DNA of 64,000 nucleotides from an uncultured virus (IMG/VR IMGVR_UViG_3300005253_000213). Taxonomy: Duplodnaviria; Heunggongvirae; Uroviricota; Caudoviricetes. The stretch is from IMG/VR virus record IMGVR_UViG_3300005253_000213, one strand, 5' to 3'. Below, piece after piece: positions 1 through 64,000 of the stretch (the stretch's first letter is position 1; each line of letters begins with the position of its first letter). Below the pieces are notes generated by a model. The model saw only the letters and a program-made list of their open reading frames with translations. It was not told the origin of the DNA and did no database searches. Position numbers and translations under genes: made by a program.

Positions 1-70
1 CAGAAGGCCGCGACCAGGGCCGGCGAGTACGCGATGGTGGAATCGTACAACTCTGGCAGGTGAGAGAATC

Positions 71-137
71 CGGGGGCCGCTTCGGCGGCCCCCGTGTTTC
101 TGCCATTTTCGCCCCGCGGCGATCCGCGGGGCTTTTT
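71..137 (+). terminator. Two tandem GC-rich hairpins, intrinsic terminator(s) after a gene ending at TGA 61-63
   Basis: CGGGGGCCGC-TTCG-GCGGCCCCCG (71-94) and GCCCCGCGG-CGAT-CCGCGGGGC followed by TTTTT (111-137). Confidence 0.8.
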
Positions 138-162
138 CTTTCTACCAAGGAGGAACCCCCCG

Positions 163-369
163 ATGATCAGATGCACGCTCTGTGACACACCCATCGAGAA
201 CGATCACATGAAGGAGCCGTGTCCCGAGTGCGGTGGCGATCCCGTGACTGGCGCCGATCCGGCGTCCATGGCACTGCTGCCGTTCCAGATCGTCACGAAC
301 CCGGCGCAGACCAAGGGCAGGATTGCACATACGCGGTCTGCGCAGGCGCAGATTCGTTTCGCTGGCTAG
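163..369 (+). CDS. Small zinc-ribbon protein
   Basis: AGGAGG upstream of ATG 163; CTLC...CPECGG motifs. Confidence 0.6.
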   Translation: MIRCTLCDTPIENDHMKEPCPECGGDPVTGADPASMALLPFQIVTNPAQTKGRIAHTRSAQAQIRFAG

Positions 370-384
370 CAGCTTCCAGCATTG

Positions 385-414
385 ACCCGGCCGCTCTCAC
401 GTGAGCGGCCGGGT
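385..414. terminator. Hairpin between convergent genes, probably a bidirectional terminator
   Basis: ACCCGGCCGCTC-TCACGT-GAGCGGCCGGGT, 12-bp stem. Confidence 0.6.
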
Positions 415-431
415 TGCTAGCTCTTTCTTTG

Positions 432-2234
432 CTATGCGCCGGGTTCTTCTTCGATATCGAAGCTGGGATTCGGCGGATGGACGAAGTTTGCCTGACTCTT
501 CGTAAGCTTGATGTTCAGTTGCTTCGAGAGGTCAGGATAGCGTTTGACCAGCCCGTGCCACAATCCAATACAACCGAAGTTCAGGGCATGGGCAAAGTCG
601 TCCGTCATTTTCGGGTTCCGTGTTACCAGGAAGATGTCGGCCTTGCCGTGCAGCTCGTGCCTGTCCTCCATAAGGGCAAGCAGGTCGTGGGTGATGTTCT
701 TCGAGGACTCGTACTCAGGAAGGAGGACTTGCTGAGCCTTGATGCACGTTGCCTGCAGGACCAGTGAGCGAGCCTTGTCGAGTGTGAAGTACATTCGCTG
801 GCTGAAGCCAGCTGGGCGCTTCGCTTCGACCATCTTCTTGACGGATGCGCGAACATACAGGAGCGGCATGATCTTGTTGATGGGAAGACCCGCCTGGATC
901 ATGAGTGTTTCCCGTATCGCGCCAGCGCCACCATAGTCGTGACAAAAGAGGTGGCAACGAAAAGCACGAAACATATCCATCAGCTGCTTGGCTTCTTCAT
1001 GGTGCGTGTAGGCCGAGTGCGTTCGTTCCGTGTAGACGACCTCGGTTTTGCCCGTACGCATGTTGTAGCCGACGACCGCCGCAGTCGTTGTCGAGATCAT
1101 GCTCTCACCGCCACCGCCCCAGTCGACGCCGAGGGTGATGAACCGATACTTGCCGGTTGAAATGACATCGAGAGCAATGCGGCGCTCGTTTTTGTGCAGA
1201 ACAGAAGCGTTGCGAATGTCTGTGAGGGTCACCAGCTTGACGCCGGTGTCACAACTCTCGCCGAGCACTTCGTTCATGAACATCTGATGGTTGAAGCCGG
1301 CCCGGCCGTCACGCTTGGCCAGGAGCTCCAGCCACTTCTCAGATGGCTCGACGGGACATCGACCCGGTCGATCTGGATCTTCATAGTGCATCGGAAGGAT
1401 GATCTGCGGAACGTGGTAGCCACAATCTGTTGTGCGCCGCATTGGTACGGCGTGAACCCAGCGACCACGTCTTGGATTGATTAGCCTTTCGCACTTCGCA
1501 CAAATTGGACCCATGGGGCCGATCATCTTCAACAGATGATATTCGACGCCTGGGACATTTTCATGGTTGCACGCACTACAGCGGACGACCCATTCCGCCT
1601 GTGAAGATTCCTCCCACATCACCTGAATGGTGTTGTCGAGGGTCTTGGGCGTGCCAAAGAAACGCTCGATGCCAAGTCGTGAGGCGGACATACACTCACG
1701 AATGATCGGCACAAAGTCGATATCGATGTCCTGGATCTCATCGTAGTTGATCGCATCAACGGAGAGTCCACGGATACGATCGGCATCGAGGAATGCGAAT
1801 GAAAAGAACATACGAGACTCATTGAGGAAGGTCTTCTGGAGGACGGAGTTCTCGACGCGCTTGCTGATAAGCAGGTCGCGGATGAGGCTGTTCTCGATGA
1901 AGGGCTTCACGTAATTGGTTGAGATACGCCGGACCTGCTCGTACCTCGGAGCTACGAAGAGTAGCGCGAAGTGCGGCTGGGCGCCGGTATGGAGTACACC
2001 CTGAGCCGACATGTTCGTTGTTTTCGAGACCTGCCTTCCGCATTTGAAGAGGCTTCGTTTCGCAAGCACGAGACTGTAGATCGGCTCGAACGGCGGGTAG
2101 TTCACAAGACTGTAGGGTTGCCCTTTCAATGACAGAATGGGAAGCGCCGGAATGAACGATCGTGTCGCTCTGGCCTTGTAGAGGTCAGTGAGTGTCTTGA
2201 TGCGATTGCTGGTTTCCTTGGCTGTCAGCTCCAT
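432..2234 (-). CDS. terL: Phage terminase large subunit (GpA-like)
   Basis: 600 aa; GRQVSKTT Walker A, YDEIQD Walker B, FGTP coupling motif, CxxC zinc pair, GVDWG RNase H-like nuclease, C-terminal DDFAHAL. Confidence 0.85.
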   Translation of the reverse strand: MELTAKETSNRIKTLTDLYKARATRSFIPALPILSLKGQPYSLVNYPPFEPIYSLVLAKRSLFKCGRQVSKTTNMSAQGVLHTGAQPHFALLFVAPRYEQVRRISTNYVKPFIENSLIRDLLISKRVENSVLQKTFLNESRMFFSFAFLDADRIRGLSVDAINYDEIQDIDIDFVPIIRECMSASRLGIERFFGTPKTLDNTIQVMWEESSQAEWVVRCSACNHENVPGVEYHLLKMIGPMGPICAKCERLINPRRGRWVHAVPMRRTTDCGYHVPQIILPMHYEDPDRPGRCPVEPSEKWLELLAKRDGRAGFNHQMFMNEVLGESCDTGVKLVTLTDIRNASVLHKNERRIALDVISTGKYRFITLGVDWGGGGESMISTTTAAVVGYNMRTGKTEVVYTERTHSAYTHHEEAKQLMDMFRAFRCHLFCHDYGGAGAIRETLMIQAGLPINKIMPLLYVRASVKKMVEAKRPAGFSQRMYFTLDKARSLVLQATCIKAQQVLLPEYESSKNITHDLLALMEDRHELHGKADIFLVTRNPKMTDDFAHALNFGCIGLWHGLVKRYPDLSKQLNIKLTKSQANFVHPPNPSFDIEEEPGA

Positions 2235-2261
2235 GCGTGTCTCCTGTACGAAAGGACATGT

Positions 2262-2357
2262 ATGATGGATGCCTGGGATGTCTGGGCCACAATGGTCGAC
2301 GACTTTGTCGACTGGGTCGTTACATCTGTCGTGGACATCTTTGCCTTTCTGCGTTGA
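2262..2357 (+). CDS. Possible 31-aa small protein (MMDAWDVWATMVDDFVDWVVTSVVDIFAFLR)
   Basis: AAAGGA RBS upstream; below the ORF-track length cutoff. Confidence 0.35.
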   Translation: MMDAWDVWATMVDDFVDWVVTSVVDIFAFLR

Positions 2358-2397
2358 AGTCTAGCACTCTCAGCGTAAGGAGACAAGGAGGAAAACG

Positions 2398-3051
2398 ATG
2401 AAAGAAAAGAGATGTCGAGACTGTGGGGAATCCAAGCCTTTGACGGAGTTCTACAAACACTCGGGCTGTAAGTTTGGTCGGCATAGCAGATGTAAAGTAT
2501 GCTTGCGAAAAGAGAACACAACCGATAAGCGAAGAGCCAGACATCGACGATACTATCGATGTCATCGCACCACTATTCTTCAAAGGCTAAGGGAGCAATA
2601 TGCAGCGGATCCGGCCTACCGCGAGAAGAAGCGCAAGCTAGAACAAGAGTCACGACAGCGCAATTTGGAGAGTTGCCGTAAACGCGGTCGGGAGTACTAC
2701 GTCCGAAATCGCGACAAAATTCTGAAGCGACGGCGTGTACAGCAACTTACTCCAGCGCAGTTAGCACAAAAGAGGCATCGAGGACGTGAGAATTATCAAC
2801 AAACTCGCGTTGCTCGTCTTTGTAGGAAATACAGCATAACCCGTGCACAGTATGATCGGTTGCTACAGCGAAGTCAGGGACGGTGTGAGTTGTGCAGCCA
2901 ACAAGTCAGTCTGTGTGTGGATCACAACCATAAAACAGGGCACGTACGTGGCATGCTCTGTAGGTACTGCAACTCAGCGCTCGGCCTCCTTGAGTCGCGT
3001 GGATTATCATCTCAACAACTCGCGCGTTACTTGCGGAGGAAGAGTGTTTGA
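2398..3051 (+). CDS. Endonuclease VII-type HNH homing endonuclease
   Basis: N-terminal CxxC...CxxC, Arg-rich linker, CELC...VDHNHKTGHVRGMLCRYCN; AAGGAGG RBS. Confidence 0.9.
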   Translation: MKEKRCRDCGESKPLTEFYKHSGCKFGRHSRCKVCLRKENTTDKRRARHRRYYRCHRTTILQRLREQYAADPAYREKKRKLEQESRQRNLESCRKRGREYYVRNRDKILKRRRVQQLTPAQLAQKRHRGRENYQQTRVARLCRKYSITRAQYDRLLQRSQGRCELCSQQVSLCVDHNHKTGHVRGMLCRYCNSALGLLESRGLSSQQLARYLRRKSV

Positions 3052-3076
3052 TGTAGTATCCTGACGGAGGTGGGTA

Positions 3077-3301
3077 ATGGCGACACGAAGCTCAATGTTG
3101 TATCTGCGACGCAAGAAACACGTCAGCGATCTTCGCCGGCCGCGCCCGCAGTTCGCAACAAACAGTCTGAGCTCACACTTTCGTGAGCATGTACCACTTC
3201 CCGAACTTCGGAATGTGGAAGACCCCATGGCGCGGCTGGCGACCAGAGCGATAGAGGAGACGCCAGCTCATGAAAATGGAGAAGACTGCTGTCCGTCCTA
3301 G
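3077..3301 (+). CDS. Hypothetical protein
   Basis: GGAGG RBS; co-oriented with neighbours. Confidence 0.5.
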   Translation: MATRSSMLYLRRKKHVSDLRRPRPQFATNSLSSHFREHVPLPELRNVEDPMARLATRAIEETPAHENGEDCCPS

Positions 3302-3458
3302 CGAGGAATTTCTCTCGCTTACGTTTTTGGGCATGATCGCAGGTACGACAATCCTGGCGATCGTTGCCAAGTCGGTGCTCGTATTCGTTGGCGGTGTGGT
3401 GTTGACGCTCGCGCTCCAACGAAAGCTCGTTCAGGGATTCAACAGCACACAGAACTAG
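3270..3458 (+). CDS. Small membrane protein
   Basis: Two hydrophobic segments; GAGGAG upstream; stop codon overlaps the first base of the tmRNA. Confidence 0.5.
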   Translation: MKMEKTAVRPSEEFLSLTFLGMIAGTTILAIVAKSVLVFVGGVVLTLALQRKLVQGFNSTQN

Positions 3459-3525
3459 GGGGTGAACTGATTTCGACGTGTCGGTAGAGAGCCGATGCTG
3501 CGTGCCGTGGTGCCGGAGGCCACGT

Positions 3526-4080
3526 GTTACCTTCGGCTGTTCTTCGGATAGCGTAGGAGGAAGAGCTTGAATACGCAGAGGCTGATCAGAGCATTCAAGG
3601 CAGGTGAGTCCGTATTGTCCCTGTCGCGGCGTACCGAGCACACCAGGTACGCGATTACAGGGGCTCTGATAGATGCAGGCGTGCTCACTCGGAAAAGGCG
3701 TAAGAAGCCAGATTCGCGTGGGCGCTATCGTTGTTCGGGGTGCGGAAAGTGGTTTCTCCCGAAGGATATGCCCCGATTTCGATACTCTGAGTATCAATGT
3801 TCCGGTTGTGTTCTGGACAAGCAACAGAATCGGAAAGATCTTCCGGACTACGCCGCTCTTGTTGAGCGTTATGGAAATCGCTGCGCTATTTGCGGTTGCA
3901 AAGCGGGTCATACTAGCAAGCGAGGTATAAAGGCTCGCTTTGCTGTTGATCACTCCCATCGTACGGGGAGGATTCGCGGCTTGCTTTGTGGTCGCTGCAA
4001 CAGGGGTCTTGGATTCTTCGGGGATTCGGTGAAGAATCTGCAAAGCGCAATACGCTATCTGAAGAACAGTCGAGGGTAGC
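3526..4080 (+). mobile_element. Intervening sequence in tmRNA pseudoknot 1 with 30-nt complementary termini
   Basis: 3526-3555 GTTACCTTCGGCTGTTCTTCGGATAGCGTA pairs over all 30 positions with 4051-4080 TACGCTATCTGAAGAACAGTCGAGGGTAGC (26 Watson-Crick + 4 G-U). Confidence 0.85.
3567..4079 (+). CDS. Endonuclease VII-type HNH endonuclease inside the tmRNA
   Basis: AGGAGG 3555-3560 then TTG start; CAICG...VDHSHRTGRIRGLLCGRCNRGLG..DS...AIRYL. Confidence 0.9.
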   Translation: MNTQRLIRAFKAGESVLSLSRRTEHTRYAITGALIDAGVLTRKRRKKPDSRGRYRCSGCGKWFLPKDMPRFRYSEYQCSGCVLDKQQNRKDLPDYAALVERYGNRCAICGCKAGHTSKRGIKARFAVDHSHRTGRIRGLLCGRCNRGLGFFGDSVKNLQSAIRYLKNSRG

Positions 4081-4415
4081 CTAGAAAACACCGGCAAAAC
4101 CTTTAGCTGCCAATGGTGAAGTGAACACCATCGAGGATCTGGAGAAGATCTGGGCCAGCGCACCGGCTCCGATCGAGGCTCCGGCCCTCCTCGCTGCCTA
4201 GCCGACAGCGAGTAACCCCGCCCCTCGGACGCACGACCGGGGGGAAGGACATAGTGTTGACGCTCGGAAAGACGGGTGACAAGAGGGAAAGACCCTCGTC
4301 AGATGCTGCCGAGAGCTGTAGCGACGACCTGCCAAATCTCGGCTACGCACGTAGATGCCCGGCTTGAATCCTTCGCGGACGCGGGTTTGATTCCCGCCAC
4401 CTCCACCAATCTAGT

Positions 4416-4450
4416 ATAGCAGGAGCGTCCAATGTGGGCGCTCCTGCTAT
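4416..4450 (+). terminator. 15-bp hairpin just downstream of the tmRNA
   Basis: ATAGCAGGAGCGTCC-AATGT-GGGCGCTCCTGCTAT followed by CTTT. Confidence 0.65.
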
Positions 4451-4789
4451 CTTTAGATACCGGGAGGGGAACACCTCTCTCTAACGCGGCAGAGAAAGGA
4501 GTGCAAATTGCAGATAGGGCAGACAGTGTACTGCCTCGCAACGACGTCCTGCATTGCAACGCCGGGGGTGCACGACTGGGTGGTCATCTCCGGTAGGGTA
4601 ATTTCGTTCGATGAGGACACGGTGTGCATTTGTAAAGTCCGTGCGCTCGTTGGAAGTACAGCGGAGATCGATTTTGCGGATCGCAATACCACTTTCGACA
4701 CGCGCGAGGCTGCCGAAGCGGTCTGCCAGGAGAGGAATGCGGTGCTTCAGAAAGAGGCCGCAGAGAAAGCCAAGGGAGGAAGCTGAAAC

Positions 4790-5188
4790 ATGGAGGACAC
4801 ATCCGTTCAGGAGTTCGAGCGATTCATCAGGAAGATGGGGGGCCAGATTGCCGACGAGATCGATCGGCACGTCAAGCTGCGTTCGCGCAAGCTGGCGATG
4901 AGCAACAAGACGCTACGATCGAATCTCGAAGCTGAAAAGGTCAAGACAGCGGGCGCGAAGAAGGAGCTCGATGGCCAGGTTGCACGTGCGCGCCAGGCAG
5001 AGGAGCGGACCAAGCTGGTTGAGGAGCGAGCCAAGCTGACTGTGGAAGAACGTGATTCGCTCAGAGCTGAGCTGAATGCGCTGCGCGATGTCCTCACCAA
5101 GACCGAAGCGGAGAAGCGGGCTGCCGCTATCTCCGCGACGAAGGCTAAGCACGCCATCGAGGCCATGAAGGCCGAAGAAAAGGAATAG
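4790..5188 (+). CDS. Coiled-coil protein
   Basis: GGAGG RBS; heptad-rich E/K/A/L sequence. Confidence 0.65.
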   Translation: MEDTSVQEFERFIRKMGGQIADEIDRHVKLRSRKLAMSNKTLRSNLEAEKVKTAGAKKELDGQVARARQAEERTKLVEERAKLTVEERDSLRAELNALRDVLTKTEAEKRAAAISATKAKHAIEAMKAEEKE

Positions 5189-5431
5189 CCGTGAACCAGC
5201 TCGCAAGCAACAAGCTCGCAATGACACTTATCGACAACGTGGGCAAGAGCCTGACACAGCTGCCAGGCGTTGATGCGGTCTGTGTCACTCTGGTGGGCAG
5301 TCGGAAGATCCCACTAGGCGCGATCATCTGCCGTCCGGAGAAGCTCGATTCGGATACGCTTATCCAAAGCATTGCTCGAATGAGCGATCACATCGAGGTA
5401 GTTACCCAGAAACTGCTAGGAAAGGAGACAG

Positions 5432-6688
5432 ATGGCATCGACACAGATGGGCAAGATAGCCCGTCACTGGGAAAACAGGGACAAGCGAAGTCACTCCCTG
5501 ACTCAGGTGACCGACCGGTTGATCAAGAAGATCATCGCTCGGATGAAGCGCCCGAAGCACACGCGGGCTAACCGTATCGACGTGCTCATCGGCGACTCCG
5601 GCATTGGCAAATCGACGGTCCTCCGGAAGCTCGCCGATCGGCTGTCCGTCATTACGGGAGACGTCTGGAAAGCCAAGCTCTGGCATGTCGCTACGCAGGG
5701 CTTCGAAGACAATACCGGTCTTCCCATCATCGAGGAGCATCAGGTCAACGGCAAGATGCAGAAGGTTGCCACCTTTGCGAAGGCTGATCACGTACCTGGC
5801 GCCGTCTGGCAACCACACTACACACTCGGAATTCTCGATGAACTGCCGACGGCCCCGCCGCTCATCCAGAACCAGCTGCGAGAGATGATCGACGGCCAGA
5901 TCAACGGCTCACCGATCGATCCGAAGTGTCTGCTCATTGGCACCGGCAACCCGCCCGATGCGCGCTTCGTCACCGTGAACGCGCTCGACAATGCACTGGA
6001 GAAGCGGCTCAAGATCTACATCGTCATACCGACGAAGTCCGAACTGCTCGAAGTCTGGTCGCAGATCATGCCGGACCTCATCTACAAGTTCCTGATGATG
6101 CACCAGGAGTTCATCGATGCGATCAGCCCGCGCGAATGGGAGGGTGTCTCGAAGGACGTGCAGGATCTCGTGGATGGCGGCGGCACGCTCCAGGAGGCGG
6201 CCGAGGAAGCAACGGACGCCCTGATCGAGTATCCGAACATCGAAGTCAAGTTGCGCCAGTGGCTGCAGTGGGGTGATGATCCGCGCCACTATCCGCTGCG
6301 TGGACTGCAGATCATGAAAGCCACTGACAACGAGATGGCGACGTATCAGGGCTATCTTGAGCATTGGCTGCAGGAGAGAAACCTGCGTGGGCTTGCCGGG
6401 CAGAGTGCGCAGGATCTTGTGCGCACGCTCAACCTGACGGCGGAAGAAGAGCTCAAGAAGGACGAGGATCGGATAGCCAGGAACGTGACCCAGTTCCTCA
6501 TTCCTCTCGCGGAGCTCGAAGCCAACGACATGGCGAAGACGATCCTCGAAGTTGTGATGAACGGCGTGCTCGTAAGTCAAATATGTCTCAATCTCAAGGC
6601 CAACAAGAAGACGCTGAAGGCCATGTCGGAAGCGTTGAAGCGCTTCCATCTGATGAGGAGCAAGATCAGTGCCGTTGCAACTGGGTGA
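5432..6688 (+). CDS. MoxR-like AAA+ ATPase
   Basis: GDSGIGKS Walker A, ILDELPTAPPLIQN Walker B, IGTGN sensor I, LDNALEKR arginine finger; AAGGAG RBS; adjacent VWA gene. Confidence 0.85.
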   Translation: MASTQMGKIARHWENRDKRSHSLTQVTDRLIKKIIARMKRPKHTRANRIDVLIGDSGIGKSTVLRKLADRLSVITGDVWKAKLWHVATQGFEDNTGLPIIEEHQVNGKMQKVATFAKADHVPGAVWQPHYTLGILDELPTAPPLIQNQLREMIDGQINGSPIDPKCLLIGTGNPPDARFVTVNALDNALEKRLKIYIVIPTKSELLEVWSQIMPDLIYKFLMMHQEFIDAISPREWEGVSKDVQDLVDGGGTLQEAAEEATDALIEYPNIEVKLRQWLQWGDDPRHYPLRGLQIMKATDNEMATYQGYLEHWLQERNLRGLAGQSAQDLVRTLNLTAEEELKKDEDRIARNVTQFLIPLAELEANDMAKTILEVVMNGVLVSQICLNLKANKKTLKAMSEALKRFHLMRSKISAVATG

Positions 6689-8135
6689 CCAGCATAGCCG
6701 CCGCTGGCTCGAAGATCTTCTCTACTTCATGATGAAGGGCAGCATCGACTACGTTTACGTCTATCACAACGTTGAGACGATCGCCACGCTGCAACCCTTT
6801 GCCTTCAGCGGGAGTGGACCAGCGGCACTGCCCATCCCAGCCGCAATTCTCATGGACAAAGAGACCGCGCGGCTAACGCTTGCAGTGTACTATCCGATTG
6901 TCAGCCGGCTGAGTTACCGCGGCCAGATCGCCGTTCTCAAGCACGAGGGGATACACATCTGCGACGGGCACTTCTCGTCCTATGGACTTCGCTTGAACGA
7001 GCACTATGGCAGAGAGCTCACGAACCTAGCCATGGACGTATATGCGAACCAGAAGCCGTTTGAGGTCAAGAATGGTCAGCCGACCGAGACGATCGGTGCC
7101 GTGCTCGAAGAGGCCGGCATGTGTCCCGCTACGATCGAGAAGTTCAAGCTACCGGCCGGATTGAGCTCCGAGGACTACGCGGAGTTGCTCAATGATACGG
7201 CGGCGGCACAGCCGCTGTTCATCGTGGGGCAGGACGGTGAGCTGGGGACACCGGATCCAGCGGATCCACAGGCAGGTCAGCCGGGCAAGCCGGGCGAGGA
7301 CTTCACGGGCAAGGGGCAGTACCGCCCGATAGAGGTCTTCGAGTTGTCGAAGGAGGAAGCGACTCAGGCCGACCAGGCCACGCGCGACATCGTTCACAAT
7401 GTCACCGAGGCGCTGGCGGCCCACAATGAGGCAGAGCTTGAAGAGAACGGATGGGGACGCGGGTTCGGCGGCTCCGATGCGGAGGAGTTCATTACAGCAG
7501 CGAAGCGGCCGGCAACAGTTCCGTGGTTCTACTATCTTCGAGCGGCAGAGACGCGTAATCGTGCAGAGATCGTTACGCCTACGCGAAGGCGGCTGTCACG
7601 ACGGAGTCCGTTCCATTTCGGCCGTGTCAGACGCTACGGGTTGGAGGTCGCCTTCATGGTCGACACGTCCGGTTCGATGGACAAGGAGCAGCTCCAGCTT
7701 GTTGATCCGGAGTTGCGGGGGCTGCACTGTCGTGGTGCTCACATCACCGTGATTCACTGCGACGCTAGCGTAGCGAAGGTCGCACCGTACAGTCCGTTCG
7801 AGTCGCTGGAACGATTCCATGGTCGTGGCGGAACCGAATTCAGCGACGCACTGTTCAAGGTGAGGGAGCTGTATCCTCGCCCTGGACTTTTCGTTGGCTT
7901 CACTGACGGTTACGGCGGAATCGAGTCCTATGCTCAAACCATCAGGAAAGAACGCGGTGCAGCCTGGTACGATGAATTCGTATCACGTAAGCCCGGCATC
8001 AGTCCTGACGGCATAGAGACACTGTGGCTCATTCCGGAGGGTTCGATGGATCCGAAGGAATTCACCAGGACGATCGTTCCCTGGGGTACCGTAATCGTTG
8101 TACCAACCGTCGAACGCGAGATCAAGGCGAGCTAG
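6669..8135 (+). CDS. HExxH putative metallopeptidase + VWA domain protein (DUF2201-like)
   Basis: KHEGIHI; DTSGS MIDAS, GRGGTEF, FTDGYG. Confidence 0.85.
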   Translation: MPLQLGDQHSRRWLEDLLYFMMKGSIDYVYVYHNVETIATLQPFAFSGSGPAALPIPAAILMDKETARLTLAVYYPIVSRLSYRGQIAVLKHEGIHICDGHFSSYGLRLNEHYGRELTNLAMDVYANQKPFEVKNGQPTETIGAVLEEAGMCPATIEKFKLPAGLSSEDYAELLNDTAAAQPLFIVGQDGELGTPDPADPQAGQPGKPGEDFTGKGQYRPIEVFELSKEEATQADQATRDIVHNVTEALAAHNEAELEENGWGRGFGGSDAEEFITAAKRPATVPWFYYLRAAETRNRAEIVTPTRRRLSRRSPFHFGRVRRYGLEVAFMVDTSGSMDKEQLQLVDPELRGLHCRGAHITVIHCDASVAKVAPYSPFESLERFHGRGGTEFSDALFKVRELYPRPGLFVGFTDGYGGIESYAQTIRKERGAAWYDEFVSRKPGISPDGIETLWLIPEGSMDPKEFTRTIVPWGTVIVVPTVEREIKAS

Positions 8136-8137
8136 CC

Positions 8138-8174
8138 TTGCCTGTACTTCCTGAAGCAGGGTAGATCTACCCTG
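8138..8174 (+). promoter_or_regulatory. Putative promoter overlapped by a perfect 18-bp palindrome, upstream of the Ubl gene
   Basis: TTGCCT (8138-8143), 18 nt, TAGATC (8162-8167); palindrome CAGGGTAGATCTACCCTG 8157-8174. Confidence 0.5.
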
Positions 8175-8210
8175 GTCGTAGCATTACTTCCCCAGAGAGG
8201 AAGAGATTCG

Positions 8211-8441
8211 ATGGAGCAGATCAAGGTTCTCTACGTCAACAACGAAGGTGGCGGATTCGCGGACGTGATCGAGGTCGACAAGGGCACCGACGTCGGGGGA
8301 TTCTTCAAGACCCAGATGGAGGGCTCCGACGCCGCAGGGTACGTGATCCGGGTGAACAAGGACATCACCCCGAGGGATCGCGTCCTCCAGGACGGCGACA
8401 GCATCACGATCACCCCGGCGAAGATCGGCGGCTCGCGCTAG
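8211..8441 (+). CDS. Ubiquitin-like (beta-grasp, ThiS/MoaD-like) protein with C-terminal GG-SR
   Basis: 76 aa; IRVN...LQDGDSITITPAKIGGSR; GAGGAAG RBS; E2, JAB and E1 genes follow. Confidence 0.85.
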   Translation: MEQIKVLYVNNEGGGFADVIEVDKGTDVGGFFKTQMEGSDAAGYVIRVNKDITPRDRVLQDGDSITITPAKIGGSR

Positions 8442-8457
8442 CGCTAGCGCTACGGCG

Positions 8458-8490
8458 GTACGGTGCCCGTCAGCACGACGGGCACCGTGC
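8458..8490 (+). terminator. 14-bp hairpin after the Ubl gene (no U tract; stabiliser or leaky terminator)
   Basis: GTACGGTGCCCGTC-AGCAC-GACGGGCACCGTGC. Confidence 0.5.
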
Positions 8491-8510
8491 TCGCTCTCTA
8501 AGGAGCACTC

Positions 8511-9926
8511 ATGACCAAAAACGAACGGCTCGCACTAGCGCTAAGGAAGAAGGTACGGCGAACAGTTGCTCGGCGCTACAAGGCTGCATACGCATTCTAC
8601 GAGGTCTTCAAGGCTCGTTACTTCAAAGGGTTGCAGAATCTCACGCAGAGCTTGCCCGATATGCAGTACCAGCTGGAGGAAGCGACAACTCTACGCACTG
8701 CGATTGACGAACCTTGCAAGAAACAACAGCCTCAGCAGGCACTCAAAGCGCTGCGGCGCTTTTCCGGCTGCATAAGGCAGCTGCAGGAGTGGGCCGACCA
8801 CATGTGCAAGCGGATCAGTAAGGCGCACCTGGACTTCCGAACCTCGCTGGAGGGATTTCCACTTTTCCCGACCGTCGAGGGTTTCATGAAAGATCTCATT
8901 GCGATCGAGAGAGACTTCGTGAAGTGGACGTTCAAGGACGGCATCTTGCACGTTCGCACTGAACCCCTCACGCTGAAACACCCCCGCGAGAGTTTCGCGG
9001 TACGCTTCAATGAGTTCGACATCAACCTCCGGCTTGACCAGATAGCACAGGATGTCGATTCTCCGTACACGATCAGCGCACCAGATCCTATCCCTTTGCC
9101 ACGCAGCCGCGAGGATTTTATCCATCCGCACGTCAGTGGAAGTGTGCTTTGCGAAGGCGATGCACGTGAGGCGCTCAAGCAGACACTGGGCCGCGGACTT
9201 CTCTACGACTTCTTCATCGTCATCAACCAGACACTGGCTACCTACAACCCTGACTCACCGCATCTGAAACTTGCCTACTGGACAGAGGGCGAACACGAAG
9301 ACGGCATGGAGGAGGAGGAGCAGGATCCAGATACTCTGACCTGCGGCAGGTGTGGCTACCGTGGACATCACGACGAGCTCCATGCCTGCGAAGATTGCGG
9401 TGAAGCATACTGCGACGAGCACGTTCGTTGGTGCGAGACCGGTTCGCACGAGATCTGTGAGAATTGTCTCGATAGCCGGACACGGACCGATCGCGCATGC
9501 TGTAATGAAATTGGCAGTGACGACTGTCTGATCAGAACAAACGAAGAATGCAGTGACTGCGGTGATTCGTATTCTGACGGTGAATACGACACCTGCGAGT
9601 ATGACGAGGCAATCGTCCTTTGCAGAACCTGTGCAGAGCGGCGCATCAACGCCCCGGACGTACGAAGTGACTGCGCGACCTGCGAGGAGATAGGGCTGGA
9701 CGGTTGTCTGCTTGTCAGGTACGGATTGCCGCTGCTTGATCAGGTGGTTCCGGCAAGTTGCCAGGACTGTGACTATCCCACCTATCACGGATGCAAAATC
9801 GTACTGGGTGATGAAGATCCTCCCGAGGAGGAAAATGAGCAGGAATCGACGGAGAAGGAGGCGCAAGAGGATGACCGAGAAACAAGCAACCAGCCAGACT
9901 CCACCAAGCTCCAAATCTTCGAGTAA
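8511..9926 (+). CDS. Prokaryotic E2-like (UBC-fold) protein with Cys-rich zinc-binding C-terminus
   Basis: HPHVSGSVLCEG resembles the HPN/H...C active-site signature; many CxxC/CxxH pairs in an acidic C-terminal half; operon context. Confidence 0.7.
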   Translation: MTKNERLALALRKKVRRTVARRYKAAYAFYEVFKARYFKGLQNLTQSLPDMQYQLEEATTLRTAIDEPCKKQQPQQALKALRRFSGCIRQLQEWADHMCKRISKAHLDFRTSLEGFPLFPTVEGFMKDLIAIERDFVKWTFKDGILHVRTEPLTLKHPRESFAVRFNEFDINLRLDQIAQDVDSPYTISAPDPIPLPRSREDFIHPHVSGSVLCEGDAREALKQTLGRGLLYDFFIVINQTLATYNPDSPHLKLAYWTEGEHEDGMEEEEQDPDTLTCGRCGYRGHHDELHACEDCGEAYCDEHVRWCETGSHEICENCLDSRTRTDRACCNEIGSDDCLIRTNEECSDCGDSYSDGEYDTCEYDEAIVLCRTCAERRINAPDVRSDCATCEEIGLDGCLLVRYGLPLLDQVVPASCQDCDYPTYHGCKIVLGDEDPPEEENEQESTEKEAQEDDRETSNQPDSTKLQIFE

Positions 9927-11100
9927 GGCGAAGAAGCCCGCGGAGAAGCTGGTACGGATCCAGAAGACGCCGAAGAAGCAGTCGGTCGATCTGACCAGGA
10001 AGCGGAAGGTGGGTGTGCTTCGATTCGCACCCAACGCGTGGGCCAAGCTCCTCTGGTTCCGCGATCGGGGACCGACTGAGATCGCCGGCTTCGGTGTGAG
10101 CCGGGCGAACGATCCACTGTACGTCGAAAAGTTCATCACCATACCGCAGGAAGCGGACGTAGCTACGTTCGAATTCGAGGATGATGCTACGAACGACTAC
10201 TTGACGGACATGGTCAAGGCTGGCCATCAGCCAGCGGAATGCTTCCGTATCTGGCTGCATTCACATCCAGGTAGCGGCAAGCATATTGAACCCAGCGGCC
10301 ACGATGAGGAAGTTTTCGAGCGCTGCTTTGGTGGATGTGACTGGAGTATCATGTTCATCATCAATGGCTCGGATACCTACGCACGGCTCCGACTGAGTGC
10401 ATCCAAAGGACAGATCGCTATGTCCTGCAAGCTCGATGTCGAGAGAGACTACTCCGGTGAATTCAGAGGAGTCACCGAGAAAGACATCGAGGCGTGGGAG
10501 GACGAGTATGTTCGAAACATCAGCGTGTCCAACTGGGTCAATGCGGCAGCAGCCGGCNNNNNNNNNNNNNNNNNNNNNNNNNNNNNNNNNNNNNNNNNNN
10601 NNNNNNNNNNNNNNNNNNNNNNNNNNNNNNNNNNNNNNNNCATTCCCGACGGTTTCTGGCGCGGGCACAACTGGGGCGTCGATCCGGCAGACGATTGGGG
10701 CGCCGAGCTGGCAGACGATCGACGGGTAGATGAGCATTTCCTTACGCCCGACGAGACTGCCAAGGACGATGCCGACGTAATGGCCAATGTACTCGGTACT
10801 GAAACGATCATTTCGATCGGCAATATCGATAATACTCGCAGGATCATTCATACCAACAACTTCTGGGCGACCTATCCACTAACTGCGCCGCTCAGGGTCA
10901 GCGAAGGCCAACCCATCGAGAGATTTCGAGACATCTCTGAAGAGCCGCCGGAGCAGTGGGGCGAAATTACCTGGGGCGGTAAAGAGGGCGCTGATCCAAT
11001 CGTGACCAGCATCTACACTGCCGGCCAGTTGGTTCAGGTTGACGCTGGCCTGGAGCTCGCTTCGTCACCCGAGCCGCTGACGCAGCTGGAAAGCCCGTAG
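9871..11100 (+). CDS. JAB/JAMM (MPN+) metalloisopeptidase; spans an N gap
   Basis: TEIAGFG (catalytic E) and WLHSHPG...PSGHD (HxH..S..D); frame across 10558-10640 unverified. Confidence 0.8.
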   Translation: MTEKQATSQTPPSSKSSSKAKKPAEKLVRIQKTPKKQSVDLTRKRKVGVLRFAPNAWAKLLWFRDRGPTEIAGFGVSRANDPLYVEKFITIPQEADVATFEFEDDATNDYLTDMVKAGHQPAECFRIWLHSHPGSGKHIEPSGHDEEVFERCFGGCDWSIMFIINGSDTYARLRLSASKGQIAMSCKLDVERDYSGEFRGVTEKDIEAWEDEYVRNISVSNWVNAAAAGXXXXXXXXXXXXXXXXXXXXXXXXXXXXIPDGFWRGHNWGVDPADDWGAELADDRRVDEHFLTPDETAKDDADVMANVLGTETIISIGNIDNTRRIIHTNNFWATYPLTAPLRVSEGQPIERFRDISEEPPEQWGEITWGGKEGADPIVTSIYTAGQLVQVDAGLELASSPEPLTQLESP

Positions 11101-11790
11101 ATGGATCTGGCAGATCGCAACATCCGACAGCGCGATATCGTACCGCCTGACAAGCTGGCAAAGATCGTTGCGTTGATCGTCGGCGTTGGTGCGGTCGGAC
11201 GGCAGCTTGCGCTGCAGCTCGTGACCATGGGCGTCCCAAATCTGCATCTCGTCGATCCACAGGACGTGGATGTCGAGAATTTGGGCGCTCAGGGTTTTCG
11301 CGAGAAGGATCTGGGCAGGAAGAAAGTTGATGCAGTTGCCACGGCTATGGCCGAGATCAACTCGAACAGTTCCGTACGTCTGCATGCTGCACGCTTTCAG
11401 AGGGAGCACATTCCAGATCTCGATGAGGATGGGAAGATTGTCGTCTGCTCGTGTGTCGACGACATGAATGCTCGTCGCACGATCTGGCGGGCGGCCAAGC
11501 TCTCGCATCTCTTTATGGACAGTCGCATGGGCGCTGAAGTTGCCAGGGTCATCACTGTGGCCGACAGTAAAGGCGAGCAGTACTATCCCAAGACACTCTT
11601 CAGCCAGTCCGAGATGTACCAGGAGCCGTGTACGGCGAAGACGACGATCTACTGTGCCAGCATCCAGGCCGGTATGATGGCGGCACAGTTCACGAAGTGG
11701 CTTCGGGGCTTTCCCGTGAGCATGGATATGGTGTTCAACATCCTGAGCGGTGACATAACCCATGACCTCGTTGAAGCTATCTCCGTCTAG
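11101..11790 (+). CDS. ThiF/MoeB/E1-like adenylating enzyme
   Basis: GVGAVG, DPQDVDVENLGAQ, KKVDA, CVDDMNARR, DSRMG, EPCTAK (candidate catalytic Cys). Confidence 0.9.
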   Translation: MDLADRNIRQRDIVPPDKLAKIVALIVGVGAVGRQLALQLVTMGVPNLHLVDPQDVDVENLGAQGFREKDLGRKKVDAVATAMAEINSNSSVRLHAARFQREHIPDLDEDGKIVVCSCVDDMNARRTIWRAAKLSHLFMDSRMGAEVARVITVADSKGEQYYPKTLFSQSEMYQEPCTAKTTIYCASIQAGMMAAQFTKWLRGFPVSMDMVFNILSGDITHDLVEAISV

Positions 11791-12415
11791 CTTGAATGAG
11801 TTCCTCGTGGCACAGAAGATTCTGCCGGGTCAATGGGATCTTCTGCTGTTCGGGGACGGCTCAGGGCTGAAGTGGGAAACTGGCGGAGGGTTTGCGTGCT
11901 TCCTTATGGATGGGCGCACCCTCCGTCGGGATCTCATTATCGGCGGGCAGACGCGCACCACCGTGAGTCGGATGGAGCTGGGAGTCTACACTGAAGCGAT
12001 CGCCTACCACTTCTATCGGTTGCTCGATCGTGTAGTGACGAATGCGCCGTATCGTGTCTGGATCTTCAGCGACTCCGAACTCACAGTGAAGTGCGGCAAC
12101 AAAGAATACCACAGGAAGACGAACGTTGATCTCTGGCAGTCGTTCGACATATGGGAGGAGCGTGGCTATCTATTCCGGTTCCGCTGGGTGCCGCGCAACA
12201 GTACGCCGTTCCATGAACTGGCCGATAGGTTGGCCGGCAAGGCGCGCGTGGCGCTCACTGCGCTGCAGTTGCCGGCCGAACAGCTCTACACGTACATGCC
12301 GTACACCGAGGAGAAAGTAGGCCAAACGGCGGCATTGCCCCAGTGTTCGAAGTGTCGAACGCCGAAACTACCAACAGACAAACAGTGTCCGATCTGCGGA
12401 CACGCGGAGAAGTAA
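11762..12415 (+). CDS. Ribonuclease HI-like protein with C-terminal zinc ribbon
   Basis: FGDGSG, TVSRMEL, IFSDSE, NVDLW, FRWVPR, ELADRLA. Confidence 0.85.
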   Translation: MTSLKLSPSSLNEFLVAQKILPGQWDLLLFGDGSGLKWETGGGFACFLMDGRTLRRDLIIGGQTRTTVSRMELGVYTEAIAYHFYRLLDRVVTNAPYRVWIFSDSELTVKCGNKEYHRKTNVDLWQSFDIWEERGYLFRFRWVPRNSTPFHELADRLAGKARVALTALQLPAEQLYTYMPYTEEKVGQTAALPQCSKCRTPKLPTDKQCPICGHAEK

Positions 12416-12639
12416 TGGACAACTACATCATTCGTGAAGGCGATATACTTGGGCGCACTGATGGCAAGCCACCGTTTCACGTACACGAAATCACGCGTAC
12501 TCAAATCACGTTCTCCGTGCGAGATGTACGACGAACTGTATCACGCGAACGATTCCGCTATTGGCTTTGGCACGGCGGCTTGTTTCTTTTAGAGCGCGCT
12601 TCCTGATTGGAGCGCCTACGTGCCGCGAGAGGAGGAGTG

Positions 12640-13122
12640 ATGGCAGGCAAACACAGAGTTCTGATCATCGTTTCGGGCGGTCTCGTGCAGGAGATCTACA
12701 CCACTGATCCTGAAGCGGTGAACATCGTCCTCATCGACTGGGATAACATCAAGGAAGGTGACGTTACCGCGTCGCCGTGGGTGGACTATGGTTCGACGAT
12801 AATGCCCAGTAATCAAATCGATGATATGCTCCAGGAGGCGGAAAAGGAGCACGCCAGGCTGAGGACGTGCGAGTACTGCGGTCGGGCAATGGTCAAGGAC
12901 GGCGAGATCATCCATGACGAATCGAAGTGTCCCAAGAAGTACTGGCTGCGGAACGACGTCCAGTTTCCGCGGCTCCTTGCCGAGATCAACGCGGTCGGAC
13001 TCACCGATTCGCAGGTAATGGCGCTCGGGCATTCTATGGACCTCGACTCGGAACAGATCGGAGAGCTTCTAGGCCGTGCTGAGAAGAGCTTCGAGCCGTG
13101 GAAGAAGAAGGTGGTACTCTAG
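12640..13122 (+). CDS. Hypothetical protein
   Basis: GGAGGAG RBS; IIVSGGLVQEI...LIDWDN N-terminus. Confidence 0.6.
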   Translation: MAGKHRVLIIVSGGLVQEIYTTDPEAVNIVLIDWDNIKEGDVTASPWVDYGSTIMPSNQIDDMLQEAEKEHARLRTCEYCGRAMVKDGEIIHDESKCPKKYWLRNDVQFPRLLAEINAVGLTDSQVMALGHSMDLDSEQIGELLGRAEKSFEPWKKKVVL

Positions 13123-13123
13123 T

Positions 13124-13390
13124 ATGCCGCGAGTTCAAATAACGTCTGCGCATATCGCACATGCAGATGCCGGCGTTCGTGACGAGATGCGCAGGCAGAT
13201 ACAGGAGAAGGGCGACTTGAGCTTCTGCTCCTCTCATGAGTCGCTTGGCGTAATTGGCGAGGAACACAAGGAGCTCGGGGATGCGATCCAGGCGAACGAT
13301 CGCGAGCAGATCAAGAAGGAGTTGCGTGACATCGTTGTAGCCGCAACTTGGGCACTGGCCAGCGAAACAGCTGGTGGATGGGACTGGTGA
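13124..13390 (+). CDS. MazG-like all-alpha NTP pyrophosphohydrolase
   Basis: HESLGVIGEEHKEL...KELRDIV (EExxE / ExxD pattern). Confidence 0.6.
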   Translation: MPRVQITSAHIAHADAGVRDEMRRQIQEKGDLSFCSSHESLGVIGEEHKELGDAIQANDREQIKKELRDIVVAATWALASETAGGWDW

Positions 13391-13485
13391 TGATCACATT
13401 CTTCATCGACATGGACGGCGTGCTCGCAGATTTCGTGGAGAGCGCCGTCGAACTCGTGAGTGGACTCCACTGCGATGTTAGGTAG
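13390..13485 (+). pseudogene. Truncated HAD-family 5'-nucleotidase fragment (31 aa)
   Basis: MITFFIDMDGVLADFVES... then TAG; start coupled to the upstream TGA; no further HAD motifs seen downstream. Confidence 0.6.
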
Positions 13486-13900
13486 CCCGGTCTGGTGGGG
13501 ACAGTTGGTTCGATCGACGGCGATCAACCAGGCTGATCTGATGCGTGAAGTCATGCAGGAGTGGCTCGATACGGTTGCGATCGAGAACATGCGGTTCATC
13601 TGGGCGGTAAGCTCCACAACGCCCACTGCGCTCAGTATGCAGACGAGCGTTGTGCCGCTCAGTCTCGATGGACTTCTGGAGAAGATCCAGCCGCTTTTGG
13701 GTGATACGGAGTTCATGATCTTCGCTGAGATGGTGGATGGTGATGTCTTCAACAGGGGATACGTCAACTATCATCTGGTGTCACGGTATTGCATCGGACA
13801 CTATTCCGGTGACGAGATCGCAAAGCGGGCCGAACGTACAGTGCTCCACCTGCACGAAGATCTCCAGAAAGAACTTGACGCCGGTGGGGGTTCCGCCTAA
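13460..13900 (+). CDS. Hypothetical protein
   Basis: 146-aa co-oriented ORF. Confidence 0.5.
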   Translation: MDSTAMLGSPVWWGQLVRSTAINQADLMREVMQEWLDTVAIENMRFIWAVSSTTPTALSMQTSVVPLSLDGLLEKIQPLLGDTEFMIFAEMVDGDVFNRGYVNYHLVSRYCIGHYSGDEIAKRAERTVLHLHEDLQKELDAGGGSA

Positions 13901-13903
13901 AGT
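13875..13903 (+). promoter_or_regulatory. Sigma70-like promoter upstream of the HUH gene
   Basis: TTGACG-17 nt-TAAAGT. Confidence 0.5.
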
Positions 13904-13960
13904 TGGCGTTCACGGGCAACGCGGACACACTATAGCCCGTGTGCGGAGTCTCAAAACAAC

Positions 13961-14461
13961 ATGGTGCTAGATTCCCTGATTGGCGACAATGTCGCCAGCG
14001 CCTGGGGCCGGTTCCTACATCGGTTTCCATGGCGCTGGTACTGTCATCTCACGTTCAGACAGAACGTCTCTGTCGAACACGCCAGGCGCACCTTCCGCTT
14101 CTGGCTGCATCACAGGAACAAAGAGCAGTTCGGCTGCAACTACGCCAGGCGGGGGCGCCTCGGTATTCGCCACGCTGTTGGCTTGGAGTGGCAGTACCGA
14201 GGCGCGCCGCATTTCCACGCGTTGCTCATCGAATGCGATCGTCTATTCATCAAATCCGGAACCGAGGAGTGGAATAAGCTTGCAGGCGACGCACTCATCC
14301 AGGAGTTCGATCGCCGTCAAGGAGGAGCCTTCTACCTCGCGAAGGTCTACGGACCTGACGGGCGTGGGGAGCTGGACCTCGGCGGCGAGTGGTGTACATC
14401 CGATCGTTTCAAACTCAGCGCAATCGGCCGACGGGCAGACACACAGTGTCGCCTCGGTTGA
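13961..14461 (+). CDS. HUH endonuclease / rolling-circle Rep-like protein
   Basis: Motif 1 HLTF, motif 2 PHFHALL, motif 3 FYLAK. Confidence 0.7.
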   Translation: MVLDSLIGDNVASAWGRFLHRFPWRWYCHLTFRQNVSVEHARRTFRFWLHHRNKEQFGCNYARRGRLGIRHAVGLEWQYRGAPHFHALLIECDRLFIKSGTEEWNKLAGDALIQEFDRRQGGAFYLAKVYGPDGRGELDLGGEWCTSDRFKLSAIGRRADTQCRLG

Positions 14462-14529
14462 ATCCGTAAGGTCGGCGCGGAGTCTACAGCTTTGCCAAGC
14501 GCGAGCTAGGCAGTAGCTTGGACACCGAT

Positions 14530-14558
14530 TTGCCTGCATCAAGCAGAGGGCGTACAAT
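14530..14558 (+). promoter_or_regulatory. Sigma70-like promoter
   Basis: TTGCCT-17 nt-TACAAT followed by GGGAGG RBS and ATG 14582. Confidence 0.65.
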
Positions 14559-14581
14559 GCCGAAAGAAAGGGAGGCTGACT

Positions 14582-14971
14582 ATGTCCGAGAATCATGAGT
14601 CGTGCAAGGCAGAAGGGAAAGAGGCTGTCGGCAAGGTCGTTGCCGTTATCCAGAACAACCATGCCGCCAGCTGTGGTGAGCCGCCGAATTACAACTCGAA
14701 CGATTTCGAGTACTTCAGTGTGTTCCAGAACAACTACGGCGAGCAGATGGTCTTCATGCGCGAGAAGCAGGAAGACGGCTTAGGCGAGTGCCACGTCCGT
14801 TTGGGCGACAACCAGTGGACGAACATGAGCACGGTGGTGGACGGCAAAGCCGTGGGACTGATCGTGAACGGTCCCGAGGCAATGTTCATCAAAGCCTGCT
14901 GGGACGCCGCAACCCACTTCGATCATCTTCGGAGGGAAGACAAGAGAAAGAAGGAAGCCAATCAGCCGTGA
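14582..14971 (+). CDS. Hypothetical protein
   Basis: Strong RBS; FQNNYGEQMVF motif. Confidence 0.65.
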   Translation: MSENHESCKAEGKEAVGKVVAVIQNNHAASCGEPPNYNSNDFEYFSVFQNNYGEQMVFMREKQEDGLGECHVRLGDNQWTNMSTVVDGKAVGLIVNGPEAMFIKACWDAATHFDHLRREDKRKKEANQP

Positions 14972-15369
14972 AGAAGAAGAAGGCAAAGAAGAAGTCACTA
15001 CAGCGGCACCGAAAGGGTGACGGCAGACTCATCCGCGATTATGGCGGCGATAGCAAGGGCAAGTACGTACCGAGAGTAGGCTCGACAGTCGGCAGCTGTA
15101 ATACTTGCGGCAAGAAAGTGTGTTTACTCAAGAAAGCCTGGGCGCGACGAACACGTCCGACTTGCCCACACTGTGGAGGACTGCTTACTCCCAGCGGGCA
15201 GGCGCAGCAGGAGCATACTAGGCTGCGATCAATGCCTGTAGAAAGCGTGGAGGTCAGGCGCTGTACGAACTGCAACGCCAAGCTGCGCGTAGGAAACGAC
15301 AGCGAGCTCTGTTCACCGTGTACTCGGAATCCTGGGTGGTGCAAGAAGAAGGCGAAGGTATCGCCGTAA
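14968..15369 (+). CDS. Lys-rich zinc-finger protein
   Basis: GTG overlapping upstream stop; four CxxC pairs. Confidence 0.55.
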   Translation: MKKKKAKKKSLQRHRKGDGRLIRDYGGDSKGKYVPRVGSTVGSCNTCGKKVCLLKKAWARRTRPTCPHCGGLLTPSGQAQQEHTRLRSMPVESVEVRRCTNCNAKLRVGNDSELCSPCTRNPGWCKKKAKVSP

Positions 15370-15663
15370 GGAGGACGCATGCGAAACAGAGTCTCCGACG
15401 CGCTTTTCAGACCCTTTGAGGTTCTGCGCGTCGTCGTCAAGTACATGCTGACGCGCATTTGTCTCTTGCGCGATAAGCAGTTCTGCAAGCGATGCGGAAT
15501 TGACCAGGTAGTCGTGTGGACCGTGCCGGACGCGATGTGGGCGCGTGTTGGGAAACGATACGTGGATAGGTGTCTCTGCCTGGAATGTTACGCTCGCGTG
15601 GTAGGTGATATGACCGGCTTAGACGTAATGGGCGCTGTCCAATACTAGGAGGGAGGGGGGATA

Positions 15664-16188
15664 ATGGGGGTATTACCGAGCAATCAGGTAGCGGCGAGCA
15701 TCCGAGGAACAGACGGAAGCGACGGGTTTCCCAACGTGGCGGGGCACGAGAACCCGGACGCCATACTGATCGCGGAGTTGGAGGCTGCGGGGATTTGCCA
15801 CTACTCTGCTGAATGGCTTCGGAAAGACAAGAGCGAAGTGAAGGCCGGGGTACGGGGGATGCTTGACCCGAGCGGGTGGGGATTCCACCGGGCATGGTAC
15901 TACTGGGTTGCGGACGGTCCAGGCATTCCGCCCGAAGACGCTCAGAAGCTGTACGACGAGTTCGGTGCGGAGGTCAGAATACAGGGGCACTGCGGTTGCC
16001 CCGGTCCTGGGTACTGCATGGGCTTCGCTGTCGGCAGCTATCATGCGGACACGCCACGAGGCTTGAAGGCGCTCGCGGATACAATCAAAGGCATCCTGGC
16101 GAGGAACGGCCACGAGGTGGTGCCACTACCGGTAACCGCGTCCATGGAGTCTGGGCGGCAAGAAGAAGGGACGGATGATGGCGGGTGA
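15664..16188 (+). CDS. Hypothetical phage protein
   Basis: RBS; WGFHRAWYYWVADG motif. Confidence 0.6.
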   Translation: MGVLPSNQVAASIRGTDGSDGFPNVAGHENPDAILIAELEAAGICHYSAEWLRKDKSEVKAGVRGMLDPSGWGFHRAWYYWVADGPGIPPEDAQKLYDEFGAEVRIQGHCGCPGPGYCMGFAVGSYHADTPRGLKALADTIKGILARNGHEVVPLPVTASMESGRQEEGTDDGG

Positions 16189-16939
16189 GAAGAAGCTGAT
16201 CGAAGTCGACCTCGAAAACGTACGCGGAGAAGACGGTTTGGTAGACTGCCCCCTGTTCGAGCCTGACCGGGACTATGACGGCGAGCCGACCGGCACCGGA
16301 GACTGCCGCCTGCCTGAAGAGACGCGCTGTCCGGACCGCGGCCCAAGAGGTGGTTGGAGGACCGGTGCTCCGAAGAATTGTTGGCTGCGTTACGGGGTAG
16401 TACAGATCGCCGCAAAGCCGGTTGAAGAGGAGGAGTAATGGCGAAGTTCCCGCCAGATGAGAACGATATGGCGAAGGCGTACAATACGATTGCCGAGGCG
16501 GCGCGGTTCCTCGACGAGGTCGTGTTCATAGGTAGTAGCAGGGTAAGCGAGCAGTTATCCAAAGCCTGCCCCATCTGCGGGTGCTCGAAAGACTATGGGC
16601 ACAGCGAGAAGTGTGAGCTGCGCAAGATGGTCTCGGAATCATCGCTGCTTGGGACAGACCTCCGCTCCGCGCTCAGCACCTTTGCGATCATGGAGTCAAT
16701 TCTCGTGGAGCAGCGGTCGGAAGACAAGGAGGGTGAATGATGGCGGAGGCTTACGCGAGGCTGGTGGTTGAGGATGATGGCAGCGGCACGTGGCCTTGGA
16801 CGCTATATCTTCACACGGATCTCCACGACGAAGGTCTCAATGAGGTGTTTCTGGAATACTTTGAGACGCGCGAGAAGGCCGTGGACGCCGCGAAGGAGCT
16901 GGCGAGCAGGATGGGCGGGATCAAGGTACAGGTGAAGAA

Positions 16940-17386
16940 ATGACAGCACAGGGGAGTCGCCAATTGTGCTGGCAGAAGAAGACCGCGGCAGCAGGCCGCT
17001 GCCGGATATGCGGGAAGCTGCGAGCCAAGGGTAGGCGGCAGTCAAGGTGCTTGGCTTGCTCGAAGAAGCAAGAGGCCATGCGCGACCGCCGGCGGGTGCG
17101 GTTGATGAAGCAGGGGCTCTGCACGAGTTGCGGCAAGCGGAAGATCGCGAATTCGCTGGTGCGGTACTGCTCACGCTGTCGAGACGTCATCGTGGCCTCG
17201 ACTCGCAGACTGCGCAAGAAACGGAAGGCCGCGGGACTCTGTCAGCGCTGTGGGAAGCGGCCGAGGCACCCGTCTTCAAAGAGCTCCTGTCTGAAGTGTC
17301 TTGTGAGAGACAGGGTGCGGCAGCAGACTCGTCAGGGGTATGGTCCGTATCGCAAAGGCAGCCGCGGCAGGCCGCCGTTGAAATAG
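16940..17386 (+). CDS. Arg/Cys-rich repeat zinc-finger protein
   Basis: Three GxCxxCGK...CxxC units. Confidence 0.6.
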   Translation: MTAQGSRQLCWQKKTAAAGRCRICGKLRAKGRRQSRCLACSKKQEAMRDRRRVRLMKQGLCTSCGKRKIANSLVRYCSRCRDVIVASTRRLRKKRKAAGLCQRCGKRPRHPSSKSSCLKCLVRDRVRQQTRQGYGPYRKGSRGRPPLK

Positions 17387-17873
17387 GGTGAATCAGATGC
17401 CCGGCATACATTCAGTCAAAGGACGTTGCCACGCCTGTGGGCATGCGCGAGTCATGCCGAGAACCGAGCTGTGCGGCCTGTGCCTGTCACGAAAGCAGGA
17501 GGCGGTGCTGCGCCTGATCGAGCTGCGGCGTTGCTGGCTGAACCGCGATAATGGTCCTATGCATCAGTGCACGACGTCGCTTGCCTCCCTGCAGAGAAAA
17601 CGCTCTGATTATTCACCGAGGATTACAGCCGAGGACGTGGGTAGAGAGAAATTGCAGTGCTCCGTATGTGGCGAGTCGCACTTGCGCGTTCTATGCCCAA
17701 GGGAGCATATTCGATTCCCAGCGCCACACAACCAGAGGCCGGCTGCACTAGGAATCGACAAGCTCGATGACCCCGAGGCGGCTGCCGCCTTCTGGCGGTA
17801 CCTGTATGAGCTTGGCTACGTTGACTGAGGGTACGTACGGATTTGATTCTACGCCGCGGTAGAAAGTGAGTCT

Positions 17874-18569
17874 GTGATGCAGACAAAGAAATGCACCAAA
17901 TGTGGTAAAGTGAAGCCGCTAGATGCTTTCAGTGTGCACAGCGCTTCGAAAGACGGAAAGCAATCACGCTGCAGGGTGTGTAGGAATGCCGCCAAATGTA
18001 AGTGGCGCGCAGCCAACCGTGAGAAGCTCAGGGAATACAACCGCAAGTACCGCATAGACAACTCCGAGAAGTGTGGAGAATCCGTCCGTAAGTGGCGCGT
18101 GGACAATCCCAAGAAGGCTGGGGAGTACAGCCGCAAGTACCGCCTAGCTCATCCTAAGCGGGTCAGGGAGACCGGTCGCAAGTGCCGCGCTGCCCATCTC
18201 GAAGAACGCAGAAAGTATGAGGCGGAGCGACTCAAGAATAATCCACAGGCTCGGCTTCGCGGCCATATACGGAGTCGCTTGTACCAGGCGGTCAAGAACG
18301 GCCAGAAGGTGGGCTCAGCTGTACGAGACTTGGATTGCTCAATGTCATATCTGCAGGCGCATCTGGAAGCACTGTGGAAGCCAGGTATGACCTGGGAGAA
18401 CTATGGTAGGCACAAAGGCATGCGCTGTTGGGAAATCGATCATATCATACCACTCTCATCGTTTGACCTGACTGACCGTGAGCAGTTTCTGGCGGTGGTG
18501 CACTTTTCAAATTTGCAACCGCTGTGGAGCGACGAGAACAAGCGCAAGGGTGCAAAGAACGGAGGATGA
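17874..18569 (+). CDS. HNH endonuclease
   Basis: KKCTKCG N-terminus; WEIDHIIPLSSFDL...HFSNLQPLW..EN..K. Confidence 0.85.
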   Translation: MMQTKKCTKCGKVKPLDAFSVHSASKDGKQSRCRVCRNAAKCKWRAANREKLREYNRKYRIDNSEKCGESVRKWRVDNPKKAGEYSRKYRLAHPKRVRETGRKCRAAHLEERRKYEAERLKNNPQARLRGHIRSRLYQAVKNGQKVGSAVRDLDCSMSYLQAHLEALWKPGMTWENYGRHKGMRCWEIDHIIPLSSFDLTDREQFLAVVHFSNLQPLWSDENKRKGAKNGG

Positions 18570-19033
18570 TCTCAGGAAAGCCTTTGGGGAACTGGAGGAG
18601 GACTACGAATGAGCAGAGTGTGGAGAGTGCAGGTTGGTGGATACGTCGTTTCTGGCGATCCCGCCATGATCGATCGAGCGCGTCGGAAGCTGCGCAGGGA
18701 TATCATGGAGGCAGTGAAGCGGGGCGAGCTTGACCAGCTGATTGAGGTGGTTCCTGCGCTCTCGGCTACGATGGACGACGTCCCTGCGTTCCTGAAAGAG
18801 AAGGAAGACGATGGAGGTTAGGCTTCTGGTGACGTGCCACGTCGATAGAGGAGGCATACGGCAGCCGAGTGGTAAGATTCTGGAGGGGCAGGCATACGAG
18901 GCCGCCGTGGAAGTGGTTGCAGGGACTCTGAAGCTCTGCGAGGAGGCCGGGCGGAATCATCACCTGCGTGGCAATGAGCTATTCGTGGTGCACGTGTCTG
19001 CGGTGGAACCAACGAAGAAAGGAAAGGCCGACG

Positions 19034-19525
19034 ATGGCTAAGCGGCAGCGCGTTTTCATGGGTCATCCGAAGGTTGTGAAGGTGCCCGTTGTGGTTTGTA
19101 TGTCGGCACTACACGGGGAAGGCGGCGGTTGCGTCATGCTCCGTGTCGAGGATGCCACGAACAACACAACCCTGCTGGAAATCAAGATGCCGTATGAGGC
19201 GTATGCGAAGGCGCTTTGCGGGCTGTATACCAGGGCCGATGCTGCTATCACGACCGATGCGCCGCTCGGCATGAATACAGAAGTGAAGAAGGTGCCGGTC
19301 TTCATGCCGGATGTTCCCTCTGCGAGGCGTGACAAGATGGCGCAGAGGATTCTCAGCGCTCTGGAGAAGGACGGGTGGCATGGTCGCTGCTCAGACATGT
19401 CGAACCATCACAACCTTCTGGGTTTTGAGACCCGGAGGGGGAAGAAGGGCGGAGTCTACAACGTTACCTTCATCCGACACGTCGAGGCGGCACCAAAGAA
19501 AGGCAAAGAAACCGAAAATGGCTAA
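19034..19525 (+). CDS. Hypothetical protein
   Basis: RBS; coupled to neighbours. Confidence 0.55.
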   Translation: MAKRQRVFMGHPKVVKVPVVVCMSALHGEGGGCVMLRVEDATNNTTLLEIKMPYEAYAKALCGLYTRADAAITTDAPLGMNTEVKKVPVFMPDVPSARRDKMAQRILSALEKDGWHGRCSDMSNHHNLLGFETRRGKKGGVYNVTFIRHVEAAPKKGKETENG

Positions 19526-20162
19526 GCGACTGCACGCTTTCATGGGCGGCGAGCGCCGCGGCGGACACACGGCGAAGCACGGCTTTTGGGGCACCATGTT
19601 CGACTACAAGTTCGAAAAGGCATGGTCCGGCGGCCAGATGGCTCTTCTGATAATTGGCAGCCTTATCCTTGGGCTGTTCGGCGCCATCATGGGCATTCTC
19701 GGCTTGTGCAACAAGGCGCGACGCGTCCAAGGCGGGGTGCTCCTTGTGATCGGAGTGCTCGGAATGCTTTTCGGAGCCGCTGTTGGAACGAGCGCGGTCC
19801 AAGTGCCGGGCGGACGCAGTGGTGGCTACCAGCCGAGGGATTCGCGACCCACGCGCCAGCCTGCGGAGTATGAGATACGGCAGGAGAGGCCAAGCTACGA
19901 TAGCTTGCGTCGGGATGGAGACAGCCGTGCAGCCGTGAGGCTGATGCGGGAGGCAGTACGACAACAGGCACTGCATGGTTCTAGTCGGATTGGTGGCAGT
20001 CGCCAACCCACTACGTGTTCGTTCTGCAAGGGGACTGGCAACTCATCGCTTCCCTGCGCGAGCTGCAACGGCACCGGCATGTCCGGCAGCTTTGCCTGTT
20101 CCTTTTGCAACGGCAGACGATTCGAGCAGTGCATGAATTGCAAGGGTACGGGCAGGCGCTGA
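19518..20162 (+). CDS. Membrane protein with DnaJ-type zinc finger
   Basis: Two Gly-rich TM segments; CSFCKGTG, CASCNGTG, CSFCNG, CMNCKGTG. Confidence 0.7.
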   Translation: MAKRLHAFMGGERRGGHTAKHGFWGTMFDYKFEKAWSGGQMALLIIGSLILGLFGAIMGILGLCNKARRVQGGVLLVIGVLGMLFGAAVGTSAVQVPGGRSGGYQPRDSRPTRQPAEYEIRQERPSYDSLRRDGDSRAAVRLMREAVRQQALHGSSRIGGSRQPTTCSFCKGTGNSSLPCASCNGTGMSGSFACSFCNGRRFEQCMNCKGTGRR

Positions 20163-20222
20163 ACCATGCGCACCGTTGCACGCTGCATACAAGGGGAAGG
20201 AAAAGGAAGGCAGGAAAGGCAA

Positions 20223-20681
20223 ATGAAGAAGATCTCAGACTGGCGCAAGCTGGCCGGCAAGCCTCACAGCTTTCCGGCGCACCTGGATCAGCCGACTGGG
20301 CCGATGCAGCGAAACTATCCCATCGTCAAGATCGCGGCGAATTTTACCAGGGAGGGACCGGTTGGATCACACGCCTACGACTACGCCCAGTTCATGAAGT
20401 TCGTGGAGAAGGTCAAGCGGGTCCACGAACTGAATCCAGCCGTTCGGATCAGCAGAGGACCGTTTGCCTTGCACGCCGTGGTGCGCGGCATGGAGACACC
20501 GAGCGAGCAGCGGGTGCGTCTGGTCGAGCGGCGCAGGGCGCTCAAGCAGACGCTGGCATACGCGCGCGGCGACAAAACTCGCGCCGGCGAGAAAGAAGCT
20601 GAGGCGCTCAAGGCGCTTGCGGTGATCCAGCCGTTGATAGGTCGGAAGTCCAGGGCGAAGAAGAGGCGAAAGCCGAAATGA
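20223..20681 (+). CDS. Hypothetical basic protein
   Basis: GGAAAGG RBS; stop overlaps next start. Confidence 0.55.
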   Translation: MKKISDWRKLAGKPHSFPAHLDQPTGPMQRNYPIVKIAANFTREGPVGSHAYDYAQFMKFVEKVKRVHELNPAVRISRGPFALHAVVRGMETPSEQRVRLVERRRALKQTLAYARGDKTRAGEKEAEALKALAVIQPLIGRKSRAKKRRKPK

Positions 20682-21436
20682 CGGATGACGCGATTGATCA
20701 GGAGCTTCCTGGCAGCACGCTGGCTATTCGAGCCGAGCTGCGGCTTCGCAATGCAACAATGATCAATCGACGTAAGCAGCTGGGCTGGAGCCAGTCTAGG
20801 CTTGCCGAGCATGCCGGCGTGACGCTTCGTATTGTGGCAGATCTGGAGAAGTTAGACTACAGCCGGGAGGTCGTTCGTGACGGCGCGTTGAGTATCGCCG
20901 TTGCTCTCGGCATTCAGGTTGACGATATTCTGCCGCCCGGCATGGATCAGAAACTTCAGTCTGACATTCGGGTCACAAGGGAAGTGCAAATCAACCACTT
21001 GCTGGCATGGAGTAACCACCAAAGCCGACTGATTCTGCCGGCGCCAGATATGTTAGCTGAGCAGACAGAGCTGAAAGAGCGGCTGATACAACTACTGCAA
21101 ACATTGCCGCCGCGCCATGGTGAGGTTCTCAAGCTGCGCTACGGCATCGACGGATCGGTCTATAGTACGGAAGAGATAGCAGCGCGTCTCAAAATTGGAA
21201 GGCAGCGGGTACATCAGATAGAGCAGACGGCAATTAGGAGACTGCAACATCCTTCCAGGTCGAAGAAGGTGGAGGGATTTCTGGATGATACCGAGCCGCC
21301 TAACAAGGCACGTGCCGTGGCCGAAACGACCAGCGCTGCTACACGCAGGCTGCTTGGCCGGCGACAACGACTTTGTGAGTTCAGTGAGACTGCTGTGAAG
21401 GATGCGTTGAAGCGCGACGATAGAAGGGTTGAGTGA
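20678..21436 (+). CDS. XRE-HTH fused to a sigma70 region 4
   Basis: RKQLGWSQSRLAEHAGV...LE; EVLKLRYGI...STEEIA...RQRVHQIEQTAIRRLQHPSRSKKVEGFLD. Confidence 0.8.
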   Translation: MTDDAIDQELPGSTLAIRAELRLRNATMINRRKQLGWSQSRLAEHAGVTLRIVADLEKLDYSREVVRDGALSIAVALGIQVDDILPPGMDQKLQSDIRVTREVQINHLLAWSNHQSRLILPAPDMLAEQTELKERLIQLLQTLPPRHGEVLKLRYGIDGSVYSTEEIAARLKIGRQRVHQIEQTAIRRLQHPSRSKKVEGFLDDTEPPNKARAVAETTSAATRRLLGRRQRLCEFSETAVKDALKRDDRRVE

Positions 21437-22158
21437 TGACTGGGAGGAAACCGCGCTGTAGGTACTGTGTCGTGAAGACATCGGATGCTGGCGCACTGCA
21501 CGACTCTAGTTGTCCGATGCTGCTTTCGGAGTCTGCACGCGAGGCATTTTTGGAAGGGCAGGTTTACCCAGGCGATGAACTATCGTTCGTTTCGGCGGAG
21601 ATGCGAGCGATGAGTTTCTACGCTGACCCGCGCACCTGGAAGGCGCGCCCTGATGCCGATAGTATGGGTCTCCACACTTGGGCGGATCTCGACGAAGGAG
21701 CCAAAGCAAGAGACGCGCTGTCGCAGTATCGCCCGCGCCACCTTGTCAGTGCTGTGGCGCTCATTGTGGAGCCCAGTGGGCGGTTCTTGGCAGGGCGGCG
21801 GAAGCACCCGTCGGGCGAAGGTCTCTATGCTTGTCCAGGCGGCCATCTGGAGTTTGGCGAAACGCCAATACAGGCGGCTGCCAGAGAGGCGTACGAGGAG
21901 ACCGGTATCAAGTTGGATCCCGCCGATGGTACCCTGATAGACGTCGACGTTGACTCGAACCAGGTCGTGGGACCGTGGGTGGTGATCTTCTACAGGTTCG
22001 GCGTCTCGGCCGGTATAGAAGTGGTCAATAAGGTTGCGAGCAACGGGAGTTGGGCGTGGTATTCACTGCTTTGCCCACCGGAACCGATGTTCCCGAATCT
22101 CGCGAAAATGCTCAAACAGCATGGGCCGCTTCTTGGAGCGCAGCTAGAATTGCGGTAG
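21433..22158 (+). CDS. Nudix hydrolase with N-terminal extension
   Basis: Nudix box GGHLEFGETPIQAAAREAYEETG. Confidence 0.88.
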   Translation: MMTGRKPRCRYCVVKTSDAGALHDSSCPMLLSESAREAFLEGQVYPGDELSFVSAEMRAMSFYADPRTWKARPDADSMGLHTWADLDEGAKARDALSQYRPRHLVSAVALIVEPSGRFLAGRRKHPSGEGLYACPGGHLEFGETPIQAAAREAYEETGIKLDPADGTLIDVDVDSNQVVGPWVVIFYRFGVSAGIEVVNKVASNGSWAWYSLLCPPEPMFPNLAKMLKQHGPLLGAQLELR

Positions 22159-22973
22159 ATGTCATGGCTGCACGCAGAAAGGCAGGCGGAATGGACGGAG
22201 ACCCCGGTCAGCTGCTGGTCGAGCTGAAGAAGGAACGGGACGAACAGAAAAGGCGGGCCGACGCTGCAGAGGCCAGTCTCGCGGGTGCGCTGGAGGCGCT
22301 GGAACGGGCACGAGAGTTCATGTGGGGTCACGGCTTGCCAAGGATAAAGGTGGTAGAAGACGCTCTGGCCGAGCACACCACCCCAGCCACGGCTAGGCTG
22401 CTGGCTATCGTGACGGCGGCGGAGCGCCACGCGAGGTACAGGTGTCTCGGTTCAGCAGCTCACGTATCTATCGCAGCCTGTGATTGTGACATCTGCAAGG
22501 CCGTCCGCCTGCCGAAGGGGTGACCTGATGGCGACAGTAACGTGTCCCCACTGTGGCAAGTACTTCGAGTGGCTATTGGCACAGGAGACCTGATATGCGG
22601 CTTTTCAGTCGTTTCACCCATCAGTTCATCCGTCGTCTCATCGATCACATTATCGGTGTGCGACGCTGGTACTCGACGTGTCCAATATGCCGCCAGGACA
22701 TTACAATCAAATCACGTCGAAAAACGTACCTGACATACTGTTCGCTGTGCGAGGGGGTGCTGCAAATTGCACCGGACGGAGTGGCGCGGGGATATGCGCC
22801 GCCGGAACTGCTGAGCGATCTGCGCGAGCAGTTGCACGCCGCAATGAGCGGTCGCAAGCTGCAGGAGCTCGAACAAAAGCTGGCTGACTGCACGCGCAGG
22901 ATGCGGTTGCTGATGGAGATCATCAAGAGAAGCGGGCTGAAAGAGGAGGACGGGGAGGAATGAACAGAAAACC

Positions 22974-23549
22974 ATGGTGGCGTCGTTTGCTCTGCTGGTT
23001 CGGCTTTCACGCCCCGATCTCGGAATGTACGCCGGACGGTTTTGCCGACTGGCGTTGCCCCTACTGCGGAAACATCATATGAGCGAAATCGACGAACTGC
23101 CGCTCCCAGTCTGGCCATCCACTACGTTCCAGGCATGGGCCGAGGCTATCTACAACTACGCCAGGCAGCGCTTTCTTGAAGACGGTTATCATGCTCCGCT
23201 CTGCATCCTCATCGATGGTGGCGACCACTACCACCTTCTCGATCTGTCTCATATCTTCGATAGTCATGAGGGCAGGATTGCGGCAGCGCTGGCCGCTCGT
23301 GGCCTGATCCACAACCTCGACGCGAAGGCGATTGCATTCATCAGCGAGATCTGGACCAAAAAGACGCAGGATGGTCCACGATTGGGCGAGCAGCTCATGG
23401 TGAATGTTGAGTCACGTGACGGCGAGAAGGTTTGCTATTTCGGTGACATAGCCAAAACAGCAACACAACATGTTGTTGTTGACCGCGAGCCACTTGTGAA
23501 CCTGCGTGGTGAAGGTCTCTTCGCCAACTTCTTCGAGGAGCTCGAATGA
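22974..23549 (+). CDS. Hypothetical protein (start uncertain)
   Basis: IAFISEIW...VESRDG motif; stop overlaps next start. Confidence 0.5.
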   Translation: MVASFALLVRLSRPDLGMYAGRFCRLALPLLRKHHMSEIDELPLPVWPSTTFQAWAEAIYNYARQRFLEDGYHAPLCILIDGGDHYHLLDLSHIFDSHEGRIAAALAARGLIHNLDAKAIAFISEIWTKKTQDGPRLGEQLMVNVESRDGEKVCYFGDIAKTATQHVVVDREPLVNLRGEGLFANFFEELE

Positions 23550-23803
23550 GACGCGTCGTTCACTGCAAGCACGAACCGTACGATGTGCTGATAGACCGGC
23601 GTACGAAATGGGGCAATCCATTCAGGATCGGTCCTGATGGTACGCGGGAGGACGTGATCGAGAAGTACAGGCAATGGTTGCCGATGCAGCCGCATCTGAT
23701 GGCAGCTCTTCACGAGCTCAAGGGCAAGGTGCTGGGTTGCTGGTGTGATCCGTTCCCTTGTCACGGGGACGTGTTGGCTGAATTCGCGAATAGGGAGGGC
23801 TGA
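23546..23803 (+). CDS. DUF4326-like protein
   Basis: TKWGNPF...LKGKVLGCWC.P.PCHGDVL. Confidence 0.8.
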   Translation: MRRVVHCKHEPYDVLIDRRTKWGNPFRIGPDGTREDVIEKYRQWLPMQPHLMAALHELKGKVLGCWCDPFPCHGDVLAEFANREG

Positions 23804-23923
23804 TGCGTAACGCACTCTACACGCTTTTCACTTGGGTCATCCAGGGTTGAGCACGCCGATGCTAAGATGGCAGAGAAACTGCTCGCCGCTATTCGGAAGA
23901 TACAGCGATAAGGAGGCTATCGA

Positions 23924-25648
23924 ATGAAGGCCATTCACATCGGCAAGTCAAGATCGAAGCGGTTCACACTGCCGCCTGATTTCGTGACGGAAACCGCTGC
24001 TATCCTGGCACGCCGGGGTGGTGGCAAGACGTACACGGGCAATGTAGTGGCCGAAGGCTTCCTGGAGAACGGGTTCCAGGTTGTGGTCATCGATCCGTGC
24101 AACGCGTGGTGGGGACTGCGCTCTTCGGCCAACGGTAAATCGCCTGGCTATCCGATCGTTATCTTCGGGGGGCCGCGCGGCGATCTGCCGCTTGAAGTCC
24201 CGATGGCTCGTGGAATCGCGGATCTCGTGGCTGAGAATCCGGACTTCTCATGCGTGCTCAGTCTGCGGCATCTGCGCAAAGGTCCGCAGAAGCAGTTCGT
24301 CTGCGAGTTTGCTGAACAGCTCTTCCACCGAAAGGGTGAAGAGAAGCTGGCGACGGCCGTGCACATCTTCATCGACGAGGCTCACCGTTTCGCTCCGCAG
24401 TTCGTGCGCGCGGACGACGCAAAGGTGATGGGTGCAGTTGGGGATCTGGTACTGGGCGGGCGCCAGGCCGGCATCGGTGTCACCCTGATCACGCAGCGGA
24501 GCGCGAAACTCAACAAGGACGTGCTCACGCAGGCCGAGCTCTTGATCGTTGGACAGATCACCGGTCCCCAGGACAAGAAGGCCGTTCGCGAGTGGATCGA
24601 GGAGAACGCCGACGCCGTGGAGCAGGGCGAGTTCATCACCTCGCTCGCGAAGCTGAAGCGTGGCGAATTCTGGTTCTGGTCGCCGGCAAAGCTGGATGTA
24701 TTTGCTCGCGTGGATGTAAGGAAGCGCACCACGTTCGACTCGTCAGCCACGCCGAAGACGGGCAGACGGCCCAAGTCGCCGAAGCGGGTCAGCAAGGTGG
24801 ATCTGGCGAAGCTCCAGGAGACACTCCAGCAGAATCTCCAGGAGATCGAAGAGAGAGATCCGAAAGCGCTCAAGCGACGGATAGCTGAACTGGAGCGGGC
24901 GGCACGAAAGAGCCAGCCGGCGAGCGTCACACTGCCGGCGCCGACTCTCGATAAGGCGTCACTCAAGAAAGCGGTGGATAGCGCGCTCGACGAGCGCGAT
25001 GACCAGTGGCGCATATCCGTGGAAGGATTCATGACGACACTGGACGAGCGGCTGCGTACCGCTACCGCCAGCGTTTCATCGATCGAGATCAAGGCTCCGG
25101 CGCGAAGCAAGTTCAAGTCGATTCAGATGCACGTGCCAAATGTGCAGGTGGATGTGCGTCCGCCTGTGTCTACGCTGCCTCCGGTGACGGATGACATGCC
25201 GCTGAACAAGTGCGAGATTGCGCTTCTCGGCGTTCTCGTGAGTCGTGATCGTCCGGTCAGCAAGAAGCTGGTAGCTCTGCAATCAGGCTACTCAATCAAG
25301 AGCGGTCACTTCAACAACACGCTCTCCGGGCTGAGAAAGCGGGGGCTGATCGGCGGTACCGATAACATCGTGATCACGCTGGGCGGCAGTCAAGTGTTCG
25401 CTGCAAGCGGCGCACAGGCGATAACGGTCGACATCGATCACTGGATCGCTCACGGCAGCAAGTGCACGCGCGCGATTCTCCAGAAACTCAAGGACAACCG
25501 TGATCCCATGAGTCGGCAGGAGATCGCCAACGCAACCGGTTACAGCGCCACGAGCGGTCACTTCAACAACACGCTCTCCAAACTGCGTGGACTGCTGCTT
25601 ATCGAAGGCACTGACTTTGTCAGCCTGTCGGCGGAACTCTTCGGATAG
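23924..25648 (+). CDS. HerA/FtsK-superfamily ATPase (DUF87-like) with duplicated C-terminal winged-helix motifs
   Basis: ARRGGGKT, VIDP, IFIDEAHRFAP, GRQAGIG, ITQR; SGHFNNTLS twice. Confidence 0.8.
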   Translation: MKAIHIGKSRSKRFTLPPDFVTETAAILARRGGGKTYTGNVVAEGFLENGFQVVVIDPCNAWWGLRSSANGKSPGYPIVIFGGPRGDLPLEVPMARGIADLVAENPDFSCVLSLRHLRKGPQKQFVCEFAEQLFHRKGEEKLATAVHIFIDEAHRFAPQFVRADDAKVMGAVGDLVLGGRQAGIGVTLITQRSAKLNKDVLTQAELLIVGQITGPQDKKAVREWIEENADAVEQGEFITSLAKLKRGEFWFWSPAKLDVFARVDVRKRTTFDSSATPKTGRRPKSPKRVSKVDLAKLQETLQQNLQEIEERDPKALKRRIAELERAARKSQPASVTLPAPTLDKASLKKAVDSALDERDDQWRISVEGFMTTLDERLRTATASVSSIEIKAPARSKFKSIQMHVPNVQVDVRPPVSTLPPVTDDMPLNKCEIALLGVLVSRDRPVSKKLVALQSGYSIKSGHFNNTLSGLRKRGLIGGTDNIVITLGGSQVFAASGAQAITVDIDHWIAHGSKCTRAILQKLKDNRDPMSRQEIANATGYSATSGHFNNTLSKLRGLLLIEGTDFVSLSAELFG

Positions 25649-25663
25649 CGGAGATCAGATCTG

Positions 25664-26038
25664 ATGAAAGTACACCTGAAAACGGACGTCAGGCCGAAAG
25701 CCGATCGAAAGCGTGAGGTTTTCGCGATTCACGTGGACGTGATGCCGTTTCGCGGAGGTGCTGCGCGCATTACGCTCCACAAATATCAACGGTCGCACAT
25801 GCGGGCCGGTCGGCTGTCGTACTGCTGGAAGCAGACGGAAATCGACGTACCGGGCGGCAGTCCGCGGTCGGCGGCCGTGATGGCGAAATGGGCCGAAGGC
25901 ATCATGCTCGCGGTCTACATCGCCAGGTACCTCGACAAGACGAAGCCCGAGAAAGTCACGAAGGCGGAGATCAACCGCATCGGGTCGGGCTGGGACAAGA
26001 TGTCGCCATCCCGTAGGGCGGTCATGGTCTATGGGTGA
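25664..26038 (+). CDS. Hypothetical protein
   Basis: GGAG RBS; co-oriented. Confidence 0.5.
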   Translation: MKVHLKTDVRPKADRKREVFAIHVDVMPFRGGAARITLHKYQRSHMRAGRLSYCWKQTEIDVPGGSPRSAAVMAKWAEGIMLAVYIARYLDKTKPEKVTKAEINRIGSGWDKMSPSRRAVMVYG

Positions 26039-27064
26039 CTTCGATGACGACTTTCTTCCAGTGATTCAGGAAGAACCGTCGGCTGAACCAGCTGAGCCAG
26101 AGGAGAAATCCTGGCGGGATCACGTACCAACCAACTCGCCGCCGCCGGCGGAGTGTCCTGAGTGCGGCGGCGAGATTGAAGAGAAGTTCCGCTGTGGTAA
26201 CTATGTGAAGTTCAGATGCACAGCATGTGAGCTGAACATCAGGCACTTTCCATCTCAGCCTCTCGCCACGTGGCGAGATGAGGACGAAGAGGAGGAAGAC
26301 GATGGGACTCAACATTGATCTCAGGATCGAACCGCAGATACCCGAGAACTGCTCCTGTCCGAACTATACTTGTTTGAAGTTGCTGGAGCAGGTCAATCTC
26401 AGCAGGCTCTCTGAGGGAGAGGCGACGCGCGTTTGGACGGTACACACGTCCGGCAGGAAGAACTGGATGTCGCACGGGATTCATCCAGTCGATGCTTTGG
26501 GCTTTGTCGTCATGCCCAAGACCATCAATCTGCCTGATAACGTGGAGTCACACTACTGGCGCTGCGAAGAATGCGGCACCACGATCGAGCGGTCCTACGC
26601 GGAAATGGCCGATGGCGGTTCACCTGTCTGCCCGAAGTGTGATGCCGACATGGAGTACCAGCCCTAATGGCCGACAGATCGTGGAGCTGCTTCAAGATTC
26701 CGTGGCTCTATGCTGACGATCCCAACGTCAAAGGAATCCTGGGTTGCTGGGAACGCCTGGATGCCGAGGCCGAAGGACACGTCGAGTTTGTCGAGCAGGA
26801 AGTTGCTGGCGGGGGCTGTACGGAAGAGGAAGATCTCGTGCTCTACGACATTCCGTTCCATCACACATGGGCGGGCGTCGCCGGCGTTTATTCGGACGAG
26901 CAGAGCGTCTTCCTTCCTGGCGAGGGCATTGCACACGCGGCCGAGGACGGCCCGGTTGCCGCGGTTGGTCCGCGTGGTGCCGTGAACAAGAGGGACATCA
27001 AGTTCGCGATCAGGTTCCACAGGCTGAAAAGACTCTTCGATCGCATGTGTAAGAGGGGGAAGTA

Positions 27065-27439
27065 ATGGCGGTCTACATCCATCTGTTCCATGGTCGTAAG
27101 GATCCAGCCGAACAGCTGGAAGACTGGGGCGAAGACGGTCCTGTGCTCGGTCCGTTCCGGTGGGTCCATACGACCTACGCTTGCGACATCAAACTGGGCA
27201 GCCTGGAGCCCAGGGATGATGCGGTTGGTTCGCTCTATATCGTTGAATATCTGGTCTACTACGCCGGGGTCTGGTATGGCGATTGGTTGGTCTTCGACGA
27301 CGAGTGTGTCGAGACCGACAAGTCCGTGCCGCAGCTGTACGACGAGAACAAGGCATGGCCGCCAGGCACCAAGACCGCCGGGGGAATCACGCGGCTTCCA
27401 CTCAAGCCGCACACAGCGAAGGAAGGTGCTCATGCATAG
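27065..27439 (+). CDS. Hypothetical phage protein
   Basis: YIHLFHGRKDP...DWG.DGP...YYAGVWYGDW. Confidence 0.6.
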   Translation: MAVYIHLFHGRKDPAEQLEDWGEDGPVLGPFRWVHTTYACDIKLGSLEPRDDAVGSLYIVEYLVYYAGVWYGDWLVFDDECVETDKSVPQLYDENKAWPPGTKTAGGITRLPLKPHTAKEGAHA

Positions 27440-28318
27440 CAGATGCCCCGAGGATCATCCCTGGCACCCAAGTCAGGTAACGATCGAGAAGCTGGAGAAG
27501 TTTTGCGCGGCTATCAGGAAAGCTGCCGACGCGCTGTGGGATCGGGACGAAGATGGCGATTTGCCGGTTGAATGTCATCTACTCGATCGAACGCGCTACC
27601 AGCCATACTGCCACATACCGGTGGCGTACGATCACCACGCCGAAACAGAGGAAGACCACAATCAGATTCTCGGTGCGCTGACTGCTAATCTGTGTTCGGC
27701 GACCGAACGGCTTGATATGTACATGAGGTGTCGCGAGAGCTCGGTGCGGACTGGATTGGACAAAGATGTCCGGCTGATCCGAAACATGGCGAAGGTCATG
27801 GCCGAAGTGGTACCAGTGAAGAAGGTGAAGCGGGAGGCAATGGAGAAAGCGGCGAAGGAAGTGCTGCAGTGGTTGCAGCAGCGTCGTTTCAACTGGACGT
27901 AGATGGAGGACTTCCCGTTGGCAAAGACGACGAAGAAGATCAGAAAGCCGAAACGGGCCAAGAAGCCTGAGACCAAGAAAGAGAAAGTTGTACAAATTAC
28001 GCTCCAGCTCACAGAGCAAATGATCAGGTTGCTCAATGCAAAGGCCGCGCTTGCAGGATGGACGGAGTGGCTCAAGGGCGCTGATACTCCTTCGGAGCTG
28101 GATGCCGGCTCCGTCGTTGGTCTGGTTGTTCTTTCGGAAGCGCGCGGAAACCTGTACGAGAACACGCACCTGGCCACGCCGCATATGTGGCGTGGACTCA
28201 TCGACGTTGTGCCGGAGCTGCGTGAAGTCTACGAGGCTACCTTCGAGAAGGAAGGCCGCAAGTGGGTCATGAAGAATAGCGAGCTCGTAGGCCAGGGCAA
28301 CATGAGGAAGATACGGTA

Positions 28319-28927
28319 ATGAAAGGGAGAGGAACTCGTCGGCAGAAGAAACCGCCAGTACGTCAGACCAGGACGAAGCAGAAAGATACGGCTGCTGACG
28401 ACACACTCTCAGGCATACCACGCAAGAAGATGTTGCGCCGTGTCGATCGAAAGAATCCTGGCGTACTGACGGTTCGAGGAGAGTATTCGGAGCACGGCGT
28501 CTGGATCGTGCTGATGGGTGGTGACTTCGAGGTCTTTGTGGATGCCGCCGGGCTGCCTCAAGCCTTTCGCCGTCGGAACTCGGGGCGAAAGGTTAGTGGT
28601 TTTGCGGTGCCTAGCATCAACACTATTGGCATGCGGTGGGATGAATCAACGAGATTCTGGGACGCGAAGAATCTCGATCGCGGCGAGTTCAATCGCGAGC
28701 TGATCAATCATCTCGCGTTGGCGGTCCGACGTTGTACGCTCGACGAGGGCGCGATTGCGAAGTCCGGTGATCTCGTGCAGATCATCACAGATGCGGCCGA
28801 TACGCTGCAGCGGATAGCTGCCAGTAGCACTGAGGATCCTGACAGGCTCAAGGCGCGTGCCGATAGGCTTGCAGGTGATTTGCTGGTCAGGCTGCTTGCA
28901 GCCGACCTGCGGAAAGGAAGCGCATGA
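28319..28927 (+). CDS. Hypothetical protein
   Basis: Coupled start/stop with neighbours. Confidence 0.55.
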   Translation: MKGRGTRRQKKPPVRQTRTKQKDTAADDTLSGIPRKKMLRRVDRKNPGVLTVRGEYSEHGVWIVLMGGDFEVFVDAAGLPQAFRRRNSGRKVSGFAVPSINTIGMRWDESTRFWDAKNLDRGEFNRELINHLALAVRRCTLDEGAIAKSGDLVQIITDAADTLQRIAASSTEDPDRLKARADRLAGDLLVRLLAADLRKGSA

Positions 28928-29421
28928 GCGCGATAGCGACGGAGATTCCGCGGTTCAGGGACGTGCAGTTCATGACCGCGAAGCTGAAGACGAAAGTCTT
29001 CCGTGCGTGGATCCGGTTTCTGAAGAGCGGCTTCAACAAGACACAGTTCAGCGAGGAGCTCTACAATCACCTGATTCAGAACTGTCAGTTCATTGCACAC
29101 TTCAACCAGTGGGGCTTCTACGATGTCTACTTCGATGAGCCACAGGGTACGCGCCAGTTCGTGGCCCAGTTCGATCCTAACGGATCGGGGCGGTCCGCTG
29201 AATACGGCATGGATAGTTGGCTCTCAGGCGACTACAAGGACATCAACGAGGCCATGCGGCAGGCAATGGGCAAGTTCGTAGAGCGGAGCACGATAATAGC
29301 CAACGTTACCGAGCATCGGCGTGACGCTGTGATCGTGAAGATGCTCTGCAAGAAACACGGTTGGACGACTCCGGACGGCGTTGCTACGTGGTTGCCTAGT
29401 GGGGAGACTGCACCGGCATGA
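28924..29421 (+). CDS. Hypothetical protein
   Basis: LYNHLIQNCQFIAHFN..GFY motif; coupled. Confidence 0.6.
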   Translation: MSAIATEIPRFRDVQFMTAKLKTKVFRAWIRFLKSGFNKTQFSEELYNHLIQNCQFIAHFNQWGFYDVYFDEPQGTRQFVAQFDPNGSGRSAEYGMDSWLSGDYKDINEAMRQAMGKFVERSTIIANVTEHRRDAVIVKMLCKKHGWTTPDGVATWLPSGETAPA

Positions 29422-30599
29422 CTACAGCAAAGACCAAGAAGCGCTCGCGGTCCAAGGGGCTCTGCTTCATTATCACAGGTGCGGCGCTTACCCACATTAC
29501 GCGAAATCTTGCCTGTGAGGGCAGGTGGCCCGAGGCAGTTCGTACGCTCGTACAAGGACTGCATGGCATGACGTACGAACTGGCCTTCCGGATACTGGCG
29601 GGCGATGCGAAACTTGTTGGTGAGAACAACAGCGTCGACCTTGTCGATGATGACGATCAAGAGTATCGTGGTCGGCTGTTGTGGTTCTATGCCGGCATCT
29701 ATCGCGATGCGAGTCGGAACATCTATCTTCAGCCTTACGCGTTTGTGTCGGGTTGGTCCGCGCAGGATCTAGGTGGCGCACCGGGCGGATTGACTAACAA
29801 ACACCGGCGACAGGCGATGGCCCGCCGTGGACCGCTTGGGACGTCCTGGGAATCTGCGGACGACAAACTCTACCGTTCCCAGCACTACATGGACGATCCT
29901 GTCAATGACTGGGCGGAGGTATTGTACGTAGACGAGAAGTACAATGAGCGCTGCGTGCTACTCAGGTCGGTTGCGCAGCCGCCACTTTGGGTGGAGCCGC
30001 ACTTCGATCTACAGAGTGCGCTCAATGCCTGGTTGAAGCACCACGAGCTGGAAGAGCGCAGTGCACTGCGCGGTCCATTCTGGGACGATGCCATCGACGA
30101 ACGGCGCGAAATACGTGAGCAGGCACAGCGGCGCCGTGAGAAACCGGACAAACAGACACGCAAGGAGATCAGGAAGCAGACCGCTGCTGCGCTGGCCACG
30201 GATTCCCCGTTTACGCCCGACGAAGCCGAGACGATCCTCGAAGGTATCTCAGGCGAAGCTGACGTGGATTCGGTGCCGGAGCGGGGTAACTCCGAGGATT
30301 CGAAGCATGGCTACATTCTGCGGGACGGTTCGTTCTACCCGTGTGAGTATATGCAGCATAGGGCGCTGGCGACCAGATTGCTCAAGCATCTGCACAGCGT
30401 CGAGACAGACGATCCAGACAAGGAGGCTGACGAACGCGGATGGGTGAAAGTTCAGATCGGCATGCTGGACAAGATGGCGCGAGTTATGGCCGTGCGCAGA
30501 ATGACGGAAGTGCAGCGGAAGACCGCGCTGGAGTGGTGTGTGGCCCACAATGCGGGGCCGGAGGCGCTACAGGAACTGATGACTCCGCCCGAACGATAG
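29418..30599 (+). CDS. Hypothetical protein
   Basis: 393 aa; GYILRDGSFYPC...H motif. Confidence 0.65.
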   Translation: MTTAKTKKRSRSKGLCFIITGAALTHITRNLACEGRWPEAVRTLVQGLHGMTYELAFRILAGDAKLVGENNSVDLVDDDDQEYRGRLLWFYAGIYRDASRNIYLQPYAFVSGWSAQDLGGAPGGLTNKHRRQAMARRGPLGTSWESADDKLYRSQHYMDDPVNDWAEVLYVDEKYNERCVLLRSVAQPPLWVEPHFDLQSALNAWLKHHELEERSALRGPFWDDAIDERREIREQAQRRREKPDKQTRKEIRKQTAAALATDSPFTPDEAETILEGISGEADVDSVPERGNSEDSKHGYILRDGSFYPCEYMQHRALATRLLKHLHSVETDDPDKEADERGWVKVQIGMLDKMARVMAVRRMTEVQRKTALEWCVAHNAGPEALQELMTPPER

Positions 30600-30775
30600 T
30601 GTTCACGTCGGCGAAGTTCCGGCGGTTCGAGAAGGCATATGCGGAGGCCGTGGAGAAGCACGGCGACGACCGTGATGCGGTCTTCGTGTTTGAAGGGGAT
30701 GAGTACCTGGTCAAGTATGCTATGTACATGATCGAGTACCTGAAAGGACAGTTTGCTTAGATTGCCGAGGCCAAG

Positions 30776-31969
30776 ATGATCGCATTCGCGGCTGACCTAC
30801 ATCTGACACCGCTGACCTGGAACGACTATCCTGGAATGCGGGGAGATACGTATTTCGCCTGGGACCAGATCGTGGCTTGGTGCGTCAACAACAAGCCGAT
30901 GGCTCTTATTCTCGGCGGTGATGTCTTCGACAGGATCCGTCCTGACGCTGAGTCAGTTTTCAGGTTCCAGCAGGGCGTCGACAAGATACACGCGGCCGGA
31001 GTGGCCGTACTCGCCATTCAAGGCCAGCATGACCGCAGCAATCCTCCATGGACTCAGATTGCTCTGCACGTTCAACAGATCGGTGACGGCAAGAAGCGGA
31101 TGATTGGTGCCGGCATGGGTACTACGATCGAGATCACGGGATACGATTGTACGTCGGCCGACATCCTTCACAGTTGTTTGGAGAACGATCGCGAGCACGA
31201 CAACGTGCCCGATGTTCTCGTGATCCATCAGTTGGCAAAAGAGGCCATCTCATTTGAAGGAGCCTGGGATTTCGACCAAGCATGGACCGATGCTTCGCTA
31301 ATTCTCGCGGGCGACTGGCATGGCGCCGAGCAGTTCGGACGCGTGATATATTCTGGCGCAACTACCATGCGAAAAATCAGTGAGCGCGGTGAAAAGTCGT
31401 TCGTGGTTGTTCGCCCACATATGAAGGAGATCAAACCGAAGGTCGAGAAGAAGGCAGCCAAATCGAAACTCAAGAAGGCGAAGAAAACCAAGAAGGCGAA
31501 ACCACCGGCCAAGAAGCAAGCGATGGAATACACCTGGGATGGGGCATTTGACGTGCAACGTATTCCGCTCGTGACGCGGGATGTGCTCGAATTCACTATC
31601 ATGAGCGACGACGATCTTAGCAAGGCGACCGAGCGACTGGCAAAGCCATTGTCGAAAGCACCCGAGCCGATCAACGTGCCGCTGGTCTATGCGCGGATCA
31701 GTAGGTCAGTGGAAGGCGCAATCACGAAGCTGGAGGAACTGGCCAAAGAGTGCGGATTCTTTCTTCGGTATGACGCGATTTCTGGCGACTCCGAGGTTGT
31801 TGGGCAGATCGAACTGCCCGAGGGCGAAGTGACTTTGGAAACTTGCCTTGCGCAGGCCGTTGATCCCAAGATGGATGAGGAGTTCTACGGCTTCGCGTTG
31901 GCGCTGTTGAAGTCGTCGAACCCGAAGGAAGTACTGGACAGCACGAAGGCACGGCTCAGCATTACTTGA
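30776..31969 (+). CDS. sbcD: SbcD/Mre11-like metallophosphoesterase nuclease
   Basis: ADLH, GGDVFD, IQGQHD, VIHQ, AGDWH, YSG; Lys-rich internal insertion. Confidence 0.85.
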   Translation: MIAFAADLHLTPLTWNDYPGMRGDTYFAWDQIVAWCVNNKPMALILGGDVFDRIRPDAESVFRFQQGVDKIHAAGVAVLAIQGQHDRSNPPWTQIALHVQQIGDGKKRMIGAGMGTTIEITGYDCTSADILHSCLENDREHDNVPDVLVIHQLAKEAISFEGAWDFDQAWTDASLILAGDWHGAEQFGRVIYSGATTMRKISERGEKSFVVVRPHMKEIKPKVEKKAAKSKLKKAKKTKKAKPPAKKQAMEYTWDGAFDVQRIPLVTRDVLEFTIMSDDDLSKATERLAKPLSKAPEPINVPLVYARISRSVEGAITKLEELAKECGFFLRYDAISGDSEVVGQIELPEGEVTLETCLAQAVDPKMDEEFYGFALALLKSSNPKEVLDSTKARLSIT

Positions 31970-32044
31970 GTGGTGTCCGTAGGGAAGAGGTGGTGCGGGG
32001 AGTCTGAAGGGGCTCCTCGTGCCGCTGTTATGGAGGGAATAGTC

Positions 32045-32548
32045 ATGAAGAAATGTACGAAGTGTGGACGCAAGAAGGCACTGATCGCGTTCTCTAAGCG
32101 TTCGACCGCGAAGGATGGTAAGCAAGGTACTTGCCAAGAATGTCAGAATAAGCAAAGCAGGGCGCGCTACAAAGCGCACCCAGAGAAGCAGCGCGCACAC
32201 AACGCTCGTTACTATCAGGTACACAGAAATGCCATACTAGTTTACCACAAAGTTCACTATTGGCAGAATAGGGCGTATTATCGCAATCATCAGCTCAAAG
32301 CTAAGTATGGTATCACTGTAACGGAGTTCGATACTATGCGGCGAAGGCAGAAGGATTGCTGTGCGCTCTGTAAGCAGCCTATGACGTTTGGTGACAAAGT
32401 CCGGCCTCTTCAGGCAGTTGTAGATCATTGTCACAAGACTGGGCGCATTCGCGGGCTTATTCATGCTCGCTGCAACACACTTCTAGCACGTGCAGAGGAT
32501 AGCATTGTCCGGCTGAAGCAGGCCATCAGATACCTGCGGAGAAAATAA
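32045..32548 (+). CDS. Endonuclease VII-type HNH endonuclease
   Basis: KYGIT...CALC...VDHCHKTGRIRGLIHARCN. Confidence 0.9.
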   Translation: MKKCTKCGRKKALIAFSKRSTAKDGKQGTCQECQNKQSRARYKAHPEKQRAHNARYYQVHRNAILVYHKVHYWQNRAYYRNHQLKAKYGITVTEFDTMRRRQKDCCALCKQPMTFGDKVRPLQAVVDHCHKTGRIRGLIHARCNTLLARAEDSIVRLKQAIRYLRRK

Positions 32549-32550
32549 AG

Positions 32551-32973
32551 ATGGCCAAAACGAAACAAGACAAGAAACTGCGTTTGCAGCCTGAAAAGTG
32601 GAAGCGCATTCGCTTCTTCCCAGGGTATGAAGTTTCCACCAAGGGACGCGTTCGTTCACTGAAGCGACGTAAGCCGTGCATTCTCAAGCCGCAGACAGTG
32701 ACCCGTGGAGATCGGAAGAAGACCTATCTGCGGGTCACACTGTACAACAAGGGCGGGAAACGACATCGCAAAATACACCGCCTTGTAGCACTGGCATTCA
32801 AAGAGAGAGTGCCTGGCAAGAACACCGTCAATCACGTGGATGGCAATACGCACCACAACTGGGTCGCAAATCTGGAGTGGACGACGGCCGTGGAAAACAC
32901 AAAGCACGCCTGGCGTACTGGGCTTATGGCTCGAAGTGTTGGTGCGCGATGGCGCAAGCGGAAGGGGAAGTGA
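32551..32973 (+). CDS. NUMOD4-HNH homing endonuclease
   Basis: GYEVSTKGRVRS; HRLVA...VNHVDGN..HNWVANLEW.T..EN. Confidence 0.9.
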   Translation: MAKTKQDKKLRLQPEKWKRIRFFPGYEVSTKGRVRSLKRRKPCILKPQTVTRGDRKKTYLRVTLYNKGGKRHRKIHRLVALAFKERVPGKNTVNHVDGNTHHNWVANLEWTTAVENTKHAWRTGLMARSVGARWRKRKGK

Positions 32974-33266
32974 TGGTATTCGATGCTACGCAGGACGAAG
33001 TCCTCTGTATCAGGACCGAAGAGATCGGAGATGTCCATATGGAAGTAAAGCTCGTCAGCCGCAATCAGGGCGAGCCGAAGATCCAGATCTCACGGTTCGT
33101 GATCGAGGAACCCAGCAGGGCAGTGAAATACAGGCGGCTCGGCCGCATGACGCTTGACGAGGCGAAATGGGTGAAAGGGGTAGTCGGTGAGCTCCTTATG
33201 TTCCATCAAGCAGGGGAGAGCCGTGGCAATGGCGAAGAAGAAAAAGCCACTCCCGAAGCCGAATAG
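32973..33266 (+). CDS. Possible PC4/YdbC-like ssDNA-binding protein
   Basis: VSRNQGEPKIQISR...LGRMTLDEA. Confidence 0.4.
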   Translation: MVFDATQDEVLCIRTEEIGDVHMEVKLVSRNQGEPKIQISRFVIEEPSRAVKYRRLGRMTLDEAKWVKGVVGELLMFHQAGESRGNGEEEKATPEAE

Positions 33267-33696
33267 CGGCTGCCTCGACGGGATCTGGTGTCCCAACTGC
33301 GGCAGCTACGGTCCCTTCGAGATTCACGGTACGGCCTGGTTCAAGGTCTACGATGATGGAGCCTGGGCGTTCGAAGAGCTCGACTGGGAGAACGACAGCC
33401 AGTGTAAGTGCTATGCTTGTCACCACAACGGCGACATCGATGATTTCCGAACGCCCGAAGTGCCGGATCCAGAAGAGGAGAAGCTAACCTGGACTCCAGG
33501 CGCCGTCATTTGGATCTGGAACTTCATAGGTATGGACGCAGCTCGTGGTGTGTCGGCGAAGATTGTCGACGAGTTCTGCCCGAGCTGCACGAAGAAGAGC
33601 CTCGTTTGCTGGCGGGGTGCGGACAACGAAGAATACGAGAGCTGTCTCAATGGCTGCTGCCCTGGACTCTCTCGTGCGATGGGACCGATAGGATGA
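33229..33696 (+). CDS. Zinc-ribbon protein
   Basis: CPNCG, CYAC, CPSC motifs. Confidence 0.55.
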   Translation: MAKKKKPLPKPNSGCLDGIWCPNCGSYGPFEIHGTAWFKVYDDGAWAFEELDWENDSQCKCYACHHNGDIDDFRTPEVPDPEEEKLTWTPGAVIWIWNFIGMDAARGVSAKIVDEFCPSCTKKSLVCWRGADNEEYESCLNGCCPGLSRAMGPIG

Positions 33697-34171
33697 CCGG
33701 AGGATATACGCTGACGATTGCAGAAGTCGAACAGATACGTCAGACATGGCGCGAGATCATGTTAGCGCAGATGGACAAGAACTGCGATGAGCTGTACGTA
33801 CTGCAGCCGTGGCAATTCTTCGAGGCCATGGAGTATCTGGTGCAAGCCATCTGCACGTACCTCGACATGCCGATTCCGATCGCCGTATCGTTCAGCGTCA
33901 TGAACTCGATCGAGGAGCCGTGTGAGTGTGAGATGCTGCTCATCTGGAGCATGATGGTATTCGATCCTACGCAGGCTGGCGCGCCGGTACCGCTGTTTGA
34001 TCCGCATCAGATGACTGCGGGCAAGGCGATGCGGCTCGACGAGGTTCAGTGGCCGGGACGACGTCTGGCATCGATTGGGCCACATCCTAAGTCGGTTATG
34101 ACAGACACGATCAAGCACTGGGAGTGGCGACTTCGCGTCGTCAAAGACATCATGGAAGGAAGGCTTGTCTG

Positions 34172-34891
34172 ATGGTGATGTCAGGCTTTGCACCCAGCAA
34201 GCTGTTCGAGACACTGCTTGATGACGAGAAACTCCAGATCGAGCTCAAGCGGATGCGTGAGGCAGCTGTGATTGGAGAAGGTACAGGAGCCACGCTCTGG
34301 GGACTAATCCATCCCAACGAAACACTACAGAAGCGGATCGAGTTGGCAAAGAAGGCGGCTGCCGAAGAGGAACACGATATCGGCGACCTCATGGATTCAT
34401 CGTCCGAAATCCGTGAGGCTGTTCTTTCATGGTACGACCAGGAGATCGACGAACAACTCGAAGATCCGCCGGCGGGGGCATTCGATGATATCTGTGATCG
34501 GTTGGCAGCTGGAGCGGCCCAAGCTGCGAATGCGCAGATAGGTCGCGACGTTGCAACGCTGCTTGAGTACCCACAGTACTTTCTAGCGTGGCTGGAGGAG
34601 CTACTTTCTGTTCTCACTGCAGAGCTCACCAAACTGCACCGTCCGGGGAGTGTCTACATCTCGGTAGCAAACGTCGATATTCCGCAGGAAGACTGCAACG
34701 ATGCGCAGGTAGCTATGCTCTGGTATAGGGGCTACGCTGCTGCGGGCTCGATTACGAGACAGAAGATTTGCGAGATCGAGATCCCGTGGTTCGGCCGACA
34801 GGTCGTCAAACAGGACTGTAGGGCATATGTACGTGCACTGATGGTCAGAGTGCATGAAGCTCTGCCCAAGGAGGACATAGAGGAGGACTGA
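34172..34891 (+). CDS. Hypothetical acidic protein
   Basis: Coupled to the sbcC start. Confidence 0.6.
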   Translation: MVMSGFAPSKLFETLLDDEKLQIELKRMREAAVIGEGTGATLWGLIHPNETLQKRIELAKKAAAEEEHDIGDLMDSSSEIREAVLSWYDQEIDEQLEDPPAGAFDDICDRLAAGAAQAANAQIGRDVATLLEYPQYFLAWLEELLSVLTAELTKLHRPGSVYISVANVDIPQEDCNDAQVAMLWYRGYAAAGSITRQKICEIEIPWFGRQVVKQDCRAYVRALMVRVHEALPKEDIEED

Positions 34892-37020
34892 TGCGACTGA
34901 AACGAATGAGTGCCTCGAACTTCTGTCAGCATCGCGAGCTGACAGTTGAGTTCCCGCCCGGTATTACCGGCATTCTTGGCCCGAACGGCGTTGGCAAGTC
35001 GAACGCCATCAAGGCCGTTCGATTTGCTCTGATCGGTGACTCGGGGAATGCCGGTACCAAGGTGGATGATCTCAACTGGCAGGCGGCTGCAGCGGGAGAG
35101 TCCGGCGCTGTCGAGCTTGTGTTCGAGCAGTCCGGCACCGAAGGCAAGATCAAGCGATTCGTGAACAACGCCAGGGCCAGCCTGAAGTTCGGCGAGATCA
35201 AGGCCAATAGCGTGAGTGCCGTCAATAGGCATATGGGTACGATCCTCGGTATACCGGAGCGTACACTGAAGGACATCGTTTTCGTCATGCAGGGCGCAAT
35301 CGAGAGTATTCTCTTCGAGCGGCCTGCCGATCGGGCGAAGAAGTTCCAGGGCTTGTTCGGCACGGAGAGTGCGGAGCGGCTGCGTGATTTCCTGCTGCAG
35401 GAGGTCAACAAGTTGCCGACTGCCGACGTAGATGAGCGCGTGGAGCGGCTACAGAAGGAGCTCGACGTCGATGTCGATCCACCGCTACGTGAGCTTACGA
35501 AGAAGCAGGCGAGCGTTGCCGCGGCTCTCAAGGGTTTCGATCGTGATGCACGTGAGGCTGTCATTGCGAAGTTCGAGACGGCTGTGCAGATCGGTCAACA
35601 GCTTACGGAGCTGAACGAGCGGATCATCATGCTTACAACGAACGTGACTCCCGAAGTCGCTCACGTTGCGGAGTTGCAGCAACAGGCCGATGATGCGGAG
35701 AAAGAGACCAGCCAGCTGACGAGTAGAGCTGACGAAGCTCGCGCCAAGCTGTCGAATCTCGACGCCGCTCGACGGGCGCACGAAACATACGAGCAGCTGC
35801 GGGGCGAGGCTGAAAAGCTGGAAGACGTACTTCGTCAACCAGTGCCGATGTCACCGGGAATCGACCGCGAGAAGTTGGAGGCTGGTTTCGAGGCGCTTCA
35901 CAGCATGAAGGTGACGCTTGAGCCGAAGCGCAGTTTCGTGGAGACATTCAAGGGCGGGCAAGGTACGGTTCAGTGTCCGACCTGTTTGCAGGACGTCCAC
36001 GAGGCAGATCAGCTGGCTGCGCAGTTCGAAGCCGAGGTAGCTCAGAAAACTACTGAGTTTGCTGCGGTTGATCAGCAGCTACGCGAGGGCAGCTCAGCAC
36101 TGGTCGAATACGAGCGTGATGTAGAGTTGGATTGCGCTCGGAAGGATACAGCGCGCGAGCGGCTGCAAAGTGTTCACGGAACGCTTTCAACGCTGGGCGT
36201 CACTACGTACGATGGTGCCGAAGCAGGTGCGCTCCAGATCGTTGTCGACGACTTCAGCGGAAAGCTCATGGTACTGAAGAACGTTCGTGATGAGCTATCC
36301 AGGTTGCAGGTGGAGCTTGCTCGCAAGAAGAGCGAATGTCGCACGCTCGAAGAGCGGCAGTGCAGTTTGCGTGAACAGCTGCAGGATCGTCCGACGGCGG
36401 ACCAGTACAAGCGGGCTAAGGACGGACTGGAGATGGTGGCCAGTGCGGAGGCTGAGCTTGGCAATATCGAAGGGCAGCTCTACCAGCTTCGCAATCGGCG
36501 TGGTGCAATCCTCAAGGAGTTGGAGCTGCTCAAGCAGCAGACCGAGAAGACAGAGGCCGTGAAGAAGTACAAGGATCTCTGCGAGCGGGCGCGAACATTG
36601 TTCCATCGTGATTGTCTGCCGTTGACGGTCACTCGGGCATTCCTTGCGAGCTTGAACGTGAAGATCCAGGAATATCTGACGCTATTTGGTGCGCCGTTCA
36701 GCTGTCAGATCAAGGACGATCTTACGGTTAGCTGCAACTTCCCAGGCGGCGGTGAGCAGTCGGCGGAGCGGTTGAGTGGAGGGCAACGAGTTGTTTTGGG
36801 GATCGCTTTCCGTTTTGCGGTCTACCAACTCTTTGCAGCCGATCTGGGTTTCATGGTTCTTGACGAACCGACGGCGTTTTTGGATGACGACAGAGTTCAA
36901 AGCGTCGTCGAGGTTATGCAGTCTGTCCGGCGCTATGTGCATCAGACTGGCATGCAGTTGATTGTGGTAACGCACGAAGTGGAGCTAGTTGCTGCGTTTG
37001 ACCACACGGTTCGCTTGTAG
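34891..37020 (+). CDS. sbcC: SbcC/Rad50-like SMC ATPase
   Basis: GPNGVGKS, Q-loop MQG, CPTC zinc hook, LSGGQ signature, VLDEPT, VTH. Confidence 0.92.
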   Translation: MRLKRMSASNFCQHRELTVEFPPGITGILGPNGVGKSNAIKAVRFALIGDSGNAGTKVDDLNWQAAAAGESGAVELVFEQSGTEGKIKRFVNNARASLKFGEIKANSVSAVNRHMGTILGIPERTLKDIVFVMQGAIESILFERPADRAKKFQGLFGTESAERLRDFLLQEVNKLPTADVDERVERLQKELDVDVDPPLRELTKKQASVAAALKGFDRDAREAVIAKFETAVQIGQQLTELNERIIMLTTNVTPEVAHVAELQQQADDAEKETSQLTSRADEARAKLSNLDAARRAHETYEQLRGEAEKLEDVLRQPVPMSPGIDREKLEAGFEALHSMKVTLEPKRSFVETFKGGQGTVQCPTCLQDVHEADQLAAQFEAEVAQKTTEFAAVDQQLREGSSALVEYERDVELDCARKDTARERLQSVHGTLSTLGVTTYDGAEAGALQIVVDDFSGKLMVLKNVRDELSRLQVELARKKSECRTLEERQCSLREQLQDRPTADQYKRAKDGLEMVASAEAELGNIEGQLYQLRNRRGAILKELELLKQQTEKTEAVKKYKDLCERARTLFHRDCLPLTVTRAFLASLNVKIQEYLTLFGAPFSCQIKDDLTVSCNFPGGGEQSAERLSGGQRVVLGIAFRFAVYQLFAADLGFMVLDEPTAFLDDDRVQSVVEVMQSVRRYVHQTGMQLIVVTHEVELVAAFDHTVRL

Positions 37021-37054
37021 TATAGGCGAGAAAGTACGAAAAGGAGATGAGGCA

Positions 37055-37648
37055 ATGGTACAAGCTCTTGCAGATAGACGACAGTATGGTCGTCAGTATT
37101 ATGCTGAGCATTGTGATGCGCTAAATGCCAGGAAGCGACGGCGCTACGCCGAGCATCGCGACGGACTCAGCGCTCAGAAGCGTCGGGCATATCGAGAGAA
37201 CCCTGACAAGTACGTTCGGCGTAGCCGACGATGGCGCCAGCAGCATCTCAAGCAACATCAGGAGAGCAATCGGCGCTATTACAGCAAAAACCGTGAGCGC
37301 ATTCTGGCGGCTAGTAAGCAGAGGCACTGGCAGAAGAAGGCAGAAGATCCATGTGCGCTTACTAGGGCGGCGCGCGGGCGGTATCTCAAACGTGAGTATG
37401 GGCTGTCGTTAGAGCAATACGACCGATTGCTGCGCAAACAGAAGAATCTGTGTGCGCTGTGTCGGCAGCCGATGAAGCACGGTGGGCGCATAACGGCTAA
37501 GCACGCCGTAGTAGACCACGATCACAAGACAGGGCGCGTTCGTGGCATTTTACACGCACAGTGCAATAGCTGGCTGGCGCTTCTCGACAATGATTCTCGC
37601 CTGCTCTTCCGCCTTGCCAAGTACCTCAACAAGTTCCGGAAAAGCTAG
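37055..37648 (+). CDS. Endonuclease VII-type HNH endonuclease
   Basis: YGLSLEQY...CALC...VDHDHKTGRVRGILHAQCN. Confidence 0.9.
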   Translation: MVQALADRRQYGRQYYAEHCDALNARKRRRYAEHRDGLSAQKRRAYRENPDKYVRRSRRWRQQHLKQHQESNRRYYSKNRERILAASKQRHWQKKAEDPCALTRAARGRYLKREYGLSLEQYDRLLRKQKNLCALCRQPMKHGGRITAKHAVVDHDHKTGRVRGILHAQCNSWLALLDNDSRLLFRLAKYLNKFRKS

Positions 37649-37656
37649 GAAAACCC

Positions 37657-37685
37657 TTGCTAAAAGGGGTGGAACCTGCTAGACT
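37657..37685 (+). promoter_or_regulatory. Sigma70-like promoter (extended -10)
   Basis: TTGCTA-17 nt-TAGACT with TGn. Confidence 0.55.
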
Positions 37686-37707
37686 TCCAACGAAATGGAG
37701 GTACGGG

Positions 37708-37968
37708 ATGCGGCAGCTGAGGTCTTTCATTCTGGTTGCGGTCGTAGTCCTTGGATTGTCCGCCGGCTGTCGAGTGCCTGCGGCTATCCGGACTGAGATT
37801 GATTTCCTACACGTGGTGATCTCCACGGGCGTCAAGGAAGCAGACCAGATCAGCAATCCAGCCGCGCGAGCTGACAAGGCCGTACGTGCACTGAAGCGGG
37901 CGGAGCCGCATTCGGAGAATCTCCGCCGCTGGGCCGAGGGAGAGGATGTGAACGATGGCCGCGATTGA
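37708..37968 (+). CDS. Putative lipoprotein
   Basis: GGAGG RBS; signal peptide with LSAG|C lipobox. Confidence 0.65.
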   Translation: MRQLRSFILVAVVVLGLSAGCRVPAAIRTEIDFLHVVISTGVKEADQISNPAARADKAVRALKRAEPHSENLRRWAEGEDVNDGRD

Positions 37969-38290
37969 CCTCGAACTGCTGAAAGGCTTCGTTGATCTCG
38001 ACGATCCGAAGGTCAAGGCAGTCTTCGATGTCATCGAGCCGTACTTTCCTGTCCTGAAGCGGCTTGGTGCGGCGGCGGTGAGCCTCTTCGTAGATGGGCT
38101 GAAACAGCAAGACTGGGCTAGGATTGACCGGGAGTTATACGAGCAGATGACAGAGGACGAGCGTGACGCACTCAGCAGCCAGGTGTTGGCGAATGCCCGT
38201 TGCGCCGTTCACAAGGCGTACGAGGCAAATCGTCAATGGAAGGACACGATTACACGGCTGTTGCTCGGCGTTGTGCTCTCACTCATTTAG
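37955..38290 (+). CDS. Hypothetical protein with hydrophobic C-terminus
   Basis: GAGGA RBS; overlaps the lipoprotein gene. Confidence 0.6.
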   Translation: MAAIDLELLKGFVDLDDPKVKAVFDVIEPYFPVLKRLGAAAVSLFVDGLKQQDWARIDRELYEQMTEDERDALSSQVLANARCAVHKAYEANRQWKDTITRLLLGVVLSLI

Positions 38291-38479
38291 GCGGGACGTA
38301 GACCACCCTGCGCTCGGGGGGTCGCAGGGTGGTTATCCGCTGGGTCGGTGGAGGTGCCTGGGCATTATCTTAGTTTCCCACTGTAGTTGGGCCAAGCTGG
38401 GTACCTCTTTCAGAAGCCATCGCCGATTAGCCGGGTGAAAACCACGGTTGGTCGGCGTTTGTCGTATGGAGGGAAAGTG

Positions 38480-38866
38480 ATGTACGACCATACGGAATAC
38501 CTTGCGTATGTGCGACAGGTTGACCTGACCGATGTCGACCACGTCAATGACATGCTCAACAGTCTCGACCGCTACGCGAAGAGTGGTGGGAGAAAAGGCG
38601 TGGGCGATTTTCTGCAGGGAGTCATTCTTGGAGATCTCGAACGTGCCAGTGCTCACGCCGACGACACGAACAGAAAGTATCTCGCGCTGTATATGAGGTA
38701 CTGTTTCAACCAGCTCCCCGGTGAGTTGGTACTTTTACTTCGGCCGCTGGCAGATGTATTGCGCGACAGATTGGGCAACAAGAAGCGGCCGTTGAAGAAG
38801 ACTGAGGTTCGCCAAGCGGCAGAGGCGCTCGATCGGGCTTTGAGAGAGCTGCGCGGCGAAGACTGA
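38480..38866 (+). CDS. Hypothetical protein
   Basis: GDFLQGVI.GDL..A...AD..N motif; GGAGG RBS. Confidence 0.6.
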   Translation: MYDHTEYLAYVRQVDLTDVDHVNDMLNSLDRYAKSGGRKGVGDFLQGVILGDLERASAHADDTNRKYLALYMRYCFNQLPGELVLLLRPLADVLRDRLGNKKRPLKKTEVRQAAEALDRALRELRGED

Positions 38867-38939
38867 GGAGGGGCTAACAACTCCCGAGGGTTCGGGTCTT
38901 TTACTCTCCTCCACCGCTTTTTCCAAGAAGGGAACCGAC

Positions 38940-39149
38940 GTGGGAAACTCAGAGAAGTACGAGGACAAGACGTTGACGTGCGCCGACTGCAACAAGGAAT
39001 TCACGTGGTCGGCGAGTGAGCAAGAGTTCTTCGCGGAGAAGAAGTTCACTCCGCCGAAGCGCTGTCTCGACTGCCGCGCGAAGCGACGCAAGGAGAAGAA
39101 GGGTCGGAGAAGCAGCAGCCGCCCGAGCACGCGTGGCAATTCGCGGTAG
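38940..39149 (+). CDS. Zinc-ribbon protein (zf-trcl-like)
   Basis: DKTLTCADCNKEFTWSASEQEFFAEKKFTPPKRCLDCR. Confidence 0.85.
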   Translation: MGNSEKYEDKTLTCADCNKEFTWSASEQEFFAEKKFTPPKRCLDCRAKRRKEKKGRRSSSRPSTRGNSR

Positions 39150-39458
39150 TACGTACTCCATTCTCTGACGCGGTGTAGACTTTGGGAAGGGGGGCAGTAT
39201 GTTGGGAACAGCTGAGCAGCATGAACTGCACGATCTGATAGGCGTGGGTCCGAACATGCAACTCCGGGCTGACGGTATTGGTACGCGCCTTACCGGCATC
39301 CTGGAGAAGCAGGCAGCAGCCATGTCGAATACGGTGCAGCTCTACAGAATGTATCGCGCCGAGTGTCGGCAGCGACGGCTTCGCGCGAAAGGAATAAGTG
39401 CTGACGCGGTCCTTGGGATCGGGCAATCAACGAACCCCGTTAGCCCATCGGGAAGATG

Positions 39459-39621
39459 AGCGCTGGATTCGGATTGCTATCGGGCTGGCAGCTCTGCGAT
39501 GTAGGCCGTTGACGAATGCGCGACACGTGAAGCGTCGAGCTACGTCAACCTTGGCCGGCCAGTAATCGGGGAGGATCACGAAAGTTGCTGGGTGAAATCA
39601 GATAGCCCGGCCGTCAGCGCT
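39459..39621 (+). ncRNA. Candidate rod-shaped ncRNA with central bubble (6S-like architecture)
   Basis: Nested pairings 39459-66/39614-21, 39476-81/39601-06, 39485-93/39583-91, 39508-14/39543-49. Confidence 0.45.
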
Positions 39622-39623
39622 AC

Positions 39624-39699
39624 GCACCTGTAGCTCAGTAGGTAGAGCACCTGCGTGAAGTGCAGGGTGTCGCTGGTTCAATTCCGGCCGGGTGCACCA
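39624..39699 (+). tRNA. tRNA-Phe(GAA)
   Basis: Cloverleaf GCACCTG...CGGGTGC-ACCA; anticodon loop GTGAAGT. Confidence 0.88.
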
Positions 39700-39701
39700 G
39701 A

Positions 39702-39773
39702 TCCGGCGTGATGTAATAGGTAGCATGGCTGACTGTTACTCAGTCTGTCCTGGTTCGAGTCCAGGCGCCGGAG
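39702..39773 (+). tRNA. tRNA-Asn(GTT), no encoded CCA
   Basis: TCCGGCG...CGCCGGA-G; loop CTGTTAC. Confidence 0.88.
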
Positions 39774-39787
39774 CTCAGAAAGAACAC

Positions 39788-39863
39788 TGACTCCTAGTTC
39801 AATTGGTAGAACATCCGGCTCTGGACCGGAAGGTTCGAGGTTCGAGCCCTCGGGAGTCAGCCA
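39788..39863 (+). tRNA. tRNA-Gln(CTG)
   Basis: TGACTCC...GGAGTCA-GCCA; loop CTCTGGA. Confidence 0.9.
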
Positions 39864-39884
39864 GATAAGAAAGAGGAGGAAGCA

Positions 39885-40613
39885 ATGTCGAAGAAGGGTT
39901 TCACAGAGATCGTAGCGATCGTGGATCGCTCAGGTTCGATGCAGGAGATTCGCGCCGACGCGATGGGCGGCTTCAATGCGTTCCTCGCGGACCAGCAGAA
40001 GCTGCCGGGCGAGGCGACGATGACCGTGGTGCTGTTCGATCACGAGTACATCGTGCTTCATAGCAACGTGAAGGTGCAGGACATCGCGCCGCTCGACGAG
40101 TCGACTTACATTCCTCGCGGGCAGACCGCGCTCTACGACGCGATTGGCCGTGCGGTGAACGAGGTCAAGGGCCGAATCGACGGCATGGCCGAGGCCGACA
40201 AGCCGGAAGGCGTCATCTTTGCCATCCTGACCGATGGCATGGAGAACGCCAGTGCCGAGTTCAGCAAGGATGGCGTCACGAAGATGATTGCGGAGCAGCA
40301 GAAAGAGGGGCGTGAGTTCGCGTTCCTTGCGGCGGGTCAGGACGCCTTCGAGATCGGCCGAGGAATCGGGATCAAGCAGCAGGCGGTCGCGAACTTCGTT
40401 GGCTCGGCAAAAGGCGTGCGGGCGGCCTTCAGCGGCGTCAGTCACTACGCGGCAGAATATCGCTCGGGTGGCAGCCGGCAGCTCATGGCGAATAGCTGCT
40501 CGATGCAGAGCATGGTCGACGACGCGATGGCCGTAGGCGTTTCGCCTGACGACCTGGCCAAGGAGATCGCCAAGGAGGACGCTGACGCAGAAGGCTCGGC
40601 GAACAAGCCGTGA
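39885..40613 (+). CDS. VWA domain protein
   Basis: VDRSGSM, GQTALYDAIG, LTDGMENAS. Confidence 0.9.
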   Translation: MSKKGFTEIVAIVDRSGSMQEIRADAMGGFNAFLADQQKLPGEATMTVVLFDHEYIVLHSNVKVQDIAPLDESTYIPRGQTALYDAIGRAVNEVKGRIDGMAEADKPEGVIFAILTDGMENASAEFSKDGVTKMIAEQQKEGREFAFLAAGQDAFEIGRGIGIKQQAVANFVGSAKGVRAAFSGVSHYAAEYRSGGSRQLMANSCSMQSMVDDAMAVGVSPDDLAKEIAKEDADAEGSANKP

Positions 40614-40621
40614 AAGGAAGT

Positions 40622-40699
40622 GGGGGCGTAGCTCAGCCAGGAATGAGCGCCTGCCTTGCAAGCAGGATGGCGCGAGTTCGAATCTCGCCGCCTCCACCA
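40622..40699 (+). tRNA. tRNA-Ala(TGC)
   Basis: GGGGGCG...CGCCTCC-ACCA with G3.U70; loop CTTGCAA. Confidence 0.92.
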
Positions 40700-40719
40700 A
40701 TAGCGACTAGGAGAGCACC

Positions 40720-41283
40720 ATGAAACGAACCTTTCTTGCGCGGTGTGTGTCGACAGCGCTAACACAACGCGAGATAGCCAGGCTCGTGGGGTGCTCACAG
40801 ACGACAGTGCGGTACTGGCTCAGAAAGCATGGACTCAAAACGATCCGAAGACCGCGGAAAGTATACCATTGCCTAGCGTGTGATAAGGTATTGGACCGCG
40901 ACACCAAACGATGGAACAAGTTCTGTAATACTGCCTGCTTTCAGGAGCACTGCTATCGCACCTACATCGCAGGTTGGCTTCGCGGGAAGGAGCGCGGGGG
41001 CGGAGCCGACGGCTCTGTCTCGGATTACGTACGCAGATACTTGTTCGAGCAAGCTGAAGGTAAGTGCGTGAAGTGCGGGTGGGCTGAGATCAATCCGGTA
41101 ACTCAGAAGAAGCCGCTGGGAGTGAATCACAAGGACGGTAACTCTAGGAATCACCGGCTGAGCAACTTAGAGTTACTTTGCCCGAACTGCCATAGTCTGA
41201 CGCCGACGTTTGGAAGCCTCAATAATGGGCGAGGTAGACATCACCGTCGGAAGGCTGCACTACTGAAGCGTGTGGCAGGATAA
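40720..41283 (+). CDS. HTH-HNH endonuclease directly downstream of tRNA-Ala
   Basis: TQREIARLVGCSQTTVRYWL; CVKCG...VNHKDGNSRNH...NLELLCPNCHS. Confidence 0.9.
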   Translation: MKRTFLARCVSTALTQREIARLVGCSQTTVRYWLRKHGLKTIRRPRKVYHCLACDKVLDRDTKRWNKFCNTACFQEHCYRTYIAGWLRGKERGGGADGSVSDYVRRYLFEQAEGKCVKCGWAEINPVTQKKPLGVNHKDGNSRNHRLSNLELLCPNCHSLTPTFGSLNNGRGRHHRRKAALLKRVAG

Positions 41284-41817
41284 GGATGCCACGAGCATAA
41301 TGGCAGCAGCCAACAAGAACGACGACGCTTGCTTGGAAGAGATGCTTCAGCGACTTGCTGCGGCACAGATGCAGCAGCAGGAGTACCGCATACTGCAGCA
41401 GATGCAGATGCAGGAACAGGCCAATGAGCAGCGCCATCGGATTGGCGGTGCTGGCATTTGGACTGACCTGCTTGGTATACCAGTTAGGCCGCCGCAAGGC
41501 GAGTGCATCAAGGATGTGGAGGTCGAGATTGTCGAACCAAAGCGACTCCCACCCCCAGACGAAGGACAATCTGACTGAACAGCTTGTCCAGCGTCACTGG
41601 GCTGGTGGGGTGAGCTACAGGCTTGATGACGAAAGAGCCATGGCACTGGCAGAACTGGTCTGTAAGATATCAGACCGCGGCTATGGCGATGACGAGATTC
41701 CGAGCGTACTGCGAGATCCCGAGGTGCTGGAACAGTTCGGCTTTACGCCGGACATGACACACCTTGTGGCGGCACTGCGAGTGGTTCGTCGGCGGATAAG
41801 TGAGGCTGCTGGGTAAC

Positions 41818-41893
41818 TGCCCCGTGGTCCAGTTGGAATGGATGGCTGGCTTTGACCCAGCAGACTCAGGTTCAATCCCTGACGGGGCAGCCA
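41818..41893 (+). tRNA. tRNA-Gln(TTG)
   Basis: TGCCCCG...CGGGGCA-GCCA; loop CTTTGAC. Confidence 0.9.
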
Positions 41894-41962
41894 AGGAAGG
41901 CACGGGCAATGCAGCCCGCTCTGCGAGTTCTGCGAAATCCGAACAGAGCCCGAAGGAGGGTC

Positions 41963-42280
41963 ATGAGAGAAAAGTCTGTCGACGCACAACCTGAACCCAG
42001 CGTCGAGCTCAACTTCGACCCGGATGTACCGAAGGAGAGGGCCGACGAACTCTACATCTTCATAAGGCAATGCCTTGCGGAGTGTGTCGTACTTATGGAC
42101 AAGTACGCGAAAACGGGTGATCACGGCGATGCGCACCGTATCGTCAACACGGTTATGCAGCTCAAGACAGCGCTTGGCAGACCGGAGTGGTCGCGGATGG
42201 TATGTCGGGCGATCTCGGGTGATAGGATGCTGTCCGAGCAGCGGCGTGAGATCGTACGGAAGGTACTGGAGGACATCTGA
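41963..42280 (+). CDS. Hypothetical protein
   Basis: AAGGAGG RBS. Confidence 0.6.
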   Translation: MREKSVDAQPEPSVELNFDPDVPKERADELYIFIRQCLAECVVLMDKYAKTGDHGDAHRIVNTVMQLKTALGRPEWSRMVCRAISGDRMLSEQRREIVRKVLEDI

Positions 42281-42535
42281 TGGGACGGCGAATCTGGAGC
42301 TGTCCTAACCGACAGTATGCGGAGGGCTTTCTCGACGGCGTTGAGTTCGTAAACGATTCGGCAATCAAGGTCGAACGCTGCGTCCAGACTCACGTGGGGA
42401 CATACGTCTTCACGCTTGAGGATGACAACTTTGACGGCATGGAAGCATTTCTTCCGTCGAGTGAGCATCCGCAGCCGACTGCTGTCGCACTGGAGCAGTT
42501 GCGAGACGACTCAGAAGGAAGAGGCGGCGCATGAT

Positions 42536-42612
42536 GGGGGCCATGGCGCAACCGGCCGAGCGCATCTGACTGTGACTCAGAAGATATGGGTTCGAGTCCC
42601 ATTGGCCCTCCA
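42536..42612 (+). tRNA. tRNA-His(GTG)
   Basis: G-1 + GGGGCCA...TGGCCCT-C; loop CTGTGAC. Confidence 0.88.
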
Positions 42613-42615
42613 TAT

Positions 42616-42682
42616 CCGGGGCGGCGCATGCGTGCGACCAAGTAATCCGCGTTGCGAGAACTCTCTTCGCGGCCCCGGTCCA
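42616..42682 (+). ncRNA. tRNA-like mini-RNA lacking an anticodon stem
   Basis: CCGGGGC/GCCCCGG 7-bp stem + T + CCA; CGCA-TGCG-TGCG and GCGAG-AACTCTC-TTCGC arms. Confidence 0.5.
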
Positions 42683-42684
42683 GT

Positions 42685-42771
42685 GCCGAGGTGGTGGAAC
42701 TGGTAGACACGCGTGGCCTAAACCCGCGTGCTCGTGAGAGCGTGGAGGTTCGACTCCTCTCCTCGGTACCA
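42685..42771 (+). tRNA. tRNA-Leu(TAA) with C33
   Basis: Long variable arm; loop CCTAAAC; ACCA end. Confidence 0.85.
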
Positions 42772-42772
42772 A

Positions 42773-42849
42773 GCGCGTATAGTGTTCAACGGCCAGCACG
42801 TCAGCTTTCCATGCTGAAGGTGTAGGTTCGAATCCTACTATGCGCTCCA
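42773..42849 (+). tRNA. tRNA-Gly(TCC)
   Basis: GCGCGTA...TATGCGC-TCCA; loop TTTCCAT. Confidence 0.9.
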
Positions 42850-42876
42850 GGCAACTACGCTCAGAAAGGAGCGATC

Positions 42877-43332
42877 ATGTCGGACGTTCGTGTCATTCAC
42901 TTTCGTTGTCGAGAAGGTGGGAAGGTGCTGACGAAGGGCGGCGTGACTGTCGCTGTGCGTACAACGGAGACAAGACAAGAGGCGGCATACGCGATCTGCA
43001 GTGCAGCCGACGGGTTCAACCCGATCGAGGGCAGAAAGCGTGCGCTGGCTCGGTTGAACAGCAAGCCGAAGAACGGGCGGAGAAACAGCCGTCTTTTCGG
43101 TGCGATCGTTTCTTCTATGCCACTCGCCGATAAAGGTGACGAGCGAGCTTTGCGAAGGCTGGGATTTCAGAAAGAGATGGAGATGCTGGCCAAGAAGCCT
43201 GACGATACTGTCGTCTTCGCCTGGGACGTTGCAGCGTTCGGTGTCATGCGCATGAAGGGCGGCAAGCCGGAAGACATACAGAGACTTCAGACGACGCTTG
43301 CAGCATATCCGCGCGAGAAAGTGCCGGCGTAG
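42877..43332 (+). CDS. Hypothetical phage protein
   Basis: KGGVTV...AICSAADGFN..EGRKRALAR; AAGGAG RBS. Confidence 0.65.
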   Translation: MSDVRVIHFRCREGGKVLTKGGVTVAVRTTETRQEAAYAICSAADGFNPIEGRKRALARLNSKPKNGRRNSRLFGAIVSSMPLADKGDERALRRLGFQKEMEMLAKKPDDTVVFAWDVAAFGVMRMKGGKPEDIQRLQTTLAAYPREKVPA

Positions 43333-43398
43333 CTCAATTGGCTAGAGCAACCGGTTTGTACCCGGAAGATAGGGGTTCGAGTCCTCTCGTCGGCTCCA
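43323..43398 (+). tRNA. tRNA-Thr(TGT); overlaps the last 10 nt of the upstream CDS
   Basis: GCCGGCG...CGTCGGC-TCCA; loop TTTGTAC. Confidence 0.9.
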
Positions 43399-43412
43399 AC
43401 ACAGGAGGTACA

Positions 43413-43727
43413 ATGCTGGATCCTCACGAACAGAAGGATGAAGTCGACAAACTGCTGCTCCGTATTCGTGCAGCTCGTGCGGTCAAGAGCCGGCGTATCA
43501 ACAAGGCCGCAATGGAGCTTGTGGATGCGGCCTGTTTCTCCGACACTGACACCATGGTCGAGCTGGCTCGCCAGATCGTAGAGGACGCGAAAGAGCGCGG
43601 TGCGATGACCAAGTGGGTGAAAGCGATCAAAGCTGCTCACAAGCAATTTCGGGAGGAGTATGACACGCTCATGCAGCTTCCAGAGGAATCGGTAGAGTTG
43701 GTAGCACTGGAAGGGGAGCACACGTGA
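43413..43727 (+). CDS. Hypothetical protein
   Basis: AGGAGG RBS. Confidence 0.6.
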   Translation: MLDPHEQKDEVDKLLLRIRAARAVKSRRINKAAMELVDAACFSDTDTMVELARQIVEDAKERGAMTKWVKAIKAAHKQFREEYDTLMQLPEESVELVALEGEHT

Positions 43728-44590
43728 CGCCCGTAACGCAGATACTTGATAGGGTGACGATCACTGGGGCTGACGACTCGGTCCGTCCCAGGGAGCTCAA
43801 GAGCTTCCAGGAGGAGTTTCCGTTCGTCGAGTGGGGCATTCTGGTGTCTCAGCACAAGACGTTCCCGGACGGTGCGCCGCGGTTCCCGTCGCCCGAGTGG
43901 CTTTGGGAGATCTGCGGTGATCCGAACACGCCATTTGGGAGGGAGCTCGGACCAGGTGCGGGCTTGAGACTATCGGTACATCTTTGCGGCCGATGGGTAC
44001 GGGAAGTCTGCAAGAACGAGTGGGGATGGCTGCAACCAGAAACCTCGTCGCCTGTGATTGGTATCATCACTATGGCGCAACGAGTGCAGCTCAATTTCCA
44101 CAGCTACATCCACAAGATCACCGATCGTGCGCAACTGGCCAAGAAGCTCAGCTACGTCTGGCCCAGGAAACAGGTGATCTGCCAGGTCGACGGTGCGAAC
44201 GATGACATCGTCAGCAATCTGTACGATGACGGTGCGAACGTTGCGGGACTCTACGATCGATCGGGCGGTGCCGGCGTATTGCCTGATGCATGGTCACCCC
44301 CGCTGAAGGGAATCTACTCGGGCTATGCCGGCGGACTGTCGCCGAAGAACGTTGAAGCCCAGTTGACGATCATCAATAAGCTCGTGACCGATCCGATCTG
44401 GATCGACGTTGAGTCGCACGTGCGCTCAGAGGATGATCAGCAGTTCGATTTGGTCAAGGTACACGATTTCCTTGAACGTGTTGAGCCGTGGGTCATCAAT
44501 TTGTCGTGCTTCGAATGTGGTGATCGTGCGACTTGCAAATTCGCGTACGATCAGTACAACACGGGCGGCGACTGTTTGGCCGAGAAGTGA
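43724..44590 (+). CDS. TrpF/PRAI-like TIM-barrel protein
   Basis: DRSGGAG, GYAGGLSPKNV, WIDVESHVR. Confidence 0.7.
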   Translation: MTPVTQILDRVTITGADDSVRPRELKSFQEEFPFVEWGILVSQHKTFPDGAPRFPSPEWLWEICGDPNTPFGRELGPGAGLRLSVHLCGRWVREVCKNEWGWLQPETSSPVIGIITMAQRVQLNFHSYIHKITDRAQLAKKLSYVWPRKQVICQVDGANDDIVSNLYDDGANVAGLYDRSGGAGVLPDAWSPPLKGIYSGYAGGLSPKNVEAQLTIINKLVTDPIWIDVESHVRSEDDQQFDLVKVHDFLERVEPWVINLSCFECGDRATCKFAYDQYNTGGDCLAEK

Positions 44591-44641
44591 TCGGGGTGTG
44601 GGTCATTACGCACTTGGAACTGGAAAAGTGGTTTACAAGTA

Positions 44642-44712
44642 CGGGCTGAAGTGTTAGGGTTGCACGCCTGGTTTGGGGCCAGGGGGTCAAGGTTCGAGTC
44701 CTTGCAGCCCGA
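44642..44712 (+). tRNA. tRNA-Pro(TGG), no encoded CCA
   Basis: CGGGCTG...CAGCCCG-A; loop TTTGGGG. Confidence 0.85.
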
Positions 44713-44727
44713 CTTGGAACTACTAAA

Positions 44728-45162
44728 ATGCAGTGCAATAGGTGCGGTAGCGAGCGACCTGCAAAGGAGTTTCCGTGGAAGAACAAGGCGGAACATAAAC
44801 GACATGGCTACTGTAAGGTGTGTGGTCGCGAGATCAGTCGCGGGCAGTACGCCAAGAAGCGCCAATACTACATGGATAAGGCCACCAAGCGGAGGAGACA
44901 GCTAGTCAAGATAGTTCGGAGATTTGTTCTTGACTACTTACTGGCACATCCGTGTGTGGACTGCGGTGAGGCGCATCCTGCGGCACTTGATTTCGATCAC
45001 GTTCGTGGGCGTAAACGCGGAGTCATTAGTAAGATGGCTCACACCGGCTACTCCCTTGCGGCAATCAAAGCTGAGATAGCTAAGTGCGCCGTTCGCTGTT
45101 CAAACTGTCATCGCAAGCGAACGGCCAAACGGGCAGGATGGTACTCATGGGCGCAGAAGTAA
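44728..45162 (+). CDS. HNH endonuclease
   Basis: PCVDCGE...LDFDHV...EIAKCAVRCSNCHRKRT. Confidence 0.9.
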   Translation: MQCNRCGSERPAKEFPWKNKAEHKRHGYCKVCGREISRGQYAKKRQYYMDKATKRRRQLVKIVRRFVLDYLLAHPCVDCGEAHPAALDFDHVRGRKRGVISKMAHTGYSLAAIKAEIAKCAVRCSNCHRKRTAKRAGWYSWAQK

Positions 45163-45191
45163 TTTCGGTCGAATCCGGCCACCCCGACCAT

Positions 45192-45560
45192 CCCTACTTT
45201 GACAAGCATACATTCATCGACGGGCGGGGCGAGTTGGTCGAACTGACTGTGGTAGAGTTGCGCTTGCTTACTGCAGTGGCGAATCAGCGCAATGGTGTTC
45301 TTTGGGATAACATAGGTGCCCGTACTGGTGCAGAGATAAAGCTCTACGACGCCGGGCTCCTCCAGTTCAAAGTAGCCTTGGCAAAGCCGGCCGGAGCGAG
45401 GTGTGTATCGTATCCGACGGCGATCGCCGCCGTGCAGTTACTTGAGCGTGGGTTGATGTAGGATGGGCGCGGGCTGGTCTTGTTGCTGGGTGTGTACACA
45501 TTTGGCGGCTTGATCTTACCGGTCAGACCGAAAATCATCTAGGTGCCTGCCGGGTATCAA
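45192..45560 (+). ncRNA. Candidate large multi-branched structured RNA
   Basis: Nested helices 45194-202/45367-75, 45220-25/45318-23, 45258-64/45286-92, 45325-30/45350-55; G-U-rich hairpin 45482-45509. Confidence 0.45.
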
Positions 45561-45693
45561 CAACCTGCGGAACAGCGAGAGATGAGACCACCTGACATTC
45601 CAAGTCGGTGGTGTACACTACACTGGCAGCGCGAGAAGAAGTACAAGCCACGCCGCCGCCTAGTGGCTGCGGATTAGTTTCTTACTGAATAGC

Positions 45694-45725
45694 ATTCCTG
45701 TTGCTTGACGGCAGGAATACTTTTT
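45694..45725 (+). terminator. Intrinsic terminator closing the tRNA region
   Basis: ATTCCTGTTG-CTTGA-CGGCAGGAAT followed by ACTTTTT. Confidence 0.7.
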
Positions 45726-45750
45726 GGCATCATAATGGAGCGGAGGAACA

Positions 45751-46299
45751 GTGGAAGTCACGGCAAAAATTCAGTTCGTCCGTCCCTGTCTTGGTAATGT
45801 GCGACGGTCAGACTATGATCGTATGGAGCATGATCAAGACGGTAATGTCATCTTCCTTCCGACGTGGTGGCGAGCAGCTTTCGCGAAAGCAGCACAGGCA
45901 ATCAACAAGCATCATAAGCTCGTGGACAACATTCATCCAGCGCTGCGGATCTATGGCACTATGACCAAAATCGAACGTCAATACTATGAACAACGGGGCG
46001 ATTCCAGCGTTCAGCGTATCAAGGTCCATGAGGGTTTCGATGCAGGTACTACTGTCGAGTGCAGCTTTCTTTTGCCGAGTGAAATAACGGCAAACCAGTT
46101 CACTGAGCTGCTCGAAGTGGTTGGCTTGTACTTCGGGATCAGTCCGTATGGTTGGCGCCAGGATTTCGGGCGTTTTCGAGTTTTGTCCGTTGACAAAACT
46201 ACGCGTAATGGTAGGATACGGGCGGAAACGGGGCGAAATGGGCCGGCCAAGGACGTGGACAGATCAGCAGCTGCGAGTAGCGGTTCGTCACGGCCATAG
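45751..46299 (+). CDS. Stand-alone RAMP (Cas7/Csm3-like) protein
   Basis: Beta1 VTAKIQFVRPCLG; GNVIFLPTWWRAAF; HEGFDAGT; C-terminal Gly-rich loop GLYFGISPYGWRQDFGRFRV; GGAGGA RBS. Confidence 0.55.
   Translation: MEVTAKIQFVRPCLGNVRRSDYDRMEHDQDGNVIFLPTWWRAAFAKAAQAINKHHKLVDNIHPALRIYGTMTKIERQYYEQRGDSSVQRIKVHEGFDAGTTVECSFLLPSEITANQFTELLEVVGLYFGISPYGWRQDFGRFRVLSVDKTTRNGRIRAETGRNGPAKDVDRSAAASSGSSRP
46190..46217 (+). promoter_or_regulatory. Internal sigma70-like promoter for the HNH/helicase unit
   Basis: TTGACA-16 nt-TAGGAT with TGn extension, inside the 3' end of the RAMP-like ORF. Confidence 0.55.
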
Positions 46300-46906
46300 C
46301 GCATCTGACGCATTACGTCGACTTCATTTAGCCGTGGGTGGTGCTGCACGTGATGTGATCTTCAACCACATCGATCGTCTAGGTTTATCCATTAGTCACT
46401 GGTCGCGACGACCGACGGGGCGAAAGCGCAGTTGGACAGATCAACAGCTTCGGGGGGCCGTAAAGCAGGCTACTTCAGTAACCGACACACTACGAAAGCT
46501 AGGGCTTGCGAAAGATAACTCGTACTCGCGTAAACTGGTTCGTAGGCGTATACGCGAACTCGGGCTAGACATCAGTCACTTCAAAAACTGGTGTCACTTG
46601 AAAGGCTTGCCGCTGCGTCGGCTGCTGATACGAGATAGCAGAGCCCATAATACGCACTTGAAAGAGCGGCTGATCAGGGCGGGTATTCTGGAACCCGGGT
46701 GTGACTGGTGTGGTCGAAAGACCTGGCGTAAGTTGCCAATTCCGCTTGAGTTGGATCATATCAACGGTGATTCGCACGACAACAGGCGGAGGAATCTAAG
46801 ATTGCTTTGCCCAAATTGTCATGCCCAGACGCCGACATGGAAAGGGAGGCGCAGTGGATATCGTTCACATCAGAAAAGCGGGCAACCTCCTTCAGGTGAT
46901 ACCTGA
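46238..46906 (+). CDS. HNH endonuclease with two WTDQQLR DNA-binding repeats
   Basis: WTDQQLR twice; CDWCG...LELDHINGDSHDNRRRNLRLLCPNCHAQT. Confidence 0.9.
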   Translation: MGRPRTWTDQQLRVAVRHGHSASDALRRLHLAVGGAARDVIFNHIDRLGLSISHWSRRPTGRKRSWTDQQLRGAVKQATSVTDTLRKLGLAKDNSYSRKLVRRRIRELGLDISHFKNWCHLKGLPLRRLLIRDSRAHNTHLKERLIRAGILEPGCDWCGRKTWRKLPIPLELDHINGDSHDNRRRNLRLLCPNCHAQTPTWKGRRSGYRSHQKSGQPPSGDT

Positions 46907-48305
46907 TTGTTACGACTTTCTGCGTCCCGCGCTCACATTCACGCGGCGGGTTCAGCGAGGTCGCGACGCCAATCGTGCAGTCTACGAGGAGGTTGAGCTC
47001 TGCGAGTTGCGCGTTGATCAGAAGACCGGACAACGTTTTCTGAAAGTACCGTCCGGGCTCAGATCACGCGTCAAGCGCGCATTGCGGGCGTTCAACCAGC
47101 CGTTCGACTACGTTGATCTGGCACCAGTACAGCTGGAGGATCCTGAGTGGCCGACAGTAAGTATGACGCGCGAAGGGCAGGATGCAATTCTTGCCAAGAT
47201 CGCGACATGCGATATGGGTCAGATACAGGCACCGACCGGCGAAGGAAAGACCTGGATCATCGTTCAGATCTGCAAGCTGTATCCTCACTCCAAGATTGTG
47301 GTCGTAGCACCGGGCATTGGCGAAGTGAAGACTATCAGAGACCGCATGCTGGCTGAGATATCTCCGATCCAGGTCGGGCAACTCGGCGGCGGTCGGCATG
47401 AGCAGGGTCGACGAATTCTTCTCTGCGTAAAGAACTCGCTTCGGAAAGCTGAGGCGGACCTTGCGGCCTGCAAGATACTGATCTACGACGAGTGTCATAC
47501 CGCGGCGGGACAGAAGACCAGTCTCGCACTCACGGCAGCCAGCCGATGCAAGATGTTCGGCTTCACGGCATCGCCGGAGATGCGGACCGATCGTGCCGAC
47601 ATGGTTGTCGAGGCACTCTTTGGACCGGTTATTCACGTGACCACGTATCAGGAGTCGCAGAAGCGTGGGAACATTGTGCCGATCCGTGTCATCGTGCGGC
47701 CTGTCACGCAGGGACCACAGCTCACTTCGAAGAACAGTACCGTTCTCAATCGGCACGGCATCTGGCGGAACAAGTACCGCAATCAGTTGATCGCCGACGA
47801 TGCTCGTCGCTTTTCAGCTGACGGCCAGCAGATCCTCGTGACAGTCGAAACTGTCGAGCATGCGCTCGAACTTTACCACCATCTTCGTGGCGACGGCTTC
47901 ATTCTGGTCTACTCATTCATGGATAAGCACCTGCGAATGCGCTACGAGAAGACTGGCGTTATTCACGCAGGTGAACATCCCATGACAACGAAAGAGCGAA
48001 TGGAGCTACAGGAGCAGTTTGAGACCGGCGCACTGCGTCGAGTGATCTCGACGTGCTGGAATCAGGGCGTCGACTTCAAGCAGCTGGAAGTACTGATTCG
48101 AGCCGACGGGCTTGCCAGCGCACTCAGGAGCATTCAGGTACCGGGACGGCTTTCACGTACGATCGAAGGTAAGGACTACGGGTTGCTTATCGACTATTAC
48201 GACGAGTTCAATGGAACACTGAACAATCGGGCAAAGGGTCGAATCAGGGTCTACAACAAGAGCGGCTGGAACGTACAGTTACCAAAAGTGATTGGTGTTT
48301 CATAA
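46854..48305 (+). CDS. Superfamily 2 DNA helicase (UvsW/Res-like)
   Basis: APTGEGKT, IYDECH, GFTASP, QGVD, QVPGRLSR. Confidence 0.9.
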   Translation: MDIVHIRKAGNLLQVIPDCYDFLRPALTFTRRVQRGRDANRAVYEEVELCELRVDQKTGQRFLKVPSGLRSRVKRALRAFNQPFDYVDLAPVQLEDPEWPTVSMTREGQDAILAKIATCDMGQIQAPTGEGKTWIIVQICKLYPHSKIVVVAPGIGEVKTIRDRMLAEISPIQVGQLGGGRHEQGRRILLCVKNSLRKAEADLAACKILIYDECHTAAGQKTSLALTAASRCKMFGFTASPEMRTDRADMVVEALFGPVIHVTTYQESQKRGNIVPIRVIVRPVTQGPQLTSKNSTVLNRHGIWRNKYRNQLIADDARRFSADGQQILVTVETVEHALELYHHLRGDGFILVYSFMDKHLRMRYEKTGVIHAGEHPMTTKERMELQEQFETGALRRVISTCWNQGVDFKQLEVLIRADGLASALRSIQVPGRLSRTIEGKDYGLLIDYYDEFNGTLNNRAKGRIRVYNKSGWNVQLPKVIGVS

Positions 48306-48853
48306 TGAACAACGAAGTGATCGAGCGTGCGGTGGTAGACATGAAGGAGTTGTACACTCGCTTGCGCGGACTTACCGCGCGCAACGTCGGGCATTCAGCG
48401 CAGCATGAAGAGAAGTGGTTCGCACTTGCATATGAGCTTATCGTTCGCAACCTCAATCCATGTCGCTACATCAAGTGGGCGTACGACTTCTTTCGCCGCA
48501 CCAATCCCGACGTGTACGTTACCATGATCACGTCTCTGAAGATGGTTCGTGTCTTCGCGAAAGATCATCCGGACTATGAGGCTGAGGTGCGGTTGGCAAT
48601 ACGACTTCAGGCCGATACCATGAACAGGCAACTTGCGCTCGGTCGATCTCCACAGGAAATTTTGGAGGATAAGTTCCTTGAGCTTGGCCCCGTTTTTAGG
48701 TACATTGTGGCTCTTCAGTTCAACTTGCCAGCTCACGCGGACCAGCTGCGCGGACCAGCTGAGTTAGATCTGGCTTGTGAACCTCTCTACCACCGGCTCA
48801 TTGGTGGTATGTTGCGGAGAGCGAAAAAGTGCAAGAGCCACTGTGTCTTCTGA
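48305..48853 (+). CDS. Hypothetical protein in the replication module
   Basis: Coupled to the helicase stop. Confidence 0.6.
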   Translation: MNNEVIERAVVDMKELYTRLRGLTARNVGHSAQHEEKWFALAYELIVRNLNPCRYIKWAYDFFRRTNPDVYVTMITSLKMVRVFAKDHPDYEAEVRLAIRLQADTMNRQLALGRSPQEILEDKFLELGPVFRYIVALQFNLPAHADQLRGPAELDLACEPLYHRLIGGMLRRAKKCKSHCVF

Positions 48854-48909
48854 TGGTCCTTCATAAGGCTATTGCCTTTGTTCCAGTACATACCGAGGAG
48901 GAGTCTGTC

Positions 48910-49356
48910 ATGACCTATGACGATAAAGCTGAAGAGAAGAAGGAGGAGCGACGACGTAACTGGCGCGAGAAGCGTCGACGCTATAAGAAATGCCATCGTG
49001 AGCAAGTTCGCCGATACCAACATGAATGGTACGAACAAAATCGCGAGAAACTGCGCCGCAGAAGTCGTCAACAGTATCTTCGCGCAAATTACGGGATGAC
49101 TCCCGAAGATTACGAACAGCTGCTACAGGCGGGCAACAAGCGTTGTTGGTTGTGTGGCACGACTGAGCCAGGCAGGAATGATAAGCATTTCAGTGTCGAT
49201 CATGATCATATCACAGGGCGAATAAGAGGACTCCTTTGTTTTGCCTGCAATGCAGGCATTATCGGTCGAATGGAGGAGCGTGAGGTAACACTGAAGACAC
49301 TTGCAAACTACCTGAAAGGAAAGAAAGCGTGCCGGATTTTGCAGATGCACTCGTGA
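48910..49356 (+). CDS. Endonuclease VII-type HNH endonuclease
   Basis: YGMTPEDY...CWLCG...VDHDHITGRIRGLLCFACN. Confidence 0.9.
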   Translation: MTYDDKAEEKKEERRRNWREKRRRYKKCHREQVRRYQHEWYEQNREKLRRRSRQQYLRANYGMTPEDYEQLLQAGNKRCWLCGTTEPGRNDKHFSVDHDHITGRIRGLLCFACNAGIIGRMEEREVTLKTLANYLKGKKACRILQMHS

Positions 49357-50810
49357 GCATTCAGGGGCGCGAGCAACTGGTGCATATGTTGGCGTATTCG
49401 GTTAGATGCCCAGAGGTGGCGTGGTTCGCGATTGAGCGACTCAATCCGCTTGATTTTGACGAGAGTACTCAACTGGATTTCATGATAGTCTGGCACATCT
49501 CGAAGATGTACTGGACTGAATACGGACAGGTTCCACCGCAACACTACTTACGTAGTATGTCCGTTTCCGTACTGTGGCAACGTGGATATCAAGAACCAGT
49601 CTACCACGAAGGCGTTCGGCGGCTCGTCGATTCGATTTATGCGCTGCAAGACCTTTCCAATAATGACTACGGAAAGAAACTATTGCACGCATTCTTCAAC
49701 GACATCTTTCTCAAGGAGCTGAAAGCGCTCTCCGAACAGCCAGCCGATCGTACCGACATCATAGAGGAAGTTGCACAACGGCATCGGCGCCTGTCTGTCT
49801 CGGAAATTGAGCAAGTTGACCCGTTTGACCTTACGGTCAAGCCGACATTCCCGAAACGAACACCAACCGGTACCACGTTCTTCGATTTGCTTCTTGGCGG
49901 CGGTCTGCTGCCTGCGGAAACAATTGGACTTCTCGGGCCGTCCGGCGGCGGAAAGACATTGCTGGCGCTGCAGATCAGTTGCAGCCTTGCTGAACGCCAG
50001 CACTATGTCGAGTACTTCACTTACGAACAGCCCGCCAAGGATCTGCAACCACGTGTATTGTCCTGTGCGGCAAAGGTCAGTAGCACTAAGATCCTGGGCA
50101 AGACGTGGGACCAGATGGATTCTACGTCGCGTCAGAAAATCGAGGAGCACGCGACACAGCGCAAGGCGTACCTGAACCTCCTCGATCGCTCAAGTGAGGG
50201 GTGCTCTATCTCCGAAATTGCCGGTCATATCGACAAGCGCATCAGGCTTGGCAAGAAACCCATGCTTGTCGTTATCGACTGGATCTGGCCACTCGTTGTC
50301 CGCATGACGGCGCGCAGCGACCGCCGAGGCGTTGACGAGCGAAAGTTGCTGATGGCGGCCATGGAGGATATCAAGTCGTTGGCGTCCGAGACGGGTGTTT
50401 GCTTTCTCGTGGTACACCAGCTCTCCACCGAAGTCGTGAAGAAATCGCCGGGTAAGAAGCCGCAGTGGTTCAACTCGGCAGAGGCCGGTTCTTTCGCGTG
50501 GTTCCTGCCGTACTGCTTCGCGATCGGCACTGCGGATCCAAACGGCTATTGCTGGCTGGTCGGCTCGAAGGCACGGAACAACGCAACGAAAGAGGTCATG
50601 CTGCGACTGAATGGCGAGTACAATCGCTTTCAGGCGACTGACAAGTCAATGGTCTTCGACGTTGCTCGGCAGGAGTTCGTCAATCAGGATGATGTGGGCA
50701 AGATGCCTGGTATGCCAGGAAAGGTCACGCCCGCCGATGGAGAGGAAGACGAGCCGCCTGATGCGGACTCGGAGGACCACATAGCCGGCATAGGAGGGCT
50801 TCAGGCGTAA
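49329..50810 (+). CDS. Replicative helicase (DnaB/RecA-fold)
   Basis: GPSGGGKT, FTYEQ, VVIDW, VHQL, KARN; next to primase. Confidence 0.8.
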   Translation: MPDFADALVSIQGREQLVHMLAYSVRCPEVAWFAIERLNPLDFDESTQLDFMIVWHISKMYWTEYGQVPPQHYLRSMSVSVLWQRGYQEPVYHEGVRRLVDSIYALQDLSNNDYGKKLLHAFFNDIFLKELKALSEQPADRTDIIEEVAQRHRRLSVSEIEQVDPFDLTVKPTFPKRTPTGTTFFDLLLGGGLLPAETIGLLGPSGGGKTLLALQISCSLAERQHYVEYFTYEQPAKDLQPRVLSCAAKVSSTKILGKTWDQMDSTSRQKIEEHATQRKAYLNLLDRSSEGCSISEIAGHIDKRIRLGKKPMLVVIDWIWPLVVRMTARSDRRGVDERKLLMAAMEDIKSLASETGVCFLVVHQLSTEVVKKSPGKKPQWFNSAEAGSFAWFLPYCFAIGTADPNGYCWLVGSKARNNATKEVMLRLNGEYNRFQATDKSMVFDVARQEFVNQDDVGKMPGMPGKVTPADGEEDEPPDADSEDHIAGIGGLQA

Positions 50811-51940
50811 TGGCGCTGAATGAGAAACTGTACCGACAGCTGCTACGTGTTTTCGGCAGCGGTGTCAACATCGCCAAAGAGGGCGAGTCGCTCGGACTCA
50901 GCGTGTCAGTCGATCCGTTCACTGGGACGAAGCGATTCAACGTCATAGACGGCGGCGAGGACTACAAGGTCTGTTGCCCTTTCTGTGGCGATACCAGGTA
51001 TCGCCTGGAGATCAGCCACATGTGGCAGATTCGTGAAAAGGAGACGGGGTATCAGCTTGGGCTTTCGGTCGTGCGTTGCTACAACGACGGCTGCGATCTG
51101 AACGTAGATGCACCGATCGAGCGACGACGGTGGTGCCATGATCGGCTGCAGAACATGCTCAAGCCATATATCGCGCGAGCTCACAATCTCCAGATTCGCG
51201 CACCGGTCAGAGGTGCCGAGCTGAAAGAAATGACGTTGCCCGAGAAGCGGCAGCCGCTCGTCGAACTACCGGACCACCATCCGGCCATGCGATATCTGGT
51301 TGGGCGCGGATTCAATCCGCAGGAGCTGGCGCAGGAGTTCGAGCTGTACTATTGCGTCCAGGATCCACATCCATTCGTGTCAGAGCGGATCATCATTCCG
51401 ATCCGAATCAGCAAGAAGCTGGTTGGTTGGCAGGCGCGCATGATCAGAGAACCGATCGACGAAGATGACGCGCCCAAGTACTACACAGCGGCGGGTACGG
51501 CCAAGAACCGTGTGCTCTACAACTACGATCGCGCGAAGGAGACGCCATTTGGCATAGTTGTCGAGGGTGTGTCCGACGTGTGGCGTGTTGGTGGGGCAGG
51601 TGTTGCGGTTTTGGGCAGCTCTATCAGCCAGACGCAGTTCATGCTCATGACGAATGCGTGGGGTGACTCGGGCATCGGGCTCATGCTTGATCCTGACTTC
51701 ATCGAGAAACCACGCAAACATCCCGAGCGCCCGACTGCGTATGAGAAGATCAGGACGACACTGGGCGCCAAGACGGCCTTTAGCTGGGGCATGCTGGAGA
51801 TCGTGCTGCCTGGCGGCTTCGATCCCGGCAAGTGCCCACGCGACTGGCTATGGAAATACATCAGCAAGGTTGCTGAGTTGAGCGACTACAGGTATCCGAT
51901 ACTTGGAACGGGAACAGCGAATGCAGATCGAGGAGTTTGA
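50810..51940 (+). CDS. DNA primase (zinc finger + TOPRIM)
   Basis: CPFCGD, RIIIPI, GWQAR, PKY, VVEGVSDV, LMLDPD. Confidence 0.88.
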   Translation: MALNEKLYRQLLRVFGSGVNIAKEGESLGLSVSVDPFTGTKRFNVIDGGEDYKVCCPFCGDTRYRLEISHMWQIREKETGYQLGLSVVRCYNDGCDLNVDAPIERRRWCHDRLQNMLKPYIARAHNLQIRAPVRGAELKEMTLPEKRQPLVELPDHHPAMRYLVGRGFNPQELAQEFELYYCVQDPHPFVSERIIIPIRISKKLVGWQARMIREPIDEDDAPKYYTAAGTAKNRVLYNYDRAKETPFGIVVEGVSDVWRVGGAGVAVLGSSISQTQFMLMTNAWGDSGIGLMLDPDFIEKPRKHPERPTAYEKIRTTLGAKTAFSWGMLEIVLPGGFDPGKCPRDWLWKYISKVAELSDYRYPILGTGTANADRGV

Positions 51941-54854
51941 ATTCACTCGTGCCGAAGAGCTGTTCCCACCGACGCTCACGTGGGAGATCTCGGCGCAACT
52001 TCAGGGCATAGACGTTTCGGAGCTGCTGACTCGTGCCAGCCGCGGATCGGTGACGCTCAACGTCATCGATTTGAAGGGCAAAGGTGGCAAGCCTGATGTG
52101 CGTCGAGATGTTACCACCATTCCAGGTCATATCTGGGGTGGTTACCCCGGCGAACCGCGGCATGCCGACGTAATGATCATCGGGAAGCGTCCCGGTGATG
52201 ACGAGATGGCGTCAGGCAGAAATCTGCAGGGCAATAGCGGTATCGAACTCGCCAGGGTTTTCAGGAAGTGTGGGCTACCGTATCAGAGTTTCTGGGTCAC
52301 GAACATAGTCCAGTTCCTGCCGCCCGATGGAGGAAAGAACCTCAAAGCTCACCACAGGCAAGACTGCGCAACGTTGCTTGCGCAGGAGCTGCAGGCCGTC
52401 AGGCCGAAGTACATTCTGTTGCTGGGCTCCGATGCAGTGAAGTTCCTTTTCGGGCGCAAGGCAACGATGACGAGTCTGCGTGGGGCAGTGCTCAACTTCA
52501 AGTACGACGAGGTTGGCGTACTTCCAACGCGTGACTACGGAAACGATCTCGATGTCATTACTACGGAGTTCAGCAAGGCACAGGTCATGGTCACGACGCA
52601 TACAGCAGCAATTCTTCGTGAGCCTTCGCTCGTGCCTGGCTTCGAAAAGGACATCGAGCTGTTTGCCGACCTCATACATGGCAGGCGTGGAACACAGCCG
52701 CCGATCGATCAGGTCAACAACTACCAGTACATCCGTGACGCGGAGACGTTGAATGCGCTTGTCGATCGGCTCATTGCAGAGAACTACACCAGCATCTCGA
52801 TCGACTGCGAGTGGGGCGGCACCAAGTTCACCAGCGGCTATCTCCGAACGATCCAGTTCTCGTGGGCTGCGGGGCAGGCCGCTGTTGTCATACTTCGCGA
52901 CTGCGAACACGGTCGAACACCTGTTTTCAAACCGGCTATCATCAATGCCATCGAAGCCATACGGCGGCTGATCGATCGGCCCGGCGTAAAACTCTGGGGT
53001 CAGAATATGCGCTCCGACGCGCTCTGGCTCGAAGACTTCGGCCTTCCTGTGATGAAGCGCTTCGCGTTCGACACCATGTTGGCTGATCACGTCATCAACG
53101 AGAGCTGGGAGCACGGTCTGTTGGCACTCACGGTACGGTATACGAATATGGGCCGGTACGACTTCGAGCTTCAGAGCTGGCTCAAGCTGAATCCGCAACC
53201 TAAAGACGCCGGCTACGCGAACATACCGGATGCCATTCTGCATCCCTACAGTGCAGCTGATGCAGATGCGGTGTTCAGAATCACGCCGGTCCTTGTCGAC
53301 ATCCTTGGCCGTTCAGAGAACGCTGACATCGCCTGGCTCTTCTACCAGATTGTGATGCCGGCGAGTCATCCCATCCACGAGATGGAGCGAACGGGCATGC
53401 TTGTTGATCCGGAGCGGATGGTAGATCTTTTATGGAAGTACGACGCGAAGAAGAAAGAGATCCTGAAGGAGCTGCGCGCCAAGATCAACTGGCCCGAGTT
53501 CAATCCGCGCTCCTGGCCGCAGAAGCAGACGTTGCTGTTCGGTCCCAAGCAGGACGGCATGCTAGGCATGACGCCCATCAAGACGACCGAGAAGCCATCG
53601 CGTGAGTGGTCCGAGGTCATGAAGCTGCCAACTGAAGAGCGGGAGCGGCTGAATGCGGCTACTGACAGTGAAACGCTGAATCTGCTCTGGATCGATGCAC
53701 CGGACGACTTCACGAAGGCTGTCATTCTCAAGCTCGAACACTTCCAGACGATCGACCAGATCACGAAGAACTTCCTTCGGCTGCCGAAGGGATACACCGA
53801 AACTGACGAGCTCAACGTCGCGTTCGATCGTGACATCTACGTGAGCGGCTTGCTGGGACACATCGATGACGACGGACGGATCCGGACAACAATTTCGCAG
53901 CTCAAGGAGACTGGTCGTTACAGCTCCAGCCGCCCAAACCTCCAGAACATCAGCAAACGGCAGGAGCCGCGCTACCGCGAGATCATGGGCGAGGCCATTC
54001 CGACGATTCGTTCCTGCTTCGTACACAGTCCAGGACATGTACTGGTCGAGGCCGACTACAAGTCCGCCGAGATCGTCACGCTGGCATATCTCAGTAACGA
54101 TCCGCAGCTCATCGAGGATGCGCTCGGCCCGGTGAAGCTGCATGCCAAGGTCGCCGTCGATCTTCTTGGTGCGCCATGTAGTTACGAGGAAGTTGCGAAG
54201 AAGTTCGAGCATCTCTACGTTGGTGCCAAGAACATCAACTTTGGCATCCCCTATCAGCGTGGCGCCAGAGCAATCGCACGCCAGGTGAATCGCGAGACCA
54301 AGGGTAAGGCAAACATGACGGGTGACGAAGCCCAGGGGATCATCAACAACTGGTATGCGCGCTATGCCCGTGTCAGGTCGTTGGTGGATCGATGCAAGCG
54401 AGGAGTTCAACGAAAGCCACACTGGATTCCGAACCCATGGGGGCGTAGGCGGCGCTTCTATGTTTCGCCGAGTCAGTCTGTCATGGCGGCACAGGAGCGG
54501 GAGGCAGTCAACTTCCCGATTCAGAGCACAGTTGCCGAGGCGCTCAGTAAGGCGCTCTTCAATCTGTATCAGTATCGGCGACTGCATCCCGCATACAATT
54601 TCAAGATCCTGCTGGCTATTCACGATGCGATCCTCTTCGATGTGCCGGTAGAGATCTTGGATGAGTTCATCGACAGTGTTCTTCCGCTGTGCATGGTGCA
54701 CGGCGTCGAGATACCGTCATGTGCATTCTACGGGTCGCCTACGTTCAAGCTCGACATCGATACTGACATAACGCTCAGATGGGGTGAGCAACCGCAGCGC
54801 GAACATCTTGAAGTACGTGGCGTACCGGAACGATTTCTTCCGAAGGTAGGATGA
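51903..54854 (+). CDS. polA: Family A DNA polymerase with N-terminal uracil-DNA-glycosylase-like and 3'-5' exonuclease domains
   Basis: UDG-like IIGKRPG...VTN...HTAAILR; exonuclease SIDCE, FDTMLA, YSAADAD; polymerase TGRYSSSRPNLQNI, ADYKSAE, AKNINFG, NFPIQS, IHDA. Confidence 0.92.
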   Translation: MEREQRMQIEEFEFTRAEELFPPTLTWEISAQLQGIDVSELLTRASRGSVTLNVIDLKGKGGKPDVRRDVTTIPGHIWGGYPGEPRHADVMIIGKRPGDDEMASGRNLQGNSGIELARVFRKCGLPYQSFWVTNIVQFLPPDGGKNLKAHHRQDCATLLAQELQAVRPKYILLLGSDAVKFLFGRKATMTSLRGAVLNFKYDEVGVLPTRDYGNDLDVITTEFSKAQVMVTTHTAAILREPSLVPGFEKDIELFADLIHGRRGTQPPIDQVNNYQYIRDAETLNALVDRLIAENYTSISIDCEWGGTKFTSGYLRTIQFSWAAGQAAVVILRDCEHGRTPVFKPAIINAIEAIRRLIDRPGVKLWGQNMRSDALWLEDFGLPVMKRFAFDTMLADHVINESWEHGLLALTVRYTNMGRYDFELQSWLKLNPQPKDAGYANIPDAILHPYSAADADAVFRITPVLVDILGRSENADIAWLFYQIVMPASHPIHEMERTGMLVDPERMVDLLWKYDAKKKEILKELRAKINWPEFNPRSWPQKQTLLFGPKQDGMLGMTPIKTTEKPSREWSEVMKLPTEERERLNAATDSETLNLLWIDAPDDFTKAVILKLEHFQTIDQITKNFLRLPKGYTETDELNVAFDRDIYVSGLLGHIDDDGRIRTTISQLKETGRYSSSRPNLQNISKRQEPRYREIMGEAIPTIRSCFVHSPGHVLVEADYKSAEIVTLAYLSNDPQLIEDALGPVKLHAKVAVDLLGAPCSYEEVAKKFEHLYVGAKNINFGIPYQRGARAIARQVNRETKGKANMTGDEAQGIINNWYARYARVRSLVDRCKRGVQRKPHWIPNPWGRRRRFYVSPSQSVMAAQEREAVNFPIQSTVAEALSKALFNLYQYRRLHPAYNFKILLAIHDAILFDVPVEILDEFIDSVLPLCMVHGVEIPSCAFYGSPTFKLDIDTDITLRWGEQPQREHLEVRGVPERFLPKVG

Positions 54855-55309
54855 AGAGGAGGGACATGAGACCAACGTGGGATCAGTATTTCCTGAGAAT
54901 TGCAAGGGAGGTGGCGAGTCGCTCTGTTTGTCTGCGCCATCAGATCGGAGCTGTGATTGTCAGGAACAAGCGTATTCTGACGGCAGGGTACAACGGTCCA
55001 CCTGCCGGCTTGAAGCACTGTGAGGCGCGAGGCGGGTGTCTGCGGGATAGAAAGAAGATTCCGTCCGGTACGAGGCTCGACGAGGATTACGCACTTCACG
55101 CTGAGGCGAATGCGCTTCTGCAGGCTGCGCTTCATGGCGTCTCGACCGATGGGGCAACGATGTATTGTACACATGGTCCCTGCAGTCTGTGCGCGAAGCT
55201 GATGATCAATGCCGGTATCAAACGGGTGGTGTCGGCGAAGCCGTATCCGAATGACTTCGCTGCCCAGCTGTTGTGTGAGGCTGGGGTGAAGCAGGAAGAG
55301 CATACGTAA
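54851..55309 (+). CDS. dCMP deaminase (ComEB-like)
   Basis: GYNG, HAEANA, PCSLCAK. Confidence 0.92.
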   Translation: MKRRDMRPTWDQYFLRIAREVASRSVCLRHQIGAVIVRNKRILTAGYNGPPAGLKHCEARGGCLRDRKKIPSGTRLDEDYALHAEANALLQAALHGVSTDGATMYCTHGPCSLCAKLMINAGIKRVVSAKPYPNDFAAQLLCEAGVKQEEHT

Positions 55310-55333
55310 AGGCACGCGGAAAGGAAGAGAAAC

Positions 55334-56851
55334 ATGGGGAGTAGTTACAAGACGCAAGTCTCAAGAGGTGGTCTCGACGGTTCCTCGGGGTTCCTGATTC
55401 GGGCGGCAGGTATGCCGCACCGGACCACGATGCCCTCGTGGGAGAAAGAGACCCAGTTTCGCATCTTCCCGGCGCCGAAAGAGGGTGGCGGTTGGTACCC
55501 TGCACGGCTGTCCGCGGAAGACAACGACTTCAGCCTGGCGGTCTGGAGCGAGCCCGTCGCGAGGCGGCTTGGCGTGTATGAGCAGTTTACGTTCATCACG
55601 CGCATTCCCGGCCGGCAGGGTGAATCACCGACGGAGCGGTTCTGCAACGCGCTGATCCAGATGATCGAGGAGAAGCCCCGCGACGTTCCGGAGGATTGGG
55701 TCATGTGGCCCAAGGGCGGACGCGGCCAGGCACCGAAGCTGGCCAAGGTCCGCAACTGCGTCTTCTTCCAGGGCATGACGATCATGTCCCAGGGAAAGAC
55801 ACTGGTCAATGCAGCAGGTCAGCCCGCGCCGCAGTTCCCGTCGATGCTCATGGGGACGATCTCGATGCAGATCTTCTTCGAGCAGCTCGCGAACAAGCGG
55901 ATCCAGGGCGCGCAGCTACCGCCCGATCAGCTGGTCGAGCAGGCCAAGACTGACGAGAACGCGCGGAAGCAGCTGGACCAGTACTGGGCAGCGGCGTTCG
56001 CTCTCGGTGACTGGTGCTCGTTGGAGGGCGGCCGGGTCGTGAAGATCTATCAAGCTCCTCCCGGCGACAACTTCCAGCGTCCACACTACGAGATCCAGAT
56101 GGCTGAAGCGGTTCCGCTCCAGGGAATCGAGGCAATGGTGCGGTCGTTCTACAGGCCGTGGGAGGAGCTGCTCCAGTTCCACACGGCAGAGGCGCAGATC
56201 GAACTGCTCAGCCGGGCGTTCCCACCCGAAGCCGTCGACTTCGTTTTCGGACACACGGAGTTCGAAGCGGCGCTTCCAACGTCGGTCAAGGGCGCATGGC
56301 ACAACTGGAAGACGAATCAGGGCGCATGGACGCCGGGAATGCAGCCGGGAGTGGCTGCTACCGGTGCACCGGCGCCGAATCCTCCGATAGTCGGACCGGC
56401 CACGGTTCAGCCGACGACGGCAGTTCCGCCGTCACCGTTTTCAGTTGCACCATCGTCGGCAGCGTTTCCGCCGACACCAGCAGCAGCCTCACCGGCACCG
56501 GCACCAGCGGCAGCTTCACCGGCACCGGCAGCAGTTCCGCCGGCACCAGCGGCAGCTTCCGCTCCGGACGGAGCCAGGCAGTTCGATCTGAGCGGTGGAG
56601 GTCAGGTACCGGGAGAGGTAGCAGACCAGCCGCTCATGGGCAGTGGAGCGTTCGCAACAACGCCTGCCGAGTTCCAGCAGCCGGTCGGCGCAGGTACGCC
56701 GGCAGCGGCACAGCCGACGACCGCCGCTCCTGCTGGTACACCTGCACCGGCTGCAGCAGCCGGCGAGGTAGATGCGGCAAAGCTGAACGCTGCACTCGAT
56801 GATCTGCAGAAGGGACGTGATCAGGCTGCAGGGGGCAACCTCGGTGGCTAG
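55334..56851 (+). CDS. Hypothetical protein with long Pro/Ala-rich tail (position typical of an ssDNA-binding protein)
   Basis: FRIFPAP motif; lies between polymerase/deaminase and RecA; function is inference. Confidence 0.55.
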   Translation: MGSSYKTQVSRGGLDGSSGFLIRAAGMPHRTTMPSWEKETQFRIFPAPKEGGGWYPARLSAEDNDFSLAVWSEPVARRLGVYEQFTFITRIPGRQGESPTERFCNALIQMIEEKPRDVPEDWVMWPKGGRGQAPKLAKVRNCVFFQGMTIMSQGKTLVNAAGQPAPQFPSMLMGTISMQIFFEQLANKRIQGAQLPPDQLVEQAKTDENARKQLDQYWAAAFALGDWCSLEGGRVVKIYQAPPGDNFQRPHYEIQMAEAVPLQGIEAMVRSFYRPWEELLQFHTAEAQIELLSRAFPPEAVDFVFGHTEFEAALPTSVKGAWHNWKTNQGAWTPGMQPGVAATGAPAPNPPIVGPATVQPTTAVPPSPFSVAPSSAAFPPTPAAASPAPAPAAASPAPAAVPPAPAAASAPDGARQFDLSGGGQVPGEVADQPLMGSGAFATTPAEFQQPVGAGTPAAAQPTTAAPAGTPAPAAAAGEVDAAKLNAALDDLQKGRDQAAGGNLGG

Positions 56852-56865
56852 GTAACAACGGGGAT

Positions 56866-56888
56866 GTGGGCGTCCTTCGGGGCGCCCA
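56866..56888 (+). terminator. UUCG-capped hairpin between the SSB-like and RecA-like genes
   Basis: TGGGCGTCC-TTCG-GGGCGCCCA. Confidence 0.5.
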
Positions 56889-56912
56889 TGTCTACCGTAA
56901 AGGAGGATAGCA

Positions 56913-58178
56913 ATGGCGAAGAAAGCCGCCAAGAAGGCCAAGAAGGGCGCAAAGAAGATCAAGCGAGCACCGGCTGAGCTCATGCGGCATCTAGCCATGG
57001 CGAGTGAGAAGAAGCTGGGTCCGGGTATCATGTACGAAAACGTCTCCGAGCACAGCATGCACCACATCGGTCTGCCGTTGCCTGCCCTTGCAATGGAGTA
57101 TCTGCTAGGCAGCAACGTACTGTACCTTGGTGCGCTCTACGGATTGGCTGGCCCGCCGCAGTCATTCAAGTCTGCGTTTGCGCAGGAGCTGGGCAAGATC
57201 ATTGTATCACATGACGGTATCAACACCATATGCGAGACTGAAGGTGGCAAGATCGCTGCCGTCATTCTACAGTCGATCTACGGACGATATGCCGATCGAG
57301 TTTCGATGCGATTGGAACACAGTGTCGAAGCGGCGCAGTCATATCTGTCCAACTGCATCGAGTGGTTCAAGAAGCAGTTCCCGAATCGGGATCAGCTCTT
57401 TGGCTTGATCCTTGACAGCCTGAACGGTTCCAGCTCCAACGAACGTCACGCTTCGATCAAGAAGAAAGGTCACGCAGAACGTGGTTTCCCAATCGAAGCC
57501 ATGCTCTGGTCGAAGTGGTTTCAGGATCAGGCACCGAAGTTCATGCGCTGGCCCGCTGTATTCATTTTCGTGAACCACGAGAAGCGCGACATCAACGACC
57601 CGCGGCGCAAGAGACATCCTGGCGGTGATGCACAGGACTTCTATTCAACGGTCTACATGCATGTTCACCGGGTGAAGACGAACGAAGGTGTGGAGCAGGT
57701 AGTCAATCATCTCACACTCCAAACCGTGAAGCACTCGTTCAGCCTGCCAAGGCGACGTATCAATATCCCGCTCGTGCTCGACAAGTCCAAAGGCCACCTG
57801 TTCTTCGATTGGGGTCACGCAACGGCTGACCTGCTTGCAGACACAAAGAAGCTTGGTTCGGTAGTGAAAGACGTCGTCGAAGTCACGTCGAGCAGTAGCT
57901 CCATGGCGGCACTCACGCGGACGTTCAGCTGCAAGCAGCTGGGGCTGACACAAGTAACGGGTGCTGAGTTGGGAAAGGCAGTTCACGCCAACAAGAAGAT
58001 CATGCGGGAACTGCGGAAAATTCTTTACGTCAGGATGAACACTGTCTGGGCTGGCGCCATGCCTGTGACAGATGCAGCACTCAAGGAGCCGCCAGTTACT
58101 CTGGATAGTAGCGAATCGGTCGTAAATGGCAGCGTCCGCGGAGACGACGCTGAGCGTACGAAAGACCTTGATTTATAG
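56913..58178 (+). CDS. RecA/UvsX-like recombinase
   Basis: GPPQSFKS Walker A variant, ETEG, ILDSL, FVNHEK, PGGDAQDFYST. Confidence 0.8.
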   Translation: MAKKAAKKAKKGAKKIKRAPAELMRHLAMASEKKLGPGIMYENVSEHSMHHIGLPLPALAMEYLLGSNVLYLGALYGLAGPPQSFKSAFAQELGKIIVSHDGINTICETEGGKIAAVILQSIYGRYADRVSMRLEHSVEAAQSYLSNCIEWFKKQFPNRDQLFGLILDSLNGSSSNERHASIKKKGHAERGFPIEAMLWSKWFQDQAPKFMRWPAVFIFVNHEKRDINDPRRKRHPGGDAQDFYSTVYMHVHRVKTNEGVEQVVNHLTLQTVKHSFSLPRRRINIPLVLDKSKGHLFFDWGHATADLLADTKKLGSVVKDVVEVTSSSSSMAALTRTFSCKQLGLTQVTGAELGKAVHANKKIMRELRKILYVRMNTVWAGAMPVTDAALKEPPVTLDSSESVVNGSVRGDDAERTKDLDL

Positions 58179-58196
58179 TTCCCTTTCGAGTAGCAT
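58168..58196 (+). promoter_or_regulatory. Sigma70-like promoter
   Basis: TTGATT-17 nt-TAGCAT upstream of the XRE gene. Confidence 0.5.
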
Positions 58197-58226
58197 GTAC
58201 GTTGCTCACTTGAAGGGAGCTATGGC

Positions 58227-58799
58227 ATGTCGAACGTTGCGGCGAAAGAAGATCTCAGATCGGCAAGTGGTAAGCTGCTGATTGCTGCCAGGGGCCGTGC
58301 GGGAGAGGCGTTGCTGAACTATCCGGCCTATCCGGAGAATTACGGGAAGGTGCCGATACGTTGGAAAGGGCGACGCAAGATCTACTGGCATTTGCTGGTC
58401 GATCTCATATTCATCGAGCCGCCCATAGATCCGTCGGCGTACGTTGCGTTGCCGCCGAACGATCTCATGGCCAGTCCCAAGATGCCAATGGCACCGGATC
58501 CGCGGTTGTACGATTTTGGGCAGAACCTGCGACAGTTTCGCAAGGAGTGTGGCTGGCAGCAGTGGCAGTTGGTGGATGAGCTGGAGCATCTCCACGTGAA
58601 AGTTTCACAAACGACCATCTCTTACTGGGAGCGCAACAAGATGGCTCCCAAGGGGAGGTTCATTGTGGCACTGGCGCGCGTGTTCAGGATACCAGCGTTC
58701 GCGTTCTTTCTCAACTTCCACGACTGCGACTACCTGGAACAGGTCTACAAGTACATGAAGACCGTTTTCATCATGCATTGCAGGAAGGCACCTGTATGA
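58227..58799 (+). CDS. XRE-family HTH regulator
   Basis: FGQNLRQFRKECGWQQWQL...VSQTTISYWERNKMAP. Confidence 0.85.
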   Translation: MSNVAAKEDLRSASGKLLIAARGRAGEALLNYPAYPENYGKVPIRWKGRRKIYWHLLVDLIFIEPPIDPSAYVALPPNDLMASPKMPMAPDPRLYDFGQNLRQFRKECGWQQWQLVDELEHLHVKVSQTTISYWERNKMAPKGRFIVALARVFRIPAFAFFLNFHDCDYLEQVYKYMKTVFIMHCRKAPV

Positions 58800-59305
58800 G
58801 CAAGCAGTATTTCCCAGGCTTGGAAGAGAGTCTGGCTGAGGGGAAGAATCGAGCCGAAGCGGCCTATGCGGAGAGAATTATTCGTACCGTTTTGCGAGAG
58901 TGGTATGACCCCAAACCAGTTCACGACATCATTCGCACGGCAGGCGACGAACTGGGATGGTCGTGGTTCAATGACACTCAGGGCTGTCCATTCAGCATCT
59001 ACTCACGGAAGCTGACCTTCGGCCTAGTAGTGCTTTTGAAGAGTGCGGGTTTCACCAAATCGTCTATCTGGCAGGCGTATTTCGAGGTGAAAGCGAATCA
59101 TGAGCGCGACGACAAGGTGGCGCTCATATTCCCAATTCCCGGCTTGAGTAACTGGGTCATCCACAATGACTTTCAGCTCGCACTCACACCTGGCTACCAC
59201 ACGATAGTAAGGCAGGCCGCTTCGATCGATCGGGGACTCATTATCACACCGTTGCCGGCTTTTCTGGCAGCGCTCAAGGAGGCATGGTCACCATGGGACG
59301 CCTAA
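58796..59305 (+). CDS. Hypothetical protein
   Basis: Coupled to the XRE stop. Confidence 0.55.
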   Translation: MSKQYFPGLEESLAEGKNRAEAAYAERIIRTVLREWYDPKPVHDIIRTAGDELGWSWFNDTQGCPFSIYSRKLTFGLVVLLKSAGFTKSSIWQAYFEVKANHERDDKVALIFPIPGLSNWVIHNDFQLALTPGYHTIVRQAASIDRGLIITPLPAFLAALKEAWSPWDA

Positions 59306-59757
59306 CGCGCCCGAGCGTGACGCCCGAACGTTTGCACTCGGACGCCTACGCAGCCGTAGATGATCTCCGTGAGCTCGGCCGGGAGTGTCGAGAACGCGGA
59401 GTTTCGGAGCGGACTCGCCTGTTGCTTGGACGGCTTGCGAGTTATCCGCCGAACGTACGACTGGTAGTCAATCTCAAGATGTTGACCGGGCTCCTGGTGA
59501 ATGGACCGGTCTACAACGTACTCACCGAGGGATTGACGCCACTTGAACACGCGGCGCTCGTAGAGCTCGATATGAAAGCGCTTTCGAGCAGATCGCGCGA
59601 AGTGGCTCACGGGCTACTGAATATCCATGAGCGCTGGCGCGCCATGAAGGAGTTCCGCCGCATGTTCAAGAAGGCAATGATGGCGAAGGGGTGTTTCATT
59701 TCACTCAACGGACAACCCGAGGAAGAGCATGAAAAGAAAAGCAGTACCTCAGCTTGA
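59284..59757 (+). CDS. Hypothetical protein
   Basis: AAGGAGG upstream. Confidence 0.55.
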   Translation: MVTMGRLTRPSVTPERLHSDAYAAVDDLRELGRECRERGVSERTRLLLGRLASYPPNVRLVVNLKMLTGLLVNGPVYNVLTEGLTPLEHAALVELDMKALSSRSREVAHGLLNIHERWRAMKEFRRMFKKAMMAKGCFISLNGQPEEEHEKKSSTSA

Positions 59758-61015
59758 ATTTGCCGGCACGAAGTATCCCGGCAGGCGCGCTGTTGCTGAG
59801 ATCTTCAAAGAGATCGAGCGGCAGGCGAAATCATATCAGGACTACATCGTTGCCACGAAGAATGTGACGATGCGCCTCGATGACGCTCATGGGATTGTGT
59901 TGGTGTTTGCCGTTGGCGGCAAGGACCACGCGCTCCCAATGAGCACTGGGTCATATCTGCAACTGGCGCAGTGGCTGGGTATCCCGACTACGTCGAGGTT
60001 TTACCAGCGGTTGCGGTTCGGCCATGCGGACTACCGCAAACGTCGAGCTGGCCACTTCAGCTCACGGTTTTGGCAAACCTGGTGTGATATGGTCAATGAC
60101 CATTTCAGGATTCTCGGCATCCGAAAGCTGATACGCACGCTGAGGCGGAAGGACGGTGCGTGGTACATACGAGCGGTCCTCAGCGATCGCTACAAGATCA
60201 TTCCGAACGGGCATCTTTTCATGGCCGTTGCGGACAAGATCAAGAAACTGGACGCGGAGGTATGGGATGCCCGATTGTCGGAAGATCGGCTCTACCTCTA
60301 CTGTGTAGCTCCTGGCATCAGTGCGCAGATTCGCACCGATCGCACGTTCGAAAGCGAGCGGCGCTGGTTGGGCGACGTTGGCGACGTGGTGAATGCCGCA
60401 CTTACACTCAGCAACAGTGAGACGGGCCACGGCGGCTGCGAGGTCTGCCCTGCGATCGTAACGCAGGTGACGAGTTCGTATATCGTCAAGCAGAATGCAC
60501 TGAGTATGCGCCACATTGGTGTACGTCACGAGATGGATGCGATGCTCAGTGACACCACGATCAAGAAAGAGAACCAGTTGGTTTTCGCCAAGATCACCGA
60601 CATCGTACAGGCCACATTCGACCCGGACAAGTTCCAGGTCTTTGTGGACAAGCTCAGCGATGCGACACAGGACGAAGTCGAAGATCCGGCAGCGGCAGCG
60701 AGCGCGCTGCAAGTCGTCTATGATCTCGGCGAGGAGCGCAGGGATGCCATCATCAGTTGGCTCGTGAGAAGCGGCGATAGGAGTCGCTACGGGCTCGCGA
60801 TGGCGGTTGCCCGAGAGGCGCATGACAACCAGAACCTCGGCGCTGCCGAAGCAATCAAGCTGGAGCAGAGCGCTGCACACATCATCGAGAAGCAGACGTC
60901 ACTGAAGTTGGCGCGGGCATACCGCGATAAGGAAACCGGGAAGGCTATGAAGGTGGCCATTCAGGCTGAAGTCGAGGAGGCGCAGCCCATAGGTGTGGCG
61001 GCGCTGGAAGAGTAA
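59729..61015 (+). CDS. DUF932-like phage/plasmid protein
   Basis: RAVLSDRYKIIPN, LSNSETGHG, RHIG. Confidence 0.7.
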   Translation: MKRKAVPQLEFAGTKYPGRRAVAEIFKEIERQAKSYQDYIVATKNVTMRLDDAHGIVLVFAVGGKDHALPMSTGSYLQLAQWLGIPTTSRFYQRLRFGHADYRKRRAGHFSSRFWQTWCDMVNDHFRILGIRKLIRTLRRKDGAWYIRAVLSDRYKIIPNGHLFMAVADKIKKLDAEVWDARLSEDRLYLYCVAPGISAQIRTDRTFESERRWLGDVGDVVNAALTLSNSETGHGGCEVCPAIVTQVTSSYIVKQNALSMRHIGVRHEMDAMLSDTTIKKENQLVFAKITDIVQATFDPDKFQVFVDKLSDATQDEVEDPAAAASALQVVYDLGEERRDAIISWLVRSGDRSRYGLAMAVAREAHDNQNLGAAEAIKLEQSAAHIIEKQTSLKLARAYRDKETGKAMKVAIQAEVEEAQPIGVAALEE

Positions 61016-61037
61016 CTCGGAGAGAGGAGAGTCAGCT

Positions 61038-61956
61038 GTGACCGCAAAGAAGAAGGCGAAGAAGAAGGCGAAGAAGAAGGCGCCGAAGAAGCAGTCGGCA
61101 GCGGGGCCGGCCAAGCCGCCCAAGCCCGCTGCGAAGGCAAGTGTTCCTGCCAAGGCGCCCAAGGCCATGCTCGCGGAGGCCACCGAGCGCTTCAAGAAGG
61201 ACATCGAGAAGCTGCGCAATCGGCGTAAGGGGCTCGCCGGTGATCTGCTGCAGTACAGGTACGACATTGGCCTCATGGTAATCAAGATCGCCGAGGAGAA
61301 GAACAAGGCGACCCACGAGCGCTGCTACGGTTCGCACACCGTCGCGGATACGGCCAAGCTGCTCAGCGAGGCTCTCTCGACGGTCTACGCCTGCATGAAG
61401 TTCGTCAGGCAGTTCAGCAAGAAGGAGCTCGCGGAGTTCAAGGCCAAGGAGTGGCCGTGGCGGGCAGTTTCATCACTCGTCACCGTCGAGGATGCAAAGA
61501 CCAGGAAGCAGCTCAAGGCCGACTTCGAGAAGGGCAAGTTCGATACCTCCGATGCGTTCAAGAACCAGGTCAAGCAGACGAACACCAAGCAGCGTGCCGA
61601 CGGCACCAAGACGGACGGACGGGGCTCCGGCGGCGCTGGCGGCCAGGCCGNNNNNNNNNNNNNNNNNNNNNNNNNNNNNNNNNNNNNNNNNNNNNNNNNN
61701 NNNNNNNNNNNNNNNNNNNNNNNNNNNNNNNNNNNNNNNNNNNNNNNNGCTCAACACGGTCTTCGCACAGGCGGCGAAGCGCCTCCTGCCCGAGGCCATC
61801 GAGGGCGTGCGGACCTTCATCCAGAACTCGCAGAAGATGACTCCGGCAACGGCCGAGAAGGCGGCGGCCGAGATCAAGGAGTCCAAGGGCAACGTCGCGG
61901 CGGTCGAGAAGATGATCGTGCAGTACAAGAAGGCCGTGCAGGACTCTGGAGTCTAG
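61038..61956 (+). CDS. Protein with histone H1-like Lys/Ala-rich N-terminus; spans an N gap
   Basis: GAGGAG RBS; KKKAKKKAKKKAPKK; coding-like sequence on both sides of the gap in different frames. Confidence 0.6.
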
Positions 61957-61966
61957 TACGGTTAGT

Positions 61967-62003
61967 CGCGCGGGCACCGACAATAGTGTCGGTGCCCACG
62001 CGC
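61967..62003 (+). terminator. Hairpin after the H1-like gene
   Basis: CGCGCGGGCACCGA-CAATAGTG-TCGGTGCCCACGCG. Confidence 0.5.
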
Positions 62004-62023
62004 GGCATGGAAGGAGAAAGCCG

Positions 62024-62572
62024 ATGCCTGAGTCGAACAAGGCGGTGGAAGCGCTGATCGCGCTCAACAAGTTGCATGTGCAGACCAAGTCGCCGACGGC
62101 CTGGGAGTTGCATTTGCAGAACAAGGCGACGGCCTGGCAGCAGCTCCTACGCTATGGTGGGATCAAGACCGTTGGCAATCTGCTGGCGAGTCGCAAGGGC
62201 GTGTTCGGCTTCATCGCGATCGCGCTCAGCTACTGGCTTCTGCTCGGCAGACTGCCGGCAGAGGCTGCACCGGAGCTCATTGCCCAGATGGGCGAGGTCT
62301 TCGGCATGATCGTCGCGGTCGTGGTCGCTACCGTCGTTGGCGGAACCGCGCTGGAAGATGCACTCAAGCGCGGTGCAACGAAGGCCGGACCTGCGTGGCT
62401 ACCGCCCAAGCTGGCTGCGGCGGTAGGAAAGGCATACGATCGTCTGCAATCCGGTGACAACGAGGAAGAAGTCACGAAGGAGCTGGGGGCGGCAGTCACG
62501 AAGGAGCTGGGACCGGCAATCATCAAGTCGTTGCTGGCCAGTGACGATTCCAGCTCGGCTTCTGCGGGCTGA
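62024..62572 (+). CDS. Two-TM membrane protein (holin-like)
   Basis: LASRKG + TM1, TM2 ending GGTALED; AAGGAG RBS. Confidence 0.55.
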   Translation: MPESNKAVEALIALNKLHVQTKSPTAWELHLQNKATAWQQLLRYGGIKTVGNLLASRKGVFGFIAIALSYWLLLGRLPAEAAPELIAQMGEVFGMIVAVVVATVVGGTALEDALKRGATKAGPAWLPPKLAAAVGKAYDRLQSGDNEEEVTKELGAAVTKELGPAIIKSLLASDDSSSASAG

Positions 62573-62609
62573 CCAGGCGGCAACCCCATATCTATAGAAG
62601 CAGCGATCT

Positions 62610-63134
62610 TTGGATCGCTGTTTCTATTTGAAAATCATGCAATATCGAGTGTGTCAAGCCTGCAGCATGCCGATTCTTCCGGGCGAGCGTGCGGTTGTGA
62701 TCAGCGCTGCTGAGGTGCAAAAGGATTCTGGACTGACTGAGAGCACGGAGGTTCCCTCGACGGTGCTCTGTACGCACTGCGGGACTCAGGTCATGATCGA
62801 AGCACCTGATATCGCCGAGCACGCCAGTCTGCACATCTACGTTGCCCGTGAAGTTCGTGAAAGATGGATCCATGAGAGTGCGCAACTCAAGACCGTGCTT
62901 GCGCAGTTGTTCGACTTCGTTCAGCGCAGCACCCACTTGCGCCGTATTTCATTCTTGTCACACAAGGATCCAAAGCAGCTACGTATTGTTCTGGACTTCT
63001 ACGCTGACAAAAAGACGGTGCTGGCTTGGAGCGAACTCAGTAAAACGCTTGTGGTGGAAGGAAGTGGTGTGGAGGCGGAGCAGCGCGAACGCGCTATCTA
63101 TGCTCTTGATGATCACTCCGCGGGGGGTAAATAA
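62610..63134 (+). CDS. Zinc-ribbon protein
   Basis: CQAC...CTHC. Confidence 0.5.
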   Translation: MDRCFYLKIMQYRVCQACSMPILPGERAVVISAAEVQKDSGLTESTEVPSTVLCTHCGTQVMIEAPDIAEHASLHIYVAREVRERWIHESAQLKTVLAQLFDFVQRSTHLRRISFLSHKDPKQLRIVLDFYADKKTVLAWSELSKTLVVEGSGVEAEQRERAIYALDDHSAGGK

Positions 63135-63227
63135 CGGGTGGTCATCAGCATCCTGTTTGGGGCCGCCTCCACGTGAGTAAGCATATTGCATGCAGGTAGA
63201 GGACGCAAGCGAAGGAAAGAGGTTATC

Positions 63228-63833
63228 ATGAAACGAACATACATGAAAACTGTCAAGCAGCCAGATCGCCAACCGTTTCCGCTCTCAAAACAAGCGGTCA
63301 AGGCTATGTATTATGAGGAGCACGTGAGCATGTGCGAGATAGGGAAGAAGGCGAAGCGCTCCAGACAGTGCGTAGCTCGGTGGATGACATATTGGGGATT
63401 CCAGCGTCGCACATCTCTCGAAGGGCTTCGTCTAGCGAGGAAGGATGCTGCACACGGTCCTAACTGGAAAGGCGGAGAGTGGTTTCAGCCCAGCTCAGGT
63501 TATTGGGTTGTCTATGCTCCAAGTCATCCTTATGCGAGCACACGAAACACCATTCGTCGTTGCCGCGCTGTTGCAGAAGAGCGGATTGGCCGCTTGTGTA
63601 CTGAACAAGAGGTAGTACATCATCTTGATTTCGACAAGGCTAACGATGAGCCAGAAAATCTGTGTGTACTTTCGAAGAGGCTACATGCGCTTCTTCACAT
63701 GGCATTGGGGCGGGTTGGCGCTGCCAAACTACTGCGGCGAAAATGCCCTAACCTGCCGTCTATCACAGCAAAACTGGTCAAGCTGGTGTATACCGATCGG
63801 GTTGCTGAGGTAACCATCAATGAAAGGAGATAG
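63228..63833 (+). CDS. HNH endonuclease with N-terminal HTH
   Basis: PNWKGG...SGY...HPYA...VVHHLDFDKANDEPENLCVL...H. Confidence 0.85.
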   Translation: MKRTYMKTVKQPDRQPFPLSKQAVKAMYYEEHVSMCEIGKKAKRSRQCVARWMTYWGFQRRTSLEGLRLARKDAAHGPNWKGGEWFQPSSGYWVVYAPSHPYASTRNTIRRCRAVAEERIGRLCTEQEVVHHLDFDKANDEPENLCVLSKRLHALLHMALGRVGAAKLLRRKCPNLPSITAKLVKLVYTDRVAEVTINERR

Positions 63834-64000
63834 TGTCATTGTACACTCCGTGTTTTGGTGATATGTGGGATCGGTGGGGCACACCCGTCTCGCTTTTCTG
63901 CATTACTGCGAATTCGTATTTGAGGCGCGATGGTGCGCTCACGATGGGGCGTGGAATTGCCAAGCAGCTCAAAGACATGCAGCCGGAGATAGCATGGGAT

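What the first reader, a model, noticed from the sequence alone, without database searches (positions are those of the whole stretch)
3458..4408. Phage tmRNA carrying a homing endonuclease looped out of pseudoknot 1 by a fully paired 30-bp RNA helix
Seen: intact tmRNA termini, PK1 stems and tag ORF, with about 555 nt inserted between the two halves of PK1. The insert ends pair over all 30 positions, and the four non-Watson-Crick positions are all G-U, which points to selection on RNA rather than DNA pairing. The 3' arm is the last codons of the endonuclease (IRYLKNSRG*), so the 5' arm is an antisense copy of the gene's own coding tail. The AGGAGG RBS starts at the last paired base. The ORF and arms fill the insert, leaving no room for a group I or II core. 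Established: rRNA intervening sequences are excised by RNase III from such terminal helices without religation, and two-piece tmRNAs can function. Inference: this is a ribozyme-free selfish element that neutralises its insertion by extrusion or host-nuclease excision, giving a two-piece, spliced or extra-large tmRNA. I do not recognise this arrangement as described.
Basis: partly seen in the sequence, partly recalled or inferred. Interest (0 to 1): 0.92.

Follow-up and report, generated by a model that had tools for sequence, protein, structure and literature searches.

The report
Homing-endonuclease insert splitting tmRNA pseudoknot 1
A selfish DNA-cutting gene sits inside a phage's ribosome-rescue RNA (tmRNA) gene with no self-splicing intron around it, its two ends pairing into a long RNA helix, and related inserts sit at the same spot in two planctomycete bacteria, which points to a previously undescribed form of the tmRNA gene.

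Summary
The window holds a collinear tmRNA gene (3458-4408). It is interrupted in the linker of pseudoknot 1 by a 559-nt insert (3526-4084, not 3526-4080). The insert is nearly all one ORF, a 170-aa Endonuclease VII-type (His-Me) nuclease. Its first 30 nt pair with the last codons of that ORF: 30 of 30 positions, 26 Watson-Crick and 4 G-U.

New evidence:
- Three more homologous inserts lie at the same tmRNA site, in one metagenome contig and in the only tmRNA gene found above the Rfam cut-off in each of two Gemmataceae-family MAGs.
- All four have a 23-30 bp terminal helix. The arm sequences differ, but all 20 shared pair columns show changes on both sides.
- About 240 Endonuclease VII genes outside tmRNA genes have no such helix.
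- Contigs from other DNA runs include a 665-nt contig, from a study other than the window's likely source, that spans both junctions with no differences. They also include an insert-free allele joining 3525 to 4085.
- No group I or group II intron core was detected, and only 46 nt of the insert are non-coding.

The element is best read as a ribozyme-free homing element that behaves like an rRNA-type intervening sequence. The fate of the RNA (RNase III cleavage into two pieces, retention or splicing) is inferred, because no RNA data were available. Six literature searches found no description of this arrangement.

The parts
3458..3525 (+). tmRNA 5' segment: acceptor 5' strand (G3 opposite U gives the G-U alanine identity pair), P2 5' strand, and the PK1 stem-1 hairpin (3506-3511 / 3519-3524) whose loop carries the stem-2 5' strand (3512-3516)
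   Evidence: Same layout as the insert-free Gemmataceae-family genes printed.
3526..4084 (+). 559-nt mobile insert (intervening sequence)
   Evidence: an X3 contig joins 3525 to 4085 with no ambiguous bases ('both' = 0). An X8 contig stops matching the window one base into the insert (at 3526) and continues with letters like those of the 3' segment.
3526..3555 (+). 5' arm of the closing helix, non-coding and antisense to the nuclease gene's last codons
3555..3560 (+). AGGAGG Shine-Dalgarno-like motif, 6 nt before the TTG start. Its first base is the last paired base of the helix.
   Evidence: (direct reading)
3567..4079 (+). 170-aa homing-endonuclease candidate: N-terminal three-helix domain, a four-Cys pair (C56/C59/C78/C81), and a C-terminal Endonuclease VII (His-Me finger) domain
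   Evidence: Weak fold matches to beta-beta-alpha-Me nucleases.
4051..4080 (+). 3' arm of the closing helix: the last 9 codons, the stop codon and one further base
4085..4408 (+). tmRNA 3' segment: A-rich PK1 linker, PK1 stem-2 3' strand (4091-4095), tag ORF 4109-4201, downstream pseudoknot region, T-arm and acceptor 3' strand ending in CCA
4416..4450 (+). hairpin after the CCA end, terminator-like
   Evidence: stem at 4434-4447 followed by a T-rich tail

Best explanation
The 559-nt insert is a ribozyme-free homing element.

Shown:
- It carries an Endonuclease VII-type nuclease gene.
- It sits at one fixed site in tmRNA genes, directly 3' of the PK1 stem-1 strand.
- It is present or absent among close relatives, with no target-site duplication.
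- Its two ends form a 23-30 bp helix that is kept by compensatory change although the arm sequences diverge. The non-coding 5' arm tracks the coding tail of the nuclease gene.

Inferred:
- The nuclease cuts insert-free PK1 DNA, and the element is copied in by repair.
- In the transcript the helix pulls the two halves of PK1 together so that the tmRNA can fold.
- Because a perfect duplex of two or more turns is a standard RNase III substrate, the helix is most likely cut without religation, as in rRNA intervening sequences. This would leave a two-piece tmRNA held together by the acceptor stem, P2, PK1 stem 2 and the helix stub.
- The nuclease would be translated from uncut precursor, because a cut inside the 3' arm would remove its stop codon.
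For: Same site, four times. The window, L009, L089 and L090 all carry a full-length homologue of the nuclease, followed at once by an Rfam tmRNA match. The junctions printed place each insert right after the conserved stem-1 strand and before the A-rich linker. L089 bases 1375-1444 match an insert-free relative (L198) at positions 1-70 with 93% identity, and L089 2003-2320 matches L198 73-393.

Helix. The window has 30/30 paired, L089 24/26, L090 23/23 and L009 24/25. Over the 20 shared columns, 77 of 80 cells are paired, against 31-38 of 80 when one strand is slid by 1-3 nt. All 20 columns show a change on both sides. Arm identity between the distantly related elements is only 2-9 of 20; only the L089/L090 pair is close, at 16-17 of 20.

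Specificity. Among 243 Endonuclease VII ORFs in the fetched loci, the best tail-versus-upstream helix has at most 16 pairs, apart from the four tmRNA-borne elements. Three of them score 31, 24 and 23. L089 scores 16 with one mismatch allowed and 24/26 with two. The control maximum is 16. The four paralogues in the same window score 10-12, against controls of 10-15.

Mobility. An insert-free joint 3525->4085 and a contig carrying the insert occur in the same run, X3. The full-length orthologue is found in 2 of 252 family genomes and in 1 of 401 sampled phylum genomes. Of the 128 tmRNA genes detected in 151 family genomes, 126 are uninterrupted at 91-170 bits.

The tmRNA probably still works. 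The interrupted gene is the only match above the cut-off in G001 and in G002. It lies in chromosomal context, with SRP54, Rho and ThyX on the same contigs. G002 keeps smpB. The tags match the family consensus.

The nuclease is maintained. Between L089 and L090, pN is 0.19 and pS 0.68, and the Cys, Asp, His and Asn motif positions are invariant.

No ribozyme. No intron or ribozyme family was matched at E<=10 or at E<=0.1 in the homologues.

RNase III. Two rnc homologues are present in G002. Excision of an ORF-bearing rRNA IVS by RNase III is documented for Coxiella (PMC4990558, abstract), and cleavage of rRNA IVS without ligation is stated in PMC11270868 (passages).
Against: - No RNA evidence of any kind. 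No RNA run was listed, so cleavage, retention and splicing cannot be told apart.
- A long helix might be needed only for kinetic closure across about 500 nt, without any cleavage.
- RNase III and smpB were not found in G001, which is an incomplete MAG.
- The window's insert has U at -1 and G as its last base, as group I introns do, although this is expected by chance about once in 16.
- There are only four elements, and two of them are close relatives.
- Exact insert boundaries in L009, L089 and L090 are uncertain by a few nucleotides.
- The Rfam tmRNA model could not be run on the insert-deleted window sequence.
- Activity and target of the nuclease are untested.
Confidence: 0.6

Rival explanations
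1. The insert is never removed. The helix simply extrudes it, and the tmRNA works as one extra-large RNA of about 950 nt with a side domain on PK1.
For: The MFE and centroid folds keep all tmRNA helices together with the 30-bp helix. The closing helix and its covariation are equally expected under this model.
Against: By inference from established RNase III specificity, a perfect 23-30 bp duplex in a cell that has RNase III (two homologues in G002) should be cut. All four helices are longer than closure alone would need. A 559-nt appendage on PK1 would have to be tolerated on the ribosome.
Confidence: 0.2
2. The insert is a true intron. It is spliced and the segments religated, either by an unrecognised ribozyme embedded in the coding sequence or by a protein cut-and-ligate pathway.
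For: The window's insert follows U3525 and ends in G4084, which fits the group I boundary rule. The group I introns so far described in tmRNA genes all lie in the T-loop, and the authors note that other sites may have been missed (PMC11915505, passages).
Against: No intron or ribozyme family was matched at E<=10 in 3300-4600 or at E<=0.1 in L009, L089 and L090. Only 46 of 559 nt are non-coding, and 30 of those are in the helix. The nucleases are 36-42% identical, which leaves little room for a conserved RNA core. The insert's first nucleotides pair with its 3' end rather than forming a P1 helix with the exon. The base directly after the conserved stem-1 strand is G, not U, in L009, L089 and L090; their exact boundaries are uncertain by a few nucleotides.
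Confidence: 0.08
3. The insertion has inactivated the tmRNA gene. The helix serves only the element, either as protection or translational control of the nuclease mRNA, or as DNA-level terminal inverted repeats of a transposon-like element.
For: In L089 and L090 the likely ribosome-binding site lies inside the 5' arm, so the helix could regulate translation. Terminal inverted repeats flanking one ORF resemble an insertion sequence.
Against: The interrupted gene is the only tmRNA gene found in G001 and G002, and smpB is kept in G002. Tag and structure are intact in all four. Free-standing paralogues lack any such helix, so the helix goes with residence inside an RNA gene. There is no target-site duplication and the site is fixed. 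There is no transposase, only PF02945. Arm sequences are not conserved, with 2-9 of 20 positions identical. Non-Watson-Crick positions favour sense-strand RNA, 8 G-U against 2 A-C.
Confidence: 0.07

Closest known systems
Intervening sequences (IVS) of bacterial 23S rRNA, cut out by RNase III without religation, including the ORF-bearing Coxiella IVS
   Same: Both are extra sequence inside a structural RNA gene. Both are closed by a long stem made from the element's own ends, are scattered sporadically among relatives, and contain no ribozyme. The host RNA tolerates the element (PMC4990558, abstract; PMC11270868, passages).
   Different: The host gene here is tmRNA, at the PK1 linker, not an rRNA helix tip. 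The ORF is an intact nuclease under purifying selection, which explains mobility. The 3' arm of the stem is the coding tail of that ORF. RNase III cleavage has not been shown here.
Group I introns in tmRNA genes (the 'intron' gene form), some carrying LAGLIDADG homing endonuclease genes
   Same: Both are mobile interruptions of the tmRNA gene that can carry a homing endonuclease (PMC11915505, passages).
   Different: Those all lie in the T-loop, have a recognisable group I core, and carry LAGLIDADG genes in 36 of 883 sequences. This insert lies in PK1, has no detectable core, and carries an Endonuclease VII-type gene.
Circularly permuted tmRNA genes that give two-piece tmRNA
   Same: They show that tmRNA can work as two base-paired pieces once an intervening segment is removed (PMC11915505, passages).
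   Different: The gene here is collinear, not permuted. The only tmRNA_permuted match is a sub-threshold 28.8-bit hit to the T-arm. Any break would fall inside PK1 and be made through a duplex, not by tRNA-processing enzymes.
Endonuclease-bearing, non-intron insertion sequences in rRNA genes of CPR bacteria
   Same: These are homing-type nuclease ORFs (all the GIY-YIG ones) inside structural RNA genes, within inserts that match neither intron class (PMC11270868, passage).
   Different: They sit in rRNA, not tmRNA, and belong to a different nuclease family. The passages read report no closing helix built from the ORF tail.
Free-standing Endonuclease VII / HNH homing endonuclease genes of phages
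   Same: Same nuclease family. The window holds four further copies lying between genes.
   Different: Those lie between protein genes and have no terminal helix. The tmRNA copy is closer to the tmRNA-borne copies elsewhere (106-124 bits, full length) than to its own paralogues (47-51 bits, nuclease domain only).

Membership tests
tmRNA (Rfam RF00023) | tRNA-like domain: 7-bp acceptor stem with a G-U third pair, T-arm, CCA end | tested here: met
   Direct reading of 3458-3464 against 4398-4404. Rfam alignment of the T-arm and 3' end. ARAGORN domains. Fold.
tmRNA (Rfam RF00023) | Tag reading frame with a GCN resume codon, a hydrophobic ...LAA end and a stop | tested here: met
   Tag at 4109-4201, 30 codons ending ALLAA*. 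It is longer than the usual 10 aa.
tmRNA (Rfam RF00023) | PK1 just upstream of the resume codon | tested here: met
   Stem 1 is 3506-3511 / 3519-3524 and stem 2 is 3512-3516 / 4091-4095. The layout matches the insert-free family genes. It is contiguous only once 3526-4084 is looped out.
tmRNA (Rfam RF00023) | Score above Rfam's gathering cut-off (47 bits) | tested here: inconclusive
   The intact window gives 34.8 bits, 3' part only. L089 and L090 give 50.6 and 53 bits. The tool cannot be given the insert-deleted sequence.
Homing endonuclease gene (His-Me / Endonuclease VII type) | Nuclease domain with intact metal- and zinc-binding motif | tested here: met
   PF02945 at 67.7 bits against a cut-off of 23.6. 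Invariant C106, C109, D128, H129, H131, C141, C144, N145.
Homing endonuclease gene (His-Me / Endonuclease VII type) | Present or absent at one fixed site of a conserved gene, without target-site duplication | tested here: met
   (joint 3525->4085, 'both' = 0).
Homing endonuclease gene (His-Me / Endonuclease VII type) | The enzyme cuts the insert-free allele near the insertion site | not testable with these tools
   Needs purified protein and PK1 DNA.
Group I intron | Conserved catalytic core (P3-P9), detectable with RF00028 | tested here: not met
   No hit at E<=10 in 3300-4600 and none at E<=0.1 in L009, L089 or L090. Only 46 nt of the insert are non-coding.
Group I intron | U before the 5' splice site and G as the last intron base | tested here: inconclusive
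   Window: U3525 and G4084 fit. In L009, L089 and L090 the base after the conserved stem-1 strand is G, and the boundaries are uncertain.
Group II intron | Six-domain structure and conserved 5' end | tested here: not met
   No Rfam group II family among the matches at E<=10. The insert is too short and is almost fully coding.
RNase III-excised intervening sequence (rRNA IVS type) | The element's ends form a long duplex (about two turns or more) at the point of insertion in a structural RNA | tested here: met
   Helices of 30, 26, 23 and 25 bp.
RNase III-excised intervening sequence (rRNA IVS type) | Cut by RNase III without religation, with the host RNA functional in pieces | not testable with these tools
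   No RNA run was listed. rnc is present in G002 and was not found in the incomplete G001.
Permuted (two-piece) tmRNA gene | Acceptor piece encoded upstream of the coding piece | tested here: not met
   The gene is collinear. RF04321 gives only 28.8 bits over the T-arm.
Insertion sequence / transposon with terminal inverted repeats | Transposase gene, target-site duplication, conserved repeat sequence | tested here: not met
   Only PF02945 was found. There is no duplication. The arms are 2-9 of 20 identical between elements.

The most novel reading that the evidence does not exclude
These inserts represent a further vehicle for homing endonucleases, beside introns, inteins and free-standing genes. 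The element is a ribozyme-free 'helix-closed' intervening sequence that relies on host RNase III and creates a fourth tmRNA gene form, a collinear gene that matures into two pieces broken inside PK1. There may be a built-in feedback as well. A cut in the helix removes the nuclease's stop codon, so the excised message becomes a non-stop mRNA, which is the very substrate of the tmRNA it interrupts. Nuclease would then be made only from uncut precursor.
Probability: 0.25. Interest if true: 0.92.

Novelty: new variant of a known kind. Interest (0 to 1): 0.85.

Why it matters
- The 2025 tmRNA census recognises three gene forms: standard, T-loop group I intron, and permuted (PMC11915505, passages). 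This would be a fourth. It occurs in both bacterial chromosomes and phage-like DNA.
- Standard finders do not call the interrupted gene correctly. ARAGORN misses three of the four intact genes and calls the fourth (L090) with a false 5' end; Rfam scores them low or below cut-off. Some genomes listed as lacking tmRNA may carry such inserts.
- It suggests that a homing endonuclease can colonise an important structural RNA gene without a ribozyme. The element instead evolves an antisense copy of its own coding tail.
- This extends the rRNA-IVS principle to tmRNA and links it to a mobility mechanism.
- It gives a directly testable case of whether tmRNA tolerates a break or a large domain in PK1, which from recall is the pseudoknot closest to the resume codon.

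Tried and rejected
Searches for close relatives that found nothing:
- The whole-genome search of the window was unavailable.
- No match in GenBank phages.
- No close relatives in IMG/VR by protein or by exact DNA stretches.
- The alignment-based IMG/VR scan returned 80 Endonuclease VII loci, none a close full-length orthologue. The 10 I checked with Rfam had no tmRNA beside them.
- L096 and L157 are full-length but distant homologues and have no tmRNA match.

Eight viral loci sharing the tmRNA 3'-end motif turned out to be unrelated. Two are standard tmRNAs, one is a permuted tmRNA, and five are 77-nt tRNA-like hits.

RNA evidence: no RNA holder was listed, so expression and processing could not be examined.

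Synteny between the flanks of L089/L090 and 30 insert-free loci gave no tblastx hits. Chromosomal context was shown from gene content instead.

L009 has no PHROG hits in 5 ORFs, so its origin, phage or cell, is unknown.

The promoter scan found no sigma-70-like site in 3200-4600.

The Foldseek search of the nuclease model (mean pLDDT 77) gave only weak matches, best E 4e-3, to beta-beta-alpha-Me nucleases.

A MAFFT alignment of the four inserts did not put the 5' arms in register. RNAalifold and the count of structure pairs were therefore not used. Pairs were counted by script, anchored on each element's own helix.

The ARAGORN call after deletion is weak evidence on its own, since 2 of 17 control deletions were also called.

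Considered and rejected: misassembly, group I or II intron, permuted gene, and transposon with inverted repeats (see the membership tests).
Full report
WHAT IS IN THE WINDOW

The window is phage-like DNA. Nearly all genes lie on one strand. It encodes a large terminase (432-2234, minus strand), helicases, a family A DNA polymerase, ten tRNA genes and several Endonuclease VII-type genes. No whole genome is held for it and it has no match among GenBank phages.

Neither ARAGORN nor Rfam at gathering level reports a tmRNA. With permissive settings, Rfam finds only the 3' end of one, at 4274-4408, scoring 34.8 bits against a gathering score of 47. When a script removes 3526-4080 or 3526-4084, ARAGORN calls a 396- or 392-nt tmRNA. 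It starts at 3458, ends in CCA at 4408, and has the tag ANGEVNTIEDLEKIWASAPAPIEAPALLAA*. ARAGORN is forgiving: 2 of 17 random 559-nt deletions also gave a call. I therefore rest the case on comparison rather than on that call.

THE INSERT AND ITS HELIX

The ORF 3567-4079 has a TTG start, with AGGAGG 6 nt upstream. It encodes 170 aa with a Pfam Endonuclease_7 domain, E 8.2e-19.

Positions 3526-3555 pair with 4051-4080 at all 30 positions, 26 Watson-Crick and 4 G-U, with a duplex energy of -51.6 kcal/mol. The 3' arm is the last nine codons, the stop codon and one more base. The 5' arm is non-coding. The helix appears in both the MFE and the centroid fold of the full 951-nt precursor, together with the acceptor stem, the T-arm and PK1 stem 1 (z = -5.2 against 20 shuffles). 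Among the 25 longest of 37 inverted repeats within 1.5 kb in the 64-kb window, it is the most complementary, 89% against 70-81% for the others.

BOUNDARIES AND ASSEMBLY

Contigs of public DNA runs laid on 3300-4600 show the following.
- In run X3, which is from a study other than the likely source, a 665-nt contig covers 3496-4160 with no differences.
- A second X3 contig joins 3525 directly to 4085, with no ambiguous bases.
- In X8, a contig stops matching the window one base into the insert (at 3526) and continues with letters like those of the 3' segment.
- In X1, a 5.9-kb contig holds a related tmRNA gene without the insert.

It has no target-site duplication, and both alleles coexist in nature. 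No RNA run was listed.

HOMOLOGOUS INSERTS

The nuclease has 508 database relatives. A few of them are full-length at about 40% identity. Scans with an alignment of these (A2) returned three loci with a full-length homologue:
- L009, a metagenome contig of unknown origin;
- L089, a MAG titled Planctomycetales bacterium;
- L090, a MAG titled Gemmataceae bacterium.

All three, and none of the other 11 loci tested, have an Rfam tmRNA match starting at the end of the nuclease gene. The sequences show one architecture in all four elements. The tmRNA 5' end and PK1 stem 1 come first, then the insert directly after the conserved stem-1 3' strand, then the A-rich linker, PK1 stem 2 and the tag. After deletion of the insert, ARAGORN calls tmRNAs with the tags AEPQFSLAA*, AEPQLTLAA** and AEYNGILACAA*.

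L089 and L090 lie in genomes G001 and G002, which belong to one family.
- In each genome the interrupted gene is the only tmRNA match above the cut-off.
- The contigs carry ordinary chromosomal genes: SRP54, Rho, ThyX, Ser/Thr kinases and FtsK.
- G002 also has smpB and two RNase III homologues. Neither gene was found in G001, an incomplete MAG.

Among 151 family genomes, 128 have a tmRNA gene at E<=1e-15. Of those, 126 are uninterrupted at 91-170 bits, while G001 and G002 score 50-53 bits. L089 1375-1444 matches an insert-free relative at positions 1-70 (93% identity), and 2003-2320 matches positions 73-393. The interruption is therefore a clean insertion. The full-length orthologue is found in 2 of 252 family genomes and in 1 of 401 sampled phylum genomes.

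COVARIATION

Each element has a terminal helix that covers the end of its own ORF: window 30/30, L089 24/26, L090 23/23 and L009 24/25.
- Over the 20 pair columns shared by all four, 77 of 80 cells form standard pairs, against 31-38 of 80 when one strand is slid by 1-3 nt.
- All 20 columns show changes on both sides.
- Arm identity between the distantly related elements is 2-9 of 20; only the L089/L090 pair is close, at 16-17 of 20.
- Non-Watson-Crick positions are 8 G-U, 2 A-C/C-A and 1 C-C. This modestly favours pairing in the sense-strand RNA; 8 or more out of 10 corresponds to a one-sided binomial of about 0.055 (my arithmetic).

The helix is specific to residence in tmRNA. In 243 Endonuclease VII ORFs from all fetched loci, the best tail-versus-upstream helix has at most 16 pairs, equal to the control maximum, apart from the four tmRNA-borne elements. 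Three of those score 31, 24 and 23, and L089 reaches only 16 when a single mismatch is allowed. The four paralogues in the same window score 10-12.

The tmRNA-borne nucleases form their own group. They match each other at 106-124 bits over the full length, against 47-51 bits for the window's own paralogues. The nuclease is maintained by selection: between L089 and L090, pN is 0.19 and pS 0.68, and the Cys/Asp/His/Asn motif is invariant.

NOT AN INTRON OF A KNOWN KIND

No group I, group II or other ribozyme family is matched at E<=10 in 3300-4600, nor at E<=0.1 in the three homologous loci. Only 46 of the 559 nt are non-coding, and 30 of those form the helix. The window's boundaries (U before, G last) fit the group I rule, but this is expected by chance about once in 16. 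In the other three elements the base after the conserved stem-1 strand is G, not U, although their exact boundaries are uncertain by a few nucleotides.

MECHANISM

Shown:
- a mobile, site-specific element without target-site duplication, carrying a maintained nuclease gene;
- a closing helix under selection for pairing;
- tmRNA features that stay intact around it, including in genomes where no other tmRNA gene was found.

Inferred:
- The nuclease homes to insert-free PK1 DNA.
- In the RNA, the helix brings the PK1 halves together.
- A 23-30 bp duplex is a standard RNase III substrate, and ORF-bearing rRNA intervening sequences are removed that way without religation (PMC4990558, abstract; PMC11270868, passages). 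The most likely product is therefore a two-piece tmRNA. I put this at about 0.6.
- The alternatives are retention as an extra-large RNA (0.2), splicing by an unknown route (0.08), and an inactivated gene whose helix serves only the element (0.07).
- One consequence, also inference only: a cut within the 3' arm removes the nuclease's stop codon, so full-length nuclease can be made only from uncut precursor. In L089 and L090 the likely ribosome-binding site also lies inside the 5' arm.

COMPARISON WITH WHAT IS KNOWN

The 2025 tmRNA census (PMC11915505, passages read) lists three gene forms. It places all 883 group I introns in the T-loop, with LAGLIDADG genes in 36 of them, and notes that other sites may have been missed.

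Six full-text searches found no paper describing an endonuclease gene or an intervening sequence in a tmRNA pseudoknot. Subscription-only literature and supplements were not covered.

That is a different site and a different arrangement.

I classify the finding as a new variant of known kinds: an rRNA-type intervening sequence combined with a homing endonuclease, in a new host gene.

Noticed in passing
window 2398-3051, 31970-32548, 36989-37648, 48829-49356, 63186-63833: There are four further Endonuclease VII-type genes and one HNH_3 gene, all lying between protein-coding genes. The phage is heavily colonised by this nuclease family. None of the four Endonuclease VII paralogues has a terminal helix.
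   Followed up: partly
window 51903-54854: The family A DNA polymerase carries an N-terminal uracil-DNA-glycosylase-superfamily domain in addition to its 3'-5' exonuclease domain.
   Followed up: no
window 23924-25648: A 574-aa ORF matches a large-terminase PHROG (phrog_2666) over residues 22-253 only, in addition to the clear terminase at 432-2234 on the opposite strand.
   Followed up: no
window 39624-44713: Ten tRNA genes are interspersed with ORFs of 140-290 aa that have no Pfam match.
   Followed up: no
L001 748-824, L003 1252-1328, L006 195-271, L007 1144-1220, L008 1252-1328: Five viral contigs hold 77-nt matches to the tmRNA model (65-71 bits) that cover only the tRNA-like domain. They may be tag-less mini-tmRNAs or attachment-site fragments. 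L004 holds a permuted tmRNA.
   Followed up: no
L029 1501-1979: An Endonuclease VII-type ORF overlaps a sub-threshold group I intron match (39.5 bits, cut-off 50) in a 49-kb metagenome contig. The same nuclease family may also travel in true introns.
   Followed up: no
L299 3034-3936 (G001 contig): A reverse-transcriptase-domain ORF (RVT_1) lies directly downstream of the interrupted tmRNA gene.
   Followed up: no
L009 1440-1485: Unlike the other three elements, L009 has about 46 nt between the 5' arm and the nuclease start. This stretch includes a TATAAT-like box and a GGGAGG ribosome-binding site, so it might be a promoter of the element's own (direct reading).
   Followed up: no
family of G002: 23 of 151 family genomes gave no tmRNA match at E<=1e-15. 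This could reflect incomplete assemblies or further interrupted genes. Two genomes (G545, G463) have a second, low-scoring tmRNA-like match.
   Followed up: no
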